In this document: piece by piece, positions 1-64,000 of the stretch
Numbering within the stretch: the first letter of the stretch is position 1
How the letters are laid out: the number at the start of each line of letters is the position of its first letter
NCBI GenBank assembly: GCA_051953515.1
Contig: JBQCIS010000114.1
Span: 2,226-66,225 of the forward strand
DNA length: 64,000 nt
Direction of reading: 5' to 3'
Source: Mucilaginibacter sp.
GTDB lineage: Bacteria; Bacteroidota; Bacteroidia; Sphingobacteriales; Sphingobacteriaceae
Notes under the pieces: generated by a model
The model's database searches: none
What the model saw: the letters and a program-made list of their open reading frames with translations, nothing else
Told to the model about the DNA's origin: nothing
Position numbers and translations under genes: made by a program

Positions 1-1
1 A

Positions 2-643
2 AATGCTTACAAAGCACAGGGCGACAATACCCGCTTGAACTGGACGATAATGAGAAACGGCTATCCGGTTGCAGGCGATCCGAATAACCCTATATTTAAC
101 GGTGATCCGTCACAGTGCAAATCTGCACGTTATAACAGAAAAATATATGTTCCCCGCGCGGAAAGAACACCGGGAGGTTCATACACTAAGGATCACATTT
201 ATTTACGTATGGCAGATGTATATCTGATGAATGCTGAAGCTGCTGCCATGCTGCAAAACTCCTCACAAGCATTAAATTCACTGAAAGTTGTACGCAGCAG
301 GGTTGGCCTTTCCACAGATATGACACTAACCGGTTGGAATCTCATCAATGCTGTACGCAACGAAAGAAGATTAGAGCTTGCCCTTGAAGGGGATAGATTG
401 TATGATCTCAGAAGATGGAAAGATGAAAACGGGCAGCCGGTAATTAACAGTGTTATGGGCCCTAACGGTAGTTTTGTTTTGTATAATACCAAAACAAGCA
501 CTGACCCTTATGAAACCACTAATGCCAGCGAAGCCCAGAACAAGGGATATTATTTCGTGGCTGGAAAGTCGAATTTATGGCCTATTCCAAACAGTGAGAT
601 CACAGCTTCACAAGGCCGGATATCGCAAAATCCCGGTTGGTAA
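2..643 (+). CDS. SusD/RagB-family outer-membrane nutrient-binding protein, C-terminal part (5' end lies upstream of the window)
   Basis: Frame 2 is open from nt 2; the track ORF at 35 is only the first ATG. The C-terminus NLWPIPNSEITASQGRISQNPGW matches the SusD-family ending seen again at 21347 (IFPIPQPQLDADHALQQNPVWN) and 46389 (YPLPAQELSLNPKLVQNPGW). Confidence 0.85.
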   Translation, partial: NAYKAQGDNTRLNWTIMRNGYPVAGDPNNPIFNGDPSQCKSARYNRKIYVPRAERTPGGSYTKDHIYLRMADVYLMNAEAAAMLQNSSQALNSLKVVRSRVGLSTDMTLTGWNLINAVRNERRLELALEGDRLYDLRRWKDENGQPVINSVMGPNGSFVLYNTKTSTDPYETTNASEAQNKGYYFVAGKSNLWPIPNSEITASQGRISQNPGW

Positions 644-651
644 ACAATAAT

Positions 652-680
652 GGCGCGGTTTTAATGACCGCGCCTCCTTT
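652..680 (+). terminator. Rho-independent terminator-like hairpin after the SusD gene
   Basis: GGCGCGGT (652-659) pairs with ACCGCGCC (667-674): 8-bp GC stem, 7-nt loop, then a T-rich tract. It starts 9 nt after the stop codon. Confidence 0.55.
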
Positions 681-702
681 ATAATTTTTAAAACATTCAC
701 CT

Positions 703-2340
703 GTGAAAGCAAGGCTATTTTTATTGGTTTTAATATTTAGTGCAACCACTTTCTGTTCTTGCAGTAAGCATGTTATTGCTCCGGCTGTTGGTAATAATTG
801 TTTATATAAAGGTGTAGATACCTGCCAGCAACCAATTGCTAATATCACTATAAGTGGGCTTAAAACTTATCAAACCATTACTGGTTTCGGCGCCTCTGAC
901 TGCTGGACAACAAAGTTTGTAGGTAATTGGGCAAATACTTCGAAAAAAAATCAGATCGCAGATTATCTTTTCAGTACAGATACGGATAAATCAGGAAATC
1001 CGGTCGGCATTGGTTTATCAATTTGGCGGTTTAATATTGGTGCCGGTAGTTACGAACAAGGCGATACGAGCGGCATTGCTGATGTTTACCGTAGAGAAGA
1101 GTGCTTTCTGGCACCGGATAGCACATGGAACTGGAATAAGGAGTCGGGGCATCAATGGTTCCTGAATGCGGCTAAAGTACGCGGCGTTAAAACATTTCTT
1201 GCCTTTGCAATTTCTCCGCCGGTGCAATATACTGTTAACCACAAAGCATACGGTTTAGGCAACAGTCAGTTTAATCTGTTACCCAATAAATACAATTCCT
1301 ATGCAGATTTCCTGGTAACAGTAGCAAAGCATTTTAATGATAATGGTATCCCATTCAAATTTATTAGCCCGGTAAATGAGCCGCAATGGGATTGGGGAGC
1401 AAGCCCCTCGCAAGAGGGAACAGGTGCAACAAACGCGCAAACAGCAAAATTTATACGTATTTTAGGTCCTAAACTCTCTGCATCTGGTTTGTCATCAACA
1501 ATAGCGTTAGGGGAGGCTAATCAATGGAATTCCTTATATGGCAATAATCCGGACGGACGTGGCGATCAGATCAAGCAGTTTTTCGATCCTGCTTCACTAA
1601 ATTATATTGGTAATGTTCCGGCTTTGGCCCATCTCATTTCAGCACATAGTTATTTTACCACTTGCCCTGATACCTCATTGGTAAATTACCGCGAGAACGT
1701 GTTCAACAGAAAAAATCAGATTGCACCGTCGCTGGAACTGTGGCAATCAGAATTTGGTATTTTACAGAACATCTGTGGCATTTACAACGGTGCCCCAAGA
1801 AATACTTCAATTGATTATGGTTTATATGTGGCAAAGGTTATTCATAATGATATAGCCATTGCCGGCGTTTCATCCTGGCAGTGGTGGTTAGGTATCGATA
1901 CCTATAACTATAGCGACGGCCTCGTTTATATCAATGATCTATCGGGGGGCTATGACCTGAACGCTATGCAAACAGACGGGATCGTGCAGGATTCCAAACA
2001 GCTTTGGTGCCTCGGAAATTTTTCACGTTTTATCAGACCTGGAATGATACGTATCGATGCAGCAATAAGTTCAGCCAGTAACCCGGTTTCGGCTGCAGCC
2101 ACACAAATGGTATCAGCCTATAAAGATGTTAATACCAAACAATTTGTTATCGTGGTCATTAATATGGAAGCAGGGGCCAGACAGGTTCGTCTTAATTTTT
2201 CAGACTTGGATCTTGCTTCGGATAATCTTACCTTATATACCACTTCGGTTGGCAAAAGCTTACAAAAATCAACAACCCAAACGGGCATTATTAATATTGA
2301 TGCCAAATCGGTGACAACCATCACCGGATATTATAAATAA
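703..2340 (+). CDS. Glycoside hydrolase family 30-like (clan GH-A O-glycosyl hydrolase, beta-1,6-glucanase/glucosylceramidase-like) lipoprotein
   Basis: GTG start followed by a lipoprotein-type signal (LIFSATTFCSC). Motifs ITGFGASDCW, ISPVNEPQW (NEP acid/base) and LWQSEFG (candidate nucleophile), plus a C-terminal beta-sandwich segment. Confidence 0.7.
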   Translation: MKARLFLLVLIFSATTFCSCSKHVIAPAVGNNCLYKGVDTCQQPIANITISGLKTYQTITGFGASDCWTTKFVGNWANTSKKNQIADYLFSTDTDKSGNPVGIGLSIWRFNIGAGSYEQGDTSGIADVYRREECFLAPDSTWNWNKESGHQWFLNAAKVRGVKTFLAFAISPPVQYTVNHKAYGLGNSQFNLLPNKYNSYADFLVTVAKHFNDNGIPFKFISPVNEPQWDWGASPSQEGTGATNAQTAKFIRILGPKLSASGLSSTIALGEANQWNSLYGNNPDGRGDQIKQFFDPASLNYIGNVPALAHLISAHSYFTTCPDTSLVNYRENVFNRKNQIAPSLELWQSEFGILQNICGIYNGAPRNTSIDYGLYVAKVIHNDIAIAGVSSWQWWLGIDTYNYSDGLVYINDLSGGYDLNAMQTDGIVQDSKQLWCLGNFSRFIRPGMIRIDAAISSASNPVSAAATQMVSAYKDVNTKQFVIVVINMEAGARQVRLNFSDLDLASDNLTLYTTSVGKSLQKSTTQTGIINIDAKSVTTITGYYK

Positions 2341-2344
2341 CACC

Positions 2345-5077
2345 ATGAATAGATTATTCATTATACTCTTTTCAATTCTTTGCCTAAACGCTTTCGCTCA
2401 AGAAAAAAACATGTCTCTTGCCGGATCTTGGCATTTAAGGCTTGATTCGGCTGATATAGGTATACGCGAAAAATGGTATCTGAACTTCAAATCAAACCAA
2501 AGCATAAATCTCCCGGGTACACTGGATGACCGTGGAATAGGTAGTGTTCCAAAAGTGGATACATCCACAATAAACCAGGAGGTATTGGAAAGATTAACGC
2601 GCCGGCACCAATATACCGGGGCGGCTTGGTATTCGCGGCAATTTTCTACCAATGAAGGAGGTTCATTCGAAATCAGTTTAGAACGTGTGATCTGGAAAAC
2701 CGATTGCTGGATTGATGGCATTTATATTGGTTATCAGAACGGACTGACCGGCCCTCAGCGATTTATGGTCAACAATCTTAAGAAAGGGAAGCACGAAATT
2801 GTTCTGAGAATAGATAACCGGAAGCAATTTGACATTAGTTATGACAACATGGCGACTGCCTATACCAATGAAACCCAAATTATTTGGAATGGTGTATTAG
2901 GCGCGATCCGGCTTACTCATCTGAAAAATGTCGATATTAAAGACCTTCAGGTTTATCGGGAGGCGATGCAAAATACTGTTATCGTAAAAACAACTTTGGG
3001 CAACGTTGAGCAAAAAAAGCAAACTGTCAGTTTAAAAGTTCAGGTATTTGATGGGGAAAACCGGATAGCATCCAAAAACAGCAAATGCGTGATGGACGAT
3101 TCGCTGTACAAAAATGAATGTTATTTCAAATTCAGTAGGCTTAAACTATGGGACGAATTTCATCCGCATTTGTATACTATTAAAGTTGCCGTCTTAAATG
3201 ATCAGGGAGCCGTTATTGCGAGTCAGGCAATAAAAACAGGTTTCAGGAGTCTAACCAATTTAAACAGCAAAATACAAGTTAACGGGCGCAGAATATTTTT
3301 GCGCGGCACACTTGATTGTAATGTTTATCCATTGAAAGGATACGCTCCAATGGATGCAAAAGGATGGCGGCAAGTGTTTTCCACTGCAAAAAACTACGGA
3401 CTCAATCATATTCGTTTCCATTCCTGGTGCCCTCCGGAGGCGGCCTTCGCAGTAGCAGATTCCATGGGCTTTTACTTGCATGTTGAATTGCCACTGTGGA
3501 GTTTAAGTGTAGGTAAGGACAAACCAACCCTTCAATTCTTACAGGCAGAGGCTGAAAGGATCATTCATAACTATGGCAATCACCCTTCATTTTGTTTTTG
3601 GAGCATGGGCAATGAACTGGAAGGAGATTTTAACTGGTTGAATAATTTGGTACAGGTTCTGAAGGCAGAAGACCCAAGGCATCTTTACACCAGTTCAACG
3701 TTTAGTTTTCAGAAAGGACATGGCACATGGCCCGAACCTGTTGCCGATTATTTTGTAACGCAGTACACCAAAAATGGTTGGGTGAGGGGACAAGGGATAT
3801 TTAATACTACCCCGCCAAATTTCCAGACGGATTACACTAAAGCTGTAAACAACATTCCGGTTCCGCTGATCATACACGAGATGGGGCAATATTCGGTTTA
3901 TCCTGATTTAAGTGAAATAAAAGATTATACCGGTGTGTTGGCTCCCAACAATTTTAAGGCGATAAGGCATGACCTGGCTATTAAGAACATGCTGGCGTTG
4001 GATAGTCAATTTGTTCAGGCCAGCGGAAAGCTTGCCCTGCTTTTATATAAAGAAGAAATAGAACGTGCATTGAAAACGAATGGTATTAGCGGATTTCAAT
4101 TACTTGACCTTCATGATTTCCCCGGGCAGGGAACAGCATTGGTGGGCTTGCTCAATGCTTTCTGGAAAAGTAAAGGTTTGATATCGCCAGGCGATTTCAG
4201 GATGTTTTGTTCGCCGATAGCTCCATTGCTCCGGTTTAAAAAAGCAAGTTATGCCAATACCGAAACATTTACTGCGGCAGCACAAATAGCAAACTTCGGT
4301 CCCAAAGCTTTTAAGACTGCGGCCGAATGGGCGGTGTATGATGCAAGGGGCCGGATTATTTTTGGCGGGAAATTAAGAAAGCAAACTGTGGCGATAGGTA
4401 ATCAAAACGCTCTTGGAAATTTATCATTCAACCTCAGTCGTTTCAAAACCGCCCAGCAGCTTAGCATCAAGCTTTTTATTCCGGGAACCACTGTCGAAAA
4501 TCAGTGGCGGATATGGGTATACCCTTCGGTATTACAATATGAGGCTAAACAGGTTAAATTTACAACATCTCCTGATGAGGCGCTTAAATACCTGGCAGAC
4601 GGTGATCGTGTAATACTCAACCCGGATACGGCAAAAATTGCAGGAATTAAAGGCCGGTTTGCACCTGTTTTCTGGAGCCCGATCCATTTTTCAGATCAAC
4701 CCGGCACCATGGGGCTGTTGTGCGATGTTAAGGCTCGGGCTTTGCAACATTTTCCTACTGCCGAATTTAGCGATTGGCAGTGGTGGGATCTGGTAACTTT
4801 TTCAAAGGCATTAGTAATTGATAGCATAAATTATAAAACGCCGCCAATTGTACGTGTGATTGATAATTTTTTCAAGAATAAAAAGCTGGCTGATATTGTT
4901 GAATTTAGAGTAGGCAACGGAAGACTGATCTTATGTTCAATGGATATTCACACGAATTTGGAGAACAGGATTGAGGCAAGGCAATTAAGATATAGCTTGA
5001 TGGAATATGCAAACGGGAATCAGTTTAACCCCCAAACCGAACTTGGCGCGAATGAATTAAAACGGTTCTTTAAATGA
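2345..5077 (+). CDS. Glycoside hydrolase family 2-like protein (sugar-binding jelly roll + TIM barrel + C-terminal domains)
   Basis: Signal peptide. NHIRFHSWCPPE, HPSFCFWSMGNELEG (acid/base) and PLIIHEMGQY (nucleophile) are in GH2 order. Only a 4-nt gap to the GH30-like gene. Confidence 0.75.
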   Translation: MNRLFIILFSILCLNAFAQEKNMSLAGSWHLRLDSADIGIREKWYLNFKSNQSINLPGTLDDRGIGSVPKVDTSTINQEVLERLTRRHQYTGAAWYSRQFSTNEGGSFEISLERVIWKTDCWIDGIYIGYQNGLTGPQRFMVNNLKKGKHEIVLRIDNRKQFDISYDNMATAYTNETQIIWNGVLGAIRLTHLKNVDIKDLQVYREAMQNTVIVKTTLGNVEQKKQTVSLKVQVFDGENRIASKNSKCVMDDSLYKNECYFKFSRLKLWDEFHPHLYTIKVAVLNDQGAVIASQAIKTGFRSLTNLNSKIQVNGRRIFLRGTLDCNVYPLKGYAPMDAKGWRQVFSTAKNYGLNHIRFHSWCPPEAAFAVADSMGFYLHVELPLWSLSVGKDKPTLQFLQAEAERIIHNYGNHPSFCFWSMGNELEGDFNWLNNLVQVLKAEDPRHLYTSSTFSFQKGHGTWPEPVADYFVTQYTKNGWVRGQGIFNTTPPNFQTDYTKAVNNIPVPLIIHEMGQYSVYPDLSEIKDYTGVLAPNNFKAIRHDLAIKNMLALDSQFVQASGKLALLLYKEEIERALKTNGISGFQLLDLHDFPGQGTALVGLLNAFWKSKGLISPGDFRMFCSPIAPLLRFKKASYANTETFTAAAQIANFGPKAFKTAAEWAVYDARGRIIFGGKLRKQTVAIGNQNALGNLSFNLSRFKTAQQLSIKLFIPGTTVENQWRIWVYPSVLQYEAKQVKFTTSPDEALKYLADGDRVILNPDTAKIAGIKGRFAPVFWSPIHFSDQPGTMGLLCDVKARALQHFPTAEFSDWQWWDLVTFSKALVIDSINYKTPPIVRVIDNFFKNKKLADIVEFRVGNGRLILCSMDIHTNLENRIEARQLRYSLMEYANGNQFNPQTELGANELKRFFK

Positions 5078-5294
5078 TCGTATTAGTAATAAAATAATCC
5101 ATCGTTTGCCAATCTTTATCCATTGCCGCCGAATAGCGATAATCCTATTTTTATAACATAAACTAAAGGAAAGACGGATCTCCTGTCATGTAAATAGGTT
5201 GTTTAATTTATTAAATAATTTTATCCATTTTGTTTTTAATCAGGGCGAATATTGGCCTTACAATCAGATAATTGAGAAGATTTAATTAATATCA

Positions 5295-6653
5295 ATGCAA
5301 ATTACTACGCTAAATAAACCGGTTGAATTTAATTCAGCATACATCATTTTTATATCCTTCATTTCTGCCATGGGCGGTTACCTGTTTGGATTTGACTTTG
5401 CTGTCATTTCCGGGGCGCTGCCCTTTTTGCGTACGGCATTTCATCTAAGTTCATGGTGGGAAGGGTTCTTAACAGGTTCACTTGCACTTGGCTGTATTGT
5501 TGGTTGCCTTGTTGCCGGGAAACTTGCAGATAAATATGGCCGCAGGCCCGGGTTAATTGTCTCGGCTGCAGTATTTGCTGTTTCATCTGTTGGTATGGCA
5601 TTTTCGCCAGGGCTTTCAGTTTTTATTGCTATGCGATTTTCGGCTGGCATTGGTGTTGGAATGGCTTCAATGTTAAGTCCGCTCTACATTGCAGAAATTT
5701 CGCCGGCACATATCAGAGGCCGCAACGTGGCCATCAATCAACTAACAATTGTGTTAGGCATTTTAATAACTAACCTGGTGAATTACCTGATTGCAGGTAA
5801 AGGCCGGGATGTTTGGCGCTTGATGTTTGGCTTAGGTGTGGTACCATCATTACTATTTTTAATAGGTGTGATATTTTTACCCGAAAGCCCAAGATGGCTG
5901 ATTAAAGTTGGTAAGGAAGAAGCGGCTGTTAAAACGCTTACAAAAATTGGTTCTGTTGTTTTTGCAGAGCATACCATGGCTGATATTCATAAATCTGCGC
6001 ATCAGTCAGGTTCTGTTCCTTACAGCGCTGTTTTTGCAAAGGCAGTGCGGCCCGCTGTATTGATTGGGATAACCTTAGCGGTTTTTCAGCAATTATGTGG
6101 GATCAACGTAGTTTTTAATTATACCTCCACAATTTTCAAGTCAGTTGGCGCGAGTCTCGACAGTCAACTTTTTGAGACAGTGGCGATTGGCCTTGTCAAT
6201 ACCTTGTTTACCTTGATCGCGATGTGGCAAGTTGATAAGCTTGGCAGGAAACCATTGATAATGGTTGGTTCACTTGGGCTTGCCATAACTTATGTCATTT
6301 TATCGCTTTTACTGCAAAATAACGCTGCTGCAATATGGGTATCGGTGTTTGTGTTACTTGCAATATGTTTATATGCCTGTTCTCTTGCGCCGGTTACCTG
6401 GGTGTTGATTTCTGAAATATTCCCAAACAATATTCGTGGAGTGGCATCATCAGTAGCTATAGTTAGCCTTTGGATAGCCTATTTCATTCTTGTTTTTACC
6501 TTCCCAATTCTTGCTGAGCACCTCGGCACATATGGGCCATTTTATCTGTATGCAGTGATATGCGTACTGGGATTTTTATTTATCAAATATAAAGTTATAG
6601 AAACCAAGGGCCAGACCCTTGAACAATTAGAGCAAAGTTTTGCAGGACACTAA
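5295..6653 (+). CDS. Sugar-porter family MFS transporter (sugar:H+ symporter type)
   Basis: 12-TM-like hydrophobic profile. Sugar-porter signatures GRRPG, PESPRWL and ETKGQTLEQLE are present. Confidence 0.9.
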   Translation: MQITTLNKPVEFNSAYIIFISFISAMGGYLFGFDFAVISGALPFLRTAFHLSSWWEGFLTGSLALGCIVGCLVAGKLADKYGRRPGLIVSAAVFAVSSVGMAFSPGLSVFIAMRFSAGIGVGMASMLSPLYIAEISPAHIRGRNVAINQLTIVLGILITNLVNYLIAGKGRDVWRLMFGLGVVPSLLFLIGVIFLPESPRWLIKVGKEEAAVKTLTKIGSVVFAEHTMADIHKSAHQSGSVPYSAVFAKAVRPAVLIGITLAVFQQLCGINVVFNYTSTIFKSVGASLDSQLFETVAIGLVNTLFTLIAMWQVDKLGRKPLIMVGSLGLAITYVILSLLLQNNAAAIWVSVFVLLAICLYACSLAPVTWVLISEIFPNNIRGVASSVAIVSLWIAYFILVFTFPILAEHLGTYGPFYLYAVICVLGFLFIKYKVIETKGQTLEQLEQSFAGH

Positions 6654-6654
6654 T

Positions 6655-9600
6655 ATGAATACTATGCAAGTTAAAATCTGGCAGGAAACAATTTCCCTAC
6701 CCACCTATCGTACCGGTGCACCGGACAAGAACCCAATGTTTTTCGAAAACAGGGTATATCAAGGCAGCAGCGGTGTGGTGTATCCTAACCCCGTTATTGA
6801 GAAAATTGAAGATGAAAAAGTTGATATGCCATATAATGCCTTATTTCTGGAAAACGCCTATCTGAAAATAATGATCCTGCCAGAATTAGGCGGACGTGTC
6901 CACATGGCATACGATAAAATTGCTAAACGAAATTTCATCTATTACAATGAGGTTGTTAAACCTGCATTGGTTGGCCTTTGCGGCCCCTGGATATCGGGCG
7001 GAATAGAATTTAACTGGCCTCAACATCACCGGCCAAGTACTTATGACCCCATAGATTTTAAGATGGAAGAAAACCCGGATGGGAGTAAAACCGTTTGGGT
7101 AAATGAGGTTGAAAAAATGTTCCATACTAAAGGTATGGCCGGGTTTACGCTGCATCCTGAAAAAGCCTATCTGGAAATACGCGCACAATTATATAACCGG
7201 ACAAATCTGCCACAAACATTTTTGTGGTGGGCAAACCCCGCAGTAAGCGTTAATGATGATTACCAATCTGTATTTCCTCCGGATGTAAACGCGGTTTTCG
7301 ATCATGGAAAACGTGACGTGTCAACTTTTCCAATTGCGACTGGTGTATACTACAAGGTAGACTATTCACCAGGTACGGATATTTCTAAATACAAGAATAT
7401 TCCTGTTCCCACTTCTTACATGGCTGTTAATTCTAAATATAATTTTGTAGGCGGCTATGAAAATGATACAAGAGCCGGCGTGCTTCATGTTGCAGATCAT
7501 CATGTATCACCGGGCAAGAAGCAATGGACATGGGGTAATGGCGATTTTGGTATTGCCTGGGATAGGAACCTTACCGATAGTAATGGTCCTTACATAGAAC
7601 TGATGACAGGGGTGTTCACGGACAACCAGCCCGACTTTACCTGGTTAATGCCTTATGAGGAAAAATCTTTTGTTCAATATTTTTTGCCTTACAGAGAAGT
7701 TGGACTTGTTAAAAACGCTACCAAAGACATCCTTATCGGATTAGATAACAACAAAAATAAGGTTACATTAACGGTATTTGGCACGTCCATACAAAAATCG
7801 GTAAGGATAGTATTTGCAATTGGTGATAGCCTCGAAATAGATGAGGTAACTGACCTTGCACCTGAAAAAGTTTATACAAAAGAGATCTTATTAAACTCCC
7901 CCGTTGACGACAATAAAATGTCTGTTCGTATATATAATACGAGTGGTAAAGAGGTAATCAGTTATACACCCGGGCTTGATAAAGTTAATCCTGTACCCGA
8001 ACCAGCTAAAGCGGCTTTATTCCCTGAAGAAATAGATACTACCGAAAAGCTTTTTCTTAACGGGCAGCATCTGGAGCAATACCGGCACGCAACTTATAGC
8101 CCGGTGCCATATTATGAAGAGGCATTAAAAAGGGATCCGTCCGATATACGAAATAACAATGCACTTGGGGCCTGGTATTTGCGCCGTGGTAAGTTTGCAA
8201 AGGCAGAGGGCTTGTTTAGGGCGGCAATTAATGCAAGTACTTCAAGAAACCCTAATCCTTATGATAGTGAGCCGTATTACAACCTTGGTTTATCACTAAA
8301 ATATCAATTTAGGTATGATGAGGCCTACGATGCATTTTTTAAAGCCACATGGAGCAGCGCATGGCAGGATAGCGGCTACTATGCTGTAGCGCAAATTGAT
8401 TTATTGCGCGGCGATGCCGGGCTGGCCTTAGATCATATTAACTGGTCAATCGACCGAAATGCGAGAAACGGTAAGGCTTACATGGTAAAAGTGATAGCAC
8501 TAAAGGAACTTGGCCGTATCGAAGAAGCAATTCTTGTCGGCGAGCAGGCTATGAAACGTGATCGTTTTAACTTCAGCACGCTATTTGCTTTAAGCAAGTG
8601 TTATCAGGCATACGGAAACCAAAGCAAGGCGTCTGAGGCATTGGCTTCTTTTGAAACTTTAACAAGGGGCTTTGCGCATACGCTTATTGATTACGCTATT
8701 GAATTCGCCGAGATCGGTTTAATAGAATATGCTATCCAGATATTACAAACCAACTATTCCGAAAACAGCCACGATCCGATGTTAAATTTCTATTTAACAT
8801 TCTATTACAGCCAGATACAGGACGAAAAGAATGCATTACTTTATTCTAATAATTCATTAGCAAGCGATAAGGGTATCAGTTTCGCAAACAGGCTTGAGGA
8901 TATATTAATGTTGCAAGGTTTAATCAGTTACAATAAAAACAATGCGTTAGCCTACTATTATCTGGGTAATCTTTGGTATGATAAAAAACAGTATGAGGAT
9001 GCAATTACAAACTGGCAGCTTTCTTCAAGTTTAGATAGCACTTTTCCGACGGTTTTACGGAACCTGGCTATTGCCGCTTATAATAAGCAGAAGGACCCGG
9101 AAAAAGCAAAATCCTTGTTTGAGAAAGCATTTACGCTCAATCAAAAGGATGCACGCGTGTTGATGGAACTGGATCAACTTTATAAAAAAATAAACGTTGC
9201 GCCGGCAACGCGGCTCAACAAATTGTCAATCCATATCGATACAGTTGGACAGAGAGATGATTTGTATCTCGAAATGATTGCTCTTAACAACTATCTGGGA
9301 AATTTTCCGGGTGCTTACGAAATGATCATTTCAAGAAAGTTTCATCCGTGGGAAGGCGGCGAGGGTAAAGTATCCGGACAATTTATATATAGCTTGATCG
9401 AGATGGCTAAAATTGATATTCAGGAAGGCAATTATCAGGCCGCTGTTAACAAGCTTCAGCAAGCACGGGCTTATCCGGTGAATCTTGGCGAAGGAAAATT
9501 ACCACGCGCGCAAGAAAACGATATTTTTTATTGGCTTGGTTGTGCATTTGAAGGTATTGAAGACAATAAAAAAGCGCATGAATACTGGAAGCTCGCAACC

Positions 9601-10020
9601 ATAGGCCTGAGCGAACCAAGCGCTGCGATGTTTTATAACGATCAACAGCCAGATAAGATATTTTATCAGGGATTGGCATGGTTAAAACTTGGTGACAGAA
9701 ATCGTGCGCTTGCAATTTTTAATAGCCTGATCGAATATGGAGAAAAGCATCTTGATGACACCTTGAAAATCGACTATTTCGCAGTTTCTTTACCTGATCT
9801 GTTGATCTTTGAGGACGACCTGAACAAGCGCAATAAAACGCACTGTCATTACATTTCAGGCTTAGGTTATCTCGGAATAGATGAATTTTCAAAGGCAGAA
9901 GAACTGTTTAATAAAGCCTTGTTGAATGATGCAATGCATTTCGGAGTTAAAACCCATCTGGATTTACTCAAACAGGTTCGCAAAAATAACGAACCGATAA
10001 AATTTAGTCACACAAACTAA
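6655..10020 (+). CDS. Large cytoplasmic DUF5107-like N-terminal domain + TPR-repeat protein (function unknown)
   Basis: In-frame ATG at 6655, 1 nt after the MFS stop; the track start at 6640 is TTG. No signal peptide. N-terminal part: QVKIWQETISLPTY...GGIEFNWPQHH. The C-terminal ~650 aa hold repeated TPR-like helices (YYNLGLSLKYQFRYDEAYDAFFKA, YYYLGNLWYDKKQYEDAITNWQLS). The DUF5107 assignment is from memory of that family. Confidence 0.6.
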   Translation: MNTMQVKIWQETISLPTYRTGAPDKNPMFFENRVYQGSSGVVYPNPVIEKIEDEKVDMPYNALFLENAYLKIMILPELGGRVHMAYDKIAKRNFIYYNEVVKPALVGLCGPWISGGIEFNWPQHHRPSTYDPIDFKMEENPDGSKTVWVNEVEKMFHTKGMAGFTLHPEKAYLEIRAQLYNRTNLPQTFLWWANPAVSVNDDYQSVFPPDVNAVFDHGKRDVSTFPIATGVYYKVDYSPGTDISKYKNIPVPTSYMAVNSKYNFVGGYENDTRAGVLHVADHHVSPGKKQWTWGNGDFGIAWDRNLTDSNGPYIELMTGVFTDNQPDFTWLMPYEEKSFVQYFLPYREVGLVKNATKDILIGLDNNKNKVTLTVFGTSIQKSVRIVFAIGDSLEIDEVTDLAPEKVYTKEILLNSPVDDNKMSVRIYNTSGKEVISYTPGLDKVNPVPEPAKAALFPEEIDTTEKLFLNGQHLEQYRHATYSPVPYYEEALKRDPSDIRNNNALGAWYLRRGKFAKAEGLFRAAINASTSRNPNPYDSEPYYNLGLSLKYQFRYDEAYDAFFKATWSSAWQDSGYYAVAQIDLLRGDAGLALDHINWSIDRNARNGKAYMVKVIALKELGRIEEAILVGEQAMKRDRFNFSTLFALSKCYQAYGNQSKASEALASFETLTRGFAHTLIDYAIEFAEIGLIEYAIQILQTNYSENSHDPMLNFYLTFYYSQIQDEKNALLYSNNSLASDKGISFANRLEDILMLQGLISYNKNNALAYYYLGNLWYDKKQYEDAITNWQLSSSLDSTFPTVLRNLAIAAYNKQKDPEKAKSLFEKAFTLNQKDARVLMELDQLYKKINVAPATRLNKLSIHIDTVGQRDDLYLEMIALNNYLGNFPGAYEMIISRKFHPWEGGEGKVSGQFIYSLIEMAKIDIQEGNYQAAVNKLQQARAYPVNLGEGKLPRAQENDIFYWLGCAFEGIEDNKKAHEYWKLATIGLSEPSAAMFYNDQQPDKIFYQGLAWLKLGDRNRALAIFNSLIEYGEKHLDDTLKIDYFAVSLPDLLIFEDDLNKRNKTHCHYISGLGYLGIDEFSKAEELFNKALLNDAMHFGVKTHLDLLKQVRKNNEPIKFSHTN

Positions 10021-10123
10021 GCGTGGCTCGGAAGTTATAGTAAGAGCAAGTACTGATATAAAACCGGATAATGCTCTGACCAAAAGGGCCTCCAAACGCA
10101 GTTCAAAAATTGGTTAAAATTAC

Positions 10124-10155
10124 AAACGGCCTCTACAATATTGTAGAGGCCGTTT
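10124..10155. terminator. Bidirectional terminator: perfect 32-nt palindrome between convergent genes
   Basis: AAACGGCCTCTACAAT/ATTGTAGAGGCCGTTT is self-complementary over all 32 nt and has A/T runs on both sides. It lies between the + gene ending at 10020 and the - gene ending at 10260. Confidence 0.7.
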
Positions 10156-10259
10156 GCGCGCCAGTGTCCCCCTATAGTGTAATTGGGATTAACACAGTTT
10201 ATTTCGCAGCCGCGTTTATTTTATCAAAAGCTTAGTCGCAATTTGTTGTTGGCGTACCC

Positions 10260-11825
10260 TTACTTATTCCCATTTATGATGATTGTCAAACTATCTGCCA
10301 TTTCTTTAACTCTAGCAGGATATTGGTGAGCGACATTTTGCAGCTCTGATGGGTCATTTTTTAAATTATATAGTTGTGGTTCATGGCTTAAACCTGTTGG
10401 TACAGCCTTATCTTTAAGCCAGCTGGGGTGTTTACCGCTAACCGGTTTGATGTATTTCCAATCACCATCCCTTAGTGACAGGGTAAAAGCTTCTTCTACC
10501 ATTTCACGCCTGCCGTCGCGTGATTTGCCCATAAATGTTGCCAAAAGATCCTTACTATCCTGGGCTGAATTGGCGTCTATCTTCTGGCCTACAAGATCAG
10601 CAAGCGACGCGAACAGATCAACCTGGCTTATTAAGGCTTTACTGGTTCCGGCCTTGATGTGTCCTGGCCAGTAAAGAATGGTAGGAACTCTTGTACCTCC
10701 TTCGTATGCGCTATACTTGCCTCCTTTATATATCCCCGCAGGTTTATGGTTGCTGAGTTTTTCCACAGCGCCATCGCTGTAGCCGTCATTTAAAACAGGT
10801 CCATTGTCGCTGCTAAAAATAACAAGGGTATTATCTTCTAAACCTAACCTTTTTAAGGTTTTCATTACTTCGCCCGTCATCCAATCTGCCTGTACGATAT
10901 CATCACCTCTTGGCCCCATTTTAGTGGCCCCGATAAACATGGAATTGGGTGCTCTTGGAACATGTATACTGGGTAAGGCGTAGTATAAGAAAAAAGGTTG
11001 GTTTTTATATTTAGTAATAAATTCTTTTACCTTTTCATTTAATACAATCGGAAACTCTTCATCTTTCCAGTACGCTTCATTACCGCCTTCCATAAAACCA
11101 ATTCTGCTAATGCTATCTACAATGGTTCCGCTATGTTGAGTGTCTGCTTTCATTCGCAGCAGTTCCGGGTGGTTCAGGCCGGTAGGAGCGTTCCCAATCG
11201 GATTTGCATAGCTGATTTCCATGGGATCTTTTTTGCTCAGGTTCACTACATAATGCCCATCCACATAAACTGTAGGAACACGGTCGGGCGTAGCCGGAAT
11301 CAAAAAACTATAGTCAAAACCTATTTCTAAAGGTCCGGGGCGGATAGCGCCATTCCACTGTGGTTTGCCGTTGCCCAAGCCCAAATGCCACTTGCCAATA
11401 ACCCCTGTGGCATATCCCGCTTTTTTTAGCATACCTGCAATGGTTTCTTTTGCCGTATCGATTATGAGGGGCGCGTCGCCGGGTAATATTGCTGCGTGAT
11501 TTCTAAAGGCATAACTTCCGGTAAGCAATGCGAACCGCGAAGGGGTACAGGTAGATGCTGAACAATGGGCATCTGTAAACTTCAATCCATTAAATGCAAG
11601 ACTATCCACATTGGGCGTTTGTACTGCTTTAGCCCCGTAACAACTTACATCGCCATATCCCAGGTCATCTACGTAAATGATAACGATATTGGGCTTGTTT
11701 TTTAATGAAGTTTGTTTGGGCTCGGAAAGAGCCAACTTATTGGTATGACAAGAAACAGCCAATATACTTGCTATTGTTAAACTAATAAGCCTGAGGTTAC
11801 GGGTAACGTTTTTTCTTTCGCGCAT
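10260..11825 (-). CDS. S1-family (formylglycine-dependent) sulfatase lipoprotein
   Basis: Lipoprotein signal (ILAVSC). Metal-site motif NIVIIYVDDLGYGD and formylglycine motif CTPSR within CSASTCTPSRFALLTG. Confidence 0.9.
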   Translation of the reverse strand: MRERKNVTRNLRLISLTIASILAVSCHTNKLALSEPKQTSLKNKPNIVIIYVDDLGYGDVSCYGAKAVQTPNVDSLAFNGLKFTDAHCSASTCTPSRFALLTGSYAFRNHAAILPGDAPLIIDTAKETIAGMLKKAGYATGVIGKWHLGLGNGKPQWNGAIRPGPLEIGFDYSFLIPATPDRVPTVYVDGHYVVNLSKKDPMEISYANPIGNAPTGLNHPELLRMKADTQHSGTIVDSISRIGFMEGGNEAYWKDEEFPIVLNEKVKEFITKYKNQPFFLYYALPSIHVPRAPNSMFIGATKMGPRGDDIVQADWMTGEVMKTLKRLGLEDNTLVIFSSDNGPVLNDGYSDGAVEKLSNHKPAGIYKGGKYSAYEGGTRVPTILYWPGHIKAGTSKALISQVDLFASLADLVGQKIDANSAQDSKDLLATFMGKSRDGRREMVEEAFTLSLRDGDWKYIKPVSGKHPSWLKDKAVPTGLSHEPQLYNLKNDPSELQNVAHQYPARVKEMADSLTIIINGNK

Positions 11826-11936
11826 ATTATTATGCTTTTGTAAACTTTTAAATGTATTGCCTGCCTTTAATAAATGAGCCTTTTTTTATTTGCAATATAA
11901 AGCTTTGGAGTAAGGCCCCACAGTATTATACCTGAT

Positions 11937-13172
11937 CTATTCAGGATTAAGTACAGTGTCATCAGACACAATGTTAGCCTGAAATGCTTTTCCGGACGTT
12001 AAACTAATCCAATATTTTCCCACGTTTGTAAGGCTGTTGTCGGCGTTAACCCCTGGCACTGTAGCCGGGAAGAAGTATGCATATCTTTCTATCCAGGGTG
12101 TTGAATTCATCCAATCGGTAGATAGTTTCATAAAATATTCGTGAACGGTTGCCGAGTGCCTGTTAGGGTTGGCGTTATACTCGGTAATCCAAATTGCCTG
12201 AGCCGGATAGGTGTCATGCACTTTTTGCACATAATTTTTAAACCGTGTAAAAATAAATTGGGCGGTCAAAGAATCAGATGCCTTATTATTGGTCTGGTTA
12301 CCCCAATCGTACCAATGAAGCGGGATAAAATCTATCCTTGCCTTTTGCTCGGCTGCCTTGGCCATAAAGCGTGATAGCCAACTTCCGGCAGCAAATACCT
12401 GGCCTTGCGTGGTGGCCGGAGCCCCTGAACGCAATCCCGATTTTTGCATTATTTTATAGCGTGCAACTGCTGTGTCGATATTTGGAATGTTGGATTGGGT
12501 AGCGTTATCAGGCTCATTAAACGATAATAAATGGTCTACATCATTACGATCTACCAAATATTTTACATTTGCATCGGTAGCGGCGCCTTTACCAAAGGTC
12601 ATGGGTACAAATTGTTGATTTTGGAGTGATGACCTGTTAAGGCTCCAGCCGTAAAACCATTGTGTTTTGAAAGCCTGAACCGCGGCATCACTTAATGAAG
12701 CCGTTCCTTGCTTGTCCGGATTGTTAACCGGCATATACCTGATATAAGATACCTTATTGCGTAATCTTTCGGGTAAATTAGCGTTAATCGCTCCGGTAAT
12801 AGCTACGTAACAAACAGATTCTCCGGTTCCGTCGCTGTTTTCTGCGAACACCGCCATGTAGCCTTTTGGTAAACGGAAGGATACGATCTGGTCTTCATAG
12901 CCTGACGGCAAATGAGTAAACGCGTTGTCTTTTAAATTGTACGAAGTATATACCGAATCCGGGTAGAGCTGCACCTTAGGCATGCCTATGTCTTCCACCT
13001 TTGATATAGTAAGCATTTGACCGGGAGGGAGATTCGAATTCGAATTTCCTTTTGACATCAGATTATCCTGTTTCAAGTTTAAATTGAGGTTAGGATTACC
13101 ATCAGTTAGTGTTTTGTTACAAGCGGTGAGTGATAATGGTAAAATTACCATTGCTATTTTCAAATAATTCAT
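11937..13172 (-). CDS. GH128-like 'glycosyl hydrolase catalytic core' (Glyco_hydro_cc type) lipoprotein with an extra N-terminal domain
   Basis: Lipoprotein signal (LSLTAC). The C-terminal ~240 aa carry LLSFNEPDN and IWITEYNA (NEP / TE-aromatic catalytic pair), paralogous to 21370..22266 and 22621..23475. A ~130-aa N-terminal domain is absent from those paralogs. Confidence 0.6.
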   Translation of the reverse strand: MNYLKIAMVILPLSLTACNKTLTDGNPNLNLNLKQDNLMSKGNSNSNLPPGQMLTISKVEDIGMPKVQLYPDSVYTSYNLKDNAFTHLPSGYEDQIVSFRLPKGYMAVFAENSDGTGESVCYVAITGAINANLPERLRNKVSYIRYMPVNNPDKQGTASLSDAAVQAFKTQWFYGWSLNRSSLQNQQFVPMTFGKGAATDANVKYLVDRNDVDHLLSFNEPDNATQSNIPNIDTAVARYKIMQKSGLRSGAPATTQGQVFAAGSWLSRFMAKAAEQKARIDFIPLHWYDWGNQTNNKASDSLTAQFIFTRFKNYVQKVHDTYPAQAIWITEYNANPNRHSATVHEYFMKLSTDWMNSTPWIERYAYFFPATVPGVNADNSLTNVGKYWISLTSGKAFQANIVSDDTVLNPE

Positions 13173-13603
13173 GTTTTTAAATATGGTTATAAGTGAAAAA
13201 ATCTTCTCAATTATCCGGGTATTTTTAAAAAATGCCCGAGGGCTGCCTATTCAAAAAAGAGGTGTTGCCAATTCAATCCGCTGCTAAATTATGGTGGTAA
13301 ACTCGGGCGACTTCTTTCCCGGTGAGTGATAAGGTGATATTAATGATAAAATCCGTTTTACGGCAGTACAGGATGTGATACGGATTGATGTTAAGAAAAA
13401 TGAAGATCAGCTATCAAAAAACGCTGTGAAGAATATTTGATCGTTAAACGCCCCTAAACTGAATAGATATACCCCTATCATATTTTGTCCTTTAACGAAT
13501 TTTGTGTTATTCGTTCAGAGTCGCTCATCGTTTCGTCAGCTTCCTTATCAGTAATTGCCCAAAAAATATTGAATCGTTTTAAACTAAAATCAACAAAATA
13601 GTT

Positions 13604-15181
13604 ATGAAGAGTTCTTTTAAGCTTATACCATTTTTTATAATGGTATTGCTCTTAAAATATTTTAATGTTCAGGCACAGCAGGATGTAAAGCCGGAAAATC
13701 GGCCCAATATAATTGTTTTCCTGGTGGATGATATGGGCTGGCAAGATACTTCAGTACCCTTTTATAAAGACAGTACAGTATTGAATAAAAAGTACCATAC
13801 ACCCAATATGGCCCGCCTTGCCCAAATGGGGGTTAAATTTACACAAGCCTATGCCAATTGTGTATGTACTCCTTCAAGGGTTAGCTTACAAACCGGAATG
13901 AACGCTGCCCGCCACCGGGTTACCAATTGGACCGCATTTTATGAAAATCAACCGACTGATGAACCTTATCCGGGTTTAAAGATACCGGCCTGGAACTATA
14001 ACGGGTTAAGCCCCGTACCTGATACCCCACACACGGTTTACGCTACGCCAATTGCCGAAATTTTACGGCAAAACGGATATTATACCATTCATGTAGGTAA
14101 ATCACATTTGGCTGCTTATCCAACATTGGGCGCAGATCCGCGGAACCTTGGTTATGATTTAAATATTGCCGGATCAGCTGTGGGTGGTCCTAAAAGTTAC
14201 TTAGGAACAGAAAATTTTGGTAATAATGTTCGTGGTGGATATACACCGGCTTCTATCCCGGGCCTGGAGATGTATCATGGCAAAGATATTTTTCTATCCG
14301 AAGCGCTGACACTGGAGGCTCTAAAAGCATTAGATAATGCCCGTTATTTAAAAGTTCCTTTTTACTTATATATGGCGCATTATGCCGTTCACGCTCAATA
14401 TAAGCCTGATAACCGCTTTTACCAATATTATATTAACAAAGGCTTTAGTAAGCAGGAAGCCGAATATGCTGCCTTATTAGAAGGGATGGATAAAAGCCTG
14501 GGTGATTTAATGGACTATCTTAAGAGGTATGATATGATGAAAAACACCATTATAATGTTTATGTCTGACAATGGCGGCTTAACGTTGGTGCCACCCCGGG
14601 GAGGAAAGCCATTTACCCACAATTTGCCTTTAAAGGCGGGTAAAGGATCAGCTTATGAAGGAGGTGTTAGAGAGCCTATGATAGTTTATTGGCCCGGTGT
14701 TACCACGCCTAATACTACAAACGACCAATACCTTATGATTGAAGATTATTTTCCTACAATTCTTCAAATGGCCGGAATTAAAAACTACAAAACCGTTCAG
14801 AATATTGACGGGAGAAGTTTTGTTCCATATCTGAAAGATAATTCAAAAAGAGATTCCACGAGGGTACTGGTATGGCACTTTCCCAACAATTGGCAGGAAG
14901 GCGCCCAAAGTGCAAAAAAGTATAAAATAATAGCAGAAAAAGAAGGAATGGGGCCTTACAGTGCCATTAGAAAGGGCGACTGGAAGTTAATTTACTTTTA
15001 CGGGCCACGCCGAACCGAACTCTATAACCTGAAAAATGATATTGGAGAGCATTATAACCTGGCCAGGCAATATCCACATAAGGCTGCTGCCTTAGCGCAA
15101 CAATTAACAGAAATACTGAAAAGTGAAAAGGCCCAATTTCCGGTTGATCAAGCTTCGGGGAAAACGCTTTATCCTTATTAA
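13604..15181 (+). CDS. S1-family (formylglycine-dependent) sulfatase, secreted
   Basis: Signal peptide. NIIVFLVDDMGWQD and CTPSR within CVCTPSRVSLQTG. The C-terminal sulfatase motif GKGSAYEGGVREP is present. Confidence 0.9.
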   Translation: MKSSFKLIPFFIMVLLLKYFNVQAQQDVKPENRPNIIVFLVDDMGWQDTSVPFYKDSTVLNKKYHTPNMARLAQMGVKFTQAYANCVCTPSRVSLQTGMNAARHRVTNWTAFYENQPTDEPYPGLKIPAWNYNGLSPVPDTPHTVYATPIAEILRQNGYYTIHVGKSHLAAYPTLGADPRNLGYDLNIAGSAVGGPKSYLGTENFGNNVRGGYTPASIPGLEMYHGKDIFLSEALTLEALKALDNARYLKVPFYLYMAHYAVHAQYKPDNRFYQYYINKGFSKQEAEYAALLEGMDKSLGDLMDYLKRYDMMKNTIIMFMSDNGGLTLVPPRGGKPFTHNLPLKAGKGSAYEGGVREPMIVYWPGVTTPNTTNDQYLMIEDYFPTILQMAGIKNYKTVQNIDGRSFVPYLKDNSKRDSTRVLVWHFPNNWQEGAQSAKKYKIIAEKEGMGPYSAIRKGDWKLIYFYGPRRTELYNLKNDIGEHYNLARQYPHKAAALAQQLTEILKSEKAQFPVDQASGKTLYPY

Positions 15182-15230
15182 TAACTTAAATTGAAATTGT
15201 ACGAGAACTGAACACATCAAAAAGTATGGT

Positions 15231-16178
15231 ATGAAAATTAACCGTTTTTTTATAATTGCAATATTGGGTTTTACAAGTTTGCGAGTGTTTGCACAAAAAG
15301 AAATGCCGCTTTATGATGGCCTTATCCCCAATTCTAAACCAGATACTACTTCAGAAAAAATAGGGCGGTGGGGAACTGATAATTACTATTTAATAAATGT
15401 AACAAAACCAACCTTAACAATTTATCTGCCTGAAGCTGATGAGGCTACCGGCACCGCAGTAGTAATTTGTCCCGGCGGCGGATATTCAGTAATTGCGATC
15501 GAGAACGAGGGGTATCAAATTGCAAAAGCTTTCCAAAAAATGGGTATAGCTGCTTTTGTTTTAAAATATCGCTTGCCTTCTGATAAAACTATGGACGATA
15601 AAAGCATCGGCCCTTTACAGGATGCCGAAAGGGCTATTCAGATTGTGAAAAGCAATGCAAAAAATTGGAATATAGACACCGCGAAGGTCGGGATAGCAGG
15701 TTTTTCTGCCGGTGGGCATTTGGCTGCATCGCTGGGTACTCATTTTCGGCATAATTATATTGCTAACAAGCAGGTTATCAGCTTTAAACCTGCTTTTATG
15801 ATATTGGGGTATCCTGTAATTAGCTTTACAGATACCCTGGCCCACAAAGGCTCCAGGGATAATTTGATCGGTAAAAATCCTTCTGAAAAAATGATCCGGG
15901 AATATTCTAACGAAATGCAGGTAACCCATGAAACACCGCCGGCATTCATTTTTCAAGCAGAGGATGACCATATGGTAAAAGTGGAAAACAGTATTACCTT
16001 TTTTCAGGCTTTGCATCGGAACGGCGTAAACGCCGAACTTATTATTTATCCCCGGGGCGACCATGGTTTTGGATTAAATAATCCCACAATCACTTCAAAG
16101 TGGATGGATGAATGCCAGAAATGGTTGTTGAGCAACGGTTGGGTTACAAAGTGCGAACCGAAAAAATGCAAAAACTAA
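15231..16178 (+). CDS. Secreted alpha/beta-hydrolase (acetyl-esterase/lipase-like carbohydrate esterase)
   Basis: Signal peptide. VVICPGGGY, G-x-S-x-G nucleophile elbow GFSAGGHLA, and late acid/His candidates (EDDHMV, GDHGF). Confidence 0.75.
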   Translation: MKINRFFIIAILGFTSLRVFAQKEMPLYDGLIPNSKPDTTSEKIGRWGTDNYYLINVTKPTLTIYLPEADEATGTAVVICPGGGYSVIAIENEGYQIAKAFQKMGIAAFVLKYRLPSDKTMDDKSIGPLQDAERAIQIVKSNAKNWNIDTAKVGIAGFSAGGHLAASLGTHFRHNYIANKQVISFKPAFMILGYPVISFTDTLAHKGSRDNLIGKNPSEKMIREYSNEMQVTHETPPAFIFQAEDDHMVKVENSITFFQALHRNGVNAELIIYPRGDHGFGLNNPTITSKWMDECQKWLLSNGWVTKCEPKKCKN

Positions 16179-16475
16179 CACTTCTACTTCGAAATAGCAA
16201 CCTGCTTCTGTCAAGCCTTTAGCTTTGGTTAATGCTTATTTTTTTTCAGGTATAAGGGTTGGTTTATACCCACGGTACTTCTCTCGCAATAGCCACATCC
16301 ATACAATAGTTGTCAACTTAAAAACAGACTTTTGTAAACGGCACAACTATCGCTCAGGCAAGCAATTTTTATTCATAACCAAGACGGCGCCAACAAGAAA
16401 TTTATGAAGTCTCTTCTCTTCATTAAGATATTTAATAGTGCTGATTTAGTCGTTTTTTATAATAAAATGGCATAA

Positions 16476-16508
16476 TTTGAATAGCTATTACCCTTTTTTT
16501 GAATAGCT
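16476..16508 (+). promoter_or_regulatory. 11-bp direct repeat TTTGAATAGCT x2, 22 bp apart (candidate AraC-type/HTCS binding site)
   Basis: Copies at 16476-16486 and 16498-16508, 115-145 nt upstream of the SusC ATG at 16623. The function is inferred only. Confidence 0.3.
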
Positions 16509-16622
16509 GGCATCCCATGTAAATATATTTTAAGCGTTTAATTTGACTTACCAATTATTCAACGCAATAACCATTGCTGACCATTTTATTTAACAAGATT
16601 TTTAACATTTGAAAAACCACTT

Positions 16623-19600
16623 ATGACTCAAAAATTTTACTTAAAAATTTCTTTAAAACCGTTTAAACCGATTTCCTTTTTTGGATTAGCTTTAATACTG
16701 TTTTTTAGCTTAATTTTCTCGGCAAAAAGTGCAGAGGCATTGAACTTTCAGCAACCTTCTTTTAAAGTTGAAGGTAAAGTGATTTCTGCAAATGATGGTA
16801 CGCCTTTGCAAGGGGTTTCCGTCACAGTTATCGAAAGCCCCTCCATTGGGGTAGCCACAGACGCAAATGGCAATTATCAACTTAACCTTCCATTAAAGAA
16901 ATGCTCTTTAAAGTTCACTCTTTTGGGATTTAAATCGAAAGAGGTTTTAGTTAATGGAAAATCAGTAATTAATGTATCACTTGAAGCGGATGCCACATCG
17001 CTTGACCAGGTAGTCATCGTTGGATATGGCCAACAGAAAAAAATTGATCAGACGGGCGCCTCTCAAACGGTTAGGTTTAATGGCCCTGTAAATCAGCCTG
17101 TCACCAATACCGCTCAACTGATGTATGGTAAATTTTCCGGTGTCCAACTAACGCAGGCCAGCGGCCTTCCTGGTGCCGACGCGTCTTCGGTGTTTATCAG
17201 AGGCGTTGGTACTTTTGGCTCAACCACCCCATTAATAGTTATAGATAATATTCAATACACCGGTATGGCCGAGTTCAATAATCTTGCACCATCAGATATT
17301 GAATCGATTTCGGTATTAAAGGGTTCGTCGGCAAGTGCTATTTACGGTGCAAGGGGTGCTAACGGGGTTATCGTTATAATAACCAAAAAAGGCAAAAGCG
17401 GCGCGATGTCAGTTTCATACGACGGTTATGTAGGAAATCAGCAGGTTACGGTGGTGCCTCAATACCTTAATGCCTTAAACTATGCCCTGTTAAAGAATGA
17501 GCATGATATAAATTTAAATGGACCAACCGCGCCTATAAGGTATTCTGATGCAGATATTAAAGCAATAATGGACGGATCAGAACCTGATATGTACGCCAAT
17601 ACAAATTGGGCTAAAGTGCTGCTCAGAACGGCACCCATCCAAAATCATTACTTATCATTTTCAGGAGGTAATGACAAAACTACCTACAGAATTTCAGTTG
17701 GATATTTAAATCAGGATGCAGTTGTTAAAGGAAAATTTAAATCCGAGCGGTATAACTTTGGATTAAATCTTAACTCAAAAATCAATAATTGGTTAACAGT
17801 TAATAATGTAACTAACGCATTTTGGAAACGTTTTGTAGGACCATCTGGCGGCCCCAACGCTATTACCGGCGAAACCGGAATCATCAATCAATTTGAACGA
17901 TCTGCTCCTACAGTCCCTGCTTATTATTCAAACGGCAGTTTTGGAATTGTGGATGGCTCATACCAAAATGTAAACTATAGTTTTCCTATAACAAATGGCC
18001 TGCAAACAGGCGTTTTAGGAGATTATAGCGACAACAACATAGACATTTCTGAACGTTTAGGTGCAACCATAAAGTTGTTTAAAGATTTTTCTTTTGAAAC
18101 CAGCGGAAGCGTGAATTTAGTTAATGATAATACATCAAATTTTTCTCCTACTCTTACAACTTATGATTACAACGGCACCTTAGTAGGGCAAAATCTTACA
18201 AATACATTAACCCAGGGTAGTAGTTTTAATTACAACCTGTTAAATGAAAATATTTTAAGGTTTGACAAGACCTTTCACGAAAAACATAAACTTTCGGTAC
18301 TGTTAGGTCAATCAGCCAGTTATAACAGAGTCAGCACTTTCACCGGGTCACTCCAGGGGTTCCCTTCAGATTCATACGAACAGTTTGATGCCGGCGGTGT
18401 TCTAAACCCGCGTGTAACCGGTAATGCCGCGGAAGAGGCTATCCAGTCTTTCTTCTCAAGGGTTAATTATTCATATGAAGAAAAGTATTTATTAGAATTG
18501 AATATACGTCGGGACGGCTCTTCAAAGTTTGGCCCTACCCATCATTATGGTAATTTCCCTTCAGCGTCTGCAGGGTGGGTTTTGAGTAAGGAAGATTTTC
18601 TGAAAAATACCTTATGGTTATCAGAGCTAAAATTAAGGGGCGAATGGGGTGTAAGCGGTAATGATAATATCGGGAACTATATTTATGAACAATCTTACAA
18701 TTCAAATTTAAACTACGTACTGGGCGGGGCAACAGAAACTACTGTTGGCGCCGTTGCTTTAACCGCGCTGAGTAACCCGAATATTACCTGGGAAACCGTA
18801 AAACAATATGACCTGGGTTTAGACGCGACTTTTTTTAATAACAGGCTTTCTTTTACAGCAGATTATTTTAAGAAAAACAGTTCGGGTGTATTGTATGATA
18901 ACTACCCTATTCCGAGTAGTATTGGTGTAACGAGTTTGGCAGCCGAAAATTCTGCATCAATTAGTAATGGCGGTTTAGAAGTTAGTATTAATTATGTCGG
19001 AAAAATTGGGAGTTTTAATTATAATTTGGGCGGTAGTGTCAGCAAATATGCCCGAAATAATGTTACCTCGCTGGGTAATAATGGTGTGCCAACTATTAAC
19101 GGAGCCACCATTGTAGAGGTGGGGGCACCATTTATGGCCTACTACGGGTATAAAGTAAAAGGAATATTTCAATCTCAGGCAGACGTAAATGGCGCACCGC
19201 AACAATTTGGTAGTGCTAAAACCGGCCCGGGCGATTTTCAATACGTTGATATATCTGGTCCAAATGGTGTTCCTGACGGTAAAATTGACGCTTATGACAG
19301 AACCGTTATTGGAAATCCTTACCCAAGCTGGGTTTATAATTTCAACGCCAATTTAAGCTATCGTGAAGTTGATTTCAGCGTGGTATTTGATGGTTTAGGC
19401 GGTATAGACAGGCTTTTAAACAGTAACGGCGAAGAGCCATTCCCTGACGATAGAAATAATGCATTGTCTTATTGGATAAATAGGTGGACACCAAGTAATC
19501 CTTCTACTACCTTGCCGCGTTTAGGGGGGCAAAACAATACTGTAGTTTCTGATTTTTATGTTCAAAACGCCTCTTATCTGAGGATGAAAAATATAGAAAT

Positions 19601-19793
19601 AGGGTACACCTTGCCACCTTTATTAACGCAGAGGTTCGGCATTAATCATTTAAGAATTTATGTAAGCGGACAAAATCTACTAACATTTACCAAGATGAAA
19701 AATTTTGATCCTGAACGAGCTGTTGGAAACGCTTCCGATCAAAATGTTCCGCTTTATAAAATATATACCCTGGGTTTAAATGTTAAATTCTAA
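16623..19793 (+). CDS. SusC/RagA-family TonB-dependent outer-membrane transporter
   Basis: CarboxypepD_reg-like start (VEGKVISANDGTPLQGVSV). Plug motifs LDQVVIVGYGQQKK and SVLKGSSASAIYGARGANGVIVIITKKG. Terminal beta-strand LGLNVKF. Confidence 0.95.
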   Translation: MTQKFYLKISLKPFKPISFFGLALILFFSLIFSAKSAEALNFQQPSFKVEGKVISANDGTPLQGVSVTVIESPSIGVATDANGNYQLNLPLKKCSLKFTLLGFKSKEVLVNGKSVINVSLEADATSLDQVVIVGYGQQKKIDQTGASQTVRFNGPVNQPVTNTAQLMYGKFSGVQLTQASGLPGADASSVFIRGVGTFGSTTPLIVIDNIQYTGMAEFNNLAPSDIESISVLKGSSASAIYGARGANGVIVIITKKGKSGAMSVSYDGYVGNQQVTVVPQYLNALNYALLKNEHDINLNGPTAPIRYSDADIKAIMDGSEPDMYANTNWAKVLLRTAPIQNHYLSFSGGNDKTTYRISVGYLNQDAVVKGKFKSERYNFGLNLNSKINNWLTVNNVTNAFWKRFVGPSGGPNAITGETGIINQFERSAPTVPAYYSNGSFGIVDGSYQNVNYSFPITNGLQTGVLGDYSDNNIDISERLGATIKLFKDFSFETSGSVNLVNDNTSNFSPTLTTYDYNGTLVGQNLTNTLTQGSSFNYNLLNENILRFDKTFHEKHKLSVLLGQSASYNRVSTFTGSLQGFPSDSYEQFDAGGVLNPRVTGNAAEEAIQSFFSRVNYSYEEKYLLELNIRRDGSSKFGPTHHYGNFPSASAGWVLSKEDFLKNTLWLSELKLRGEWGVSGNDNIGNYIYEQSYNSNLNYVLGGATETTVGAVALTALSNPNITWETVKQYDLGLDATFFNNRLSFTADYFKKNSSGVLYDNYPIPSSIGVTSLAAENSASISNGGLEVSINYVGKIGSFNYNLGGSVSKYARNNVTSLGNNGVPTINGATIVEVGAPFMAYYGYKVKGIFQSQADVNGAPQQFGSAKTGPGDFQYVDISGPNGVPDGKIDAYDRTVIGNPYPSWVYNFNANLSYREVDFSVVFDGLGGIDRLLNSNGEEPFPDDRNNALSYWINRWTPSNPSTTLPRLGGQNNTVVSDFYVQNASYLRMKNIEIGYTLPPLLTQRFGINHLRIYVSGQNLLTFTKMKNFDPERAVGNASDQNVPLYKIYTLGLNVKF

Positions 19794-19808
19794 TCAAAAA
19801 GACAGACG

Positions 19809-21347
19809 ATGAAAAAGGCACTATTTATATTTTTAGTATTCGCATTAGCAAGCTGTAAAAAGCAGTTTTTAGATAGGCAATCCTTATCGCAGATTGGGGG
19901 TAGTAATTTTTGGGCAAATAAGCAAGACGCGCTGTTAGGTATCAATGGCATTTATAACGCGTTACAAGACAGAGTTCAATATAGCGGCAGTTTAAATGCC
20001 GAAGTTGGATTGCCGGTGTATGATAATTTTGGAGATAACTGTTATAATAGTTATCAATGGGAAGGGGCAGGTATCTTTATGGTAGGAACTGTTGACCCTT
20101 CACACTACTTTTTTAATGATTTGTGGTCTTCGCTATATAAAGGAATTGGAAGAGCTAATGTTGCTATTGAAAACATTTCGCAAATACCATCCTCAGCCCT
20201 GAGCGATGCTGATAAGAAAATGCTTATTGGGCAAGCTTTGTTTTTACGGGCCTTGTTTTACATGAATTTGGCTGTGTATTACCAGGATGTACCGCTAATA
20301 TTAAAGCCGCAAACTTTAGCAGAGGCTTATGTACCTAAAAACACCTATCAAGAGGTCTCAAATCAGATCATCGCCGATTTAAAGGCAGCGGCGGCATCAT
20401 TACCTGCTACTTATCCTGCTAATCAATATGGTTATGCTACGCAGGGGGCTGCGTATGGTTTGCTTGCAAGATTTTATTTGTATAACCACGATTACCAAGA
20501 TGCGCTTGATGCAACTACCCAGGTTATGGCTTTAGGTTATGCCCTAAATCCAAGTTATGCTCAGTTGTTTACACCTCAGGGTGAGACCTCTAAAGAAATT
20601 ATTTTTTCAATAAAATTTTCGGCCGACATTACCACACCCGGCGAGTTGTTTTCTTCCACATATCCGGGCGTTCCCAAAGTTGATGAGCAACCCATGCCAA
20701 ATTTAGTAAACGATTATTATTGCACAGATGGAAAGCCAATCAGTACTTCGCCGCTATATAGTTCAGCAAAGCCAAAAGCGAACAGAGACCCGCGGTTAGC
20801 AGCATCGGTTTATTTTACCGGCGATATTTTTATTACCGACCTTAATACCGCTTTTAAAGGTAATACAGCTACAAAATATGGGTTGAAAAAATATTTGAAA
20901 ACAACCAATGCTGCTGCAAATGGTTCAACTATATATGGCCCCGGCAATCAGGACTTTATTGTTTTGCGTTATGCGGATATATTGCTGATGAGGGCGGAGG
21001 CTTTGGTGGAGTTAAACCAGCTTGGCGACGTTTACACTTTAGTTGATAATGTGCGCTCGAGAGCAGGTATGCCAAGTGTAGAAAGTGTTGAAGGGGCAGG
21101 TTTAAGCCAATCGCAGCTGCGAACTATTGTTAGGCATGAAAGACGTATTGAATTAGCTTTTGAAGGGTTAAGATTTTTTGACCTGAAAAGATGGGGACAA
21201 ATGGCGCAGGCTGTTCAGGCAGCCCAGGCTGATAAAATCCCCGGATACAGCCCTGTTTACCGCTCCGGAAAATCGGAGATCTTTCCCATTCCTCAGCCTC
21301 AGTTAGATGCAGACCATGCCTTGCAACAAAATCCGGTATGGAATTAA
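19809..21347 (+). CDS. SusD/RagB-family lipoprotein
   Basis: Lipoprotein signal (FALASC), 15 nt after SusC. C-terminal block RHERRIELAFEGLRFFDLKRWG ... QQNPVWN. Confidence 0.9.
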   Translation: MKKALFIFLVFALASCKKQFLDRQSLSQIGGSNFWANKQDALLGINGIYNALQDRVQYSGSLNAEVGLPVYDNFGDNCYNSYQWEGAGIFMVGTVDPSHYFFNDLWSSLYKGIGRANVAIENISQIPSSALSDADKKMLIGQALFLRALFYMNLAVYYQDVPLILKPQTLAEAYVPKNTYQEVSNQIIADLKAAAASLPATYPANQYGYATQGAAYGLLARFYLYNHDYQDALDATTQVMALGYALNPSYAQLFTPQGETSKEIIFSIKFSADITTPGELFSSTYPGVPKVDEQPMPNLVNDYYCTDGKPISTSPLYSSAKPKANRDPRLAASVYFTGDIFITDLNTAFKGNTATKYGLKKYLKTTNAAANGSTIYGPGNQDFIVLRYADILLMRAEALVELNQLGDVYTLVDNVRSRAGMPSVESVEGAGLSQSQLRTIVRHERRIELAFEGLRFFDLKRWGQMAQAVQAAQADKIPGYSPVYRSGKSEIFPIPQPQLDADHALQQNPVWN

Positions 21348-21369
21348 TTAATGAATAAGGAAGTAAAAA

Positions 21370-22266
21370 ATGAAAAAGCGCTTTTATAACAAAAGCCTGG
21401 CGTTTTTAAACATGCCGGCATGGGTACTATTATTTTGCGTAATATCTGCTTCGTTATCATGCGCAAAAAAATCCATTCCCGTCACTACGTCTCAGTCGCA
21501 GCAACAAGGTAGTACACCTACCGGCACGGTGAATATGAAAAAGGGAATGGGCATGACCCTTAAAACTACTGATTGGTTAAACAAGGTGAAGGCGGTTAAT
21601 GTATCATGGCACTACAGTTGGGGGGCTATGTTTGCATCAGGAGAACCCACAACCGTGGAATATGTCCCGATGATTTGGGGACAATGGTTTACCGATTCTA
21701 CCTTAACAAGTCTGCAATCTTTAGTTAAACAAGGTGAAATTAAAAACCTTCTCGGATTTAATGAGCCAGACAACCTTCAGCAGGCAAATATGACAGTACA
21801 ACAGGCCATAGCATTATGGCCTAAACTCATGAGCTTAAATGTTCCTTTGGGCAGCCCGGCAGCTGTAAACGCTTTGGGCCCATGGATGCAAAATTTTATG
21901 CGCCAAGCTGATTCTCTGCATTACAGGGTTGATTTTATAACCGTCCATCTTTATGTGGGTACAAGTGCTGATAATTTTATGAGCACATTGAAACAGATTC
22001 ATGATTTGTACGGTAAGCCTATTTGGATTACGGAGTTTGCCGTGGCAGACTGGAATGCTAAATCTTTATCTCAAAATCAATATTCAACCACTGCTGTACT
22101 TCAGTTCATGAAAACCGTATTGCCCAGATTAGATACCGTTTCTTATATACAGCGTTATGCCTGGTTTCCTGCAAGTACAAGCGATGCTAATTTAGGTACT
22201 TCAGGGTTATTTAATACTGATGGTTCATTAACTGCACTTGGATCATATTATGCTAATCATAATTAA
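21370..22266 (+). CDS. GH128-like 'glycosyl hydrolase catalytic core' lipoprotein
   Basis: Lipoprotein signal (ASLSC). WHYSWG, LLGFNEPDN, FITVHLY and IWITEFAVADW are present. Confidence 0.65.
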   Translation: MKKRFYNKSLAFLNMPAWVLLFCVISASLSCAKKSIPVTTSQSQQQGSTPTGTVNMKKGMGMTLKTTDWLNKVKAVNVSWHYSWGAMFASGEPTTVEYVPMIWGQWFTDSTLTSLQSLVKQGEIKNLLGFNEPDNLQQANMTVQQAIALWPKLMSLNVPLGSPAAVNALGPWMQNFMRQADSLHYRVDFITVHLYVGTSADNFMSTLKQIHDLYGKPIWITEFAVADWNAKSLSQNQYSTTAVLQFMKTVLPRLDTVSYIQRYAWFPASTSDANLGTSGLFNTDGSLTALGSYYANHN

Positions 22267-22620
22267 AAGCGAGAGCAGAAGCCGGCCGTTTATTTGGGCA
22301 ATTACCATTTCAGCCAGATAGCGGTAAAGCAGATGATGCTATTAGGTTTAAATAAATCGATGTAAAAGCATATTGAAAATATCGATATGCAATAGCAAGG
22401 CAAATCAATTAAAACGAAGAAATAAATTTAAGAGACAGTAAGGGATAACAGCCGTTTAGGCTAACCAACCACGCCCGGGCGTGGCTTTGCTTAAATTATT
22501 ACAAAAAAAATAATCAGAGGATTGCTTAATGGAGCTAACAATAGCGCAAGGCCTATAAAATGCCGCCATTGCCATTGGTAATAATAGCTTCTTAAGTAAT
22601 CCTATTAATCAAAAACTTAT

Positions 22621-23475
22621 ATGAAAATTAAGGTAACTATAATATTATTAGCTCTGGTGGTTATATGTGTAAGTTGCAGCCAAAAACTTGCGTATGTTTC
22701 AAAGACTTCAAAGGAAAAATCCAATTTTGATCCCAAAAAAGGTTTGTGTTTAACAACTGCGAAGGAAAATAATTGGGTAGAAAGCTTAAATGCTATGAAC
22801 ATAAGTTGGCATTACAGCTGGGGTGGCCGGTTAAATCCTGACGAACCTCAAAACATACAGTTTGTGCCTATGATATGGAAAGCAGGGGGAAGCTTTTCAG
22901 ACTTAGATAAGAATATCGATTATTTAAAGCCTTTAGTACAAAGCCACAGGGTTAATTATTTATTGGGTTTTAACGAACCGGATGGCGAAAAGCAGGCTAA
23001 CATGACCGTGGACGAAGCCATTGCTGCCTGGCCTAAATTGATGGAATTGGGCGTACCATTAGGAAGCCCTGCATGCGTGCATGCCGATAACGCCTGGATG
23101 AAAGAATTTATGGCTAAGGCAAGCGAGCGGCATTATAGAATAGACTTTATTACTGTACACTGGTATGGCACACCAAACGCCGCAGAACTTATCGGGTATT
23201 TAAAAAAGATCCATAAAATGTACCACAAGCCTATTTGGATAACCGAATTTGCTGTTGGCGATTGGAAAGCAAAGACTGTTGAGGAGAATAAATTTTCTGC
23301 CGATGAAATATTGGTATTTATGAAAGAGTTGTTGCCTCAATTAGATAAACTTTCATTTGTTAAGAAATATGCGTGGTTCTCAGCAAAAACGAATTCGTCG
23401 CATCTGGGTACCTCTGCATTGTTTAACTCTGATGGCACATTAACCGCGTTAGGAAAATACTATTCCAGCTTTTAA
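22621..23475 (+). CDS. GH128-like 'glycosyl hydrolase catalytic core' lipoprotein (close paralog of 21370..22266)
   Basis: Lipoprotein signal (ICVSC). WHYSWG, LLGFNEPDG, FITVHWY, IWITEFAVGDW, and the same C-terminal ending (DGTLTALGKYY versus DGSLTALGSYY). Confidence 0.65.
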   Translation: MKIKVTIILLALVVICVSCSQKLAYVSKTSKEKSNFDPKKGLCLTTAKENNWVESLNAMNISWHYSWGGRLNPDEPQNIQFVPMIWKAGGSFSDLDKNIDYLKPLVQSHRVNYLLGFNEPDGEKQANMTVDEAIAAWPKLMELGVPLGSPACVHADNAWMKEFMAKASERHYRIDFITVHWYGTPNAAELIGYLKKIHKMYHKPIWITEFAVGDWKAKTVEENKFSADEILVFMKELLPQLDKLSFVKKYAWFSAKTNSSHLGTSALFNSDGTLTALGKYYSSF

Positions 23476-23807
23476 TTATCGCTAAACACAAATTTCTGCG
23501 GCCCGATTAATATCTGATACGGGCAGTGCCCTTAATTTATAACAAAATCCTTCGATATGTAATTTAGTAGGCGCGGCCTGTCATTATTATATTAATGGCA
23601 ACATGCAGTTATTTGAATAAATTATCATTGAATTAATAAGCTTCATGTATTATATTTATGCTCATTAAGTTTGCTTAAAAAACTATAAAACCATTAGTTT
23701 TAACCAATATTTTAAATATCAACCGCCTAATTATTCTAGAATAAAATATTGAACATAAATTGTTCAATAGGCTATTTGATATATAAGTAACCTGTAAATG
23801 ACTTTCG

Positions 23808-26800
23808 ATGTTGAAGATACTTCATATTATTTCGAATTTCGCATTGATTGTCCTAATACTAAATAGTCATAATTGTTTTGCTCAAGCCAATTTAGAAGAG
23901 CCAATAACAATTAATAACGGATTAATAAACAACGAGGTTACTGCCATCCATCAAGATAAATATGGGTTTTTATGGTTTGGTACAAGAGGCGGCTTGGACA
24001 GATATGACGGATATGATTTTAAGCTCATCGGACATAACCCCCAACTTAAAAATACGCTTACGAATCAATCCGTTGAAGTGATTGCGGAAGACAAGTTTCA
24101 GGATATTTTATGGATTGGAACAAAAAACGGCGGACTAAACAGCTATAATTTATTGACGGATTCTGTCTCTATTTATCACCCTCCCTTAAATATTAAAATT
24201 CAGGAAATTAAATGTTTGGCGGTTGATAAATCCGGTACTCTTTTTATAGGCGCTTTAAACGGATTTTATTGTTATAAAAAGGGGAAATTTGAAATAATAA
24301 ATGATCACCAACTTACAAATGCTGTTAAGATAGACAGTAAAGGCCGGGTTTGGGTAGGTACATCGAATGGTCTTTTTTTATACAATTACCAATCTAATAA
24401 ATTAAATTCTGTTAAATTAAACTTTGATAACGTTGATATTACCTCAATAGCGATCAACAACCTGACACAAACTTTATATTTCGGTACCTGGAAAAAAGGG
24501 TTGATCAAATATCAAATTAACACAACCGAAACAACACAGTTTTTACATAAAAGCGATGATGTAAAAAGCATAAGTAATAATAATACATACCGGGTTTTTT
24601 TAGACAGCAATAAAAACCTTTGGGTTGGCACCTGGGGAGGCGGATTAAATAAATTTGATGATAAATCTCAAACTTTCAAGCATATCAATATCAAGCCCGA
24701 TGGTATTTATAATTTAGATTACGATGTGATTTTGTCTATAATACAAGATAGATCGGGGGTAATTTGGATAGGGCTGGATGGTGGCGGCGTTTGCAAAATA
24801 AATTCATCCAGCCATGGCTTTAAAAATATAACGTATTCAGTTTCCTCTCCCAATAATCTCCTCAATACTCATATTAAATCTGTTTTTCAGGATAGCAAAC
24901 GCAGATTATGGTTAGGCACAAAAGGTAGCGGATTATTTTATTCAACAGACAAACTGTTTTTTTTACATCAAAAACCGCCCCCGTCCGGATTTGTAAACGC
25001 CTTTTTTGAAAACAATCAAAAAGATCTGTGGGTTGGTTCATCCGATGGTTTATCTATATACCAGGATTTTTATAAAAGATTGTCTCCACCTCTTCAAGTT
25101 GTAAATAAATTAAATGATACTTCCTCGTTAAGCGGCCCCCAGGTTAGCGCTATAGTTAAAGACCGGGATAATACGATTTGGGTAGGAACGCAAGAACAAG
25201 GTTTAAATAAGTTGTTAAGTATCCAGAACGGAAAATTCTGTTTTAAGCGATACACAGCAAAAATTGGTACAAAGGGTGCATTGCAAAATGAACGAATAAG
25301 CTGTTTACTGGTAGATTATAAAAATCGACTTTGGATTGGCACTTACGGCGGCTTATACTTATATAATCGTGATAAGGATAATTTTTCTCTCTTTCGCGCG
25401 CATGTAAACGGGAAAAATACATTATCAAATAATACAATTATTTCATTGGCCCAGGACCATAAGGGCAATATATGGATAGGTACAGAACAGGGGTTAAATG
25501 AGTTGTTGTTTAATGATATACACCATTACACGTTTAAAAGATATTTTGAATCGACTGGTTTTCCAAATGATTATATTCATGCAGTTCAGGTTGACCGGTT
25601 TGATAATATTTGGATGAGCACCAATAGCGGAATAACCGAGTTAAAAGCCGAAACACAAACATTTTTAAATTTTGACAACGAAAACGGGGTTTCATTTAAC
25701 ACTTTTGCCCAGAATTCAAGTTTTTTAGCTCGCGACGGCGAAATCTTTTTTGGGGGGCCGTCGGGTTTAACATATTTTTATCCGGATAGCATATTCCTAA
25801 ATAAATTCAAACCCAATGTATTTATTACTGATCTGAAAGTAAACAATACGGATGTCTCTGTCGGGCAAAATATAAAGGGAGATAAAATTCTTTCTAAGTC
25901 GTTGTTCGTAACAGACAAGATTACACTTTCTTATAAAGAGGATATTTTTTCATTAACTTTTGCCTCTTTGGATTACCACGCATCCAGTAGAAATCAATAC
26001 CAATATAGGCTTCGGGGATTTAATGAAAACTGGATAAATGCCGATAAAAACAGAACAGTTACCTATACCAATCTTTCGCCCGGTACTTATATTTTTGAAG
26101 TTAGAGGAACAAATAGTGATCAAATTTGGAATGCAAAAAGCGTTAGTTTGGAAATTAATGTTCTTCCTCCACCCTGGAAAACCTGGTGGGCTTATACCCT
26201 CTATTATCTGATTATTGTATTTGGCCTGTGGCTATCAAGGCATATTAAATTAAACAGGTTAAATCTTGAAAACAAGTTACAATTGGCAGATTTAAACTAC
26301 AAAAAGGAGCACGAAATAACCGAATTTAAGAGTAAGCTGTTTTCAAATATTTCGCATGAGTTTAGAACGCCTCTATCTTTAATAATAGGCCCGATTGAAG
26401 GATTGCTTGAATCAGAAAAGTTAGATTCATCGGTATCAAATGTGCTTTATAACGTACAAAGTCAGTCTAAAAGGCTTTTGAGTTTGGTGACCCAATTTCT
26501 GGACTTTAATAAGGCCGAAAGCAACGCTTTAAAGTTAAATGCTGTTAAACAAGATATAGTACCGATTTTTAAAAACATATGTAACTCGTTTGTTTTTGAA
26601 GCTGATAGAAAAAAAATTAAATTCCTGTTTGAGGCAAACAAGGAGCAAATTTTTCTTGAAATTGATAAAGATAAGATTGAGAGTATTGTTTATAATTTAC
26701 TATCAAATGCCTTTAAATTTACCCCAAACGGGGGAGAAATTAGTTTTAAGGTTTTATTAAAGGAGAATGAGTCGATATGCGAATTTTTGATTTTAGATAC

Positions 26801-27875
26801 GGGAAAAGGTATTAGCGCTAACGATAAAGTAAAAGTATTTAACAGGTTTTACCAGGTATCGCAGGCAGAACCGGGCCAATATGCCGGCACAGGGATAGGC
26901 TTGGCATTTGTTAAAGATTTGGTTGAACTACATAAGGGAACTATTGATATTGAAGATAATACTCCTACCGGTACTATTTTTAAAATCATTTTACCCGCTG
27001 TTAATTCAGGTAAAGGGGGTGAGCAACTTGATCAATTTATAGCCTATGAGGAAATGGCGGTTGAAGATCATCCGAGCGTTACCAACGAAAATGAAGATTT
27101 GCCCATTATTTTAATAGTGGAAGATAATGAAGAACTTAACTATTATATATCAGAAACTTTAAAACCAATTGGCAAGGTAATTTCAGCCAGGAACGGTAAA
27201 GAAGGATTGGCTCAATCTTTAAACATAATACCTGATTTGATTGTCAGCGACATAATGATGCCAGAATTAAACGGTTATCAATTAGCCGAGGCCTTAAAAT
27301 CAGATATCAGAACCTCTCATATTCCCATCATTCTGCTTACCGCAAAATCAGACGAACCATCTTATGTTGAAGGTTTACGGTTAGGTGCCGATATGTATCT
27401 GACCAAGCCGTTTAGCCCCCGGATTTTAATCTCACATGTAAAAAACCTCATTCAATCTCGTAAAGTATTAAAAGTTTTATTTGCTCAGCAATTACGCATA
27501 GAGCCTAATGAAATAGCTGTAATCTCTTTTGAAGAGGAGTTTATCAAAAAGTTAATTGACTATATTGAAGAACATATTTCTGAGGACGAGCTTTCTATTG
27601 ATAAAATGGCAGATCATGTTTTTATGAGCCGATCCACTTTATATAGAAAATTAAAGGCTTTAACCGGAATGTCTATTTCAGATTTCGTACGCTTAATTAA
27701 GTTAAAACGAAGTGCGCAATTTTTAGCGACAGGAAAATACACTGTGAATATGGCCGCATTTGAGGCCGGCTTTAATGATCTTAAATATTTCAGAAAGGTT
27801 TTTCAAAACCAGTTTGGCATTAATCCATCTGAATATCTTAAAAGAGAAAAGTCTAAAAGCAATACTACAATTTGA
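23808..27875 (+). CDS. Hybrid two-component system sensor kinase/response regulator with AraC-type HTH (HTCS-1)
   Basis: Signal peptide and repeated propeller motifs (LWFGTRGGL, LWVGTWGGGL). TM segment WWAYTLYYLIIVFGLWLS, HisKA FSNISHEFRTPLSLI, HATPase GTGIGLAFVK, receiver ILIVEDNEELN...SDIMMPELNG, AraC HTH YFRKVFQNQFGINPSEY. Confidence 0.95.
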   Translation: MLKILHIISNFALIVLILNSHNCFAQANLEEPITINNGLINNEVTAIHQDKYGFLWFGTRGGLDRYDGYDFKLIGHNPQLKNTLTNQSVEVIAEDKFQDILWIGTKNGGLNSYNLLTDSVSIYHPPLNIKIQEIKCLAVDKSGTLFIGALNGFYCYKKGKFEIINDHQLTNAVKIDSKGRVWVGTSNGLFLYNYQSNKLNSVKLNFDNVDITSIAINNLTQTLYFGTWKKGLIKYQINTTETTQFLHKSDDVKSISNNNTYRVFLDSNKNLWVGTWGGGLNKFDDKSQTFKHINIKPDGIYNLDYDVILSIIQDRSGVIWIGLDGGGVCKINSSSHGFKNITYSVSSPNNLLNTHIKSVFQDSKRRLWLGTKGSGLFYSTDKLFFLHQKPPPSGFVNAFFENNQKDLWVGSSDGLSIYQDFYKRLSPPLQVVNKLNDTSSLSGPQVSAIVKDRDNTIWVGTQEQGLNKLLSIQNGKFCFKRYTAKIGTKGALQNERISCLLVDYKNRLWIGTYGGLYLYNRDKDNFSLFRAHVNGKNTLSNNTIISLAQDHKGNIWIGTEQGLNELLFNDIHHYTFKRYFESTGFPNDYIHAVQVDRFDNIWMSTNSGITELKAETQTFLNFDNENGVSFNTFAQNSSFLARDGEIFFGGPSGLTYFYPDSIFLNKFKPNVFITDLKVNNTDVSVGQNIKGDKILSKSLFVTDKITLSYKEDIFSLTFASLDYHASSRNQYQYRLRGFNENWINADKNRTVTYTNLSPGTYIFEVRGTNSDQIWNAKSVSLEINVLPPPWKTWWAYTLYYLIIVFGLWLSRHIKLNRLNLENKLQLADLNYKKEHEITEFKSKLFSNISHEFRTPLSLIIGPIEGLLESEKLDSSVSNVLYNVQSQSKRLLSLVTQFLDFNKAESNALKLNAVKQDIVPIFKNICNSFVFEADRKKIKFLFEANKEQIFLEIDKDKIESIVYNLLSNAFKFTPNGGEISFKVLLKENESICEFLILDTGKGISANDKVKVFNRFYQVSQAEPGQYAGTGIGLAFVKDLVELHKGTIDIEDNTPTGTIFKIILPAVNSGKGGEQLDQFIAYEEMAVEDHPSVTNENEDLPIILIVEDNEELNYYISETLKPIGKVISARNGKEGLAQSLNIIPDLIVSDIMMPELNGYQLAEALKSDIRTSHIPIILLTAKSDEPSYVEGLRLGADMYLTKPFSPRILISHVKNLIQSRKVLKVLFAQQLRIEPNEIAVISFEEEFIKKLIDYIEEHISEDELSIDKMADHVFMSRSTLYRKLKALTGMSISDFVRLIKLKRSAQFLATGKYTVNMAAFEAGFNDLKYFRKVFQNQFGINPSEYLKREKSKSNTTI

Positions 27876-28007
27876 TTGATGATTTGAAGGTTGTATGCTA
27901 TTTATAAAAGTGTGATATATTAAAGCGAATACAACACTAAATTATGAATGGTAAACAGGATCTTCATTAGATTAATTTCGGTGTTTATAAATAATTGTCC
28001 TAACAAG

Positions 28008-28035
28008 AGAGTATCAGAGTGGCTTTTGTGGTGTC
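28008..28035 (+). promoter_or_regulatory. Weak variant of the TGAGTAT-N16-CGTC promoter-like motif (AGAGTAT-N17-TGTC)
   Basis: AGAGTAT at 28008-28014 and TGTC at 28032-28035, 43 nt upstream of the LacI-1 ATG. It has two mismatches and a spacer 1 nt longer. Confidence 0.2.
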
Positions 28036-28077
28036 TTTATCCAAATAACAATTGGGTAGATAGTAACGTATGCCATT

Positions 28078-29103
28078 ATGAAAAAAAAGCGGGTATCAAT
28101 TGTTGATATAGCGAATAGTTTACAAATATCAAAAACAACGGTATCATTCATATTAAACGGAAAAGCAAAAGAAAAGCGGATAAGTGATGAAATGGTTGCT
28201 AAAGTAAACCAATTCATTCTCGAAACAGGCTATAAGCCAAGCGCCCTGGCAAGAAGCTTAAGAACGGGGCGTTCAAAAATTATCGGCTTTCTCATCGAAG
28301 ATATATCTCATCCGTTTTTCTCAGGTATAGCCAGGCTGATAGAGGATGAAGCCACTAAAAACGGTTACAAAATAATATATGCAAGTACCGATAATGATAT
28401 CCTTAAAACCAGGGAAATCATTACAATGATGCGCGACCGGCAGGTGGATGGCTATATTATTACACCACCGCTTGGAATAGAGTCAGAAGTGACAGAATTA
28501 ATAGGCGAAGGGATACCCGTTGTTGTATTTGACCGGTACTTGCCCGGTGTGAAAACCGATTATGTGATAGTAGATAACTTTCATGGATCTTTTGGCGCAA
28601 CAGCACATTTGCTTGATCAGGGCTATAGAAATGTGGTTTTTGTTACATTCAGGTCATTACAGATGCAAATGCAGGATCGGGTATCGGGATACAGCGAGGC
28701 CATGAAAACGCGCAAGTTAACGCCTGTTGTTCTCGAACTGGAATATAGCCACTCCAGGTTACCAATTACAGAAGCATTAGCCAACTTATTACCCATGCAC
28801 ACGAATATGGATGCCGTTTTGTTTGCCACAAACCGTATTGGTGTTTGTGGTTTAAAAGTAATGGAGCACCTCGGGAAAAATATGAGAGATGTTGCAATAG
28901 CTTCTTTTGATGATGATATCGTATACAAATTTCATAAGCCATCAGTTACTGCAGTAGCCCAACCCATTGAAGAGATAGCTAAGAATGTAATTTCATTAAT
29001 GATTACGAAACTGAAAAAGCGTAATCAGCCATCTGATTTTCAAACTGTTATTTTGGATACAACTTTAAAGGTTAGGGACTCTACAAAGGCAAAATTAGCA
29101 TGA
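28078..29103 (+). CDS. LacI-family transcriptional regulator (LacI-1)
   Basis: N-terminal HTH VSIVDIANSLQISKTTVSFILNG followed by a periplasmic-binding-protein-like sugar-binding core. Confidence 0.9.
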   Translation: MKKKRVSIVDIANSLQISKTTVSFILNGKAKEKRISDEMVAKVNQFILETGYKPSALARSLRTGRSKIIGFLIEDISHPFFSGIARLIEDEATKNGYKIIYASTDNDILKTREIITMMRDRQVDGYIITPPLGIESEVTELIGEGIPVVVFDRYLPGVKTDYVIVDNFHGSFGATAHLLDQGYRNVVFVTFRSLQMQMQDRVSGYSEAMKTRKLTPVVLELEYSHSRLPITEALANLLPMHTNMDAVLFATNRIGVCGLKVMEHLGKNMRDVAIASFDDDIVYKFHKPSVTAVAQPIEEIAKNVISLMITKLKKRNQPSDFQTVILDTTLKVRDSTKAKLA

Positions 29104-29158
29104 TACAATGAAAAGAATGCGGAAGATCATTACACGAAAAATTGGTTTAGTTAGTGCA

Positions 29159-29186
29159 GCCGGCTGGTATATACCAGCTGGCTTTT
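29159..29186 (+). terminator. Terminator-like hairpin after LacI-1
   Basis: GCCGGCTGGTAT/ATACCAGCTGGC forms a 12-bp stem with one G-U pair, followed by TTTT. Confidence 0.55.
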
Positions 29187-29219
29187 GATCCACTATTGTT
29201 AAACGCGACATAATTATAA

Positions 29220-30419
29220 ATGAAAGTATCTGATAAGATTGGCCTGTTGACTATTGTTTGCATGTTACTATGCGCTACAGCTTTTGCACAAAAGTTCAAT
29301 GCAAGGCCAAACATTGCTTACTGCATTCACCAGGCGGAAACCACACTTAAAAATATACCGGCGGATCCGGTTAATAACCTCCCTCGAAGCATTCCGAATG
29401 GATCAAAGCAATGGCAATATGTGGGTTATCGCGACTGGTGCAGCGGTTTCTGGCCAGGTATACTTTGGTATATTTATGGCTATACACATAATGAAAAATG
29501 GAAACAGGAAGCCGATAGATATACCAGGGAACTTACACCGCTGTCTTATCAGAAAGGATTTGACCATGACCTGGGCTTTATGGTGTTTACCTCTTTTGGC
29601 AAAGGCTATATGCTTACCCATAATCCGGAATATAAAGCGGTAATATTAAGATCGGCCGACGCCCTGGCTACTTTATTCAACCCCAAAATAGGTACTATAC
29701 TTTCGTGGCCGCAAATGGTAAAGAAGATGGGATGGCCACATAATACCATTATCGATAATATGATAAACCTTGAATTGTTGTTCTGGGCCGCAAAGAATGG
29801 TGGGGGGCAACGGTTATATAATATTGCGGTTAAGCATGCGGAAACTACCATGCACAACCATTTCAGGCCCGATTACAGCGCATACCACGTTGTGGTTTAT
29901 GATACCATAACCGGCAAAAAAATTAAAGGTGTTACTCACCAGGGATATGCTGATAACTCGATGTGGGCACGGGGGCAGTCGTGGGCCATATATGGCTTCA
30001 CCATGTGCTACCGGGAAACCCAAAAACCGGAGTTTTTAGATTTTGCTCAAAAAGTAGCAGACATCTATCTGAAAAGATTGCCTGCAGATAAAATCCCTTT
30101 TTATGATTTTGATGATCCATCGTTACCCAATGCGCCTAAGGATGCATCAGCAGCAGCTGTAACGGCTTCGGCACTGCTTGAGTTATCAGGCTACGTACCG
30201 GATAAGGCAAAAGCCAGATTTTACAGGCGGCAGGCTATTGCTATGCTGGCTGAGCTTTCGTCTGCAACATACCAAAGCCGGGGGCGGAATAGTGCTTTTT
30301 TACTGCATTCAACGGGTAATAAACCGATTAATGGAGAAGTAGACGCATCCATTATATATGCTGATTATTACTATCTTGAAGCTTTGCTGAGGCTTGAAAA
30401 TATGCGGTTAAGCAATTAA
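29220..30419 (+). CDS. Glycoside hydrolase family 88 (unsaturated glucuronyl hydrolase-like)
   Basis: Signal peptide. YRDWCSGFWPGILWYIY, FDHDLGFMVFTSFG, IIDNMINLELLFWA and RGQSWAIYGF form the characteristic GH88 motif series. Confidence 0.9.
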   Translation: MKVSDKIGLLTIVCMLLCATAFAQKFNARPNIAYCIHQAETTLKNIPADPVNNLPRSIPNGSKQWQYVGYRDWCSGFWPGILWYIYGYTHNEKWKQEADRYTRELTPLSYQKGFDHDLGFMVFTSFGKGYMLTHNPEYKAVILRSADALATLFNPKIGTILSWPQMVKKMGWPHNTIIDNMINLELLFWAAKNGGGQRLYNIAVKHAETTMHNHFRPDYSAYHVVVYDTITGKKIKGVTHQGYADNSMWARGQSWAIYGFTMCYRETQKPEFLDFAQKVADIYLKRLPADKIPFYDFDDPSLPNAPKDASAAAVTASALLELSGYVPDKAKARFYRRQAIAMLAELSSATYQSRGRNSAFLLHSTGNKPINGEVDASIIYADYYYLEALLRLENMRLSN

Positions 30420-30489
30420 CGGACCTTTTTTAAGTAAAATGCAGAGCTATAGCATTTGAGAATATTTTTAAAATTATAAAGCTAACTAA

Positions 30490-31608
30490 ATGAGAAAGAT
30501 CGTGTTGCTTGTTGCACTTATAAGTTGCACAATGGCCTTAAAGGCACAGCGTAAATTTATTCATCCGGGCGTGCTGAATACGCAGCAGGACTTTGATCAT
30601 TTTTATGCAGTTGCGCAGGAGAAAACCGGCCAGGCCTATGATTCCTTTCTGCTACTGAGCAATAACCCGCTTTCATCGGCCAATTATAAAATGTTTGGGC
30701 CATTTAAGACCATCTCGCGCGATGGCGAATTTGCCTATACCAAATCTAAAATGGAGCAGGACTTTAGTGCGGCTTACCTGAATGCAATAATGTGGGTAAC
30801 AACAAAAAACAAGGCACATGCGCAGCGCTCCACTCATATACTGGAGGCTTATGCCGATACGCTGGAAAATATACCATCCACTAATGATGCGCCGTTACTG
30901 GCGGGTTTGGAAGGTTTTAAAATAGTGTATGCGGCAGAAGTGCTCCGCTACACTTACCCGGATATTACCCGTAAACAACTGAAAAAGATTGATAAGATGA
31001 TAACCGGCATATTTCAGCCCGTGCTGGATAAATTTTACAATACGCCACCTTATACCAATGGTAACTGGGGCGGCATTGTAACTAAAACGTATATGGCCAT
31101 GGCCATATATCTGAATAATAAAAAGATGTACAAAAAGGCGATTGATTTTTACTACAATGCCAATGATAACGGGAATATTAAGAACTATATTAGTGGCCAA
31201 ACAGGACAGCTGCAAGAAAGCGGCCGCGACCAGGGGCATAGCCAGCTGGGACTGGGGGCACTTGCTACCATCTGCCAGGAAGCGTACAAGCAGGGCGACG
31301 ATCTGTATGCTGCTTTGAATAACAGGTTGTTGCTGGGATATGAATACGTACTGTTTTATAATTTGGGTTTTGACATTGTTCTTTTTACAACATGTAAAGA
31401 CATAAGCGGCAGATATTGCAACTGGACGGTTATATCAAACAAAAGCCGCGGCAATTTTAAACCGGTTTATTATATGGTTTACCACCACTATGTAATGCGC
31501 AAGGGTTTAAAAATGCCTTATGTGAAAAAGGTTTTGGAAAAAATGGGGCCAGAGGGGTATGACCGGGATCAGCCTGGTTTTGGTAATTTCTTGTTTTCGG
31601 GTGAATAA
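30490..31608 (+). CDS. Alginate-lyase-fold (alpha/alpha-barrel polysaccharide lyase-like) secreted protein; specificity unknown
   Basis: Signal peptide, then FIHPGVLNTQQDFDHF. Motif blocks NGNWGGIVTKTYMAMAIYL and QLQESGRDQGHSQLGLG are shared with 53767..55035 and with the N-terminus of 55380..62558. The family name comes from recollection of 'alginate lyase family protein' annotations. Confidence 0.5.
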   Translation: MRKIVLLVALISCTMALKAQRKFIHPGVLNTQQDFDHFYAVAQEKTGQAYDSFLLLSNNPLSSANYKMFGPFKTISRDGEFAYTKSKMEQDFSAAYLNAIMWVTTKNKAHAQRSTHILEAYADTLENIPSTNDAPLLAGLEGFKIVYAAEVLRYTYPDITRKQLKKIDKMITGIFQPVLDKFYNTPPYTNGNWGGIVTKTYMAMAIYLNNKKMYKKAIDFYYNANDNGNIKNYISGQTGQLQESGRDQGHSQLGLGALATICQEAYKQGDDLYAALNNRLLLGYEYVLFYNLGFDIVLFTTCKDISGRYCNWTVISNKSRGNFKPVYYMVYHHYVMRKGLKMPYVKKVLEKMGPEGYDRDQPGFGNFLFSGE

Positions 31609-31611
31609 AAT

Positions 31612-32400
31612 ATGATGAAAAAAATAGTCTTTTTAGGGTGCGCAATGCTGTTTTCAATTGTCGCGGTAAATGCACAAACTGTAACACTTGATTACTATTT
31701 TAATCATGAAGTGCATAAGGATAATACTGGAAAAGAAGTAAGGTTCCATTACATGTGGGAGGATAAGGCGAATACCGGTTTCTCCATTTTTGGCGATGCC
31801 TTTAAAAGGAATGGCGCTTCATTAAACTCGCTTGATGAAGCGCCTACAATAAATAACCTTCACAAATCGGATATATATATTATCGTTGACCCCGACACAA
31901 AAAAAGAAAGTTCTGACCCGAAATATATCGAAGAAAATGATATTGAACAGATAGTGAAATGGGTAAGAGCCGGCGGAGTGTTACTAATAATGGCTAACGA
32001 TAGCGCTAATGTAGAGTTGCCTCACTTTAACCGCCTGGCGGCAAAATTCGGGATGCATTTTAATGATGATCTGCAAAACCATGTTATCGATGATAATAAT
32101 TTTGAAGATGGCGCAATAAATACGGCTCAGAATGGTGCATTTAAAACAGCACATAAAATATTTATGAAGGATGTTTGTTCTATCCGCACATGGGGCAAAG
32201 CACATCCATTTTTAACCAATAAAAATGGGGCGACTGTAATAGCTGTGGCCAAATATGGCAAGGGAACAGTAATGGCAGTAGGCGATCCGTGGCTATATAA
32301 CGAATATGTGAACGGTCGTTTGCCTGCAGGCTATGAAAATGATAAAGCAGCTAACGACATTGCAGCATGGCTCATTGGGCAGATACCCGCAGGCCGTTAA
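31612..32400 (+). CDS. Secreted hypothetical protein, DUF4350/ThuA-like (class-I glutamine-amidotransferase-like fold) suspected
   Basis: Signal peptide. DIYIIVDPD, VRAGGVLLIMANDS and GKGTVMAVGDPWLYNEY resemble flavodoxin-like DUF4350-type proteins. Only a 3-nt gap to the lyase-fold gene. Confidence 0.35.
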   Translation: MMKKIVFLGCAMLFSIVAVNAQTVTLDYYFNHEVHKDNTGKEVRFHYMWEDKANTGFSIFGDAFKRNGASLNSLDEAPTINNLHKSDIYIIVDPDTKKESSDPKYIEENDIEQIVKWVRAGGVLLIMANDSANVELPHFNRLAAKFGMHFNDDLQNHVIDDNNFEDGAINTAQNGAFKTAHKIFMKDVCSIRTWGKAHPFLTNKNGATVIAVAKYGKGTVMAVGDPWLYNEYVNGRLPAGYENDKAANDIAAWLIGQIPAGR

Positions 32401-32572
32401 TTGAAATATACAGTTGCAAAAAACCGATAATTAAACGGAATAGGCTTTGTATTTATTCGTGTTGTTTCTTTGCCTGTTTGCAGACAGCGGCGGCAAAAAA
32501 TACTCACATTGGTGGCTATGCCGATTTTGCCTGGTTTTGCGTGGTAAAAGCGGATTGAAAATCGGGGTTAAA

Positions 32573-33601
32573 TCATATCTTTAGCTTAACCGGTGTAGAA
32601 TTCCGGATGCGTAAATGTGCCGGAACCACAATTTGTTTGTACCCTGTGGCCTGGTCGCCTGAATCAATCCGCTCGAGCAACAGATCAACAAGGCATTTTG
32701 ACATTTCTGCAAGCGGCTGCTCAATTGCTGTAATAGTGGGCCTGAATAGTTTGAAAACTTCATGGTCATCAAAAGCGATCAGTCCAAAATCATCCGGAAT
32801 TGAAAAATTAAGATTGTTAATAGCTTCCAATCCTTTTAACGCGAGATAACTGGTAGCAAAAAATAAGGCGTCGATCTGCGGATTATTGCGTATGAGATCG
32901 CTTATCTGCTTCACGGCAACCTGATCTACGTTTGCATATTCAATTTTCTCTATATACGGTATTAAGTAATGTTGATCTAAAGCGGTTTTATAACCTTCTA
33001 ATCGATCATGCATTTGTGTTTGACCGGAAGTTAAGGTTACAAAAGCAATGTTCCGGTAGTTGTGCGATATCAGATAGTTTACGCCGTTGTAGGTACTTTC
33101 CCGGTTATCCATACCAACATAATCCGTTTCGATGGTCTTATAGTACCTGTCGAATAGCACTACGGGTATTTTTTCATTTTTAAGGGCAATAATATCTCGC
33201 TCCACACCTTCAGATGGCGTAATGATAAAACCATCAACGTGCCTGTCTTTAAAAATATTGATCAGCTCAATGGTTTTCGACACATCATTTTTAGTGCTGC
33301 CATAAATTATCTTATAACCCCGACTATTCGCAATTTCTTCAACATATCCGGCGATTGACGAGAAAAAGGGGTCGGCAATATTTTCTATTAGCAAGCATAT
33401 AATCTTTGTTTTCCCTGTACGGAAGCTTTTGGCCAGATGGTTAGGTTTATAGCCTGTTTCCTCAACATATTTTAAAACCTTTTTTATCAGCAGGTCGCTT
33501 ATGCCTTTTTCCTTTGCTTTTCCGTTTAATATAAAAGACACCGAAGTAATGGAAATATTTAGCTGCTCGGCAATATCTTTTATGGAAATCTTTTTATGCA
33601 T
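32573..33601 (-). CDS. LacI-family transcriptional regulator (LacI-2)
   Basis: HTH ISIKDIAEQLNISITSVSFILNG plus a sugar-binding core. Clear paralog of LacI-1. Confidence 0.9.
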   Translation of the reverse strand: MHKKISIKDIAEQLNISITSVSFILNGKAKEKGISDLLIKKVLKYVEETGYKPNHLAKSFRTGKTKIICLLIENIADPFFSSIAGYVEEIANSRGYKIIYGSTKNDVSKTIELINIFKDRHVDGFIITPSEGVERDIIALKNEKIPVVLFDRYYKTIETDYVGMDNRESTYNGVNYLISHNYRNIAFVTLTSGQTQMHDRLEGYKTALDQHYLIPYIEKIEYANVDQVAVKQISDLIRNNPQIDALFFATSYLALKGLEAINNLNFSIPDDFGLIAFDDHEVFKLFRPTITAIEQPLAEMSKCLVDLLLERIDSGDQATGYKQIVVPAHLRIRNSTPVKLKI

Positions 33602-33762
33602 AAGAGGGGGTAGGGTATAAGACGCTATTTATTTTTGTGGCTTAGGAAAGTCAGGTTCAAAATTAAATTATATAAATAAATTAATGAATATACCTTTTAA
33701 AAAGCCGGTACATTAATGATTATTGTTTGATTGAGGGCTATTTGTTAATTCCATTTGTCTGG

Positions 33763-35391
33763 TTATTTCTTCCTTATGCAAAATGCCTGTTCAATAGGCT
33801 CTGCTGATTGATACAAAGGCGCTATTGTACGGCCCCATTGATAGGCGACTACTGATACTTTTACCGGAAATTTGCTTTTGGGTGGAATTTTGGTGAAATG
33901 CAATCGGTTATGATCAATATACGCCGGCCCCGCTTTTACATAATAATCAACCGGTAGGCCCGACGTTGACGTTGCATTTAATTGAATAGATTTTGTTCCG
34001 GCTTTTACAACGTCAATTTGGGTAAACGTTATCGATTGCGTTGAGCCGCTTGTTAGTTTAGCCGGTATATTGATCATGCCTGGTTGTACAGCATACCTGT
34101 ACACTTTATTACCGGCTTTTGACTCCAATATAAATATTTGCCCGCCCATTCCCCAGCGATCAAACTGTAAACGGAACGTTTTCGCGCCGGTTTGAACAGC
34201 CGGACCGTTGACTACTTTGAATTTAACCGGTCCGGGAGCATGACCCAGTTTTTCCCCCGCACCAATAAGCTCATTAGGGACCATGGATAAGAAACCGCCC
34301 TCCACATCAAACGTAACCCCATCAGGATGAGACTCAAACTTCAAAGGCGCATATCCGATCCTGGTAACGTTTAAGAGCTTGCCATCCTGTATGAAAGTTG
34401 GCATTTGTTTTCTCCTGGCAACTCTGTCGCCTTCAAATTTTACTGCCGCCATTGCCGTTTCTTTATCGAAAAACCAATAACCGTCAGCCGCAGATCCTTT
34501 GAAATTATTGTAAAGGGCGGGTGGATGCTCATCTTTTTTCATTCCCCCGCTACCCGTAAGCCATCCCGATTCTTTATTGATACGGCGCAATTGGGCTTGA
34601 CCGGATTTGGGCAGCCGGTACTCGCACGCTTTGCGGATATAGAGCGCAACAAACTTTGCCATGTTAGCTGTCCAGTCGAAATGGCCGCCGCCTGGGTCTG
34701 TTACCACCCCGATAAGATTGTCGGCACTTTTGGTACGCAAGGCTAATGCTGTTTTACGCACAACCGGCCAGTAAAAGTCACGGTCGCCCGGTTGGGTGGC
34801 CACATCCCGTGATCGGTACTGCGGCCATTCGGTAGTCTGCCCAACCACATAGCATACCGGAATGTCCTTAAAATTCAGGCTGTCGGGCAGCGGGATCGTT
34901 TTGATGGGAATAGCTGCAATTGTTCGCTGTGGCAACGCATTGGCAAATGTCCAGGCGAAATGCCCGTTTGCCGAATGGCCCATCGGAATAACCGGTGCAT
35001 TTTTCAATTCGGCATATCCCGATACTTCTGCCAGGCTATCCATCATATTTTGAAAAACCATTTCCATGCCGGGGCGCATATCGGCAGTTAAGCGTTTATC
35101 TCCTTTCGCCCCCGGACCCACCCATATTATTCCAAGACCAACGTCCGCTGCGGTTTTGCGGATCAGCGGATCTTCCAGCCATTGGCGTTCTGTTAAGTTA
35201 GCGAGTGAAATAATTACGCCTCTTATATGTGCGCATTCAGGTGGTATCCACAAATAAGCGTCGCGACTGCCAACTTTTACGCTGTATTGATATATGTGAT
35301 CTTTGAGATTATTCTGTGCCTCAACTTGAAGGTTTAAGAAAGACAAAAATGCAATGCAGTATAAAAAATAGCGTACTATTCTTTTGAACAT
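33763..35391 (-). CDS. Secreted protein of unknown function: possible alpha/beta-hydrolase-like N-terminal half + Ig-like C-terminal module
   Basis: The first ATG is at 35391 (MFKRIV...); the track start at 35400 is TTG. Signal peptide ending VEAQ. MGHSANGHFAW and DPGGGHFDW are candidate hydrolase motifs. The C-terminal module QSITFTQIDV...NATSTSGLPVDYYV resembles the Ig-like repeats at 60561-61306. Confidence 0.45.
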   Translation of the reverse strand: MFKRIVRYFLYCIAFLSFLNLQVEAQNNLKDHIYQYSVKVGSRDAYLWIPPECAHIRGVIISLANLTERQWLEDPLIRKTAADVGLGIIWVGPGAKGDKRLTADMRPGMEMVFQNMMDSLAEVSGYAELKNAPVIPMGHSANGHFAWTFANALPQRTIAAIPIKTIPLPDSLNFKDIPVCYVVGQTTEWPQYRSRDVATQPGDRDFYWPVVRKTALALRTKSADNLIGVVTDPGGGHFDWTANMAKFVALYIRKACEYRLPKSGQAQLRRINKESGWLTGSGGMKKDEHPPALYNNFKGSAADGYWFFDKETAMAAVKFEGDRVARRKQMPTFIQDGKLLNVTRIGYAPLKFESHPDGVTFDVEGGFLSMVPNELIGAGEKLGHAPGPVKFKVVNGPAVQTGAKTFRLQFDRWGMGGQIFILESKAGNKVYRYAVQPGMINIPAKLTSGSTQSITFTQIDVVKAGTKSIQLNATSTSGLPVDYYVKAGPAYIDHNRLHFTKIPPKSKFPVKVSVVAYQWGRTIAPLYQSAEPIEQAFCIRKK

Positions 35392-35419
35392 AACTATCAA
35401 TGGCTGTTATTTCATATAT

Positions 35420-35446
35420 GACAACGAAAGTTAAATATTATACTCT
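35420..35446 (-). promoter_or_regulatory. Variant of the ECF-type promoter-like motif (AGAGTAT-N16-TGTC) upstream of the 542-aa unknown
   Basis: The minus strand reads attgAGAGTATaatatttaactttcgtTGTCatata, with the exact 16-nt spacer. TGTC ends 29 nt before the ATG at 35391. Confidence 0.35.
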
Positions 35447-35477
35447 CAATATTAGGTTTATGGGATGTTAGCCATAA

Positions 35478-36527
35478 TCAATATTTATTGTTGCTGCCCG
35501 GTGGCATACTTGATGCTCTGATAAACATTTGTGTCGGGACTATAATTGTATTGTATTCAATAGCTTTTTGTGGTGATTCTATCAGGCTGATGAGTAGTTC
35601 TATGGCTGTTTTTCCAATCTCAAATCCTGGCTGAACGATAGCGCTTAACGACGGATTTAAAACATCCGCCAGTTTACTATTGGTAAAGCCGATAAGTGCA
35701 ATATCTTCGGGTATACGCATACCTGCCTGATTTAATAATGCAAGACTTTGTGTGGTGATCCTGTCAGATGCTGTTATGATAGCATCTGGCGGTGGTTTTA
35801 ACGCAAGCAATTCATTAATGGCTGCTGCAGTTTCTGCAATATCCTTACCTCCGTGCCGGCAATATTTTATATAGTCCTCGTTTAGCTGTAACTGATTGTC
35901 TTTTAACGCAGCAGCATATCCGGCCAGCCGCTCATTGGTAATAGATAAGCTTTTTGAGCTGGTAATGTGTGCTATTCTCCGATATCCTGCCTCAATAAGA
36001 TGCTGTGTGCCGTCATACGCGCCTTTGAAATTATCTGTGATTACTTTGTGCGTATTTATTTCTTTAGCAATACGGTCAAAAAATACAATTGGCAACCCTT
36101 TTTCCTGTAAGGTTTTAAGGTGATGCAGATCACTTGTTTCTGAAGAAAGAGATATCAGGATCCCGTCGATATACCTGTCGCTAAAGTGGTTCACCTTGCG
36201 GACTTCTTTTTCATAAGATTCGTGGGTTTGGGTTATGCTAATATTATAACCTCTTTCTTCAGCAACAGATTCTATCCCGTCAATTACTTGCGAAAAAAAA
36301 TTGTTATCGATGGTTGATATAACAATGCCGATTGATTTGGTATATCCCTGTTTCAGGCTCTTTGCCAGTATATTGGGCTTAAAGTTTCTTTGGGCCGCAT
36401 GTGCCCTTACCATTTTTTTGGTTTTCTCGCTGATCTCGTAACTGTCGTTCAGCGCTTTTGAAACCGTGGATTTTGAAAGCCCGAGTTCAAGTGCTATATC
36501 ATTAATGGTTACAGTATTAAGCTTCAT
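35478..36527 (-). CDS. LacI-family transcriptional regulator (LacI-3)
   Basis: ATG at 36527 (MKLNTVTINDIALELGLSKSTVSKALN); the track start at 36539 is TTG. HTH plus sugar-binding core. Confidence 0.9.
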   Translation of the reverse strand: MKLNTVTINDIALELGLSKSTVSKALNDSYEISEKTKKMVRAHAAQRNFKPNILAKSLKQGYTKSIGIVISTIDNNFFSQVIDGIESVAEERGYNISITQTHESYEKEVRKVNHFSDRYIDGILISLSSETSDLHHLKTLQEKGLPIVFFDRIAKEINTHKVITDNFKGAYDGTQHLIEAGYRRIAHITSSKSLSITNERLAGYAAALKDNQLQLNEDYIKYCRHGGKDIAETAAAINELLALKPPPDAIITASDRITTQSLALLNQAGMRIPEDIALIGFTNSKLADVLNPSLSAIVQPGFEIGKTAIELLISLIESPQKAIEYNTIIVPTQMFIRASSMPPGSNNKY

Positions 36528-36627
36528 GGAGGATAGCAATACAGATTATCTAAAAAGGACCTCATCAGAATGAACCCCAAAAACCAATTTGATTTAACAA
36601 ACGATCCGATATGGATTATGTACTTAA

Positions 36628-36654
36628 GACGAAAAACCAGTTAATTTATACTCA
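36628..36654 (-). promoter_or_regulatory. ECF-sigma-type promoter-like motif TGAGTAT-N16-CGTC directed at LacI-3
   Basis: The minus strand reads taatacTGAGTATaaattaactggtttttCGTCttaagta. Exact match, about 100 nt upstream of the ATG at 36527. Confidence 0.55.
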
Positions 36655-36780
36655 GTATTAAATAAAAAATTAAATAAAGTCTTATTTCATTTAGTGTAAT
36701 TTGAACACTTAAAGTAAGGTTTGCTATTATATTGTTATCAGGCAAGCAGCGAAACCGGTTTAGTAAATTTTTTTGTAAGA

Positions 36781-36815
36781 AATAATCTAAATCGTTTTAG
36801 ATTATTTTACATTTG
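36781..36815 (+). promoter_or_regulatory. 26-bp palindrome (LacI-type operator candidate) abutting a TAnnTTTG -7 box
   Basis: AATAATCTAAA-TCGT-TTTAGATTATT (36781-36806) has perfect 11-bp arms and is centred on CG. It is followed immediately by TACATTTG (36808-36815), the Bacteroidota housekeeping -7 consensus, about 125 nt upstream of the ATG at 36940. Confidence 0.4.
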
Positions 36816-36939
36816 GTTCATATCCCGCAATAATTAAGAGAGATAACCAATTATAATCAGCAATTTAAGTTCTGATTTTTGTATTTGCACGGGGGTTATT
36901 TGGATTATAAGTGTCAAAGTTGCAATAAAAATTTAAAAT

Positions 36940-37392
36940 ATGAATGCCGCACAAAAATTAACTTCCAATTATGCTAATATCTCAACTCACCGGAACGCTT
37001 TAGGGCTTCAACCGGTTGATAATAATAAATTGGAGATGCTTTTGGCGGATACAGTACGTGAGCGGCTGGACATTTTTGAACAGGTGCATACAATACTTTA
37101 CCCATTGATCTTCACCTATGCAAGTCTTTTTCCGGTCGATAGAAGAAAAATAGACCAGATGTTGGTTGATGTGTTTTTTTGCTGTTGGAAAAACCAGCAG
37201 TTCACTTCATGCAGGGAATTGAAAATTGGAATACTAAAAAATCTGCGAAATAAAATTACAGTTGCCTTGAGTATTGAAGGGAAACAAAACGAGTTGCTCA
37301 TACCACAACTTTTAGAAAATGAGTACCTGAAGCGCTTTATGCGCTTGACAGATGACGACATTGCCGAGGTAAACTGCAAATATTCAGCCTGA
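36940..37392 (+). CDS. Hypothetical 150-aa protein, possibly a degenerate/truncated sigma-70-family (region 2 + start of region 4) paralog
   Basis: LYPLIFTYASLFPVDRRKIDQMLVDVFFCCW aligns without gaps to LYSSLYHYLLKMVKEEETADDIVQDVFVKLW of the sigma at 37638 (8/31 identical, including DVF..W). The C-terminus RLTDDDIAEVN resembles the start of a region-4 HTH but then stops. Confidence 0.4.
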   Translation: MNAAQKLTSNYANISTHRNALGLQPVDNNKLEMLLADTVRERLDIFEQVHTILYPLIFTYASLFPVDRRKIDQMLVDVFFCCWKNQQFTSCRELKIGILKNLRNKITVALSIEGKQNELLIPQLLENEYLKRFMRLTDDDIAEVNCKYSA

Positions 37393-37430
37393 AATGAGTA
37401 TCAAAAAGTGATAAGTCTGTCTTTCTGAAT

Positions 37431-37625
37431 ATGAAAGACATAACGCCGAATAACGACGAAGACGAAGTATTACTGCCATTTTGGTTATCAAAGCAGCCAA
37501 TTGATGAGAAGCAGATACAAGAGCATTGGCTTCGGGTCAAAGAAAAGATTACTGTTGAATTATCTGAAAATAATACGGATACATCTGAAAACAACACGGA
37601 TATATCTGAACATGAACGTAATTAA
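37431..37625 (+). CDS. Small acidic 64-aa ORF with a heptapeptide tandem repeat (SENNTDT/SENNTDI), function unknown
   Basis: ATG start; ends 12 nt before the sigma GTG. No TM segment. Coding status is uncertain. Confidence 0.3.
   Translation: MKDITPNNDEDEVLLPFWLSKQPIDEKQIQEHWLRVKEKITVELSENNTDTSENNTDISEHERN
37562..37613 (+). repeat. 21-bp tandem repeat, about 2.4 copies
   Basis: ATCTGAAAATAATACGGATAC / ATCTGAAAACAACACGGATAT / ATCTGAACAT. The repeat is in frame within the 64-aa ORF. Confidence 0.9.
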
Positions 37626-37637
37626 AGCGGATTTTAA

Positions 37638-38210
37638 GTGAAGGTAACTACAAATCAATCGGAGCTGTGGGTTCAGGCCGCCACTGGTAGCCAGGATGCA
37701 TACGCGTTACTTCATAAAAGCCTGTATTCTTCCCTATACCATTATTTGCTTAAAATGGTTAAAGAAGAAGAAACGGCTGATGATATTGTGCAGGATGTTT
37801 TTGTTAAGCTTTGGACAAAAAAAGATCAGATAGGATATATTAAAAATGTAAAAGCCTATTTTTTTACAGTTGCACGGTCAATGGCAATCAATCATTTCAG
37901 ACAACAAAAAATTCAAACGGAAAGACTTGAGCAGATTCATGAAATTGAAATAGAATTCAATCAGGAAGAGGTTATTGTAGCAACAGAAGCCAACACAGAA
38001 CTAAAACAGGCTGTGGCCACTGCATTGAATAACCTTCCGGCAAGGCAGCGCGAGATATTGTACCTGAAGTTTTATGAAGATATGGATTATTACAAGATTG
38101 TTGAAGTTACCGGCATCAGGTACCAGTCTGTAGTTAACCATGTTTTTCGCGCAATTCAAACGTTGCGGGCTGCCGTGAAGCAAAAGGAGTTACTCCTGCG
38201 ATCAGCCTGA
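37638..38210 (+). CDS. ECF-type (group 4) RNA polymerase sigma-70 factor, no adjacent anti-sigma (sigma-1)
   Basis: GTG start. Region 2 DDIVQDVFVKLW...YFFTVARSMAINHFR and region 4 LPARQREILYLKFYEDMDYYKIVEVTGIRYQSVVNHVFRA. Paralog of 46797..47411, sharing the 9-mer RYQSVVNHV. Confidence 0.85.
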   Translation: MKVTTNQSELWVQAATGSQDAYALLHKSLYSSLYHYLLKMVKEEETADDIVQDVFVKLWTKKDQIGYIKNVKAYFFTVARSMAINHFRQQKIQTERLEQIHEIEIEFNQEEVIVATEANTELKQAVATALNNLPARQREILYLKFYEDMDYYKIVEVTGIRYQSVVNHVFRAIQTLRAAVKQKELLLRSA

Positions 38211-38312
38211 ACAAATTCTTGTTAATTAACCGATATTAAACATAGTTTTAGGAATCAATTACTGGCTTTTTAACCTGAGGCCGATTGTACATTAAATAAC
38301 GCCATAATAAAG

Positions 38313-40496
38313 ATGGATCTAAAAAGAACCTTTATACAAACGTTCAGCTTTTTGATGCTGACTGTTATTGGTTATGCTGCCCATGGCCAGGGGCAAATTG
38401 AAAAGGTGGGTTCGGGTGTCGACAAAATTACGTGGGGAAGTACTGATAAGTTTACACCATACGCCGTATGCGAAGAGAAGCCAATGCAGACGGCATTATC
38501 ATCAATGCCTGCCGGCGGTGAATTGCCATTTAAATTGCAAGATATACGCATACGGGAGAATGCAAGAGGCATTGTTGTAGAAATACCGCTATCGGCTGAT
38601 GAACATATTTATGGATTCGGCCTGCAAATGAATTCGTTTGATCAGAAAGGCCTGAGAAAAAAGCCTGTAGTAGATGCTTACCCCGTAAATAACGTGGGTT
38701 ATTCGCACGCGCCAATGCCATATTATGTTTCAACCAAAGGTTACGGTATTTTAATTAATACAGCACGTTATACTACCTTTTATATGGGCGTACATCAACG
38801 ACTTGATAAAAGCATTACAGGTACTGAAAAGCGTAAAAAGGATTCGGATATTGATTCTCCTGAGGCGTTATATAAATCTAAGGAAGAGGCTGCCGGGACT
38901 GTAACGGTTGATATACCCGGGGCAAAAGGTATAGATATATATGTTTTTGAAGGCCCTGGCATGAAAGAGGCTATACAACGCTATAATTTATTTTCAGGTG
39001 GCGGTGCATTACCGGCGTTGTGGGGGCTCGGTGTAAAATACCGAGTAAAATCTGATTTTGCCGATAAAGGGGTTCTCAAAATGGCCCGGTATTTCCGCGA
39101 AAATCATATTCCTTGTGATGTGTTCGGTTTGGAGCCCCAATGGCAAAGCCAAACATATTCATCGTCTTTTGTATGGAATGCGGGCGGCTTCCCCGACCCC
39201 AAACAGTTTGTTGACAGCATGAAGGATTACCATCTGCATGTGAATTTATGGGAACATCCCTATATCGCGAGAAGCTCGCCGATGTATAACGCGCTGCTTA
39301 ATAAAAGCGGCGATTACCCCGTGTGGAAAGGACTTGTACCTGATTTTGCAGATCAGGACGCCCGGAAAATATTCGCCGACTATCATGAAAAGACGTTTGT
39401 TAATATCGGTATATCCGGCTTTAAGATGGATGAGTGCGATAACTCCGATTATTCGCGTGCCGAGATCAATTGGGGATTCCCGGAAATATCCCAGTTTCCG
39501 TCGGGGATAGACGGCGAGCAGATGCATCAATTATTTGGTATGCTTTACGGACAAACCTTATACGGCATTTACCGTAAGCGCAATCAGCGCTCTTTCTTTG
39601 ACATCAGATCATTAAATGCTTTTTCGTCATCATTTCCCGCAGCGATATACAGCGACACTTACGATCAAAAAGAATACATCCGTTTAACATGTGCGTCAGG
39701 TTTTTCGGGATTGCTTTGGTCGCCCGAGGTACGCGAGTCTTCTTCAGAAAATGAACTGATCAGGCGTGTTCAAACCGCTGTACTGTCGGCTCAATGCTTG
39801 TTCAATTCGTGGTATCTTAAAAATCCGCCCTGGCTGCAATATGACCGGAAGAAAAACAATGCCGATGAGTTTCTACCCAATGCATCAGAAATAGAAACCC
39901 ATATTCGGAATCTGCTTAACTTTCGCATGAGCCTGGTGCCATACCTTTACAACGCCTTTGCTGAATATAAGTTAAAAGGTACGCCGCCTTTCCGCGCGCT
40001 GGTAACCGATTATCCGAATGATCCTAAGGTATTTAATATTTATAACGAGTATATGATAGGGGAGAATGTGCTTGCCGCGCCATTACTCGGCGGTACAGAT
40101 TCCCGCAGTATCTACCTGCCTGCAGGAAATTGGTACGATTTTAACACACATAAAAAATATAAGGGCGGGCAAAGTTATGAGTTAAGCTATGACCTTGACC
40201 AGTTGCCCATATTTGTAAAGGAAAACAGCATCTTACCACTAGCACGTCCGGTTGAATATATTGGCGATAATACAAACGGAAACAATGCCCGGTTTGCTGT
40301 AACCTGTTACATATTTGGTAAAGAAGGAACAACGACATTGTTTGAAGATGATGGTACAACCTTTAATTACGAAAAGAGCATGTATAATTTATTGTCGCTG
40401 GATTACAGTAACGGCAAAGGACATGTAAAAAGAAAGGGCCGGTACAAAGGAAAGCTTTATACCATAGTTGGCTGGAAAGAAATATCCGGTGAATGA
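38313..40496 (+). CDS. Glycoside hydrolase family 31 protein (alpha-glycosidase)
   Basis: Signal peptide. IYGFGLQMNSFDQKG...MPYYVSTKGYGILINT, IPCDVFGLEPQWQ, and the nucleophile-region variant ISGFKMDECD. Confidence 0.8.
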   Translation: MDLKRTFIQTFSFLMLTVIGYAAHGQGQIEKVGSGVDKITWGSTDKFTPYAVCEEKPMQTALSSMPAGGELPFKLQDIRIRENARGIVVEIPLSADEHIYGFGLQMNSFDQKGLRKKPVVDAYPVNNVGYSHAPMPYYVSTKGYGILINTARYTTFYMGVHQRLDKSITGTEKRKKDSDIDSPEALYKSKEEAAGTVTVDIPGAKGIDIYVFEGPGMKEAIQRYNLFSGGGALPALWGLGVKYRVKSDFADKGVLKMARYFRENHIPCDVFGLEPQWQSQTYSSSFVWNAGGFPDPKQFVDSMKDYHLHVNLWEHPYIARSSPMYNALLNKSGDYPVWKGLVPDFADQDARKIFADYHEKTFVNIGISGFKMDECDNSDYSRAEINWGFPEISQFPSGIDGEQMHQLFGMLYGQTLYGIYRKRNQRSFFDIRSLNAFSSSFPAAIYSDTYDQKEYIRLTCASGFSGLLWSPEVRESSSENELIRRVQTAVLSAQCLFNSWYLKNPPWLQYDRKKNNADEFLPNASEIETHIRNLLNFRMSLVPYLYNAFAEYKLKGTPPFRALVTDYPNDPKVFNIYNEYMIGENVLAAPLLGGTDSRSIYLPAGNWYDFNTHKKYKGGQSYELSYDLDQLPIFVKENSILPLARPVEYIGDNTNGNNARFAVTCYIFGKEGTTTLFEDDGTTFNYEKSMYNLLSLDYSNGKGHVKRKGRYKGKLYTIVGWKEISGE

Positions 40497-40524
40497 TCAG
40501 TTTTTATAAAATATTGTAACAGAC

Positions 40525-40911
40525 ATGAAAAAGAAGCTGACGATAGCTGCCGCAGTAGCCCTTTTTGCTGTGATATTCTTTTTTTTCGGGGGCCTCGGAG
40601 CCGACTATAAATTTACAGTATTAAAAACCCCGCCCGGCATTGTAATGACGGGCGACAGCGCCGGCTATGTTGGTTGGGTACATTATAAGGTTAAGGTGTC
40701 TGTGACGAATAATTCCGGTAAAACGTTAAACTTTATGCGCGTTTTGGCTATAATTAAAACCAGCGATGGCCGGAAAATTGGTTTCGCAATGAAAGATACA
40801 GGGCCGGTATTTAAAAATGGAACTAAAATGCAACTGAATCTGGATACAAATATCCCAAAAGAACTGGGTAACCCTGAAATAATAGAGCTTTACTCAGAAC
40901 TAAATAATTAA
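40525..40911 (+). CDS. Small membrane-anchored hypothetical protein (N-terminal TM + ~95-aa beta-rich domain)
   Basis: TM segment IAAAVALFAVIFFFFGGL. No recognisable family. It lies 28 nt after GH31. Confidence 0.45.
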   Translation: MKKKLTIAAAVALFAVIFFFFGGLGADYKFTVLKTPPGIVMTGDSAGYVGWVHYKVKVSVTNNSGKTLNFMRVLAIIKTSDGRKIGFAMKDTGPVFKNGTKMQLNLDTNIPKELGNPEIIELYSELNN

Positions 40912-41144
40912 TAGCCGGTAGCCGTACCTTCATATAAATCTTCATAAAAGGTATACCCGCAGCCTAAGGCATCTGGCCCCTTACTTCATTGTTCTATACG
41001 TGCATTTTTCCCTTTGTAGGCTATTCGCATAAAGAGTAAATTTAAAGTACACTGTATTTAAGCAGGTGTATACAAGAATTTCAATACTCTTTCAATCAAT
41101 TTTATCACCGCCTTTCAATTGATGAAAGATAATCTGTGTTGCAG

Positions 41145-41171
41145 TGAGTATAAGCCTAATGAGTTGTCGTC
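41145..41171 (+). promoter_or_regulatory. ECF-sigma-type promoter-like motif TGAGTAT-N16-CGTC directed at SusC-3
   Basis: gcagTGAGTATaagcctaatgagttgtCGTCtttatg is an exact match. CGTC ends 67 nt before the ATG at 41238. No TAnnTTTG box is present in this leader. Confidence 0.55.
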
Positions 41172-41237
41172 TTTATGTAAATGACCTGGTAAACAAGTCA
41201 TTTATAGCAAATCATTAAAACCAAAAATTAAAGAATT

Positions 41238-44200
41238 ATGAGTTTTTTTTACAAATGGAAGAATTCTGTAAGATGTCTGTTATTGGCACTGTTGCTAATA
41301 GCCGGTATTGATCTTACAGGTTTTGCACAAACCCGGGAAATTAATGGTACCGTAACTGATGCGGTATCCAAAGATCCGTTGCCGGGAGTAACCGTAAAGA
41401 TAAGCGGCACTTCGATCGGTACGCAAACAGATGCATCAGGTAAGTTCCACATTTCAGCAACTCCCAATGCTAAACTGACATTTTCAATTATCGGCTACGC
41501 AACCAGAGAGGCTACAGTTGCCGAAAGCGGCATTGTGAATGTTCAGTTAGCCGCCACAAAAAACGATCTTAACGAGGTTGTGGTTGTAGGTTATGGTACG
41601 GAAAAAAAAGCTACTGTTACCGGCGCTATCGCAACCGTGTCGTCAAAAGTATTTGAAGACCGCGGGCCTGTAAATAACCCGCTGGAATCATTACAGGGAC
41701 AGGTTGCGGGCGTAATTGTTACCCGCACCTCTGCACAGCCAGGCCGGGAGAATTGGAATTTCCAGATACGTGGCGCTACTTCTACCAATGCGCAGGACCC
41801 TCTAATTGTATTGGATGGAGTTGCCTTATCAAGTAATGCAGAGCTGAATACCATCAACCCGAATGATATCGACAATATTTCGTTCCTAAAAGATGCTTCT
41901 GCATCAATTTACGGTGCACGCGCAGCTTTTGGCGTTGTACTGATTACTACTAAAAAAGCCAAGGCAGGCAAAATGCAAATTAAGTATGATGGCCAGGTGT
42001 CGGAGAAGCTATTAGGCCTGGTGCCTCAGCTTGTTAACGACCAACAATGGGGAGCCGGTTTGCAACAGGCGCTAATAAATGATAATTATGGTGTTGCACC
42101 AACCAGTTATTTGTGGTACCAGTTGGCTTTACTGGCTCAAAATCCTCCTGCATCGGGTTATATCGATATTACCCAATTGCCCGGATATGCAGGGTCAGCT
42201 AATGGTGTACTGTATAATGGAACCCCGCTGCCGTCATTCGGCGATGTAAAAGACTTCACATTCTTTAACACCAACATGGAAAAGATACTGTGGGGAAACA
42301 CCACGTCTCAACAGCATAACCTGAGTTTTTCGGGGCGTTCGGATAAATCCGGTTATTATGTATCACTTGGCTACGAAAATGACGGAAGCCCGCTGAGATA
42401 CGGAACAAACGGTAGCCAAAGGTATAACCTACGCCTTAACCACGACTACAGTTTCAGCGACCGGGTAAAGTTAGAAACTAATATCTCGCTGGAGAGAAAC
42501 GATATTCAGCAGCCATCATTATTAAGCGCTTCGGGCTATAGTGCACTTAGCAATTACTCGCAGCCAGGTTTGCCCGCATTTACCTCCCAGGGGCAGCCGT
42601 ATGCATGGGGAACAGTATATAGCCCGCCAGGTATGCTAAGAGATGGCGGGGCCAACCGCGAGTATGACAACCGCATTATCTTAAATTCTACTTTGACTTA
42701 TAATTTTGCTAAGCATTTAAACTTTACTGCAACCGCAGGATATAACGACTATTTCCAGGATGTCAGAGTTGATACCAAGCAGGTTCAATACTATAACTAT
42801 GCGGGCAATATCCTGGTGAATACATTCCCCACAAACGGTGCACTTTCTAATGGTGCTAATTATTATCGCCAGAATACCACAGAACCTTATTACAACCTGA
42901 TAGGAAGGGTTTCTTATGATAATACTTTTAATACCGTGCATCATTTAACCGTTATGTTGGGCAGCTCTTACGAGCGTGATGAATACGATATGTTTAATGC
43001 AAGAACCTTTGATTTAGGTGACGAAGACGTTCCTTCACTCAACCTGGGCGTAAATAACGGCACCGCCGGATTTGTTACTGATGGTGAAACGCAAAATCAT
43101 TATGCGCTTGGCTCTTATTTCGGCAGGGCAACGTATAGCTATAAAGGCAAGTATTTATTTGAGGCGATAGGACGTTATGATGGATCTTCGAAATTTATTG
43201 CTGCCGACCGCTGGAAGGTTTTTGGTGGAGCAAATGCCGGCTGGGTAATGTCTGAAGAAAATTTCCTAAAGGATTCAAAGATTATCAACTTTCTTAAACT
43301 GAGAGCATCTTATGGTACAACCGGTAACCAGGGTGGCATTGGTTTGTACGACTATATACAATCATTAAATGTTAATACCGGCGGCCCTTTACTCGGGAAT
43401 AATACGGCTTCTACAGTAACCACTGCCGGAAGCCTTGTTGCCCTGAACCGTACCTGGGAAACTGTAATAAAGAGAAACCTGGGTGTTGACTTTACCTTAT
43501 TCAGAAATTTCTCGGGCTCATTTGATATATTCCGTAACGAAAATCATAATATGCTGCTTGGTCAGGTTTATCCGGCCGAACTGGGTGCATCAGCTCCCGC
43601 GCAAAATATCGGTGACCTCAGAACCTGGGGATGGGAAACACAATTAACATGGAAGGCGAAAGCAGGCAGTGTAAACTATAGTATCTCCGGAACGCTCACT
43701 GATAACCGGAATAAACTCGTTCATTATGGTGGCAAAAATGTGTTGGTTTCAGGTATGAATTCGACTGTTGAAGGCTATCCTCTGAACTCTGTATTTGGTT
43801 TAGAGTATGGGGGACGCCTACAGAATCAGGCGCAGGTTGATGCTTACAACGCTAAATATGCGCCAACCGGCAGTACAAATAATATCGGTCTGCCTATTCC
43901 AACTCCGCTCAAAAATCCAGCCGGGCAAATGTCTGGACTGCGCCCGGGCGACAACACGTATAAGGATGTTAACGGCGATGGGAAGTTAAGTATCGGAACC
44001 AGCACAACCAACCCCGGCGACCTGGTTTATTTGGGTACAAACGATCCGCGTTATTCTTTCGGTCTTAATTTGGGCCTGCAATGGAAAGGATTTGATTTCT
44101 TCGCCATTTTGCAAGGTGTTGGTAAAAGAACAATACTCAGGTCGGGAAACTGGAGAATACCTTACACCACTATTTTCCAGGGGCAAACCAACGAATACGT

Positions 44201-44546
44201 AGGCAATACCTGGTCGCCAAGCGACCCTAATGCATACTATCCAAATCTGCATTCTGCGCAGAATAATGGGATTAATGCCTATAACTACCAACCTTCCAGC
44301 TGGAGCGTTCAGAATGGTGCCTATGCACGTCTAAAAAATCTGGTTATTGGTTACACATTGCCCCAAAGCCTCATGAACCGTATAAAAGGAGTTTCAAAAA
44401 TAAGGGTGTTTGTATCGGGTAGTGACCTGACGGAAATAGATGGGATACATGACGGCTGGGACCCTGAAGCAACCAGTGGCGTAAGCGGAAATGAAAGATT
44501 TCCTTTTTACCGGCTGATAACTGTGGGTGCAAATGTTAGTTTCTAA
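41238..44546 (+). CDS. SusC/RagA-family TonB-dependent transporter (no STN/anti-sigma signalling domain)
   Basis: The signal peptide is followed directly by the CarboxypepD_reg-like domain (INGTVTDAVSKDPLPGVTV). Plug motifs LNEVVVVGYGTEKK and SFLKDASASIYGARAAFGVVLITTKK. Terminal strand VGANVSF. Confidence 0.95.
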   Translation: MSFFYKWKNSVRCLLLALLLIAGIDLTGFAQTREINGTVTDAVSKDPLPGVTVKISGTSIGTQTDASGKFHISATPNAKLTFSIIGYATREATVAESGIVNVQLAATKNDLNEVVVVGYGTEKKATVTGAIATVSSKVFEDRGPVNNPLESLQGQVAGVIVTRTSAQPGRENWNFQIRGATSTNAQDPLIVLDGVALSSNAELNTINPNDIDNISFLKDASASIYGARAAFGVVLITTKKAKAGKMQIKYDGQVSEKLLGLVPQLVNDQQWGAGLQQALINDNYGVAPTSYLWYQLALLAQNPPASGYIDITQLPGYAGSANGVLYNGTPLPSFGDVKDFTFFNTNMEKILWGNTTSQQHNLSFSGRSDKSGYYVSLGYENDGSPLRYGTNGSQRYNLRLNHDYSFSDRVKLETNISLERNDIQQPSLLSASGYSALSNYSQPGLPAFTSQGQPYAWGTVYSPPGMLRDGGANREYDNRIILNSTLTYNFAKHLNFTATAGYNDYFQDVRVDTKQVQYYNYAGNILVNTFPTNGALSNGANYYRQNTTEPYYNLIGRVSYDNTFNTVHHLTVMLGSSYERDEYDMFNARTFDLGDEDVPSLNLGVNNGTAGFVTDGETQNHYALGSYFGRATYSYKGKYLFEAIGRYDGSSKFIAADRWKVFGGANAGWVMSEENFLKDSKIINFLKLRASYGTTGNQGGIGLYDYIQSLNVNTGGPLLGNNTASTVTTAGSLVALNRTWETVIKRNLGVDFTLFRNFSGSFDIFRNENHNMLLGQVYPAELGASAPAQNIGDLRTWGWETQLTWKAKAGSVNYSISGTLTDNRNKLVHYGGKNVLVSGMNSTVEGYPLNSVFGLEYGGRLQNQAQVDAYNAKYAPTGSTNNIGLPIPTPLKNPAGQMSGLRPGDNTYKDVNGDGKLSIGTSTTNPGDLVYLGTNDPRYSFGLNLGLQWKGFDFFAILQGVGKRTILRSGNWRIPYTTIFQGQTNEYVGNTWSPSDPNAYYPNLHSAQNNGINAYNYQPSSWSVQNGAYARLKNLVIGYTLPQSLMNRIKGVSKIRVFVSGSDLTEIDGIHDGWDPEATSGVSGNERFPFYRLITVGANVSF

Positions 44547-44565
44547 AAAGTTAAACAAGATCAAG

Positions 44566-46389
44566 ATGAAAAATCATAGAACCGGATACTTAACTGTATT
44601 ATTCATAACCCTGTTGGGAATGATTCAATACAGCTGTAATAAAGCGTTAAACTTAAAGCCATTAGATCAGTTGTCTGATGCCGCTTACTTTAAAACACCG
44701 AATGACTTTAAAACATTCGCAAATCAATATTATACCTGGACAAAAACCTTTGCTACATTACCAGGCATTGGTTCAAATTATCATACGGATGACAAGTCGG
44801 ACCTGACCGGTGGCGGCGGTGCTGTAGGCGCAGGCACAAACACAATCCCCACTACAGACGGAACATGGAATGCCGCTTATGCAAGAATTCGTAATTGTAA
44901 TTATTTGCTTACTAAAGCAGCCACCTATTCCAATCCCACTGCAATAGCTCAGTACGTTGCAGAAGCTAAGTTTTTTCGGGCCATGCAGTATTTTGAACTA
45001 TTGGAAGATTATGGCGGAGTCCCGATCGTTACCGCTTTGCTTGATCCGTCGTCGCCAGCATTATATGGTTCACGCGCCTCAAGGGATGCAGTTGTAGATC
45101 AAATCGTCTCAGACTTGCAGGCTGCTATACCCGGGCTTCCGGTGTACCTTGCTTATGGGTCTTCAGATTATGGCCGCGTAACGCAAGGGGCGGCACAGGC
45201 TTTCCTGGGACGGGTTGCATTGTATGAGGGCACCTGGCAGAAATTCAGAAACGGAGATGCAACGCGATATAACAACTTGTTGGATATCAGTATCGCTGCA
45301 TCCAATAGTGTTATTACGGGTAATCATTATGCGTTATTTGGCACTCCTGCATCCGATGCGTTGGGTGGAGGAAACAGCAGTTTACTGGGCGACTCGGCAC
45401 TAAAATATTTGTTTATTTTAGAGAACCCGAAATCAAACCCTGCCGGTATTACAAAAGCAGCCAATCATGAATACATCTTTGCCACACGATATGATGATGT
45501 GTTGAAGGTTGCTAATAACAACATTAGCCATTCTGCTTCAATTGGCGTAAATCATAAAGAAATTGATATGTTCTTATGTGCAGACGGCCTTCCGGTAGAA
45601 AAATCGACGCTCTTCCAGGGATTTCAAACATACACCTCTGAGTTTCAAAACCGCGACAATAGATTAAGGTATACCGTTAAAATAGTAGGCAACTATTACT
45701 GGCAAGGGAATGCCAACTACAGGATAAACTGGACCAGCGATGCAGCTGATCGCGCCAATTCATTAGGCCCCGCTATACCTGGCGCAGGTTATGGCAGCCA
45801 GAAATGGGTGTCGGAAAGACAGGTACCCGATTATAAAGAATCAGAAGATTGTCCGATTATCAGATACGCAGAAGTGCTGCTGAACTATGCAGAGGCCGTT
45901 TACGAACGTAATGGCTCAATAAGCGATGCTGATTTGGATAAATCAATCAACCTGGTAAGGTTGCGCGTAAACCGGGATAACGGAATGCCGAAGCTAAGCA
46001 ACGCCTTTGTTAACACTAATGGTCTTGATATGCGCACAGAAATACGTCGTGAGCGAGCTGTGGAATTGTTTGATGAAGATTTCCGTTTAGATGATATCAA
46101 ACGCTGGCATAGTGCACAAACCGACCTGGTAACAAATGTTGGCGGGGTTGCTTACGGCAATGCAGCCGGATTTGTAAGCTCCTGGCCTATTGGCGTTAAA
46201 TTTACCGGTACACAAGCACAATTGGGCCCTAACCCCATTAAACCGGTTCCGAATAATCCGTTGGATGCAAACGGGTTCCTGATTACCGATCAAACAGCCA
46301 GAGGTTTCACAGAAAAGAACTATTTATACCCGCTGCCCGCGCAGGAATTGTCGCTTAATCCTAAACTGGTGCAAAACCCAGGCTGGTAA
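44566..46389 (+). CDS. SusD/RagB-family lipoprotein
   Basis: The ATG at 44566 gives a lipoprotein signal (LLGMIQYSC). C-terminal block RRERAVELFDEDFRLDDIKRWH ... LVQNPGW. Confidence 0.9.
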   Translation: MKNHRTGYLTVLFITLLGMIQYSCNKALNLKPLDQLSDAAYFKTPNDFKTFANQYYTWTKTFATLPGIGSNYHTDDKSDLTGGGGAVGAGTNTIPTTDGTWNAAYARIRNCNYLLTKAATYSNPTAIAQYVAEAKFFRAMQYFELLEDYGGVPIVTALLDPSSPALYGSRASRDAVVDQIVSDLQAAIPGLPVYLAYGSSDYGRVTQGAAQAFLGRVALYEGTWQKFRNGDATRYNNLLDISIAASNSVITGNHYALFGTPASDALGGGNSSLLGDSALKYLFILENPKSNPAGITKAANHEYIFATRYDDVLKVANNNISHSASIGVNHKEIDMFLCADGLPVEKSTLFQGFQTYTSEFQNRDNRLRYTVKIVGNYYWQGNANYRINWTSDAADRANSLGPAIPGAGYGSQKWVSERQVPDYKESEDCPIIRYAEVLLNYAEAVYERNGSISDADLDKSINLVRLRVNRDNGMPKLSNAFVNTNGLDMRTEIRRERAVELFDEDFRLDDIKRWHSAQTDLVTNVGGVAYGNAAGFVSSWPIGVKFTGTQAQLGPNPIKPVPNNPLDANGFLITDQTARGFTEKNYLYPLPAQELSLNPKLVQNPGW

Positions 46390-46423
46390 CCATAGTATTA
46401 GCTAAATTAAGTTTACCCCTATT

Positions 46424-46453
46424 AAAAAGGCTTCTCATATGAGAAGCCTTTTT
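46424..46453. terminator. Bidirectional terminator: perfect 30-nt palindrome
   Basis: AAAAAGGCTTCTCAT/ATGAGAAGCCTTTTT lies between the convergent SusD (+) and sigma-2 (-) genes. Confidence 0.7.
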
Positions 46454-46796
46454 AATTTGTCAATGTATAACCTGCATTTGCTAAGAGTGCCGGCAATACA
46501 CGATTTCCATCCAACGCTTAAGAAATGGATGCACATAATTTTCGACAAACATTCTGATGGAATGGTGCTATATGCTGATTTTTTCTGCTTAACTAAATAT
46601 CACAAAAGGATGAAAAGCGGATTCGCTCTATAGAACCGGGTGCCGGTAAATGATCAACAGCGATTTGTTACCTTTCTGCAAACTATTTGGTGGATATGAT
46701 AGTTGCTTGGCTATTATCTTTCAGAAGAGGGGGAAGGAAGGGGAGGCAGCCATATAATAAGAGAAATGAACTTATTATATATACATCGTCTCTGCA

Positions 46797-47411
46797 TTAG
46801 ATTTGAACCTGCTGGCAGTAATTTCCATCTGCCCGAATATAGCCGCTCTCATTATTCTTATTTTTTTCGGTAAGCTTTAAACGAAGCTGGTTGATGCCAC
46901 GGTGAACATGATTCACCACGGATTGATACCGCAAACCGGTTAGCTGCGCGATCTGGTCATAACTCCAATCATCATAGTACCTAAGGAAGATCATTTCCTT
47001 TTGGCGGTTGGGCAGCATATTGAGTGCTTGAGAAAGCATCCGTTTCATTTCCATGCTTGCTTCCTGATCAACCAAAATGTCTTCTGCTGAAAATACGATA
47101 TCAATCTGATGGCCGCCATTTAGATCAATCGGCTCGGTCTTATTTGCTCTGAGGAAAGTTATGGCAAGCGAGCGTGCCGATTTGAAGAAATAATATTTGA
47201 CGTTTTTGATAGGGCCAAGCCGTTCTCTACGCTCCCAAAGCTTTACGAAAAGATCCTGCAAAATATCTTGCGCAGCATCTTCATCCTTCACAATTTTAAA
47301 CAGGTAATAATATAATGCGGAATAAAGCGTGTTATGAATACGGCTAAAAGATTGCACATCTCCGTTAAGTGTTTCTTCCCACCATTTGGATAATTCATCG
47401 CAATTGTTCAT
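46797..47411 (-). CDS. ECF-type RNA polymerase sigma-70 factor, no adjacent anti-sigma (sigma-2)
   Basis: Region 2 QDILQDLFVKLW...YFFKSARSLAITFLR and region 4 LPNRQKEMIFLRYYDDWSYDQIAQLTGLRYQSVVNHVHRG. It lies 213 nt downstream of HTCS-2 on the same strand. Confidence 0.85.
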   Translation of the reverse strand: MNNCDELSKWWEETLNGDVQSFSRIHNTLYSALYYYLFKIVKDEDAAQDILQDLFVKLWERRERLGPIKNVKYYFFKSARSLAITFLRANKTEPIDLNGGHQIDIVFSAEDILVDQEASMEMKRMLSQALNMLPNRQKEMIFLRYYDDWSYDQIAQLTGLRYQSVVNHVHRGINQLRLKLTEKNKNNESGYIRADGNYCQQVQI

Positions 47412-47555
47412 GGCTAATCAGGTTATTTTTAGAGCCGCAACTTATGGTATATCGAAGTATCGCGACCATTTCTGTCAGACGACGATTTGTTTATACTTAA
47501 GGCGGTATAATTGGTTTACAAGAGCTAATATGAGGCGTTTTTTCCGGGAAAAAGG

Positions 47556-47587
47556 GGCACAAATTAGTCATTTAAAAGGCACAAATT
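47556..47587 (-). promoter_or_regulatory. 10-bp direct repeat GGCACAAATT x2, 22 bp apart (candidate AraC-type/HTCS-2 site) upstream of sigma-2
   Basis: Copies at 47556-47565 and 47578-47587; the extended match is 14 of 16 nt. They lie 145-176 nt upstream of the sigma-2 ATG. The function is inferred only. Confidence 0.3.
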
Positions 47588-47624
47588 CGGCAGTATGGAA
47601 AAGGTGAGTATGGAGAGTTAGTGT

Positions 47625-50600
47625 TTAATCAATGATGTTAAAGCGCTTTTTGAAAATGGGCCTTTTTTGTTTCAAAAACTCGGAAGGGTTTACGCCAAAC
47701 AGATTAAAGAACTGCGTACGGAAATATTTGATGCTATTGAATCCTGTTTCCAGCGCAACTTCATTCACGTTCATATCGGACTCAATCAGGAGCTGAGCAG
47801 CTTTTCGCAGACGGATATATCTTATAAAACCGTTAACCGTGTGCCCCGATAATGACTTAACTTTTCTGTACAGGTTAGAATGGCTCATACCGATTTCCGC
47901 TGCCAGTACTTTAATGGAAAAATTTTCATCTGTCAAGTGCCGCTCAACAATATAAATACACTTTTCGAGGAATAATTTATACTCATCTGAGATAACAATG
48001 TCAGGCGATTTAAGGGTAATTGTATTAAAAAAGTAGTCCTGTAAATTGGAACGCATCTGCAGCAGATTGGCAATGCGCGCTATCAGAACATCTTTTTCAA
48101 AAGGCTTCTGGATATAATCATCAGCACCGCTTTCAAGGCCTTTGATCTTGTTTTCCAGACCAGCGCTTGCCGTAAGCAGAATCATAGGAATATAACTAAG
48201 TTGCTGATCCTGTTTTATGATAGAACAGAGCTCTATTCCATTCATACCCGGCATCATTACATCACATACAATCATGTCAGGCTGTCTTTTTCGGGCAATT
48301 TCAAGACCGGCTTCCGCATTTTCAGCCTCGTATACCACATAAATTCCTTCCAAAATGGACCGGATATATTTCCTGATCTGATTGTCATCATCAATCACCA
48401 GGATCGTTCTCTTGTCTGTAAAGATTTCCCGTATCTGGTATGCTGCTTCATCAGCGGTTGTTACGTCCTGATTTTCTGTTTTACCGTCTGCTAATTCAGC
48501 AAGGAGGGCAGAGGCTTGATCTGATATTTCCACTATTTCGGTAGTGCCGGAATGTTGGGTACCTTTTGGCAATTCAAGGCTGAATATTGTGCCATGACCT
48601 GCGGCGCTTTTAAAAGTGAGCTGTCCGTGATGTTGATTGGTAAACTGTTTGGCAAGGTAAAGCCCGATGCCAAAACCGCTTTGCTGTCCCTGTTTGTTTG
48701 ATCGATAGAATTTTTCAAATATACTCGTCCCAACGTTTGCCGGGATACCTGGCCCGCTATCAGCCACCTCGATAACAATGTTATTGGTAAACTCTAACAA
48801 TCGTACGGTTACTTTTTGTCCTTTAGGCGTATACTTGATGGCGTTTGAAATAAGGTTGAATAGAATGATCTCAATCTTTTCGCGGTCGCCGTAAATAACT
48901 ATAGCATTTTCAGGAATTTCAAGTTCAAAACAGATATCATTCAACTTGGCCTGCTGAACGAAGCATAGGTAAACTTCGCGGCATACTACAACAATGTTTA
49001 AGCCGGCAATTTGCAAATTGTCAGCTACCGCATCAGCTTTTCTGAAAAGCAACAACTGGTCAACTAAGCTAAGCAGGCGTTTCGAGTTGCGGTAAACTAT
49101 ATCCAGCTCCCTGCGATCTTGGCCCGCGCTATTCTGTAACAGGTCTTTTACCGGATTAATGATGAGTGATAATGGTGTACGAAACTCATGCGAAACACCG
49201 GTGAAGAAATCAATACGGCGCTCATTCAGTTCTTTTTCTTTTTCCTGCAGGTTTCGCTGAAATTCGGCATTTGCATTGGCCAGTTTTACTTCATACTTTA
49301 ACCTGTTTTCCCTAAACCGGTTCCTGAAGAACCAATAGAGAAGTCCGGTTAAAATGAGGGTATATGCAATATAAGCCCAAATAGTACGGTACCACGGCGG
49401 CAATACAATAATCTGTAAAGTAAGGTTTTTCTGTATCCACTTCCCATCAGGATTAGTACAATTGATGCGAAGCGTATAATTGCCCGGATCTAACCGTGTA
49501 TATAGTATATTGCGCTGCTGGCCTGCGTCAATCCAATCCCGGTCCCAACCCTGAAGCATATAACGATACCTGATTCTTTCCTGGGCAGTAAACTCTATTG
49601 CGGCAAAGCGAAACGATAATGATGCTTTTGCGAAAGGGACAATTAGCGACGTGAGCCGTGCATGGCTATCTGCAACCATATAACCATCTTGCGGGTTCGG
49701 CTCCTTACCATTGATTTTAAGATCCGTTAACGCAATATCAGGATCATTTCGCAGTGCGCCCAATTGTTCCGGGGCAAAGATTGTAAGACCACCCGTCCCG
49801 CCGAAGGCCAGTTCGCCGCTTCTTAATGCAGCAGATGCATTGAAGTTGAATTCCCTGCTGGCCAAGCCATCACTGGTGAAGAAATTGGTAAACGACTGGT
49901 CGCGCGGATCAAAGCGACACAGGCCATTGTATGTGCTCAGCCATAATTTATGCGCCCGGTCTTCCTCAATAGATAATATGTTATTGTCGCACAGACCGGT
50001 CTTAGTGGTGTATTGACTGGTAACCTTCCCCTGAGATTTTGCAAAGTACATTAACCCGCCTTCTGTTCCCAGCCAAAGGTCGCCGTTGGAGCACAGACGG
50101 ATCGACCTTACCGGTTTACCTATACGATAATATTTAAATTTTTTTCGTTTTGCATCAATCTCATATATCCCATCAAAGTTGCCGGCCCATAACTTGCCGT
50201 ACTTATCTTCGCGTAAAGCGAGGATATTAGATATTTCTGCGTCGTAAAGCAAAAAGGCGTCCGAATGCCGGTCATAAAGATATAGCCCGTCCTGTAATCC
50301 GCTTGCCCAGATATTCCCATTATGGTCCAGGCAAAAGCACCAGAAGGTAAGGGCGTTTTTGCCGTTAGCACCATGCCCGAAATAGGTTTTAAATTTGTTT
50401 TCGTCAGGCTGATAAAGATCGATGCCGCCACCATAGGTTGCTATCCATATTTTTTTAGCAGAATCCTGTATAATGCTGGTTACAAAGTCGGAGCTTATTG
50501 TTCCGGGAATACGCGGATCCCTGCGAAGGTTTGTAAACCGGCTTTCTTTACGATTCCAAATACTTAAACCGCCACCGTCGGTACCGATCCATATTTTTTG

Positions 50601-51755
50601 ATCGCGATCCTCAAATACCGATTTTACAAAATTGCTGATAAGGCTATTGGAGTTTAACGGATCATGCCGTACGTTTTGAAACTGACTTTTTACATCATCT
50701 ATAACGTTGATTCCGCCGCGCAACGTTCCGATCCATTTTCGGCCGTCCCTATCCAATAACATGCTATAAACAGCATCGCTGGAAAGCGCTTGCTGGTTAT
50801 AACCTGCTGATAAATAGCTAACGTGACTGCGGCTATTGTCGAGGATCTGAATACCGCCTCCATCAGTGCCTACCCATAAAGTTCCGTCAGGCATTTGCCG
50901 TAAACAGGTTACCCTATTTGACCGGAATCCTGATGTTGATTCGCTGAATATCTTATCATAGCCGTTATTTTGGGTATTAAAGTGATACAGGCCCACTGTT
51001 GTGCCCACCCACAGGTTCTGGTGATCGGGATAGAGGCAAGTGCCTGAGGCCACGCTTGAATTAATAGCATGCAGCTTTCTTTTTACAGGGTCGTATTCAT
51101 AAAGACCGTTTCCGGCTATCATTAAATAGGTTTTACCGCCAGGAAGAATCAATAATGCATCAACAGAGTAATCGTACCGGGTAATACCATTATTATTCCA
51201 TGGAATACAATGTCCAACGTTATTTCCTTTGTCAAAAACGATTAACCCGCCGTTAAGGGTTGCAGCATATATCTGACCGTGCTTGTCTATCTGGACATCA
51301 TGAATATAATTGGTGATCCGGGCATGCGTTCCGTCGGGATGAACAACATAGGCAGCGGCGAACTGTTCGGTCAGCGGGTTCAATACGCTGATACCTTGCC
51401 GCGTTCCTACCCATAACCTGTTAAGCAGATCCTCTGTAATGCAGTTTACATAGCTGTGAATAATTGAAGTTGTATCTTCAGGCTGATTGCGGTAAACCCG
51501 GAAATCATAGCCATCATAACGGTTCAGGCCATTATAAGTTCCAAACCAAAGGAGGCCCTTACTGTCCTGAAATATGCAACGTATTTCGCTGTTCGATAGT
51601 CCATCCTTTAAACCAATTTTATCAATATTATATAAAGGGCTGGCTAAAGTAAGCTGTGCCGACAGAAGCCAAAAAAAGGTTATCAATCCGGTAAAAAAAG
51701 GGAAGCTTTTTACAATTCCTAAAGACAGACTCGCGCTCCTGTTCTTGCCGATCAT
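47625..51755 (-). CDS. Hybrid two-component system sensor kinase/response regulator with AraC-type HTH (HTCS-2)
   Basis: The first ATG is at 51755 (MIGKNRS...); the track start at 51770 is TTG. Propeller repeats (LWFGTYNGL, LWVGTDGGGI), TM IWAYIAYTLILTGLLYWFF, HisKA FTGVSHEFRTPLSLI, HATPase GFGIGLYLAK, receiver ILVIDDDNQIR...CDVMMPGMNG, AraC HTH YFRTQFFNLFGVNPSEF. Confidence 0.95.
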   Translation of the reverse strand: MIGKNRSASLSLGIVKSFPFFTGLITFFWLLSAQLTLASPLYNIDKIGLKDGLSNSEIRCIFQDSKGLLWFGTYNGLNRYDGYDFRVYRNQPEDTTSIIHSYVNCITEDLLNRLWVGTRQGISVLNPLTEQFAAAYVVHPDGTHARITNYIHDVQIDKHGQIYAATLNGGLIVFDKGNNVGHCIPWNNNGITRYDYSVDALLILPGGKTYLMIAGNGLYEYDPVKRKLHAINSSVASGTCLYPDHQNLWVGTTVGLYHFNTQNNGYDKIFSESTSGFRSNRVTCLRQMPDGTLWVGTDGGGIQILDNSRSHVSYLSAGYNQQALSSDAVYSMLLDRDGRKWIGTLRGGINVIDDVKSQFQNVRHDPLNSNSLISNFVKSVFEDRDQKIWIGTDGGGLSIWNRKESRFTNLRRDPRIPGTISSDFVTSIIQDSAKKIWIATYGGGIDLYQPDENKFKTYFGHGANGKNALTFWCFCLDHNGNIWASGLQDGLYLYDRHSDAFLLYDAEISNILALREDKYGKLWAGNFDGIYEIDAKRKKFKYYRIGKPVRSIRLCSNGDLWLGTEGGLMYFAKSQGKVTSQYTTKTGLCDNNILSIEEDRAHKLWLSTYNGLCRFDPRDQSFTNFFTSDGLASREFNFNASAALRSGELAFGGTGGLTIFAPEQLGALRNDPDIALTDLKINGKEPNPQDGYMVADSHARLTSLIVPFAKASLSFRFAAIEFTAQERIRYRYMLQGWDRDWIDAGQQRNILYTRLDPGNYTLRINCTNPDGKWIQKNLTLQIIVLPPWYRTIWAYIAYTLILTGLLYWFFRNRFRENRLKYEVKLANANAEFQRNLQEKEKELNERRIDFFTGVSHEFRTPLSLIINPVKDLLQNSAGQDRRELDIVYRNSKRLLSLVDQLLLFRKADAVADNLQIAGLNIVVVCREVYLCFVQQAKLNDICFELEIPENAIVIYGDREKIEIILFNLISNAIKYTPKGQKVTVRLLEFTNNIVIEVADSGPGIPANVGTSIFEKFYRSNKQGQQSGFGIGLYLAKQFTNQHHGQLTFKSAAGHGTIFSLELPKGTQHSGTTEIVEISDQASALLAELADGKTENQDVTTADEAAYQIREIFTDKRTILVIDDDNQIRKYIRSILEGIYVVYEAENAEAGLEIARKRQPDMIVCDVMMPGMNGIELCSIIKQDQQLSYIPMILLTASAGLENKIKGLESGADDYIQKPFEKDVLIARIANLLQMRSNLQDYFFNTITLKSPDIVISDEYKLFLEKCIYIVERHLTDENFSIKVLAAEIGMSHSNLYRKVKSLSGHTVNGFIRYIRLRKAAQLLIESDMNVNEVALETGFNSIKYFRTQFFNLFGVNPSEFLKQKRPIFKKRFNIID

Positions 51756-52106
51756 CGATTTCTGTGCCAATTGTTCAGATTGAAAAACGCAGAGACATTA
51801 TAATAGAATGGAATTATTTTTCCGTACGGGGAGGCTTTGGTTGGTTGAGACGCTTTAAAATAGTTTCCCAGCTTTTTTTTACGCGCTCTTCATCCACCTG
51901 TGGCTTTTTGATTTTGAACGTGTCGGAAATATCAGTTTCCTTAATTTTTTTCATCGCAGTCTCTTATGCCATTGTACGGCTGCAAATAACAACCCTGTTT
52001 TGTTAACAAATGTATAAGAAATATTGAATAATGGACAGATAATGTACTTATAGATATGAACATAGCTTCTGATAGAGAAGGTTGCCGTCTTAAATTTTCT
52101 TAATGA

Positions 52107-52133
52107 TGAGTATCGGGATGTGGATTTTCCGTC
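52107..52133 (+). promoter_or_regulatory. ECF-sigma-type promoter-like motif TGAGTAT-N16-CGTC directed at the beta-helix hydrolase gene
   Basis: taatgaTGAGTATcgggatgtggattttcCGTCcttattg is an exact match. CGTC ends 27 nt before the ATG at 52160. Confidence 0.55.
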
Positions 52134-52159
52134 CTTATTGCAATTATTAATCGAAACCA

Positions 52160-53644
52160 ATGTCTAAATTTCTGTTACCATTAATCATTATTATCTTATT
52201 TGTATTCAATTACGCAGATGCCCAGCTCATTACCTATAAACAACCGGATTGTAATATGGTCAGTCATGCCTATGGAGTTGAGGTAAGGCAGGGGAAAGGC
52301 GATTGGCAGAATGCAGGCGTTTATCAGGCTGATGTCGCCGCTAAATTAGATGCGCAACATGTTACAAAAAAAACATGCTTTACATATTTCGATTGCTCGG
52401 GTAATGTTAACGTCAGGGTAAAAGTTAACTATAGCAACGTAAGGACCGCGATAGTAAGACCTGCTTCTTATGGAATTGTTCCCAGGATCAGGGGCAATTT
52501 TATAGAGTTTTCAATGAAGCCGTCTCAATATATTTCTTTAGAGGTGAACGGCGACATTTTTCAGAATCTTCAGCTTTTTTCAAACGTTATTGAAAAAGAC
52601 AGGCCAAAGGCCGGCGATCCTAATGTGATCTACTTTGGCCCCGGAGTGCATAATATTGGTCGGATGGAAGTACCCGCTAACAAGACGGTTTATATTGCAG
52701 GAGGTGCAATTGTAGAAGGCGGGTTTATAATGGATCACGTGAAAAACATAAATATTCGCGGCCGCGGTATTCTAACACAATATATCGTACGACCCGACCA
52801 AAATCTCAGCGAAGCCAGGCCGTTGTCTCACGGTGAGCGCGATGACCAGATGCTGATACAGTATAGTGAAAATGTAAATGTAAGCGGCATTATAGAAGTG
52901 CCTAAAGGTTATTCGGTAATGGTCGGGCAGTCGAAACAGATCAGTATTTCGGATTTTAAATCATTTAGCGCGCTGGGTAATGCGGATGGGATCGATATAT
53001 TTTGCAGCAGCAGCGTGGCAATCAATCGCATCTTTATGCGAAACTCAGACGACTGTATCGCAATCTATGGTCATCGCTGGCATTACTATGGCAATACCAA
53101 TAATATTACCATTGATAATGCTACGCTTTGGGCCGATGTTGCACATCCTGTACTCATTGGTACGCATGGCGATACAAGTCATCCTGATACGTTACAAAAT
53201 ATCGGGTTTCACAATCTGGTAATTCTGGATCAGCATGAAAACCAGCTCGACTACCAGGGATGCATGGCAATTAATGCAGGAGATAGCAATTTGATAAGGA
53301 ATATCAGTTTCGAGAATGTGGAGGTTGGAAATATTCGCAAGGGCCAGTTATTTAACCTTCGCGTCATGTTTAACAGAAAATATAATACATCACCGGGACG
53401 CGGAATAGTGCATATCCGGTTTAAAAATGTGAGTTATACGGGTTCACGCGCCAACATGTCTGTTATCAGTGGATATGATGATCTTCGCACCGTCAAAGAT
53501 GTTGTTTTTGAAAATCTTAAAATTAATGGAACGTTGATATACGATAAGATGACAACCAAACCGGGATTCTATAAAACCGGCGACATGGCAAACATTTTTA
53601 TCGGCGAACATACCGAGGGAATAAACTTTATTACAGGCAACTAA
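52160..53644 (+). CDS. Right-handed beta-helix glycoside hydrolase, GH28-like (polygalacturonase-type motifs; GH49-like N-terminal sandwich possible)
   Basis: Signal peptide. GNADGIDIF (NxDG), MRNSDDCIAIYG (DDC), LIGTHGD (HG) and IRFKNV (R-x-K) occur in GH28 order. Confidence 0.6.
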   Translation: MSKFLLPLIIIILFVFNYADAQLITYKQPDCNMVSHAYGVEVRQGKGDWQNAGVYQADVAAKLDAQHVTKKTCFTYFDCSGNVNVRVKVNYSNVRTAIVRPASYGIVPRIRGNFIEFSMKPSQYISLEVNGDIFQNLQLFSNVIEKDRPKAGDPNVIYFGPGVHNIGRMEVPANKTVYIAGGAIVEGGFIMDHVKNINIRGRGILTQYIVRPDQNLSEARPLSHGERDDQMLIQYSENVNVSGIIEVPKGYSVMVGQSKQISISDFKSFSALGNADGIDIFCSSSVAINRIFMRNSDDCIAIYGHRWHYYGNTNNITIDNATLWADVAHPVLIGTHGDTSHPDTLQNIGFHNLVILDQHENQLDYQGCMAINAGDSNLIRNISFENVEVGNIRKGQLFNLRVMFNRKYNTSPGRGIVHIRFKNVSYTGSRANMSVISGYDDLRTVKDVVFENLKINGTLIYDKMTTKPGFYKTGDMANIFIGEHTEGINFITGN

Positions 53645-53702
53645 CAGCACCATTCCTGGCTCAAATTACTTTGCGCTTTTCTCCATATTGGTGGCTAAAA
53701 GT

Positions 53703-53737
53703 AACCGCATAATCAACATAAAATTGATTATGCGGTT
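53703..53737. terminator. Bidirectional terminator hairpin between convergent genes
   Basis: AACCGCATAATCAA (53703-53716) pairs with TTGATTATGCGGTT (53724-53737): 14-bp perfect stem with a 7-nt loop. Confidence 0.7.
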
Positions 53738-53766
53738 TATATTACCGTCCTATCTGATTTTAAAAA

Positions 53767-55035
53767 CTATCTGGTATAAGTTAAGGTGCCAAATCCTAAT
53801 TGATCATAACCACCGCTTGTTGTGCCGTAGTCACCGCCGCCGCCTTCGGGCCTTACTTGTGCGGCATAAGCTGCAATATTAGGCGAACTTAGTCCGCGCA
53901 ATTCAACATAGTAGCCGTAAAGTAATTCCCAGCTTGGACGTATGTCGCCTCTGCCGGAAGAAGAGATTACTGTTTGTGATTGCGGCGCGCAGGTGGTACC
54001 GTTGCCCCAATTGTAAGTGGTAAATGGCACGGTGTTCCCCAGATTATAAGACGCTATGTATTCGCACATCCCCTGTATCCTTGGTCTGACGTCTTTCCAT
54101 GGATTGTATTGAAAAAGATCCTGTCCCTGGTTGAAAGCCATTTGGCAGATCGCTCCGTAAAGGGATACATCAAGGCAACTATGACCCTGGTCGCGGCCAC
54201 TTTCCTGGCATTGCGAAATGCCACCCTGATCGGGATAAGCAAATGGCGCTACGTGTCCGTACGCGCCATTTCCGGCCCCGCTTTTGAAATAACTGATCGC
54301 TTCATTAAACTTGGCTGTGTCATCACATAATACTCCGATTGACAGCACGCTGGCCATACTACAGGCGTCCCAGTTGGCCCAGTAATTGGTGATGCAGGCA
54401 CCGTTGTGATTGGTCAGAAAATCATGATTCATTGGATAAAATATAGTTAGCATCATATTCTGGAAACGGGCAAAGTCTGCCGCTGACCACCCGCTGTACG
54501 ATCGCATAATCTCGGCAGCATTTGCAAATTCATAACCATAGATACCTGCCGCGAGAAAACGATCTGCCGTTCCCTGAATAGAAGTGAGGGTTGAAGACCA
54601 GGCATTCATGATGCTAACGGCCTCATCGGCATTTGCAGTGGTGCCGGCAATCTTCCACCGCAGAGCGTTCTGGTAAGCGGCAGCGATATCATTATACAAT
54701 TTTGAATAATTTTCGGGATAGCCGCTGCCTCGGTAGACGATAGCCGCCGGCCCCTGCATTACATAGGTGGATGAGGAATGCGAGTTAGCAAGCAGTTTAT
54801 CCCATCCTGAAGTTTGTGGCTGTGCGCCCGTGTTAACCTTGCTGATCATTCTGGAAAAGTCTGCCGCACTGTGCAGCAGTCCGGGGTGGGCGAAGGTTGT
54901 TGGGAGCGAATTTACCTGCCGCGCATTTTGTGCAGAAGTTGTGGGACCGGTTTGTGTGGCTGATGCATTTTTCTTACATGAAGACGCAATGCAGGTGCAT
55001 ACGGCCACGGTGGCCATTAAAAGTGTTGCTTTCAT
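53767..55035 (-). CDS. Alginate-lyase-fold polysaccharide lyase-like lipoprotein (paralog of 30490..31608)
   Basis: Lipoprotein signal (CIASSC). FAHPGLLHSAADFSRM, NYWANWDACSMASVLSIGVL and QCQESGRDQGHSCLDVS are present. Confidence 0.5.
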   Translation of the reverse strand: MKATLLMATVAVCTCIASSCKKNASATQTGPTTSAQNARQVNSLPTTFAHPGLLHSAADFSRMISKVNTGAQPQTSGWDKLLANSHSSSTYVMQGPAAIVYRGSGYPENYSKLYNDIAAAYQNALRWKIAGTTANADEAVSIMNAWSSTLTSIQGTADRFLAAGIYGYEFANAAEIMRSYSGWSAADFARFQNMMLTIFYPMNHDFLTNHNGACITNYWANWDACSMASVLSIGVLCDDTAKFNEAISYFKSGAGNGAYGHVAPFAYPDQGGISQCQESGRDQGHSCLDVSLYGAICQMAFNQGQDLFQYNPWKDVRPRIQGMCEYIASYNLGNTVPFTTYNWGNGTTCAPQSQTVISSSGRGDIRPSWELLYGYYVELRGLSSPNIAAYAAQVRPEGGGGDYGTTSGGYDQLGFGTLTYTR

Positions 55036-55091
55036 TTTTAGAGTAAGTTATTGGTTTATAGATACTGAATAGGGACAGTAATTGAATAATA

Positions 55092-55118
55092 GACAGGAAT
55101 TTGCTTAACCAATACTCA
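55092..55118 (-). promoter_or_regulatory. Variant of the ECF-type promoter-like motif (TGAGTAT-N16-TGTC) directed at the 422-aa lyase-fold gene
   Basis: The minus strand reads ttTGAGTATtggttaagcaaattccTGTCtattatt, with the exact spacer and one mismatch in the -10 element. It lies 57 nt upstream of the ATG at 55035. Confidence 0.4.
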
Positions 55119-55246
55119 AAAAATAAAATTAAAATTAATGTACGGGCTCTAGCTTTTATAATGACAGTCATTTCAGGCTGCAAGCCAATATGTTTCCGAA
55201 CGCAACTCTCTGCACATATTTATTTTCTGACAATTAACGATATAGA

Positions 55247-55273
55247 TGAGTATCGATAGTCTTTTACGTCGTC
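55247..55273 (+). promoter_or_regulatory. ECF-sigma-type promoter-like motif TGAGTAT-N16-CGTC directed at the 2,392-aa gene
   Basis: tatagaTGAGTATcgatagtcttttacgtCGTCtatatcc is an exact match, 107 nt upstream of the ATG at 55380. Confidence 0.55.
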
Positions 55274-55379
55274 TATATCCGTGAATGTGTAATTGTAAAA
55301 CCATTATGCTCCTGGCATAGGTAAACCGTAACCTGTGCCGGAGTAATGCCTAAGTTATTCACCTAATCTATCAAAGTAA

Positions 55380-58300
55380 ATGAAAGAAAGATTTACGTAT
55401 TACTATCGTGGACTATACAAACATTCCATACGCTGGCTTTTGCTGTGCGTTGTCGTTTTGATAACGATGATGAATGTTTCCGCCCAAACGTTTATACACC
55501 CCGGTATCCCGTTTACACGGCAGGATCTTGATCAGCTAAAAGCTAATATCACAAAACAGCCATGGCTGGCGGGGTATACGGCACTTCAAAACGATGCGCA
55601 TTCGCAGTTAAGCTATGCGCCCAAGGGGCCATTTGCTACCGTGACACGCGCGCCTAACCTGAATAACGCTGCATGGATAGATGATATGCAGGCAATACAT
55701 AACCTCACCTTTATGTATGTGTTCACCGGCGATAGCGCATACGCCCGAAAAGCAACCAATCTGCTCGATGCCTGGGCGGCAACTAACACCAGTTGGGGCG
55801 GCAATGAAAATATGCTCGACATTGGCGATATGGCGCCATATTTTGTGGTAGGTGCAGATATTTTAAAAAGCACTTTTCCGGGCTGGAGCAGTGCTAATGA
55901 TCAGCACGTTAATAATTATTTCCGCAATGTATTGTTTCCAACATCCTATGTTCCCAATCCGCTTAGGGATAACAATAAAGGCGCTCTGCAATGCCAGATC
56001 GCGATTGGTATAGCTGCATATCTGAATGACCCGGTGCTTTGGCAGCAGGCAATAGAAGTATACCGCATGGATGCCGGGGCTGCTCTGCGTTGCAGCCTGC
56101 CCAATGGCGAGGTGGGCGATTCAGGCCGTGATGACCACTGGTTTGTGCAAATACAGGCCTTAGGCTGGAGTGCAGAAGTAGCCTGGAAACAAGGAATTGA
56201 TCTTTTCAGCGAATTCAATAATCGTTTATTAGCCATTGGCGAACTTTACGCACAGTACAGCCAGGCCCCCGGTACGGTTAGCTTTATACCTTTTGGCGGG
56301 TATTCCAATTATTGGACAAATTGGGGAATACCACCAGGTTATGTGCATCAGAGCCCCTTTAACAATATTATAAAGGGAGCTTATGAGCTTAGGAAGGGGC
56401 TTTCAGCACCTTATACCGAACAGATCAGAGCACTTGCCGGGGAGGGCCAATGGTCTTTTCTCTACCTGAAATCAGCAGATACTTCGCATGCTGCGCCATT
56501 GCCGCCAATTGTTTACCCCGCAGATCAGGCACAGCCAGCTATTGCGCTTACCAATCTGGACATCGGCAATACTGGAATAAACGGCAATGCTGCTTACAGC
56601 AACGGCACCTGGACCGCAAACGGCGCAGGTAACTCGGTGGCTACTGCCGTTAATTATACTTTCGAACCGGTAACAGGTAACGCAGGGATGATTGTTAAGA
56701 TTGACAGCAATTCTGTTAGTTCGGCAATCAGTGGATTAATGATTCGCCAGTCGCTTGCAACAACGGCTAATTACGCCGAGGTTAACCTGTCGGCTACGGG
56801 TAACGTCAGTTCCTCGTCAAGGGGAAGTACCGGAACTTCCGATTATACACATTACGGCCCCAAAGCGCCCTGGTGGTTAAAAATTGAGCGTGTGGGTAAC
56901 CGCATATTTACTTATCACTCAAAGGATGGCGTAAATTGGAGCTGTAATGCGCAGTTTATACTTACACTGCCTGCCAATTTTTATATCGGCTTTTATACAA
57001 TTTCCAATAACTCATCTACACTTAACCGGGCGGTCTTCACCAATGTCGCTATAAACAATACGTCGCCGGCTGGTTCACCGGTAATTACCAGCGCTACAAG
57101 CGCTTCTGCTACAGTGGGCACGTCGTTTAGCTATGCTACAACCGCAAGCGGGAGTCCTGCTCTTTTCCGTGCAACCGGTTTACCCGCGGGACTTGCTATT
57201 GATAGTTTATCGGGTAATATATCGGGTAGTCCAACCGCAATCGGACAATCTATCGTTACGCTTCAGGCCATTAACAGCAACGGAACCGGGGCGTCTACAT
57301 TGGTTATTAATACCACAGCGAATATCGCTCCTGTAGCTCCTGCGGGTGTAGCGGCAACTGTTGTTAATGGGTTTAATATCAATCTGGCGTGGCAAGCAGT
57401 GCCAAATGCATCAACTTATACCGTTAAAAGATCATTAAATGCCGCCGGTCCTTTTACGGTGCTGCAAAGCGGTATTACGGGAACAAGCTTTATTGATGCG
57501 TCGCCAACTCCCGAGGTGAGCAATTATTACATTATTACCGCATCAGCAGGCACATTGGAAGGGCCGGCTTCGACTGTTGTTTCTGCGTCAGTACCACCGG
57601 CAACCCCTAATGCACCGGTAGTAGTGAGTAAGAGCAAGGAAATAGACCTTAGTTGGAGCTCCGCAGCAGGTGCTGCTACCTATAACGTTAAGCGCAGCAC
57701 GGTAAGCGGAGGCCCATACACCACAATAGCCAATGTTACGGCTACCAGTTATATCGACCTTAATGTAAGTAACGGCACTCCCTATTATTATGTCATTTCA
57801 TCGGTTGGGCAAACCAAGGAAGGTCTTAACTCAGCGGAGTCATTTGGCGTTCCGGGATCAACCAGCTTAACCTGGAGTACAAACCCTGCGACTGACTCAT
57901 TAAAACTGAGTCGCAACTGGGTGGAAAATGCCAGTCCTTCAACACCGGCTATACTCACATTTCAGACCAGTGCCGATACTGTGCTAATCAATGATATTCA
58001 AAACCTTGGTGTTGCCCGGTTTCAGTTCAATGCCGGGGCCAATAACTATACCATCAGCGGCGACACACTTCATTTAAGAAACGATCTGGTTAACAATGCC
58101 GGTAATGTTCAAACTTTTACAACGCCGGCTGTGCTTGATACGCTTCTGAATGTGAATACACCGGCGCAGAGCGATAATGTTACTATTAATTCGGTAATAA
58201 GCGGCAAAGGCACATTGATGAAGAATGGTGCGGGATATTTATTCTTATCAGGAAAGAATACCTATTCAGGCGGAACCATTATTAACGGCAGCGGTACAAA

Positions 58301-61300
58301 CTGGCCGCCAACGTGCTCGGTAGTCATATCCGGCGCAGGAACCGGAACGCCGTCCGCACCTGCTTCCGGGCCTCTTGGAACGGGTATGATCACCATGAAT
58401 GGTGGTGACATTTATTCATCCGGATCGGACGCGACACTTTATAATGATATTACGGTTGCCGCAGGTAAAACCAGTTATATTAACCAAACAACCAATGCCA
58501 TTTACTTATATGGCCGTTTGTTGGGCAGTGGTACCATCATACAGGATGGTAATACCTATGCGGGCTTACATCTTATTGGCGACAACAGCAATTTTACAGG
58601 TACATTTATTTCGAAACTGCGCAGTGGGAATAACCGCGTACGTTTTGAGTCACCTCAGGCCGGCAGCGCCAAGGCAAATTGGCTGCTGGACGCCAACGGA
58701 AACGACTGTCAGGGAATAATGTTTGGGACCGGTACCCTCAACTTTGGTTCACTTTCCGGTCGTGGAGCGATAAGGACTGATGGTGGTGGTAGCCCAATAA
58801 TCAGTATCGGCGCATTAAATAGCAATACCAACTATGGAGGAACAATGACGGGCTCGATGAACGTAGTGAAGGTAGGTACCGGTACACTTATGTTTAGTGG
58901 AAACCAGGCATATTATGGAACAACAACCATACAAGGAGGTACTTTTATGGTTAATAACGATCCGAACACCGGTACATTTGGAAGCCCTGTTACAGTAACC
59001 GGCGGCGCTTTTGGTGGTACTGGCCAAACTACATCAATTACCACTATCGGTACAGGTTCAGGCGCTGGCGCAGCACTTGCTCCGGGCAATTCAGGTATCG
59101 GTACCATAAAAGTGGGTAGCCTCGTGATGAACAGCGACGGTACTTATATAGCAGAAATGAGCACCAGTAAAGCTACTGCCGACCAAGTAAGTACAGGTTC
59201 CGTAAGTCTGGTAAATCAGCCTTCGTTAAAAATATCGGCAATTGATTCTTTATCGCTGGATAGTGGAGCATCGTTCACCATAATAAATAATACAGGAAGC
59301 AACCCGGTATCCGGTACATTTAAAGGTTTACCAGAGCTTTCTACTATACAGGTGGGCAATTTTACGCTGCGTATCACCTATAAAGGCGGTACAGGTAATG
59401 ACGTGGTTTTGATGGATGATCGTACTACGCCGGTTATTATCACGAGTGCATTGGTAGATACTACAGTGGTAGGGCGCTCCATGACTTATACTATCACAGG
59501 TATCAAATCGCCAAATAAATTTTCGGCATCGGGACTGCCGCCAGGGTTAACTGTTGACAGCCTCAGCGGTAAAATATCCGGTACCCCAACTCAATCGGGC
59601 AATTTTAACGTTACCCTTACAGCAGCAAACAGCACAACCAGTGCTACCGCAACCCTTAAACTACTTGTCGACAGCAGGACGGTTAATGGCTTGCTCGCGG
59701 CATCAGGCGATGCGACAGACATTTTGCAGTGGAACACAATCCCCGGGTTCACTTATAATGTTAAACGCGCTACAAATTCAGGCGGTCCGTATACTACTAT
59801 TGGCACTGCCTCAACCGCTAATTTTACAGATGCATCAGTTGTTAATGGATCAACTTATTTTTACGTGGTTGCAGGTGTGGATTCTGCAGGAGAGAGCCCT
59901 GCCAGTGCAGAAGTGGTTGCGAAACCCAATGTTGGTCAGCGTGACTTTTATCAATTTGACGAAGCGTCCGGCACAACGGGCATTGACAGCTGGGGTGCCA
60001 ACCATGCCTTATTAGCGAGCACCGCAACCCGTGGAACAGGTAAATATGGTCAATCTTTATTGCTTAACGGCTCAGCTACCTCTTATGCAAGTCTTCCGCA
60101 AGGCATCTTCAGTACGTTAAATAACTTTACTATATCGGCGTGGGTACGAATGGACGCGATCAGCACATGGATGCGCGTTTTCGATTTTGGAAACAGTACT
60201 ACCCAGTACATGTTCCTTACCGTTCAGGCAGGGGTTACCAGCGGAAAATCAATTATTCGTTACGCTGCCAAGAACGGATCGGCAGCTGAGCAGGATTTAA
60301 ATTATAATTATACCTTCCCATTAAATACATGGACGTATCTTGCCCTTACGCGGTCTGGTAATATTACAACACTATATGTAAATGGCGCTTTAGCAGCATC
60401 TTCTACTAATATTACCATTAACCCCTCTAATTTAGGTACCACTGTACAAAACTATCTTGGAAAGTCACAATTCTCTGGTGATCCAATCTTTAAAGGGTCG
60501 ATTGATAATTTTAAAGTGTATAGCAGAGCGTTAAGCGCATCCGAGATTGCGAATGATATGCTTGGTGATCAAACTATCAGTTTCGCAGCTATACCAACCC
60601 ACCTCGTTGGCGATCCGGATTTTGCTCCTAACGCTTCGGCAACGTCAGGCCTGCCGGTAAGCTTCACAAGCTCGGATACCACAGTGGCTACAATTGTGAA
60701 TGGCAATATACATATAATAGGGGCGGGCACATCTGTGATAACTGCCACGCAGGCCGGGAATAACAGTTTCAAAGCCGCGACGCCGGTAAATCAGACACTA
60801 ACGGTGATGAAGCAGAATCAGACCATCACTTTTAATGCATTGCCGTTAAAACTGGTAACCGACAGCGATTTCTCCGCTGGTGCACAGGCAAGTTCCGGTC
60901 TGCCGGTTAGCTACAGTAGTTCTGATACCACCGTTGCCACTGTCGTGGGCAGCAACCTGCACATTGTTGGTGCCGGAACAGCAGCTATTACTGCTACCCA
61001 GAACGGTAATGCTACCTATAATGCAGCCACAGCGGTTACACAAACGTTAATGGTTAACAAGCTAAGCCAGTCGATCACTTTTCCTTCTGTAGCAGCTGCA
61101 AGACCAGGCGATGCGGACATCCAGCTCACGGCAACTTCCAGCTCGGGGCTGCCGGTGGTTTATGGCAGCTCAGACACCAGCGTTGTTGAAATTGTTAATA
61201 ACAAGCTACATATCGTTGGCTCAGGCAGCAGTACTATCACCGCATCTCAAGCAGGGAATGCCCGTTACTATTCTGCTTCAGCAAGTATAATGTTTAATGT

Positions 61301-62558
61301 ATTGCCATACCATATTGTGGTGCAATACCTGGATGGTGACAAGGGGCAGACGACAACCAATGCCATCAGGCCTTATCTGCAAATTGTTAACCAGGATTCG
61401 GTTGCCGTCCACTACAACGAACTGACTGCTCGTTACTGGTTTACAGCCGAAAATTATCCGGGGACTATCAATACCTGGATAGACTATGCGCAATTAGGTA
61501 GTGGCAATATCAGCATGAAATATGTTCAATTGCCAAACCCCGCTACCGGAGCGCTTGGCTATATTGAATATTCATTTACTACCAGTGCAAATCTTACCGG
61601 TGGTACAAGTTCAGGCTCTATCCAATCCAGGTTTGCTAACCAGGACTGGTCGAATTTTACGCAAACAGACGACTATTCTTACATCCCTGGCGCAAGCAGT
61701 TATGTGGTAAATAATCATATCACGCTTTACCGCAATGGCGTATTGATTTATGGACAGGAACCTAAAGCTGTAAATGCTACAACGGCCCTAACGGTATCTT
61801 ATCAAAATCAGAATCAAAAAACAGACGGCAATACTATCAGTACCTACCTTCTTGTGAATAATACCGGAAACCAGACGGTGAATTACAGCGATCTGGCCGT
61901 TCGCTACTGGTTTACAAGCGAAGGTACCGCACCTCTGAACATGACAGTTGATTATGCCAAACTTGGCAATGGTAATGTTAGCGGGCAATTTACAAGGTTA
62001 AGTCCGGCGCTTGACAGTGCAGATACTTATCTTGAATTGCATTTTGCTGCCGGAACCTTGTATCCGTTGAGTAATTCAGGAAATATTCAATACCAGATAA
62101 ATAAGACCGATTGGTCGGCGTTCAATGAAGCCAATGACTACTCATATCTGCCTAAAGGGCCAATGGCGCTGAATGATCATATTACCGTGTATTATAAAGG
62201 CCAATTGATCTTCGGGAAAGAGCCGCCGGCAGCTGTAGGCAATTTAACTGCGGTTAATTCCAATGCGTCGTTGTTTCAGCCAAACAATAAGTCGGTGGTT
62301 CCTGACAATGTTCAGCACAATACTATTTATCCCAATCCAACCAATATGGGCAGGTTCAGTATTAAGCTGACGTCAGATCTTTACCAAAAGAATGTCAGCC
62401 TGACCATTCGCGATTTGAGCGGCAAGGTTTTGCAGGCGGGTAGTTATCAGGCCAATAACGGGGTAATTGATGTACAGTTAAACGCTAAGTATTATCCCGG
62501 CACTTACCTTGTACAACTGAATAACCTTACACCTTTGCGCTTAATGGTGAACCCGTAA
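55380..62558 (+). CDS. Giant (2,392 aa) T9SS-secreted mosaic protein carrying an alginate-lyase-fold domain, an autotransporter-type beta-helix, LamG, Ig-like repeats and two CBM3 modules
   Basis: Domain order with approximate aa positions:
- signal peptide
- lyase-fold domain (37-375: [33 protein letters not shown])
- concanavalin/DUF1349-like (385-555: [24 protein letters not shown])
- He_PIG-like (556-640)
- 2 FN3-like (645-820)
- autotransporter-associated beta-strand repeats (820-1345: [29 protein letters not shown])
- He_PIG
- FN3
- LamG/Laminin_G_3 (1516-1725: [10 protein letters not shown]...VFDFGNS...[16 protein letters not shown])
- 3 Ig-like repeats
- 2 CBM3
- CTD (IYPNPTN...). Confidence 0.85.
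60561..61306 (+). repeat. Three tandem ~83-85-aa Ig-like (Big-type) repeats inside the giant gene
   Basis: Units start at about 60561, 60816 and 61065. Each has Q(T/S)I(S/T)F...(S/T)SGLPV(S/V)(F/Y)(T/S/G)SSDT(T/S)V(A/V)...(I/L)H(I)(I/V)G(A/S)G...ITA(T/S)Q.GN. Confidence 0.75.
61307..62234 (+). other. Two tandem CBM3-type carbohydrate-binding modules (domains of the giant protein)
   Basis: Module 1 has [27 protein letters not shown] ... [21 protein letters not shown] ... [15 protein letters not shown]. Module 2 has [27 protein letters not shown] ... [14 protein letters not shown] ... [17 protein letters not shown] ... [15 protein letters not shown]. Both track the clostridial CBM3a pattern as I remember it (LRYYYT ... 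ADTYLEISFTGGTL ... GRFAKNDWSNYTQSNDYSF ... YLNGVLVWGKEP). Confidence 0.8.
62320..62555 (+). other. T9SS (Por) C-terminal sorting domain of the giant protein
   Basis: [17 protein letters not shown]...[12 protein letters not shown]...[17 protein letters not shown] matches the typical ~80-aa CTD pattern. Confidence 0.75.
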
Positions 62559-62575
62559 AAAAGAAAAGCAAATGA

Positions 62576-62618
62576 AGCAGTGATCGGTCATACAGCCGGT
62601 TACTGCTTTTGTTTTTTT
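62576..62618 (+). terminator. Rho-independent terminator after the giant gene
   Basis: Imperfect stem AGCAGTGATCGG ... CCGGTTACTGCT followed by TTTTGTTTTTTT. Confidence 0.6.
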
Positions 62619-62679
62619 GATGAGTATCTTCTAAAATAGTATATTTCTGATTATGTCGGCCCTGGATATCAAAAGGTCT

Positions 62680-63046
62680 GTATTCAGGCTACATTGTTTA
62701 AAGGAGATGTGATACATCACGCCGTTGTTAGTGTTCTTTAACCGCAAATACAATCTGCGAGATGGTACAATGTTGGCGTAAACTATGGCAATGGCGTTCT
62801 CTATTTAAAAAAGGCCCTGGATGCGCTTACATCAAGGGCCGGGATGTTGGAATTACTCTGATTTTATTAGTGTCAATAAACAAAACCAATTAAACCAAAC
62901 TTTCAAATATATGAAATATATTGTCAAGCTTCAGGCAACTATTAAGTCGCTGGAAGACGTTGTAGTTATCGGTTACGGAGCGCAGTGCGGCGCCAACGTT
63001 AACCAGTGCCGTTACGATACAGATAACAGGCTACTTAAATAAATGC
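62680..63046 (+). pseudogene. Decayed 5' fragment of a SusC-family gene (frame-broken relic)
   Basis: The best segment, 62911-63046, reads IVKLQATIKSLEDVVVIGYGAQ.GANV and, after a +1 shift, TSAVTIQITGY. Compare VNVQLAATKNDLNEVVVVGYGTEKKATVTGAIATV in SusC-3. Weaker broken remnants lie upstream (IQATLFKGDVIHHAVVSVL, YGNGVLYLKKAL). No plug or barrel follows. Confidence 0.4.
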
Positions 63047-63054
63047 TAAATAAA

Positions 63055-63087
63055 ATGTCCTGAAATAGGCCGACTATTTCAGGACAT
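63055..63087. terminator. Terminator hairpin downstream of the convergent GH31 gene
   Basis: ATGTCCTGAAATAG (63055-63068) pairs with CTATTTCAGGACAT (63074-63087): 14-bp perfect stem. A T-rich tract follows on the minus strand. Confidence 0.65.
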
Positions 63088-63104
63088 CATGCTTTAGTTC
63101 GAGA

Positions 63105-64000
63105 TTAAAGCTTAACCGCTATCCCTTTACCCGAATAATCAATTGTTTTACCGTTCTCAGCAGTTAACGACGCTGCCGGGGCAAGATAAATATGGAACTT
63201 TCTATTCTTTAGCATTCCGGGGAAATTACCTTTCCTGTCCGAAATGCTAAGCGTTCTGGTGTTATCATTCCAGTGGAATAGGAGCTCTGTATAGTTGCCT
63301 TTTTCATAATTGTAATTATCGTTTTCATCCTCATAAAGCGTGAAGTCGGCATCTTTTCCAGGATATACTCTTATACCCAGATCGCTCCATGGCTTTTCTG
63401 ATGAATATTGTACTTTTGGCCCCCATGGAATGATTGAACCTGCTTTGATATATAGAGGAATAGTCCCGATTGGGGTTTCTTTTTCAATAGTTTGTCCGCC
63501 CGAAACTTTTTGACCAGTCCAGAAATCATACCAGGAAGTACCTGAGGGCAGGTATACAGATTTGCTTTTAGCGCCTTTATCCGTCACCGGTGCAACCAGA
63601 ATGGATTTCCCGAACAGAAATTCCGTGTTTATATTCAGGGTTTTATTATCGTTTGCAAAATCAGCTGCCAGTGGCCGTAAAAAAGAGCCTGATAGGTGGG
63701 TGACCTGCCATCCGGTGGCGTAGATGTACGGCAGCAGGCTGTATCTTAGGTTGATGTATTGCTCCTGTATATCAAATGGCCATTCACCCCGCACGCCGAA
63801 CTGATAAATTTCGCGAGGTATGTCTGTTCCGTGCGAACGCATTGTTGGGGTAAAAGTCGAGAATTGCAGCCATCTTACATACAGCTCCTGGAAATCAGGG
63901 TTTTTAGCACCGCCGCCTTTGTTAAAAGCACCTGCGAAAAATCCACCTATATCAACATTCCAATAAGGTAAACCGGTAAGCGAGAAGTTGAGCGAGGCAG
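63105..64000 (-). CDS. Glycoside hydrolase family 31, C-terminal part (5' end lies beyond the window)
   Basis: The minus-strand frame stays open to nt 64000: ...LPYWNVDIGGFFAGAFNKGGGAKNPDFQELYVRWLQFSTFTPTMRSHGTD... This is the GH31 acid/base region DIGGF. It continues through LRYSLLPYIYA and C-terminal beta-sandwich domains. Confidence 0.85.
   Translation of the reverse strand, partial: ASLNFSLTGLPYWNVDIGGFFAGAFNKGGGAKNPDFQELYVRWLQFSTFTPTMRSHGTDIPREIYQFGVRGEWPFDIQEQYINLRYSLLPYIYATGWQVTHLSGSFLRPLAADFANDNKTLNINTEFLFGKSILVAPVTDKGAKSKSVYLPSGTSWYDFWTGQKVSGGQTIEKETPIGTIPLYIKAGSIIPWGPKVQYSSEKPWSDLGIRVYPGKDADFTLYEDENDNYNYEKGNYTELLFHWNDNTRTLSISDRKGNFPGMLKNRKFHIYLAPAASLTAENGKTIDYSGKGIAVKL

Follow-up and report, generated by a model that had tools for sequence, protein, structure and literature searches.

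An HTCS gene (HTCS-2) that encodes a hybrid two-component sensor/regulator is followed on the same strand by the gene for an ECF-type sigma factor (sigma-2) in a window of 64,000 nt of contig JBQCIS010000114.1 from the soil bacterium Mucilaginibacter sp., the window being the whole stretch of DNA that was analysed. We consider it probable, on the strength of sequence comparisons, that HTCS-2 activates transcription of sigma-2 and that sigma-2 then drives the promoters of the surrounding polysaccharide-degrading cluster. The gene order and the motifs, together with the conservation and distribution of the motifs, were established from the DNA itself; and such a relay, put forward in a first-pass annotation of this region, agreed with all the sequence-level tests that were run (tandem, repeat, geometry and motif distribution).

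The HTCS-2/sigma-2 tandem

The gene pair is made up of the following features:
47625-51770, minus strand: HTCS-2, hybrid two-component sensor/regulator of 1381 aa (Pfam matches)
47412-47624, minus strand: spacer of 213 nt from the HTCS-2 stop to the sigma-2 start
46797-47411, minus strand: sigma-2, ECF-type sigma factor of 204 aa without an adjoining anti-sigma (Pfam)

The listed start of HTCS-2 is a TTG at 51770, with an in-frame ATG at 51755 as an alternative (the start used in the first-pass annotation). Its domain set is complete (Reg_prop, Y_Y_Y, HisKA, HATPase_c, Response_reg and HTH_18, all above the Pfam cut-offs), and both the H-box SHEFRTPL and the context of the receiver aspartate can be read in the translation. 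HTCS-2 thus combines in one polypeptide the periplasmic Reg_prop/Y_Y_Y sensor, HisKA, HATPase_c, receiver and AraC-type HTH by which the HTCS of Bacteroidota are defined. Sigma-2 is predicted by Pfam to contain only Sigma70_r2 (PF04542) and Sigma70_r4_2 (PF08281); these two domains, a length of about 200 aa and a TIGR02937 score of 87 bits (cut-off 42.9) are those of an ECF (group 4) sigma factor. Its tail is short, with 11 aa beyond relatives of 193 aa.

The two genes had been described as same-strand neighbours with 213 nt and no strong terminator between them, and closer analysis upheld this: the spacer has no terminator-like site, its RNA fold is no better than that of shuffled sequence (z = -0.07) and it gave no match in an Rfam search, by which a structured RNA or terminator in the spacer was ruled out. 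Given a spacer without a terminator, sigma-2 may also, or mainly, be expressed by read-through from the HTCS promoter. The description of sigma-2 as lacking an anti-sigma partner was equally sound, as no FecR-type gene is present on either side of it in the window (on the 3' side a gap of 400 nt is followed by a convergent SusD) or beside the sigma gene in any of 16 related loci.

A failure of the tandem to be conserved had been named at the outset as a possible refutation of the relay. Among the 16 loci of Mucilaginibacter and Pedobacter with a sigma-2 relative, 15 have an HTCS gene directly upstream of the sigma gene on the same strand, at a distance of 150-275 nt; the sigma-2 orthologues are 41-83% identical and the tandem is kept down to 41% sigma identity (Pedobacter). 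HTCS-2 orthologues with 61-68% identity are found upstream of sigma in loci L001-L008, and their AraC output domain is the best conserved of the HTCS-2 domains (61-88% versus 33-63% for the sensor). The gene after sigma in these relatives encodes GH43 or SusC; ORFs of 329-352 aa at this position, considered as possible anti-sigma genes, are GH43 enzymes and not FecR.

A candidate operator upstream of sigma-2

Two elements within the spacer stand out by their conservation:
47556-47588, minus strand: candidate HTCS-2 operator, a pair of direct half-sites (distal GAATTTGTGCC, proximal TAATTTGTGCC) whose starts are 22 bp apart
47507-47532, minus strand: second block of high conservation, CATATTAGCT-N7-ACCAATTAT, with a mean pairwise identity of 0.92 in alignment A1

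Both copies of the 10-bp repeat GGCACAAATT (47556-47565 and 47578-47587) are exact and have the 22-bp phasing first reported for them, but the reported extension to 14 of 16 nt was not reproduced (13 of 15 by computation; 13 of 16 by hand count). A 10-nt exact repeat in one spacer is by chance only mildly unlikely, and we regard the repeat as significant because it is conserved in related loci rather than from single-spacer odds. The half-site pair is present in all 16 related spacers and forms a conserved island, with a mean pairwise identity of 0.84 versus 0.57 for the rest of the spacer in alignment A1 and of 0.70 versus 0.30 in alignment A3. A degenerate scan (RAWTTRTRCC twice, 20-24 bp apart, with no more than three mismatches) returned the pair before the sigma gene as the sole strong tandem match per locus; elsewhere it gave only chance-level, mostly intragenic matches, and further copies of the pair were discounted. 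The arrangement matches what has been predicted for HTCS operators in Bacteroides, namely direct repeats whose sites are about 21 bp apart (PMC3878776), and would suit an AraC-type output domain, as had been suggested for it. The one locus without an adjoining HTCS, L018, keeps the repeat upstream of sigma, so either another regulator could bind the repeat or the HTCS could be encoded elsewhere in that genome; a FecR gene about 7 kb upstream in L018 belongs to another sigma.

The second block probably represents the core promoter and start-site region of sigma-2. It contains a degenerate -7 box (TAGCTCTT) with a weak match to TAnnTTTG, the housekeeping-type -7 box consensus of Bacteroidota. 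ACCAATTAT, a 9-mer with five occurrences in the window, is located 50-52 nt past the start of the proximal half-site at both the sigma-2 and the SusC-1 promoters.

Other identities for the repeat were considered. It is not a housekeeping -33/-7 promoter, as the TTTG-to-TTTG distance of 22 bp is too short for TTTG-N19-21-TAnnTTTG and the G of TTTG is not kept in Pedobacter; nor is it an ECF promoter, as there is no fitting GAGTAT/YGTC pair. A second repeat, AGTATGGA (47592 and 47607), was absent from relatives and hence treated as window-specific.

The HTCS-1 cluster of the same window provided an internal control, with two repeats of the same phasing:
16476-16508, plus strand: TTTGAATAGCT twice, 22 bp apart, upstream of SusC-1
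13244-13276, minus strand: TTGAATTGGCA / TTGAATAGGCA, 22 bp apart, upstream of the hydrolase gene 11937-13172

The repeats directly upstream of SusC-1 share their downstream geometry with the sigma-2 repeat, and we took this cluster as the pattern of direct HTCS control in this genome.

A different use of the tandem would be as one operon whose products cooperate as proteins, with the receiver or AraC domain binding, stabilising or recruiting sigma-2 in the style of PorX and SigP and the repeat serving some other purpose. The strict conservation of the tandem, the spacer without terminator or RNA structure and the ECF-type motif upstream of the HTCS unit in relatives (see below) would all fit, and there is a precedent in the ECF sigma SigP of Porphyromonas, which is stabilised by PorX (PMC7826278). 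We nevertheless find it unlikely, given that the AraC DNA-binding domain, as the best conserved part of the HTCS, needs a DNA target; that the only conserved HTCS-type repeat of each locus precedes the sigma gene; and that the spacer is long (150-275 nt) and harbours a conserved promoter-like block. Transcriptional activation of sigma-2 by HTCS-2 is the reading that we prefer.

ECF-type promoters, sigma-1 and the small ORF

The following features are relevant to the predicted output of sigma-2:
41145-41171, plus strand: ECF-type motif TGAGTAT-N16-CGTC, 66 nt upstream of SusC-3
41238-46389, plus strand: SusC-3/SusD-3 transporter pair, likely target operon
52107-52133, plus strand: ECF-type motif, 26 nt upstream of GH28 (52160)
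55247-55273, plus strand: ECF-type motif upstream of a 2392-aa secreted lyase (55380)
55092-55118, minus strand: ECF-type motif (TGTC variant) upstream of the lyase gene 53767-55035
36628-36654, minus strand: ECF-type motif upstream of the LacI-family gene 35478-36539
35420-35446, minus strand: ECF-type motif (TGTC variant) upstream of an unknown 545-aa gene, 33763-35400
37395-37421, plus strand: ECF-type motif (TGTC variant) upstream of the small ORF and sigma-1 operon
37431-38210, plus strand: 64-aa small ORF (37431-37625) followed by sigma-1 (37638-38210)

In 271 kb, GAGTAT-N16-YGTC occurs at 39 sites versus 1.16 expected, nearly all of them in intergenic DNA, 10-120 nt ahead of cluster genes; the sites in the window are limited to 35-56 kb. 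TGAGTAT-N14-18-CGTC gave four matches in the window versus 0.09 expected. SusC-3 had been reported to carry the ECF-type motif and no HTCS-type repeat, and indeed no short-range direct repeat was found upstream of it, nor any HTCS-type repeat upstream of the cluster operons. The same motif precedes the SusC-3 orthologues of L001, L002, L007, L011 and L012, in which the SusC-3/SusD-3 orthologues are located downstream of sigma on the same strand. The first domains of SusC-3 and of its orthologues in L001 and L007 are CarbopepD_reg_2 and Plug; none of the three proteins matches STN (PF07660), a domain that is present in the unrelated SusC of L018.

The HTCS-2/sigma-2 spacer contains no TGAGTAT-N14-18-CGTC and the HTCS-sigma spacers of the examined loci contain no GAGTAT-N16-YGTC; the motif directly upstream of sigma that marks an autoregulated ECF is therefore absent. 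The first-pass annotation was right that sigma-2 has no TGAGTAT-N16-CGTC upstream, but its conclusion that sigma-2 is not autoregulated was too strong: in relatives the motif also precedes the unit of small ORF and HTCS, and in Pedobacter it lies 49 nt ahead of the HTCS, so that positive feedback by read-through is possible.

It could be argued that HTCS-2 activates the cluster promoters directly, with GAGTAT-N16-YGTC or undetected sites as its operator, and that the sigma is co-regulated or unrelated and its repeat bound by a different factor. The centre-to-centre distance of about two helical turns between the motif blocks would accommodate this, as would the presence of the repeat in L018 with no adjoining HTCS; however, the blocks are dissimilar, as is expected of -35 and -10 elements but not of half-sites bound by a homodimer, YGTC is typical of ECF -10 elements, and direct HTCS control in the HTCS-1 cluster takes the form of a 22-bp direct repeat. 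Further, only 10-30 nt separate the end of the motif from several start codons, too little for a separate core promoter to fit in between. We therefore hold direct activation to be very doubtful, and return to sigma-2 as the predicted link between HTCS-2 and these promoters.

Sigma-2 may not be the only sigma factor involved. Sigma-1 is a 46%-identical paralogue, and its arrangement behind a small ORF is also found in L019. The region 4.2 pattern YQSV.N.V.R is invariant across the sigma family, fitting the conserved -35 block; as the invariant recognition-helix residues of sigma-1 are those of sigma-2 and the motif precedes sigma-1's own operon, the promoters of the window cannot be assigned to sigma-2 alone, and sigma-1 probably reads the same promoters. 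The proposal that sigma-2 switches on the TGAGTAT/CGTC promoters is accordingly in keeping with the presence of the motif at the cluster operons, but in this window sigma-1 could be the factor that reads it.

A further small ORF and a putative promoter are located ahead of HTCS-2:
51814-51954, minus strand: conserved 46-aa small ORF directly upstream of HTCS-2 (DNA alignment, conservation)
52007-52014, minus strand: TACATTTG, a -7 box of the housekeeping type (TAnnTTTG) ahead of the small ORF and HTCS-2, in the conserved block TTATATTTTTG / TTATACATTTG (alignment A2)

This small ORF is argued to be coding because of third-position changes in the DNA alignment, and Mucilaginibacter genomes list it as a hypothetical protein; a search for a known domain gave no Pfam match. 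By eye it resembles the FecR juxtamembrane segment, a likeness from which we make no claim. Homologues are encoded directly upstream of sigma-1 (gap of 13 nt in L019) and, sometimes in two copies, upstream of HTCS-2/sigma-2 units in Mucilaginibacter, and given this position ahead of both sigma paralogues the small ORF might be an unrecognised sigma regulator. That it is a soluble anti-sigma or co-regulator, with release of sigma-1 and sigma-2 as the switch and HTCS-2 secondary, would suit these positions but seems to us no less improbable than direct activation, as no homologue was recognised upstream of the HTCS in Pedobacter L013, where tandem, repeat and motif remain (a strict peptide-pattern scan of all loci found none in L013, although the pattern missed known homologues), and as the small ORF has neither a Pfam family nor a transmembrane segment and the data give no hint of how a signal would be sensed.

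In the relay that we favour, we infer from sequence what binds the repeat, what reads the promoters and in which direction control runs. A housekeeping-type promoter with a TAnnTTTG -7 box would express the small ORF and HTCS-2, and HTCS-2 would sense a periplasmic oligosaccharide. Following phosphotransfer, the dimeric AraC-type output domain would bind two half-sites (G/T)AATTTGTGCC, 22 bp apart and approximately 145 nt upstream of the sigma-2 start codon; the proximal half-site would occupy the position of a -33 element beside the weak -7-like box, and binding there would activate sigma-2 transcription. Having no anti-sigma, sigma-2 would have its activity set by abundance, and would guide RNA polymerase to the GAGTAT-N16-YGTC promoters of SusC-3/D, GH28, the two lyases, the LacI-family gene, the unknown gene and the small-ORF/sigma-1 operon; sigma-1, with the same invariant recognition-helix residues, would probably reinforce the response. 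More tentatively, this may be part of a three-layer circuit across the Sphingobacteriaceae, in which an HTCS licenses an anti-sigma-free ECF sigma that drives the whole cluster. In Mucilaginibacter this sigma would also drive a second paralogous sigma, and the sigmas would be modulated by a small protein specific to the genus and by a decoy with only a sigma-2 domain. If true, clusters would have a fourth mode of control, a hybrid one, beside SusR, HTCS and ECF/anti-sigma.

Relation to known regulatory systems

In Bacteroidota, the regulation of polysaccharide clusters is taught as a choice between alternatives: SusR, an HTCS, or an ECF sigma with its anti-sigma. A conserved cascade from HTCS to orphan sigma would show that these systems can be wired in series; it would add an amplification and threshold step, and would allow one sensor to control many scattered promoters via a short sigma motif. 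It also yields three testable predictions, which is rare for this phylum: an HTCS operator, an ECF promoter consensus (GAGTAT-N16-YGTC) and the sigma residues likely to read that consensus. An anti-sigma-free sigma/promoter pair under a sugar sensor could furthermore be an orthogonal expression switch for Bacteroidota engineering.

Signalling through ECF sigma, FecR and SusC (ECF240-like, TIGR02985) resembles the present locus in having an ECF sigma within a utilisation cluster, presumably driving susC/D, and TIGR02985 is the family closest to sigma-2 by sequence. Both sigmas, however, score below its cut-off of 126.4 (100.3 bits for sigma-2 and 110.1 bits for sigma-1) and sigma-2 is also below the NF058625 cut-off; moreover, no FecR adjoins the sigma in the window or the 16 related loci, and the STN signalling domain is missing from SusC-3 and from the orthologues in L001 and L007. 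The sigmas associated with dCas12f are encoded beside a dCas12f gene, have a distinctive C-terminal domain and occur in loci without SusCD associations (PMC13472631); by comparison with that description, sigma-2 was excluded from this system by the lack of a Cas12f-like gene beside it, its short tail and the SusC/D of its locus.

PorXY and SigP of Porphyromonas gingivalis are likewise a Bacteroidota two-component system acting through an orphan ECF sigma (PMC7826278). They differ in that SigP is stabilised as a protein through direct contact with the regulator, in that their genes form no conserved tandem with an operator-like repeat, and in having the type IX secretion system as output. The classical Bacteroides HTCS loci (for example BT4663 and BT1754) share the sensor/regulator domain architecture of HTCS-2, and their predicted operator is likewise a direct repeat, its sites about 21-22 bp apart (PMC3878776), a pattern that the HTCS-1 cluster of the window follows. 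By contrast, the HTCS-2-type repeat precedes the sigma gene and not the susC and enzyme operons, which carry the ECF-type promoter.

The relay had been presented as not previously described. No HTCS-to-ECF cascade in polysaccharide clusters was found in the literature searched, but in other phyla ECF sigma genes are already known to be transcribed under two-component control (ECF39; PMC7826278); what is novel is the HTCS and polysaccharide-cluster context and not such control in itself. The ECF39 example, CseBC and sigma-E of Streptomyces coelicolor, is from another phylum and sigma clade: sigma-2 scores 81 bits on TIGR02983 (SigE-fam_strep; cut-off 141.55), which, taking this profile score as a proxy for ECF-group classification, places it outside ECF39 by sequence. 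CseBC also consists of a separate kinase and OmpR-type regulator, whereas in HTCS-2 a hybrid sensor and an AraC output domain are joined in a single polypeptide; CseBC serves an envelope stress response and not a polysaccharide utilisation cluster; and its gene order is the reverse of that of HTCS-2/sigma-2, where the sensor precedes the sigma. The two systems are nevertheless alike in that a two-component regulator is encoded beside an ECF sigma without an anti-sigma (PMC7826278), a neighbourhood conserved in 15 of the 16 loci related to ours, and in that sigma activity is set by transcription of the sigma gene (PMC7826278), as we propose for sigma-2.

The HTCS-2/sigma-2 tandem and its conservation

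The genes under study lie on one strand with 213 nt between them, as the first-pass annotation had accurately described:

47625..51770 (-): HTCS-2, a complete hybrid two-component system with Reg_prop, Y_Y_Y, HisKA, HATPase_c, receiver and AraC-type HTH_18 domains
46797..47411 (-): sigma-2, an ECF-type sigma factor of 204 aa with sigma-2 and sigma-4 domains only

The window is Mucilaginibacter DNA: a metagenome-assembled genome of this genus has an annotated protein identical to sigma-2, and the nearest relatives of sigma-2 are from Mucilaginibacter species. The reported lack of a strong terminator between the two genes was borne out; as the spacer contains no terminator-like site, read-through from the HTCS gene into sigma-2 is possible. 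The spacer showed no RNA structure beyond that of shuffled controls (z = -0.07) and no match to Rfam. Sigma-2 is indeed without an anti-sigma partner, with a FecR-like gene on neither side and, 3' of it, a 400-nt gap followed by a convergent SusD. Nor did sigma-2 fall within the classical cluster sigma family: its score was below the cut-off, it has no FecR partner and the SusC lacks an STN domain.

The first-pass annotation had made its proposal depend on conservation of the tandem, and this was found: an HTCS lies 5' of the sigma-2 relatives in the Mucilaginibacter and Pedobacter loci compared (L001-L008, L011-L018 and L020), an adjoining HTCS being absent only in L018 (sigma 40% identity). 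A genome scan with sigma-2 identified eight Mucilaginibacter loci with a relative at 69-74% identity; in all eight the gene immediately 5' of it, in the same orientation, was an HTCS-2 orthologue (61-68% identity). The gene neighbourhoods of more distant homologues showed HTCS then sigma also in L011, L012, L013/L014, L015, L016, L017 and L020, the tandem being kept in Pedobacter ginsenosidimutans (L013/L014) at a sigma identity of 41%. No related locus has a FecR gene beside sigma, the next gene being GH43 or SusC; and the STN signalling domain, as carried by partners of anti-sigma factors, is absent from SusC-3, of the transporter pair nearest to sigma-2, and its orthologues. Several relatives have HTCS, sigma, (GH43), SusC and SusD in that order on one strand; by comparison with L001, L007, L011 and L012, SusC-3/SusD-3 (41238-46389) are inverted in the window, where they converge on sigma-2 rather than coming after it. 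Also missing from the window, at 51955-52160, are the GH97 and LacI genes that lie between GH28 and the HTCS unit in relatives. Given the strict conservation of the tandem, functional coupling of HTCS and sigma in some way is much more certain than the relay mechanism considered below.

A phased direct repeat upstream of sigma-2

The direct repeat described in the spacer, GGCACAAATT, is exact at 47556 and 47578 with 22 bp phasing; its extended form matches at 13 of 16 positions and not at the 14 claimed. In spacer alignments the pair has the consensus (G/T)AATTTGTRCC-N11-12-(G/T)AATTTGTRCC. Among close relatives its mean pairwise identity is 0.84, versus 0.57 in the remaining spacer; with distant relatives included the values are 0.70 and 0.30. 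The Pedobacter loci and even L018 retain the repeat (for example GAAAATACACTCC-N8-GAATTTATACCC) at a phasing of 20-22 bp. A degenerate scan gave one strong match to the pair per locus, always before the sigma gene; other matches were at chance level and mostly intragenic.

A second conserved block accompanies the repeat:

47507-47532: CATATTAGCT-N7-ACCAATTAT, 3' of the repeat in the spacer, identity 0.92

This block holds a degenerate box resembling TAnnTTTG (in the window TAGCTCTT, in relatives TAGCTTTC or TAGCTTTT), and we infer that the block serves sigma-2 as a weak core promoter. Where the spacer adjoins HTCS-2 a short repeat, AGTATGGA, occurs twice 15 bp apart (47592-47614, +) and includes on the + strand TGAGTAT without a matching -10 block; it is not conserved in relatives and is probably incidental.

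The window's other hybrid two-component system, HTCS-1, and its cluster provided an internal control:

23808-27875: HTCS-1, with no sigma adjoining
16476-16508 (+): direct repeat TTTGAATAGCT, 11 nt, two exact copies (16476, 16498) at 22-bp spacing, 5' of SusC-1, the SusC of this cluster
13244-13276 (-): direct repeats of the same core, at 22-bp phasing, 5' of a hydrolase gene (11937-13172)
16550-16558 (+) and 47507-47515 (-): 9-mer ACCAATTAT, at a fixed offset 3' of each HTCS-type repeat
36846-36854 (+): 9-mer ACCAATTAT, 3' of a TACATTTG -7 box upstream of a 150-aa ORF (orf150)

The repeats at 16476-16508 and 13244-13276 (TTTGAATAGCT / TTGAATAGGCA) are a candidate HTCS-1 operator and agree with the published prediction for Bacteroides HTCS operators, which is of direct repeats spaced by about 21 bp between sites (PMC3878776). 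The SusC-1 and sigma-2 promoters have a common geometry: counted from where the proximal half-site begins, the 9-mer starts 50-52 nt further on. This 9-mer, with only five occurrences on both strands of the 64-kb window, could function as a start-site or leader element. Given the HTCS-1 repeats and this geometry, the region 5' of sigma-2 resembles the HTCS-activated type of promoter used elsewhere in the genome, and the differing half-site sequences of the two promoters fit different HTCS. Among the domains of HTCS-2 orthologues, conservation is highest in AraC (61-88% versus 33-63% for the sensor), as would be expected with a conserved operator.

The GAGTAT-N16-YGTC motif and a proposed relay

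The TGAGTAT-N16-CGTC motif noted earlier is real, with four exact sites in the window against 0.09 expected. The consensus proper is GAGTAT-N16-YGTC(T)TT. A count over the window and 12 related loci gave 39 GAGTAT-N16-YGTC sites versus 1.16 expected from shuffles, almost all intergenic and aimed at a gene 10-120 nt downstream; among the genes behind the motif are orthologues of SusC-3, GH28, GH97, GH43, lyases and a LacI-family gene. All window sites are at 35-56 kb and none is in the HTCS-1 cluster. The -35-type and -10-type blocks are dissimilar to each other; ECF promoters typically have a 16-nt spacing and YGTC as the -10 block. The motif ends 26 nt before GH28 and at some genes is too near the start codon for another promoter. 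The absence of an HTCS-type repeat at SusC-3/SusD-3 was confirmed, none being present in the upstream regions of motif-bearing cluster operons. The region 4.2 recognition helix, YQSV.N.V.R, is invariant in the sigma family from Mucilaginibacter to Pedobacter, paralleling the conserved -35 block.

A sigma-type motif is also found upstream of a 2392-aa secreted protein (55380-62558, +) with an alginate-lyase-fold domain, Laminin_G_3, He_PIG, two CBM_3 and a type IX secretion tail, whose orthologue adjoins the HTCS unit in L011; and before a 545-aa protein (33763-35400, -) that is conserved in L019 (2356-3981), lies between two LacI-family genes and has no Pfam or NCBIfam match.

Comparative sequence analysis supports the suggested relay from HTCS-2 through sigma-2 to the cluster promoters, and we regard as reasonably probable a mechanism in which HTCS-2 would activate sigma-2 and sigma-2 would drive the motif promoters. 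HTCS-2 would be expressed from a promoter of housekeeping type (at 52007-52014, 5' of a small ORF and HTCS-2, there is a conserved TAnnTTTG box) and, on sensing its ligand, would bind the repeat and activate sigma-2; with no anti-sigma factor, newly made sigma-2 would be active and turn on GAGTAT-N16-YGTC promoters. The statement that sigma-2 is not autoregulated can be kept for the spacer alone: in relatives the motif occurs upstream of the small-ORF/HTCS unit as well (in Pedobacter, 49 nt before HTCS), and the module probably includes positive feedback.

In L003 (5155-5260), L007 (from 5017) and L008 (from 4793) the LacI stop codon is closely followed by a GAGTAT-N16-TGTC promoter and, ~80-90 nt further on, by a conserved small hairpin, ACCGTnCGGTT, then a GC-rich hairpin and T-run. 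In some Mucilaginibacter loci the motif may instead, in this way, specify a sigma-dependent small RNA between LacI and the HTCS unit; the window has no such element at the equivalent position.

Around the sigma-2 paralogue, sigma-1, and the small ORFs we found:

37638-38210: sigma-1, 46% identical to sigma-2, with the same invariant recognition-helix residues and the motif before its operon
51814-51954 (-): small-protein ORF of 46 aa, before HTCS-2
37431-37625 (+): homologous small-protein ORF, directly upstream of sigma-1
L001 about 5415-5567; L011 3313-3462; L012 3026-3208, 3347-3496; L019 6001-6174; L020 6001-6183, 6321-6470: small-protein ORFs in relatives
36940-37392 (+); L019 5501-5962: orf150, just 5' of the small ORF and sigma-1

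Sigma-1 and sigma-2 probably have a common regulon, in which sigma-1 may be an amplifier. Orf150 resembles only the sigma-2 domain of the sigma family (hhalign probability 89%, E = 2e-6) and looks like a truncated or degenerate sigma paralogue conserved in L019. In Mucilaginibacter, to which its family is specific, the small protein (46-64 aa; core pattern F.I...(V/I)(D/S/T)E..I...W..I) is encoded ahead of the HTCS-2/sigma-2 unit and also ahead of sigma-1; it has no Pfam match or transmembrane segment and could be an unrecognised regulator, perhaps of the sigma. The sigma-1-associated ORF carries a 21-nt tandem duplication (37562-37603, +) giving a repeated SENNTD peptide. Pedobacter locus L013 has no recognisable small-protein homologue upstream of HTCS; as Pedobacter keeps the tandem, repeat and motif, the core module would not need the small protein.

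Related regulatory systems

For ECF39 (CseBC, sigma-E) it is established that a two-component system controls transcription of the ECF sigma, indirect two-component control is known for ECF32, and in Porphyromonas PorX stabilises SigP (PMC7826278). The 2021 ECF reclassification links ECF15, 246, 32, 234 and 39 to two-component systems, none described as a Bacteroidota HTCS partner (PMC7826278), and HTCS and ECF/anti-sigma are presented as distinct canonical systems in a 2024 review (PMC10766802). In the literature searched, of which coverage was incomplete, no HTCS-to-ECF relay in a polysaccharide utilisation cluster was described. We therefore rate a sensor controlling sigma-factor transcription as known, and the players and setting as new. 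The underlying logic of a sensor-sigma relay is not unprecedented; the HTCS-sigma arrangement differs clearly from what textbooks describe for cluster regulation, is conserved and can be tested, and it brings with it GAGTAT-N16-YGTC as a predicted promoter consensus, which is rare for an ECF sigma of Bacteroidota.

Follow-up and report, generated by a model that had tools for sequence, protein, structure and literature searches.

The DNA analysed here, a window of 64,000 nucleotides from a Mucilaginibacter contig, carries on its forward strand a giant gene that forms a single open reading frame of 2,392 codons at positions 55380-62558 (ATG at 55380, stop codon at 62556-62558). The product is 100% identical to a protein from an NCBI Mucilaginibacter metagenome-assembled genome (MAG), and our analysis confirmed that the open reading frame encodes a genuine protein of 2,392 residues, predicted to be secreted, from a soil Mucilaginibacter. 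A terminator-like hairpin on the same strand (62574-62609; 15-bp stem with 6 G-C pairs, and a T-run) comes directly after the gene. Downstream, only terminators and a convergent GH31 gene were seen.

Divergently transcribed from the giant gene is a stand-alone paralog of its N-terminal lyase-fold domain, or head (paralog 2; 53767..55035, reverse strand; PF05426, E 4e-10), whose orthologs adjoin the giant gene in other loci, for example L004, L009, L016 and L017. Further upstream lies a divergent GH28-like beta-helix enzyme (52160..53644, forward strand; PF00295, E 1e-10), for which a PDB sequence search returned no relative. It is the most frequent conserved neighbour: its orthologs (39-71% identity) were found at most 10 kb from the giant gene in 16 of the 34 loci that have 8 kb or more of flanking sequence. 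Linkage in only about half of the loci counts against the substrate reading given below. A hybrid two-component regulator (HTCS; 47625..51770, reverse strand; Reg_prop, Y_Y_Y, HisKA, HATPase_c, Response_reg and HTH_18 domains), with orthologs adjoining the giant gene in loci L001 (62% identity) and L003 (41%), is likely the regulator of the locus. The same locus encodes a SusC/SusD-like outer-membrane import pair (41238..46389, forward strand; Plug, CarbopepD_reg_2 and SusD_RagB domains), and orthologs of this pair immediately precede the giant gene in Arcicella (L006, 47%) and Paraflavitalea (L004, 37%), as SusC/D also does in a Chitinophaga locus. Around relatives of the giant gene one repeatedly finds SusC/D pairs, lyase-like paralogs and hybrid two-component regulators. 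The other stand-alone lyase-fold paralog (paralog 3; 30490-31608, forward strand) has a GH88 gene directly upstream. Since GH88 enzymes act on the unsaturated products of lyases, and no further PL domain was found in the window besides the lyase-like proteins, a lyase is expected in the locus. An acidic polymer had been proposed as the target of the giant protein, and the GH28-like enzyme, GH88, the lyase-like paralogs, SusC/D and the hybrid two-component regulators nearby provide a matching setting.

The original prediction read the giant protein as a T9SS cargo joining a lyase-fold domain to a series of adhesin-like and cellulose-binding modules. Pfam and TIGRFAM profiles, AF2 models, Foldseek and phmmer showed the claimed domain order to be essentially correct; a second He_PIG domain and a third FN3-like module were missing from its list. 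A Sec signal peptide (aa 1-35, 55380..55484, forward strand, as are all features of the gene) is predicted from the sequence, with a basic n-region, a hydrophobic core and a VSA|Q cleavage site, and the resulting mature N-terminus, Q-T/R-F-x-HPG, is common to most orthologs sampled. It is followed by the head, an alpha/alpha toroid with a polysaccharide-lyase fold (aa 36-379, 55485..56516; PF05426 at aa 98-298, 38.9 bits against a cut-off of 22.2), and, packed on it, a ConA-like or DUF1349-like beta-sandwich (aa 380-562, 56517..57065), which matches PF07081 at 26.6 bits, under the Pfam cut-off of 32.4, and in Foldseek the DUF1349 structures 3o12 and 3mep with TMt 0.68-0.70. A first He_PIG Ig-like domain (aa 567-642, 57078..57305; PF05345, 32.2 bits) leads to two FN3-like modules (aa 651-740 and 741-830, 57330..57869; internal copies 36-38% identical), the second of which matches the solved Fn3-like domains 3mpc (E 6e-20) and 5g56 by phmmer. 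The centre of the chain is a right-handed beta-helix of autotransporter-associated (PATR) repeats (aa 826-1350, 57855..59429; PF12951 39.8 bits, TIGR02601 29.6 bits), modelled by AF2 as all-beta with pLDDT 89.9.

Beyond the helix lie a second He_PIG domain (aa 1355-1429, 59442..59666; PF05345, 40.9 bits), a third FN3-like module recognised by its similarity to the first two (aa 1436-1530, 59685..59969) and a LamG/Laminin_G_3 jelly-roll (aa 1566-1724, 60075..60551; PF13385, 104 bits, E 8e-30). Three tandem beta-rich repeats of about 85 aa (aa 1731-1985, 60570..61334) are 43-61% identical to one another, and in BLAST each finds three copies; they are Big_2-like by motif only, with no Pfam match above cut-off and no PDB sequence match for the presumed Ig fold. 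Two CBM3 modules follow (PF00942; 134 bits in Pfam). The first (aa 1982-2128, 61323..61763) matches the B. subtilis Cel5A CBM3 2l8a with E 5e-30 and 6d5b with 4e-29, and the second (aa 2135-2286, 61782..62237; best stretch aa 2139-2220) matches 4jo5, 6xx1 and CipA 1nbc with E of about 1e-22. Both look genuine. The chain ends in a type A T9SS C-terminal sorting domain (aa 2316-2392, with the stop codon 62325..62558), which scores 31.5 bits with TIGR04183 over aa 2316-2382 (cut-off 23) and 33.3 bits with PF18962 on the isolated segment. Together with the signal peptide, this domain supports the assignment as T9SS cargo. The T9SS genes lie outside the window.

Of the 120 best database clusters, at least 119 have in common the N-terminal stretch of about 1,730 aa (head, beta-sandwich, He_PIG, two FN3-like modules, beta-helix, He_PIG, FN3-like module and LamG), with relatives in Flavobacterium, Chitinophaga, Arcicella and Paraflavitalea. 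About 20 clusters, several from named Mucilaginibacter and Pedobacter species, are co-linear over at least 96% of the query. The C-terminal binding modules and the type of secretion tag vary among homologs: the 85-aa repeat occurs in 0-8 copies, and CBM3 is present in only 70 of the 120, which makes cellulose tethering an accessory feature of the family. The domain combination had been put forward as undescribed. The architecture proved to be widespread in sequence databases, but none of the relatives found, including homologs of the same architecture, is characterised, so the proposal is not refuted on that count. We conclude that the giant protein belongs to a widespread but unstudied family in sugar-harvesting gene clusters, and that it is a useful lead for enzyme discovery rather than a new kind of system.

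The lyase fold proposed for the head was upheld by structure prediction. The AF2 model of head and sandwich (aa 36-565) reached pLDDT 93.4 and pTM 0.92, and in a Foldseek search of the PDB, ranks 1-23 were taken by polysaccharide lyases and one dermatan-sulfate epimerase. Matches to the head comprised PL17, PL15, PL39, PL33/35/37, PL5 (1qaz, TMt 0.63), 3nnb (0.64) and PL38 (Bacteroides ovatus BoPL38, 8bdq, 0.58). Head and sandwich form a recurrent two-domain unit, of which P0127, P0129, P0135 and P0139 are stand-alone examples; a search with its profile retrieves 3,261 clusters at E<=1e-30. Residues D102, N199, R250, D251, H253, Q271, D274, R282 and Y335 are invariant in an alignment that reaches Streptomyces and both paralogs in the window. 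In a marginal profile alignment with PL5 (E 0.02), N199 aligns with Asn191 and R250 with Arg239, the BoPL38 equivalents being N242 and R292; this suggests that the Asn, the Arg and one His of the PL5/PL38 active site are preserved in the head. At the same E of 0.02, K200 (Q or W in relatives) stands at the canonical His192 of PL5 and H243 of BoPL38, and W254 (S, T or A in relatives) at the canonical Tyr246 and Y298. The canonical proton-transfer pair of PL5/PL38, His and Tyr, appears to be missing from the family as a whole, including the stand-alone paralogs, and catalysis would then have to rely on other residues, such as the invariant Y335 or K200.

The head reads SGRDD-HW where both stand-alone paralogs read SGRDQGH, and on this basis it had been regarded as the most divergent of the three copies, perhaps a domain for binding or with altered specificity. 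It is so marginally, with 27-29% identity to the others (27% to paralog 2), but these share only 31% with each other. GRDDHW has lost one residue but retains R, D and H, and Chitinophaga orthologs read GRDEGHW. Since both paralogs share the active-site residue pattern of the head, the motif is a family signature with a one-residue deletion and not a sign of decay. A decayed, binding-only copy is further argued against by conservation of the motif at 98% or more across 119 homologs (of 120) whose heads are 53-92% identical to this one. The real catalytic question is the family-wide absence of the canonical His and Tyr rather than the GRDDHW variant.

Our best explanation, of moderate confidence, is that the product of the giant gene is exported by the T9SS, is associated with a PUL, and binds both cellulose and an acidic plant-wall glycan, the latter of which it probably also cleaves. 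The signal peptide would direct the protein to the periplasm, where the type A C-terminal domain would hand it to the T9SS for release or for attachment to the surface via its C-terminal end. The two CBM3 modules beside this end would bind cellulose, and the 85-aa repeats, LamG, three FN3-like modules, two He_PIG domains and the beta-helix of about 525 aa may act as a stalk that holds the N-terminal unit off the cell. There, toroid and beta-sandwich would bind, and probably cleave by beta-elimination, a matrix polysaccharide containing uronic acid, most likely of the plant wall (pectin or gum). The neighbouring GH28-like enzyme, together with GH88, GH31 and the stand-alone lyase-like paralogs, would process the fragments, which SusC/D would take up and the hybrid two-component regulator would sense.

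A serious but less probable alternative is that the protein has no catalytic role and serves as a surface glycan-binding protein or adhesin, an outsized SGBP with an enzyme-derived binding module as its head, which tethers the cell or captures polymer for SusC/D and leaves cleavage to GH28-like and other enzymes. The replacement of both canonical general base/acid residues of PL5/PL38 would fit this, as would the retained N, R, D and H297-like His, which serve mainly in substrate binding in BoPL38. All other domains are of binding or spacer type (CBM3, LamG, He_PIG, FN3, an adhesin-like beta-helix with CBM89 as precedent), and the gene follows directly after SusC/D in the Chitinophaga and Arcicella loci, the usual position of an SGBP gene. 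However, the same residues occur in the small stand-alone paralogs, one of which adjoins GH88, an enzyme that needs a lyase product, and the window holds no other lyase that we could find. The invariance of about nine polar residues from Bacteroidota to Streptomyces fits catalysis at least equally well, and the arrangement of toroid plus sandwich is similar to the one seen in catalytic lyase units.

It is unlikely that the head is an enzyme of different chemistry on the same toroid fold, for instance a hydrolase or a uronate C5-epimerase. The fold matches do include human dermatan-sulfate epimerase 1 (6hzn), BoPL38 itself has an epimerase side activity, and the head lacks the canonical lyase acid/base pair; yet lyases account for nearly all of the fold matches, the presence of GH88 in the window argues for unsaturated products, and no residue pattern typical of toroid-fold hydrolases was identified. 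Still more improbable is a gliding-motility adhesin of SprB/RemA type that is moved along the cell surface, its glycan-binding modules giving traction. The protein is a very large, repeat-rich T9SS cargo, about 18 of the top 120 homologs end in a type B (CHU_C) domain and bear the JGI name 'gliding motility-associated', and a few carry SprB repeats in the variable C-terminal part, but the giant protein itself has a type A domain and no SprB repeats, its setting is that of a CAZyme locus or PUL with a conserved GH28-like partner, and no sprF/porP-like gene lies downstream. Finally, an artefact of assembly or annotation, a chimera of several genes, might be feared for a protein with internal repeats from a metagenome-assembled genome, and the original prediction named it as a possible refutation, but it is effectively refuted by co-linear orthologs of 2,367-2,405 aa (88, 69, 64 and 53% identity) in independent assemblies, including cultured-strain contigs of more than 6 Mb, by the divergence of the internal repeats (no DNA repeat exceeds 39 nt, and there are no long ones that might betray a collapsed assembly) and by the clean terminator after the stop codon.

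Among known enzymes, PL5 (Sphingomonas A1-III, 1qaz/1hv6; AlgL) and PL38 share the single-domain alpha/alpha toroid with the head, at only 13-17% identity and a profile E-value of 0.02. The His before their catalytic Tyr (H245/H297) probably aligns with H253, and D108 is a possible equivalent of D102. Unlike these enzymes, the head continues into a DUF1349-like beta-sandwich and some 1,800 aa of non-catalytic modules, and its setting is soil as opposed to an alginate locus. The toroid-plus-sandwich lyases, namely PL17 Alg17c (4nei), PL15 Atu3025 (3a0o), PL39 Dp0100 (6jp4) and the PL33/35/37 GAG lyases (8r71, 8khv, 9o3q), gave the best Foldseek E-values to the head unit (1e-11 to 1e-8) and have the same order of N-terminal helical toroid and beta-sandwich; the head profile also matches the N-terminal helices of PL17 (E 1.6e-5). 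The superposition is nevertheless only TM 0.31-0.46 with an rmsd of about 17 A, and the sandwich of the giant protein is small and ConA-like/DUF1349, unlike theirs.

For the beta-helix, a precedent is CBM89 (7jvi), a xylan-binding beta-helix in the xylanase CapGH10 of a capybara-gut Bacteroidaceae (PMC8810776). This large non-catalytic right-handed helix in a Bacteroidota CAZyme was the third-ranked match to the PATR region, but a weak one (E 1.5e-3, TM about 0.2). Type V autotransporter passengers (EspP 3sze, Hap 3syj, Ag43, pertactin) matched aa 826-1350 best, and the EspC passenger was also among the matches. They share PATR repeats and beta-helix with the giant protein, which differs in having no beta-barrel translocator, in its presumed export through the T9SS C-terminal domain and in the mid-chain position of the helix. 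No GH28 or pectate/alginate-lyase beta-helix enzyme appeared in the Foldseek top 50. A match to a fucoidan-lyase domain (7xzc, E 1.7) was rejected as noise.

As a whole, the giant protein resembles Flavobacterium johnsoniae ChiA, a large multi-domain T9SS-secreted chitinase that is encoded in a SusC/D-type locus and acts as an extracellular initiating enzyme. ChiA differs in its two GH18 catalytic domains and atypical C-terminal domain, and we know of no sequence relationship between the two. A further precedent is CelAly of Aquimarina sp. 2-A2, a characterised T9SS cargo with lyase, cellulase and binding modules, for which attack on a composite cell wall was proposed (PMC13235733); multi-modular T9SS cellulases are also described from 'Ca. 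Paraporphyromonas polyenzymogenes' (PMC5831590). Like the giant protein, CelAly and related multimodular enzymes of flavobacteria are Bacteroidota T9SS cargo with a Por-type C-terminal domain, and CelAly likewise combines a polysaccharide-lyase module, Ig-like domains and cellulose-directed modules in one chain. CelAly is much smaller, with two proven catalytic domains (GH5 and PL31), and proteins of its type come from marine lineages, whereas the giant protein, from soil, has one putative lyase-like head, CBM3 modules in place of a cellulase and a core of beta-helix and LamG.

The giant gene (55380-62558, + strand) is a single open reading frame of 2,392 codons without interruption, with a strong terminator-like hairpin on its 3' side (62574-62609). 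A sigma-70 promoter scan gave background level only and is uninformative for Bacteroidota. No internal DNA repeats longer than 39 nt were found in the ORF, and the internal repeats of the protein have diverged from one another (43-61% identity for the 85-aa repeats, 36-38% for the FN3-like modules, 46% for He_PIG and 41% for CBM3). An NCBI entry from a Mucilaginibacter MAG is 100% identical to the giant protein. From the N-terminus, the protein consists of a signal peptide, a PF05426 toroid (the head, aa 36-379), a DUF1349-like sandwich (aa 380-562), a He_PIG module, two FN3-like modules, a PATR beta-helix of about 525 aa, a second He_PIG and a third FN3-like module, a Laminin_G_3 domain, three repeats of about 85 aa, two CBM3 modules and a type A T9SS sorting domain. 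Pfam and TIGRFAM matches, structural models, Foldseek and PDB sequence matches bear out the domain order and the modules named in the original prediction, which had overlooked the second He_PIG and the third FN3-like module. Its DUF1349-like label is supported by fold (structures 3o12 and 3mep, TMt ~0.7), although the Pfam match lies below the cut-off, and its description of the three 85-aa repeats as Ig-like finds support in neither Pfam nor the PDB, where a sequence search with the three repeats gave no match.

An AlphaFold (AF2) model of aa 36-565, for which an alignment of 31 sequences (A2) served as input, consists of an alpha/alpha toroid followed by a beta-sandwich (pLDDT 93.4, pTM 0.92). 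The strongest Foldseek matches of this model in the PDB, ranks 1-23, are polysaccharide lyases and one dermatan-sulfate epimerase; they include PL17 Alg17c, PL15 Atu3025, PL39 and the chondroitinase/GAG-lyase entries 9o3q, 8khv and 8r71, and the identity of the head to its structure matches is only 8-17%. The two-domain lyases of PL15, PL17, PL39 and PL33-37 had the best E-values, yet their TM values were 0.31-0.46 with an rmsd of ~17 A. These enzymes join the toroid to an antiparallel beta-sandwich in a catalytic unit with His/Tyr catalysts; the sequence similarity of the head to them is confined to the N-terminal helices. With PL5 A1-III (1qaz) the head has a single-domain (alpha/alpha)6 toroid in common (TMt 0.63, E 8e-7), and fold matches were also obtained with Bacteroides ovatus 3nnb (TMt 0.64) and the PL38 enzyme BoPL38 (TMt 0.58). 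At the sequence level the head matches PF05426 with 38.9 bits against a cut-off of 22.2. A PDB search with the single head sequence returned nothing significant, and a head profile matched PL5 A1-III at E 0.02 and, over the N-terminal helices, PL17 at E 1.6e-5. The relationship of the head to established PL families is remote in sequence.

In the profile alignment with PL5, which is marginal (E 0.02), N199 and R250 of the head align with Asn191 and Arg239, the residues for carboxylate neutralisation and substrate distortion, and both are invariant in 31 diverse sequences; H253 aligns with His245, or lies two residues off in an alternative gap placement. The catalytic His192 of PL5 (NNH motif) is not present in the head, where K200 is aligned (Q in Chitinophaga orthologs, W in the window paralogs). 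The same holds for the catalytic Tyr246, the general base/acid, at which the head has W254, or V256 by the alternative gap, and relatives have S, T or A; neither gap register yields a Tyr. The PL38 constellation (N242-H243, R292, H297-Y298 and the toroid tunnel) was mapped only via the shared PL5 motif, with the Asn, the Arg and the first His kept and H243 and Y298 not. The BoPL38 study describes H243 and Y298, the equivalents of His192 and Tyr246, as the proton-abstracting residues, and N242, R292, D108 and H297 as residues whose main part is to grip the substrate and distort it. By this mapping, which runs through the marginal PL5 alignment, the family would retain the gripping residues and lack both canonical catalysts, and the head, judged by catalytic residues, would lie outside both PL5 and PL38. 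The absence appears to apply to the whole family and not to the head of the giant protein alone. Y335, the sole Tyr invariant across a broad alignment, and the conserved K200 are candidate substitute catalysts.

Because the canonical catalysts are missing, it is credible that the head is a non-catalytic binding module, the main rival to an active lyase; less easily reconciled with pure binding are the stand-alone paralogs, one of them beside a GH88 gene, which have the same residue pattern, and some nine polar residues that are invariant from Bacteroidota to Streptomyces. A reading of the head as a decayed paralog was rejected: across 119 homologs, conservation of the GRDxHW motif is at least 98%, and the stand-alone paralogs have the residue pattern in common with the head. 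GRDDHW in place of GRDQGH had been taken as a sign that the head may only bind or may have altered specificity; it is instead the deletion of one residue within a conserved family motif, and Chitinophaga orthologs carry GRDEGHW. The head is indeed the most divergent of the three paralogs in the window, if marginally so (27-29% versus 31% identity).

A profile of the head plus sandwich was searched against 1.84 billion representatives (clusters at 50% identity), and matched 3,261 clusters at E<=1e-30; with the threshold at E<=1e-10 the number rises to 12,288. The best 150 matches are proteins of about 320 to 3,900 aa in which the unit is N-terminal or internal; a minority of the top matches aligned solely via repeated DUF1349-like sandwiches. 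Stand-alone two-domain versions also exist, for example the 583-aa homolog P0127. This wide spread and the stand-alone versions indicate that head plus sandwich is a widely reused, uncharacterised module, and the head forms a large uncharacterised two-domain family, which is new here. A Parasediminibacterium locus (L008; features at 232-2214 and 10001-11752) encodes a 583-aa stand-alone head-plus-sandwich protein together with SusC, GH43, GH39, a GH95-like gene and a second PF05426 protein with CBM96 and its own T9SS tail.

The beta-helix was modelled separately (aa 826-1350, pLDDT 89.9). Its best Foldseek matches are autotransporter passengers (EspP at E 1e-4, further Hap, Ag43, pertactin and EspC), and 7jvi, ranked third, is the non-catalytic xylan-binding CBM89 helix of a Bacteroidaceae GH10 (PMC8810776). 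No GH28 or pectate/alginate-lyase helix occurs in the top 50 fold matches, a fucoidan-lyase domain at E 1.7 being noise. With adhesin passengers and CBM89 as its fold matches, the helix was rejected as a second catalytic domain of the GH28/pectate-lyase type. The second FN3-like module matches the clostridial Fn3-like domains 3mpc and 5g56 (E ~1e-19). The CBM3 pair scores 134 bits with PF00942 and matches solved cellulose-binding CBM3s at 5e-30 to 1e-20 overall (5e-30 for 2l8a, 8e-22 for CipA 1nbc). Module 1 keeps the DYAQ, Arg and Trp positions aligned with 2l8a, and cellulose binding by the pair is predicted from these solved relatives.

A Sec signal peptide is predicted by inspection (n-, h- and c-regions, VSA|Q), and the mature N-terminus is common to most sampled orthologs. 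At the other end, the type A C-terminal domain (aa 2316-2382 of 2392) scores 31.5 bits with TIGR04183 (cut-off 23), and the isolated segment 33.3 bits (cut-off 27; PF18962). The PATR-repeat beta-helix passenger is shared with type V autotransporters, but their C-terminal beta-barrel translocator has no match in the giant protein, which ends in the T9SS sorting domain; the protein is therefore not type V. Unlike some homologs, which carry CHU_C or SprB repeats, the giant protein has neither SprB repeats nor a type B C-terminal domain, and no sprF/porP-like gene adjoins downstream. The window itself contains no T9SS genes; mandatory T9SS components are reported for a different Mucilaginibacter species (bioRxiv 10.64898/2025.12.01.691665). 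In three Pedobacter-like loci (L005, 18121-19296; L037; L055) the giant ortholog is followed after 0.2-1.3 kb by a gene for PorV, which shuttles type A cargo of the T9SS.

The original prediction knew of no described enzyme with this combination of domains. The architecture is nevertheless not unique; it is common in databases and unstudied. Co-linear orthologs, 2,367-2,405 aa long, show identities of 88, 69, 64 and 53%, and in segment-wise BLAST of the 120 best clusters the sandwich and the beta-helix were found in all 120, the head and the LamG domain in 119 each. The same clusters vary in the copy number of the 85-aa repeat (0-8) and in the CBM3s (present in 70 of the 120), and variable C-terminal parts of homologs add further LamG, pentaxin, DUF1080 or SprB modules. 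About 18 of the 120 best homologs carry a type B (CHU_C) instead of a type A sorting domain. The type of sorting domain switches within one ortholog group, so that otherwise co-linear proteins would use different secretion adaptors. PF13585 CHU_C was seen in P0005, P0009, P0012, P0016, P0017, P0020, P0021, P0023, P0025-P0028, P0031, P0033, P0035, P0036, P0045 and P0046. The core of about 1,730 aa is fixed to an unusual degree across four orders of Bacteroidota. The segment BLAST refutes the idea of a constant scaffold that carries exchanged N-terminal heads: it is the C-terminal modules that differ among homologs, while the head and the rest of the first ~1,730 aa stay constant. An assembly chimera is ruled out by the co-linear orthologs in independent contigs, which include large contigs from cultured Mucilaginibacter and Pedobacter strains. 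The homologs bear automatic names throughout ("cellulose binding domain-containing", "autotransporter-associated beta strand protein", "LamG-like jellyroll fold domain-containing"), and no study of the family was found in the literature; an exact-sequence search for contigs encoding the homologs P0001 and P0080 gave no match. Flavobacterium undicola (L007) carries two giant paralogs in tandem (10001-17011 and 17613-24978) that share the N-terminal core but differ in their C-terminal modules, and several further contigs carry two family members.

The window is a CAZyme island. Near the giant gene lie an outer-membrane import pair SusC/D (41238-46389), an ECF sigma factor, a hybrid two-component regulator (HTCS; 47625-51770, - strand), a divergent GH28-like gene (52160-53644, + strand; Pfam E 1e-10, no match in a PDB sequence search) and paralog 2 (53767-55035, - strand), which adjoins the giant gene; a convergent GH31 gene follows beyond it. 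Further upstream, at 29220-31608 (+ strand), a gene of GH88, the unsaturated glucuronyl hydrolase family, directly precedes paralog 3 (30490-31608), with a DUF4350 protein after it. GH88 and paralog 3 form a lyase-plus-GH88 pair, though the paralog is without the canonical PL5 His/Tyr. For a 545-aa protein (33763-35400, - strand), neither a Pfam domain nor a sequence relative in the PDB was found; it could be an enzyme of the same pathway that has gone unrecognised. Three LacI regulators occur at 28078-36539. The first part of the window (1-28000) holds GH30, GH2, an MFS sugar transporter, a 1,126-aa DUF5107+TPR protein, two sulfatases, three PF11790 'Glyco_hydro_cc' genes, an esterase, a second SusC/D pair and a second HTCS; the sulfatases are noteworthy in a locus of a soil Mucilaginibacter.

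We compared 60 loci anchored on the beta-helix, 7 from genome and contig searches (one of them by a single 530-aa query against genome contigs) and 53 from a metagenome scan with the beta-helix alignment; neighbours were counted in the 34 loci with at least 8 kb of flank. The GH28-like ortholog is present in 16 of these 34 and, of all partners of the giant gene, is the most conserved; it recurs in Mucilaginibacter, Pedobacter, Flavobacterium, Arcicella and Paraflavitalea. A lyase-like paralog was found in about 8 and GH97 in 7, and in 8 an ortholog of the 545-aa protein (32-34% identity) occurs no more than 10 kb from the giant gene, in many cases next to the GH28-like gene. The giant gene directly follows SusC/D in L003 and L006 and a SusD match in L045, and HTCS orthologs occur at L001 and L003. 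Gene orders are HTCS, LacI, GH97, GH28-like, giant in M. gossypii; GH28, a 540-aa unknown, heparinase II/III-like, GH28-like, giant in Flavobacterium sp. 1 and F. undicola, continuing with GH2, GH43, GH95, GH30 and GH88 in the former and with the tandem giants in the latter; two lyase-like paralogs, Pel9A-like, a 534-aa unknown, LacI, GH28-like, giant, PorV in Pedobacter sp. W3I1; GH28-like, SusC, SusD, giant in Arcicella; SusC, SusD, GH28-like, GH97, giant, paralog 2 ortholog in Paraflavitalea; and SusC, SusD, giant, GH97, HTCS in Chitinophaga. The linkage of the giant gene to its recurring neighbours is real but not universal. The enzyme mix (GH28, GH88, GH43, GH95, GH2, GH97/31 and lyase-like) points to a complex uronic-acid glycan of the pectin or gum class as putative substrate.

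In the model with the best support, which infers export, anchoring, geometry, catalysis and substrate, the giant protein would leave the cytoplasm via Sec, be translocated by the T9SS through its type A C-terminal domain, and be released or attached by its C-terminal end. The CBM3s would then hold cellulose, and a long stalk, perhaps several tens of nanometres by a rough estimate from domain sizes, would present the N-terminal unit, which would bind and probably cleave an acidic matrix polymer, the products going to the machinery of the polysaccharide-utilisation locus (PUL). As a tentative and somewhat doubtful extension, head plus sandwich may found an unclassified polysaccharide-lyase family that kept the Asn, Arg and His of PL5/PL38 and moved proton transfer elsewhere, with Y335 and K200 as candidates. 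The giant protein might then be the T9SS-displayed initiating enzyme of an undescribed PUL, conserved in four orders of soil Bacteroidota and directed at a complex acidic plant-wall glycan, its core of ~1,730 aa (lyase unit, beta-helix and LamG) acting as one machine, not as shuffled parts. A literature search on recent PL family numbers gave only unrelated matches.

Bacteroidota of soil and rhizosphere (Mucilaginibacter, Pedobacter, Chitinophaga, Flavobacterium) play a major part in degrading glycans from plants and microbes, yet most of their T9SS cargo proteins await study. The giant family is abundant and strongly conserved, which makes it a good target, and it is tied to recurring, poorly characterised genes: the divergent GH28-like gene, the 545-aa protein and the stand-alone lyase-like paralogs. 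Were the head active, it would establish a large lyase family whose catalytic set is non-canonical and indicate the substrate of a widespread PUL, and the CBM3 pair and long stalk would offer a model of a Gram-negative cell anchored to cellulose while cutting the surrounding acidic matrix. A head that only binds would be an enzyme fold reused as a lectin.

Multi-modular CAZymes with a T9SS tail, encoded in or near PULs, have precedents. Flavobacterium johnsoniae ChiA is one of them. CelAly, which joins GH5, PL31, Big and a CTD (PMC13235733), and the cellulases of "Ca. Paraporphyromonas" (PMC5831590) are already described as multi-modular T9SS-tailed CAZymes. Beside these, the giant protein is a well-defined target for enzyme discovery and not a surprising new system.
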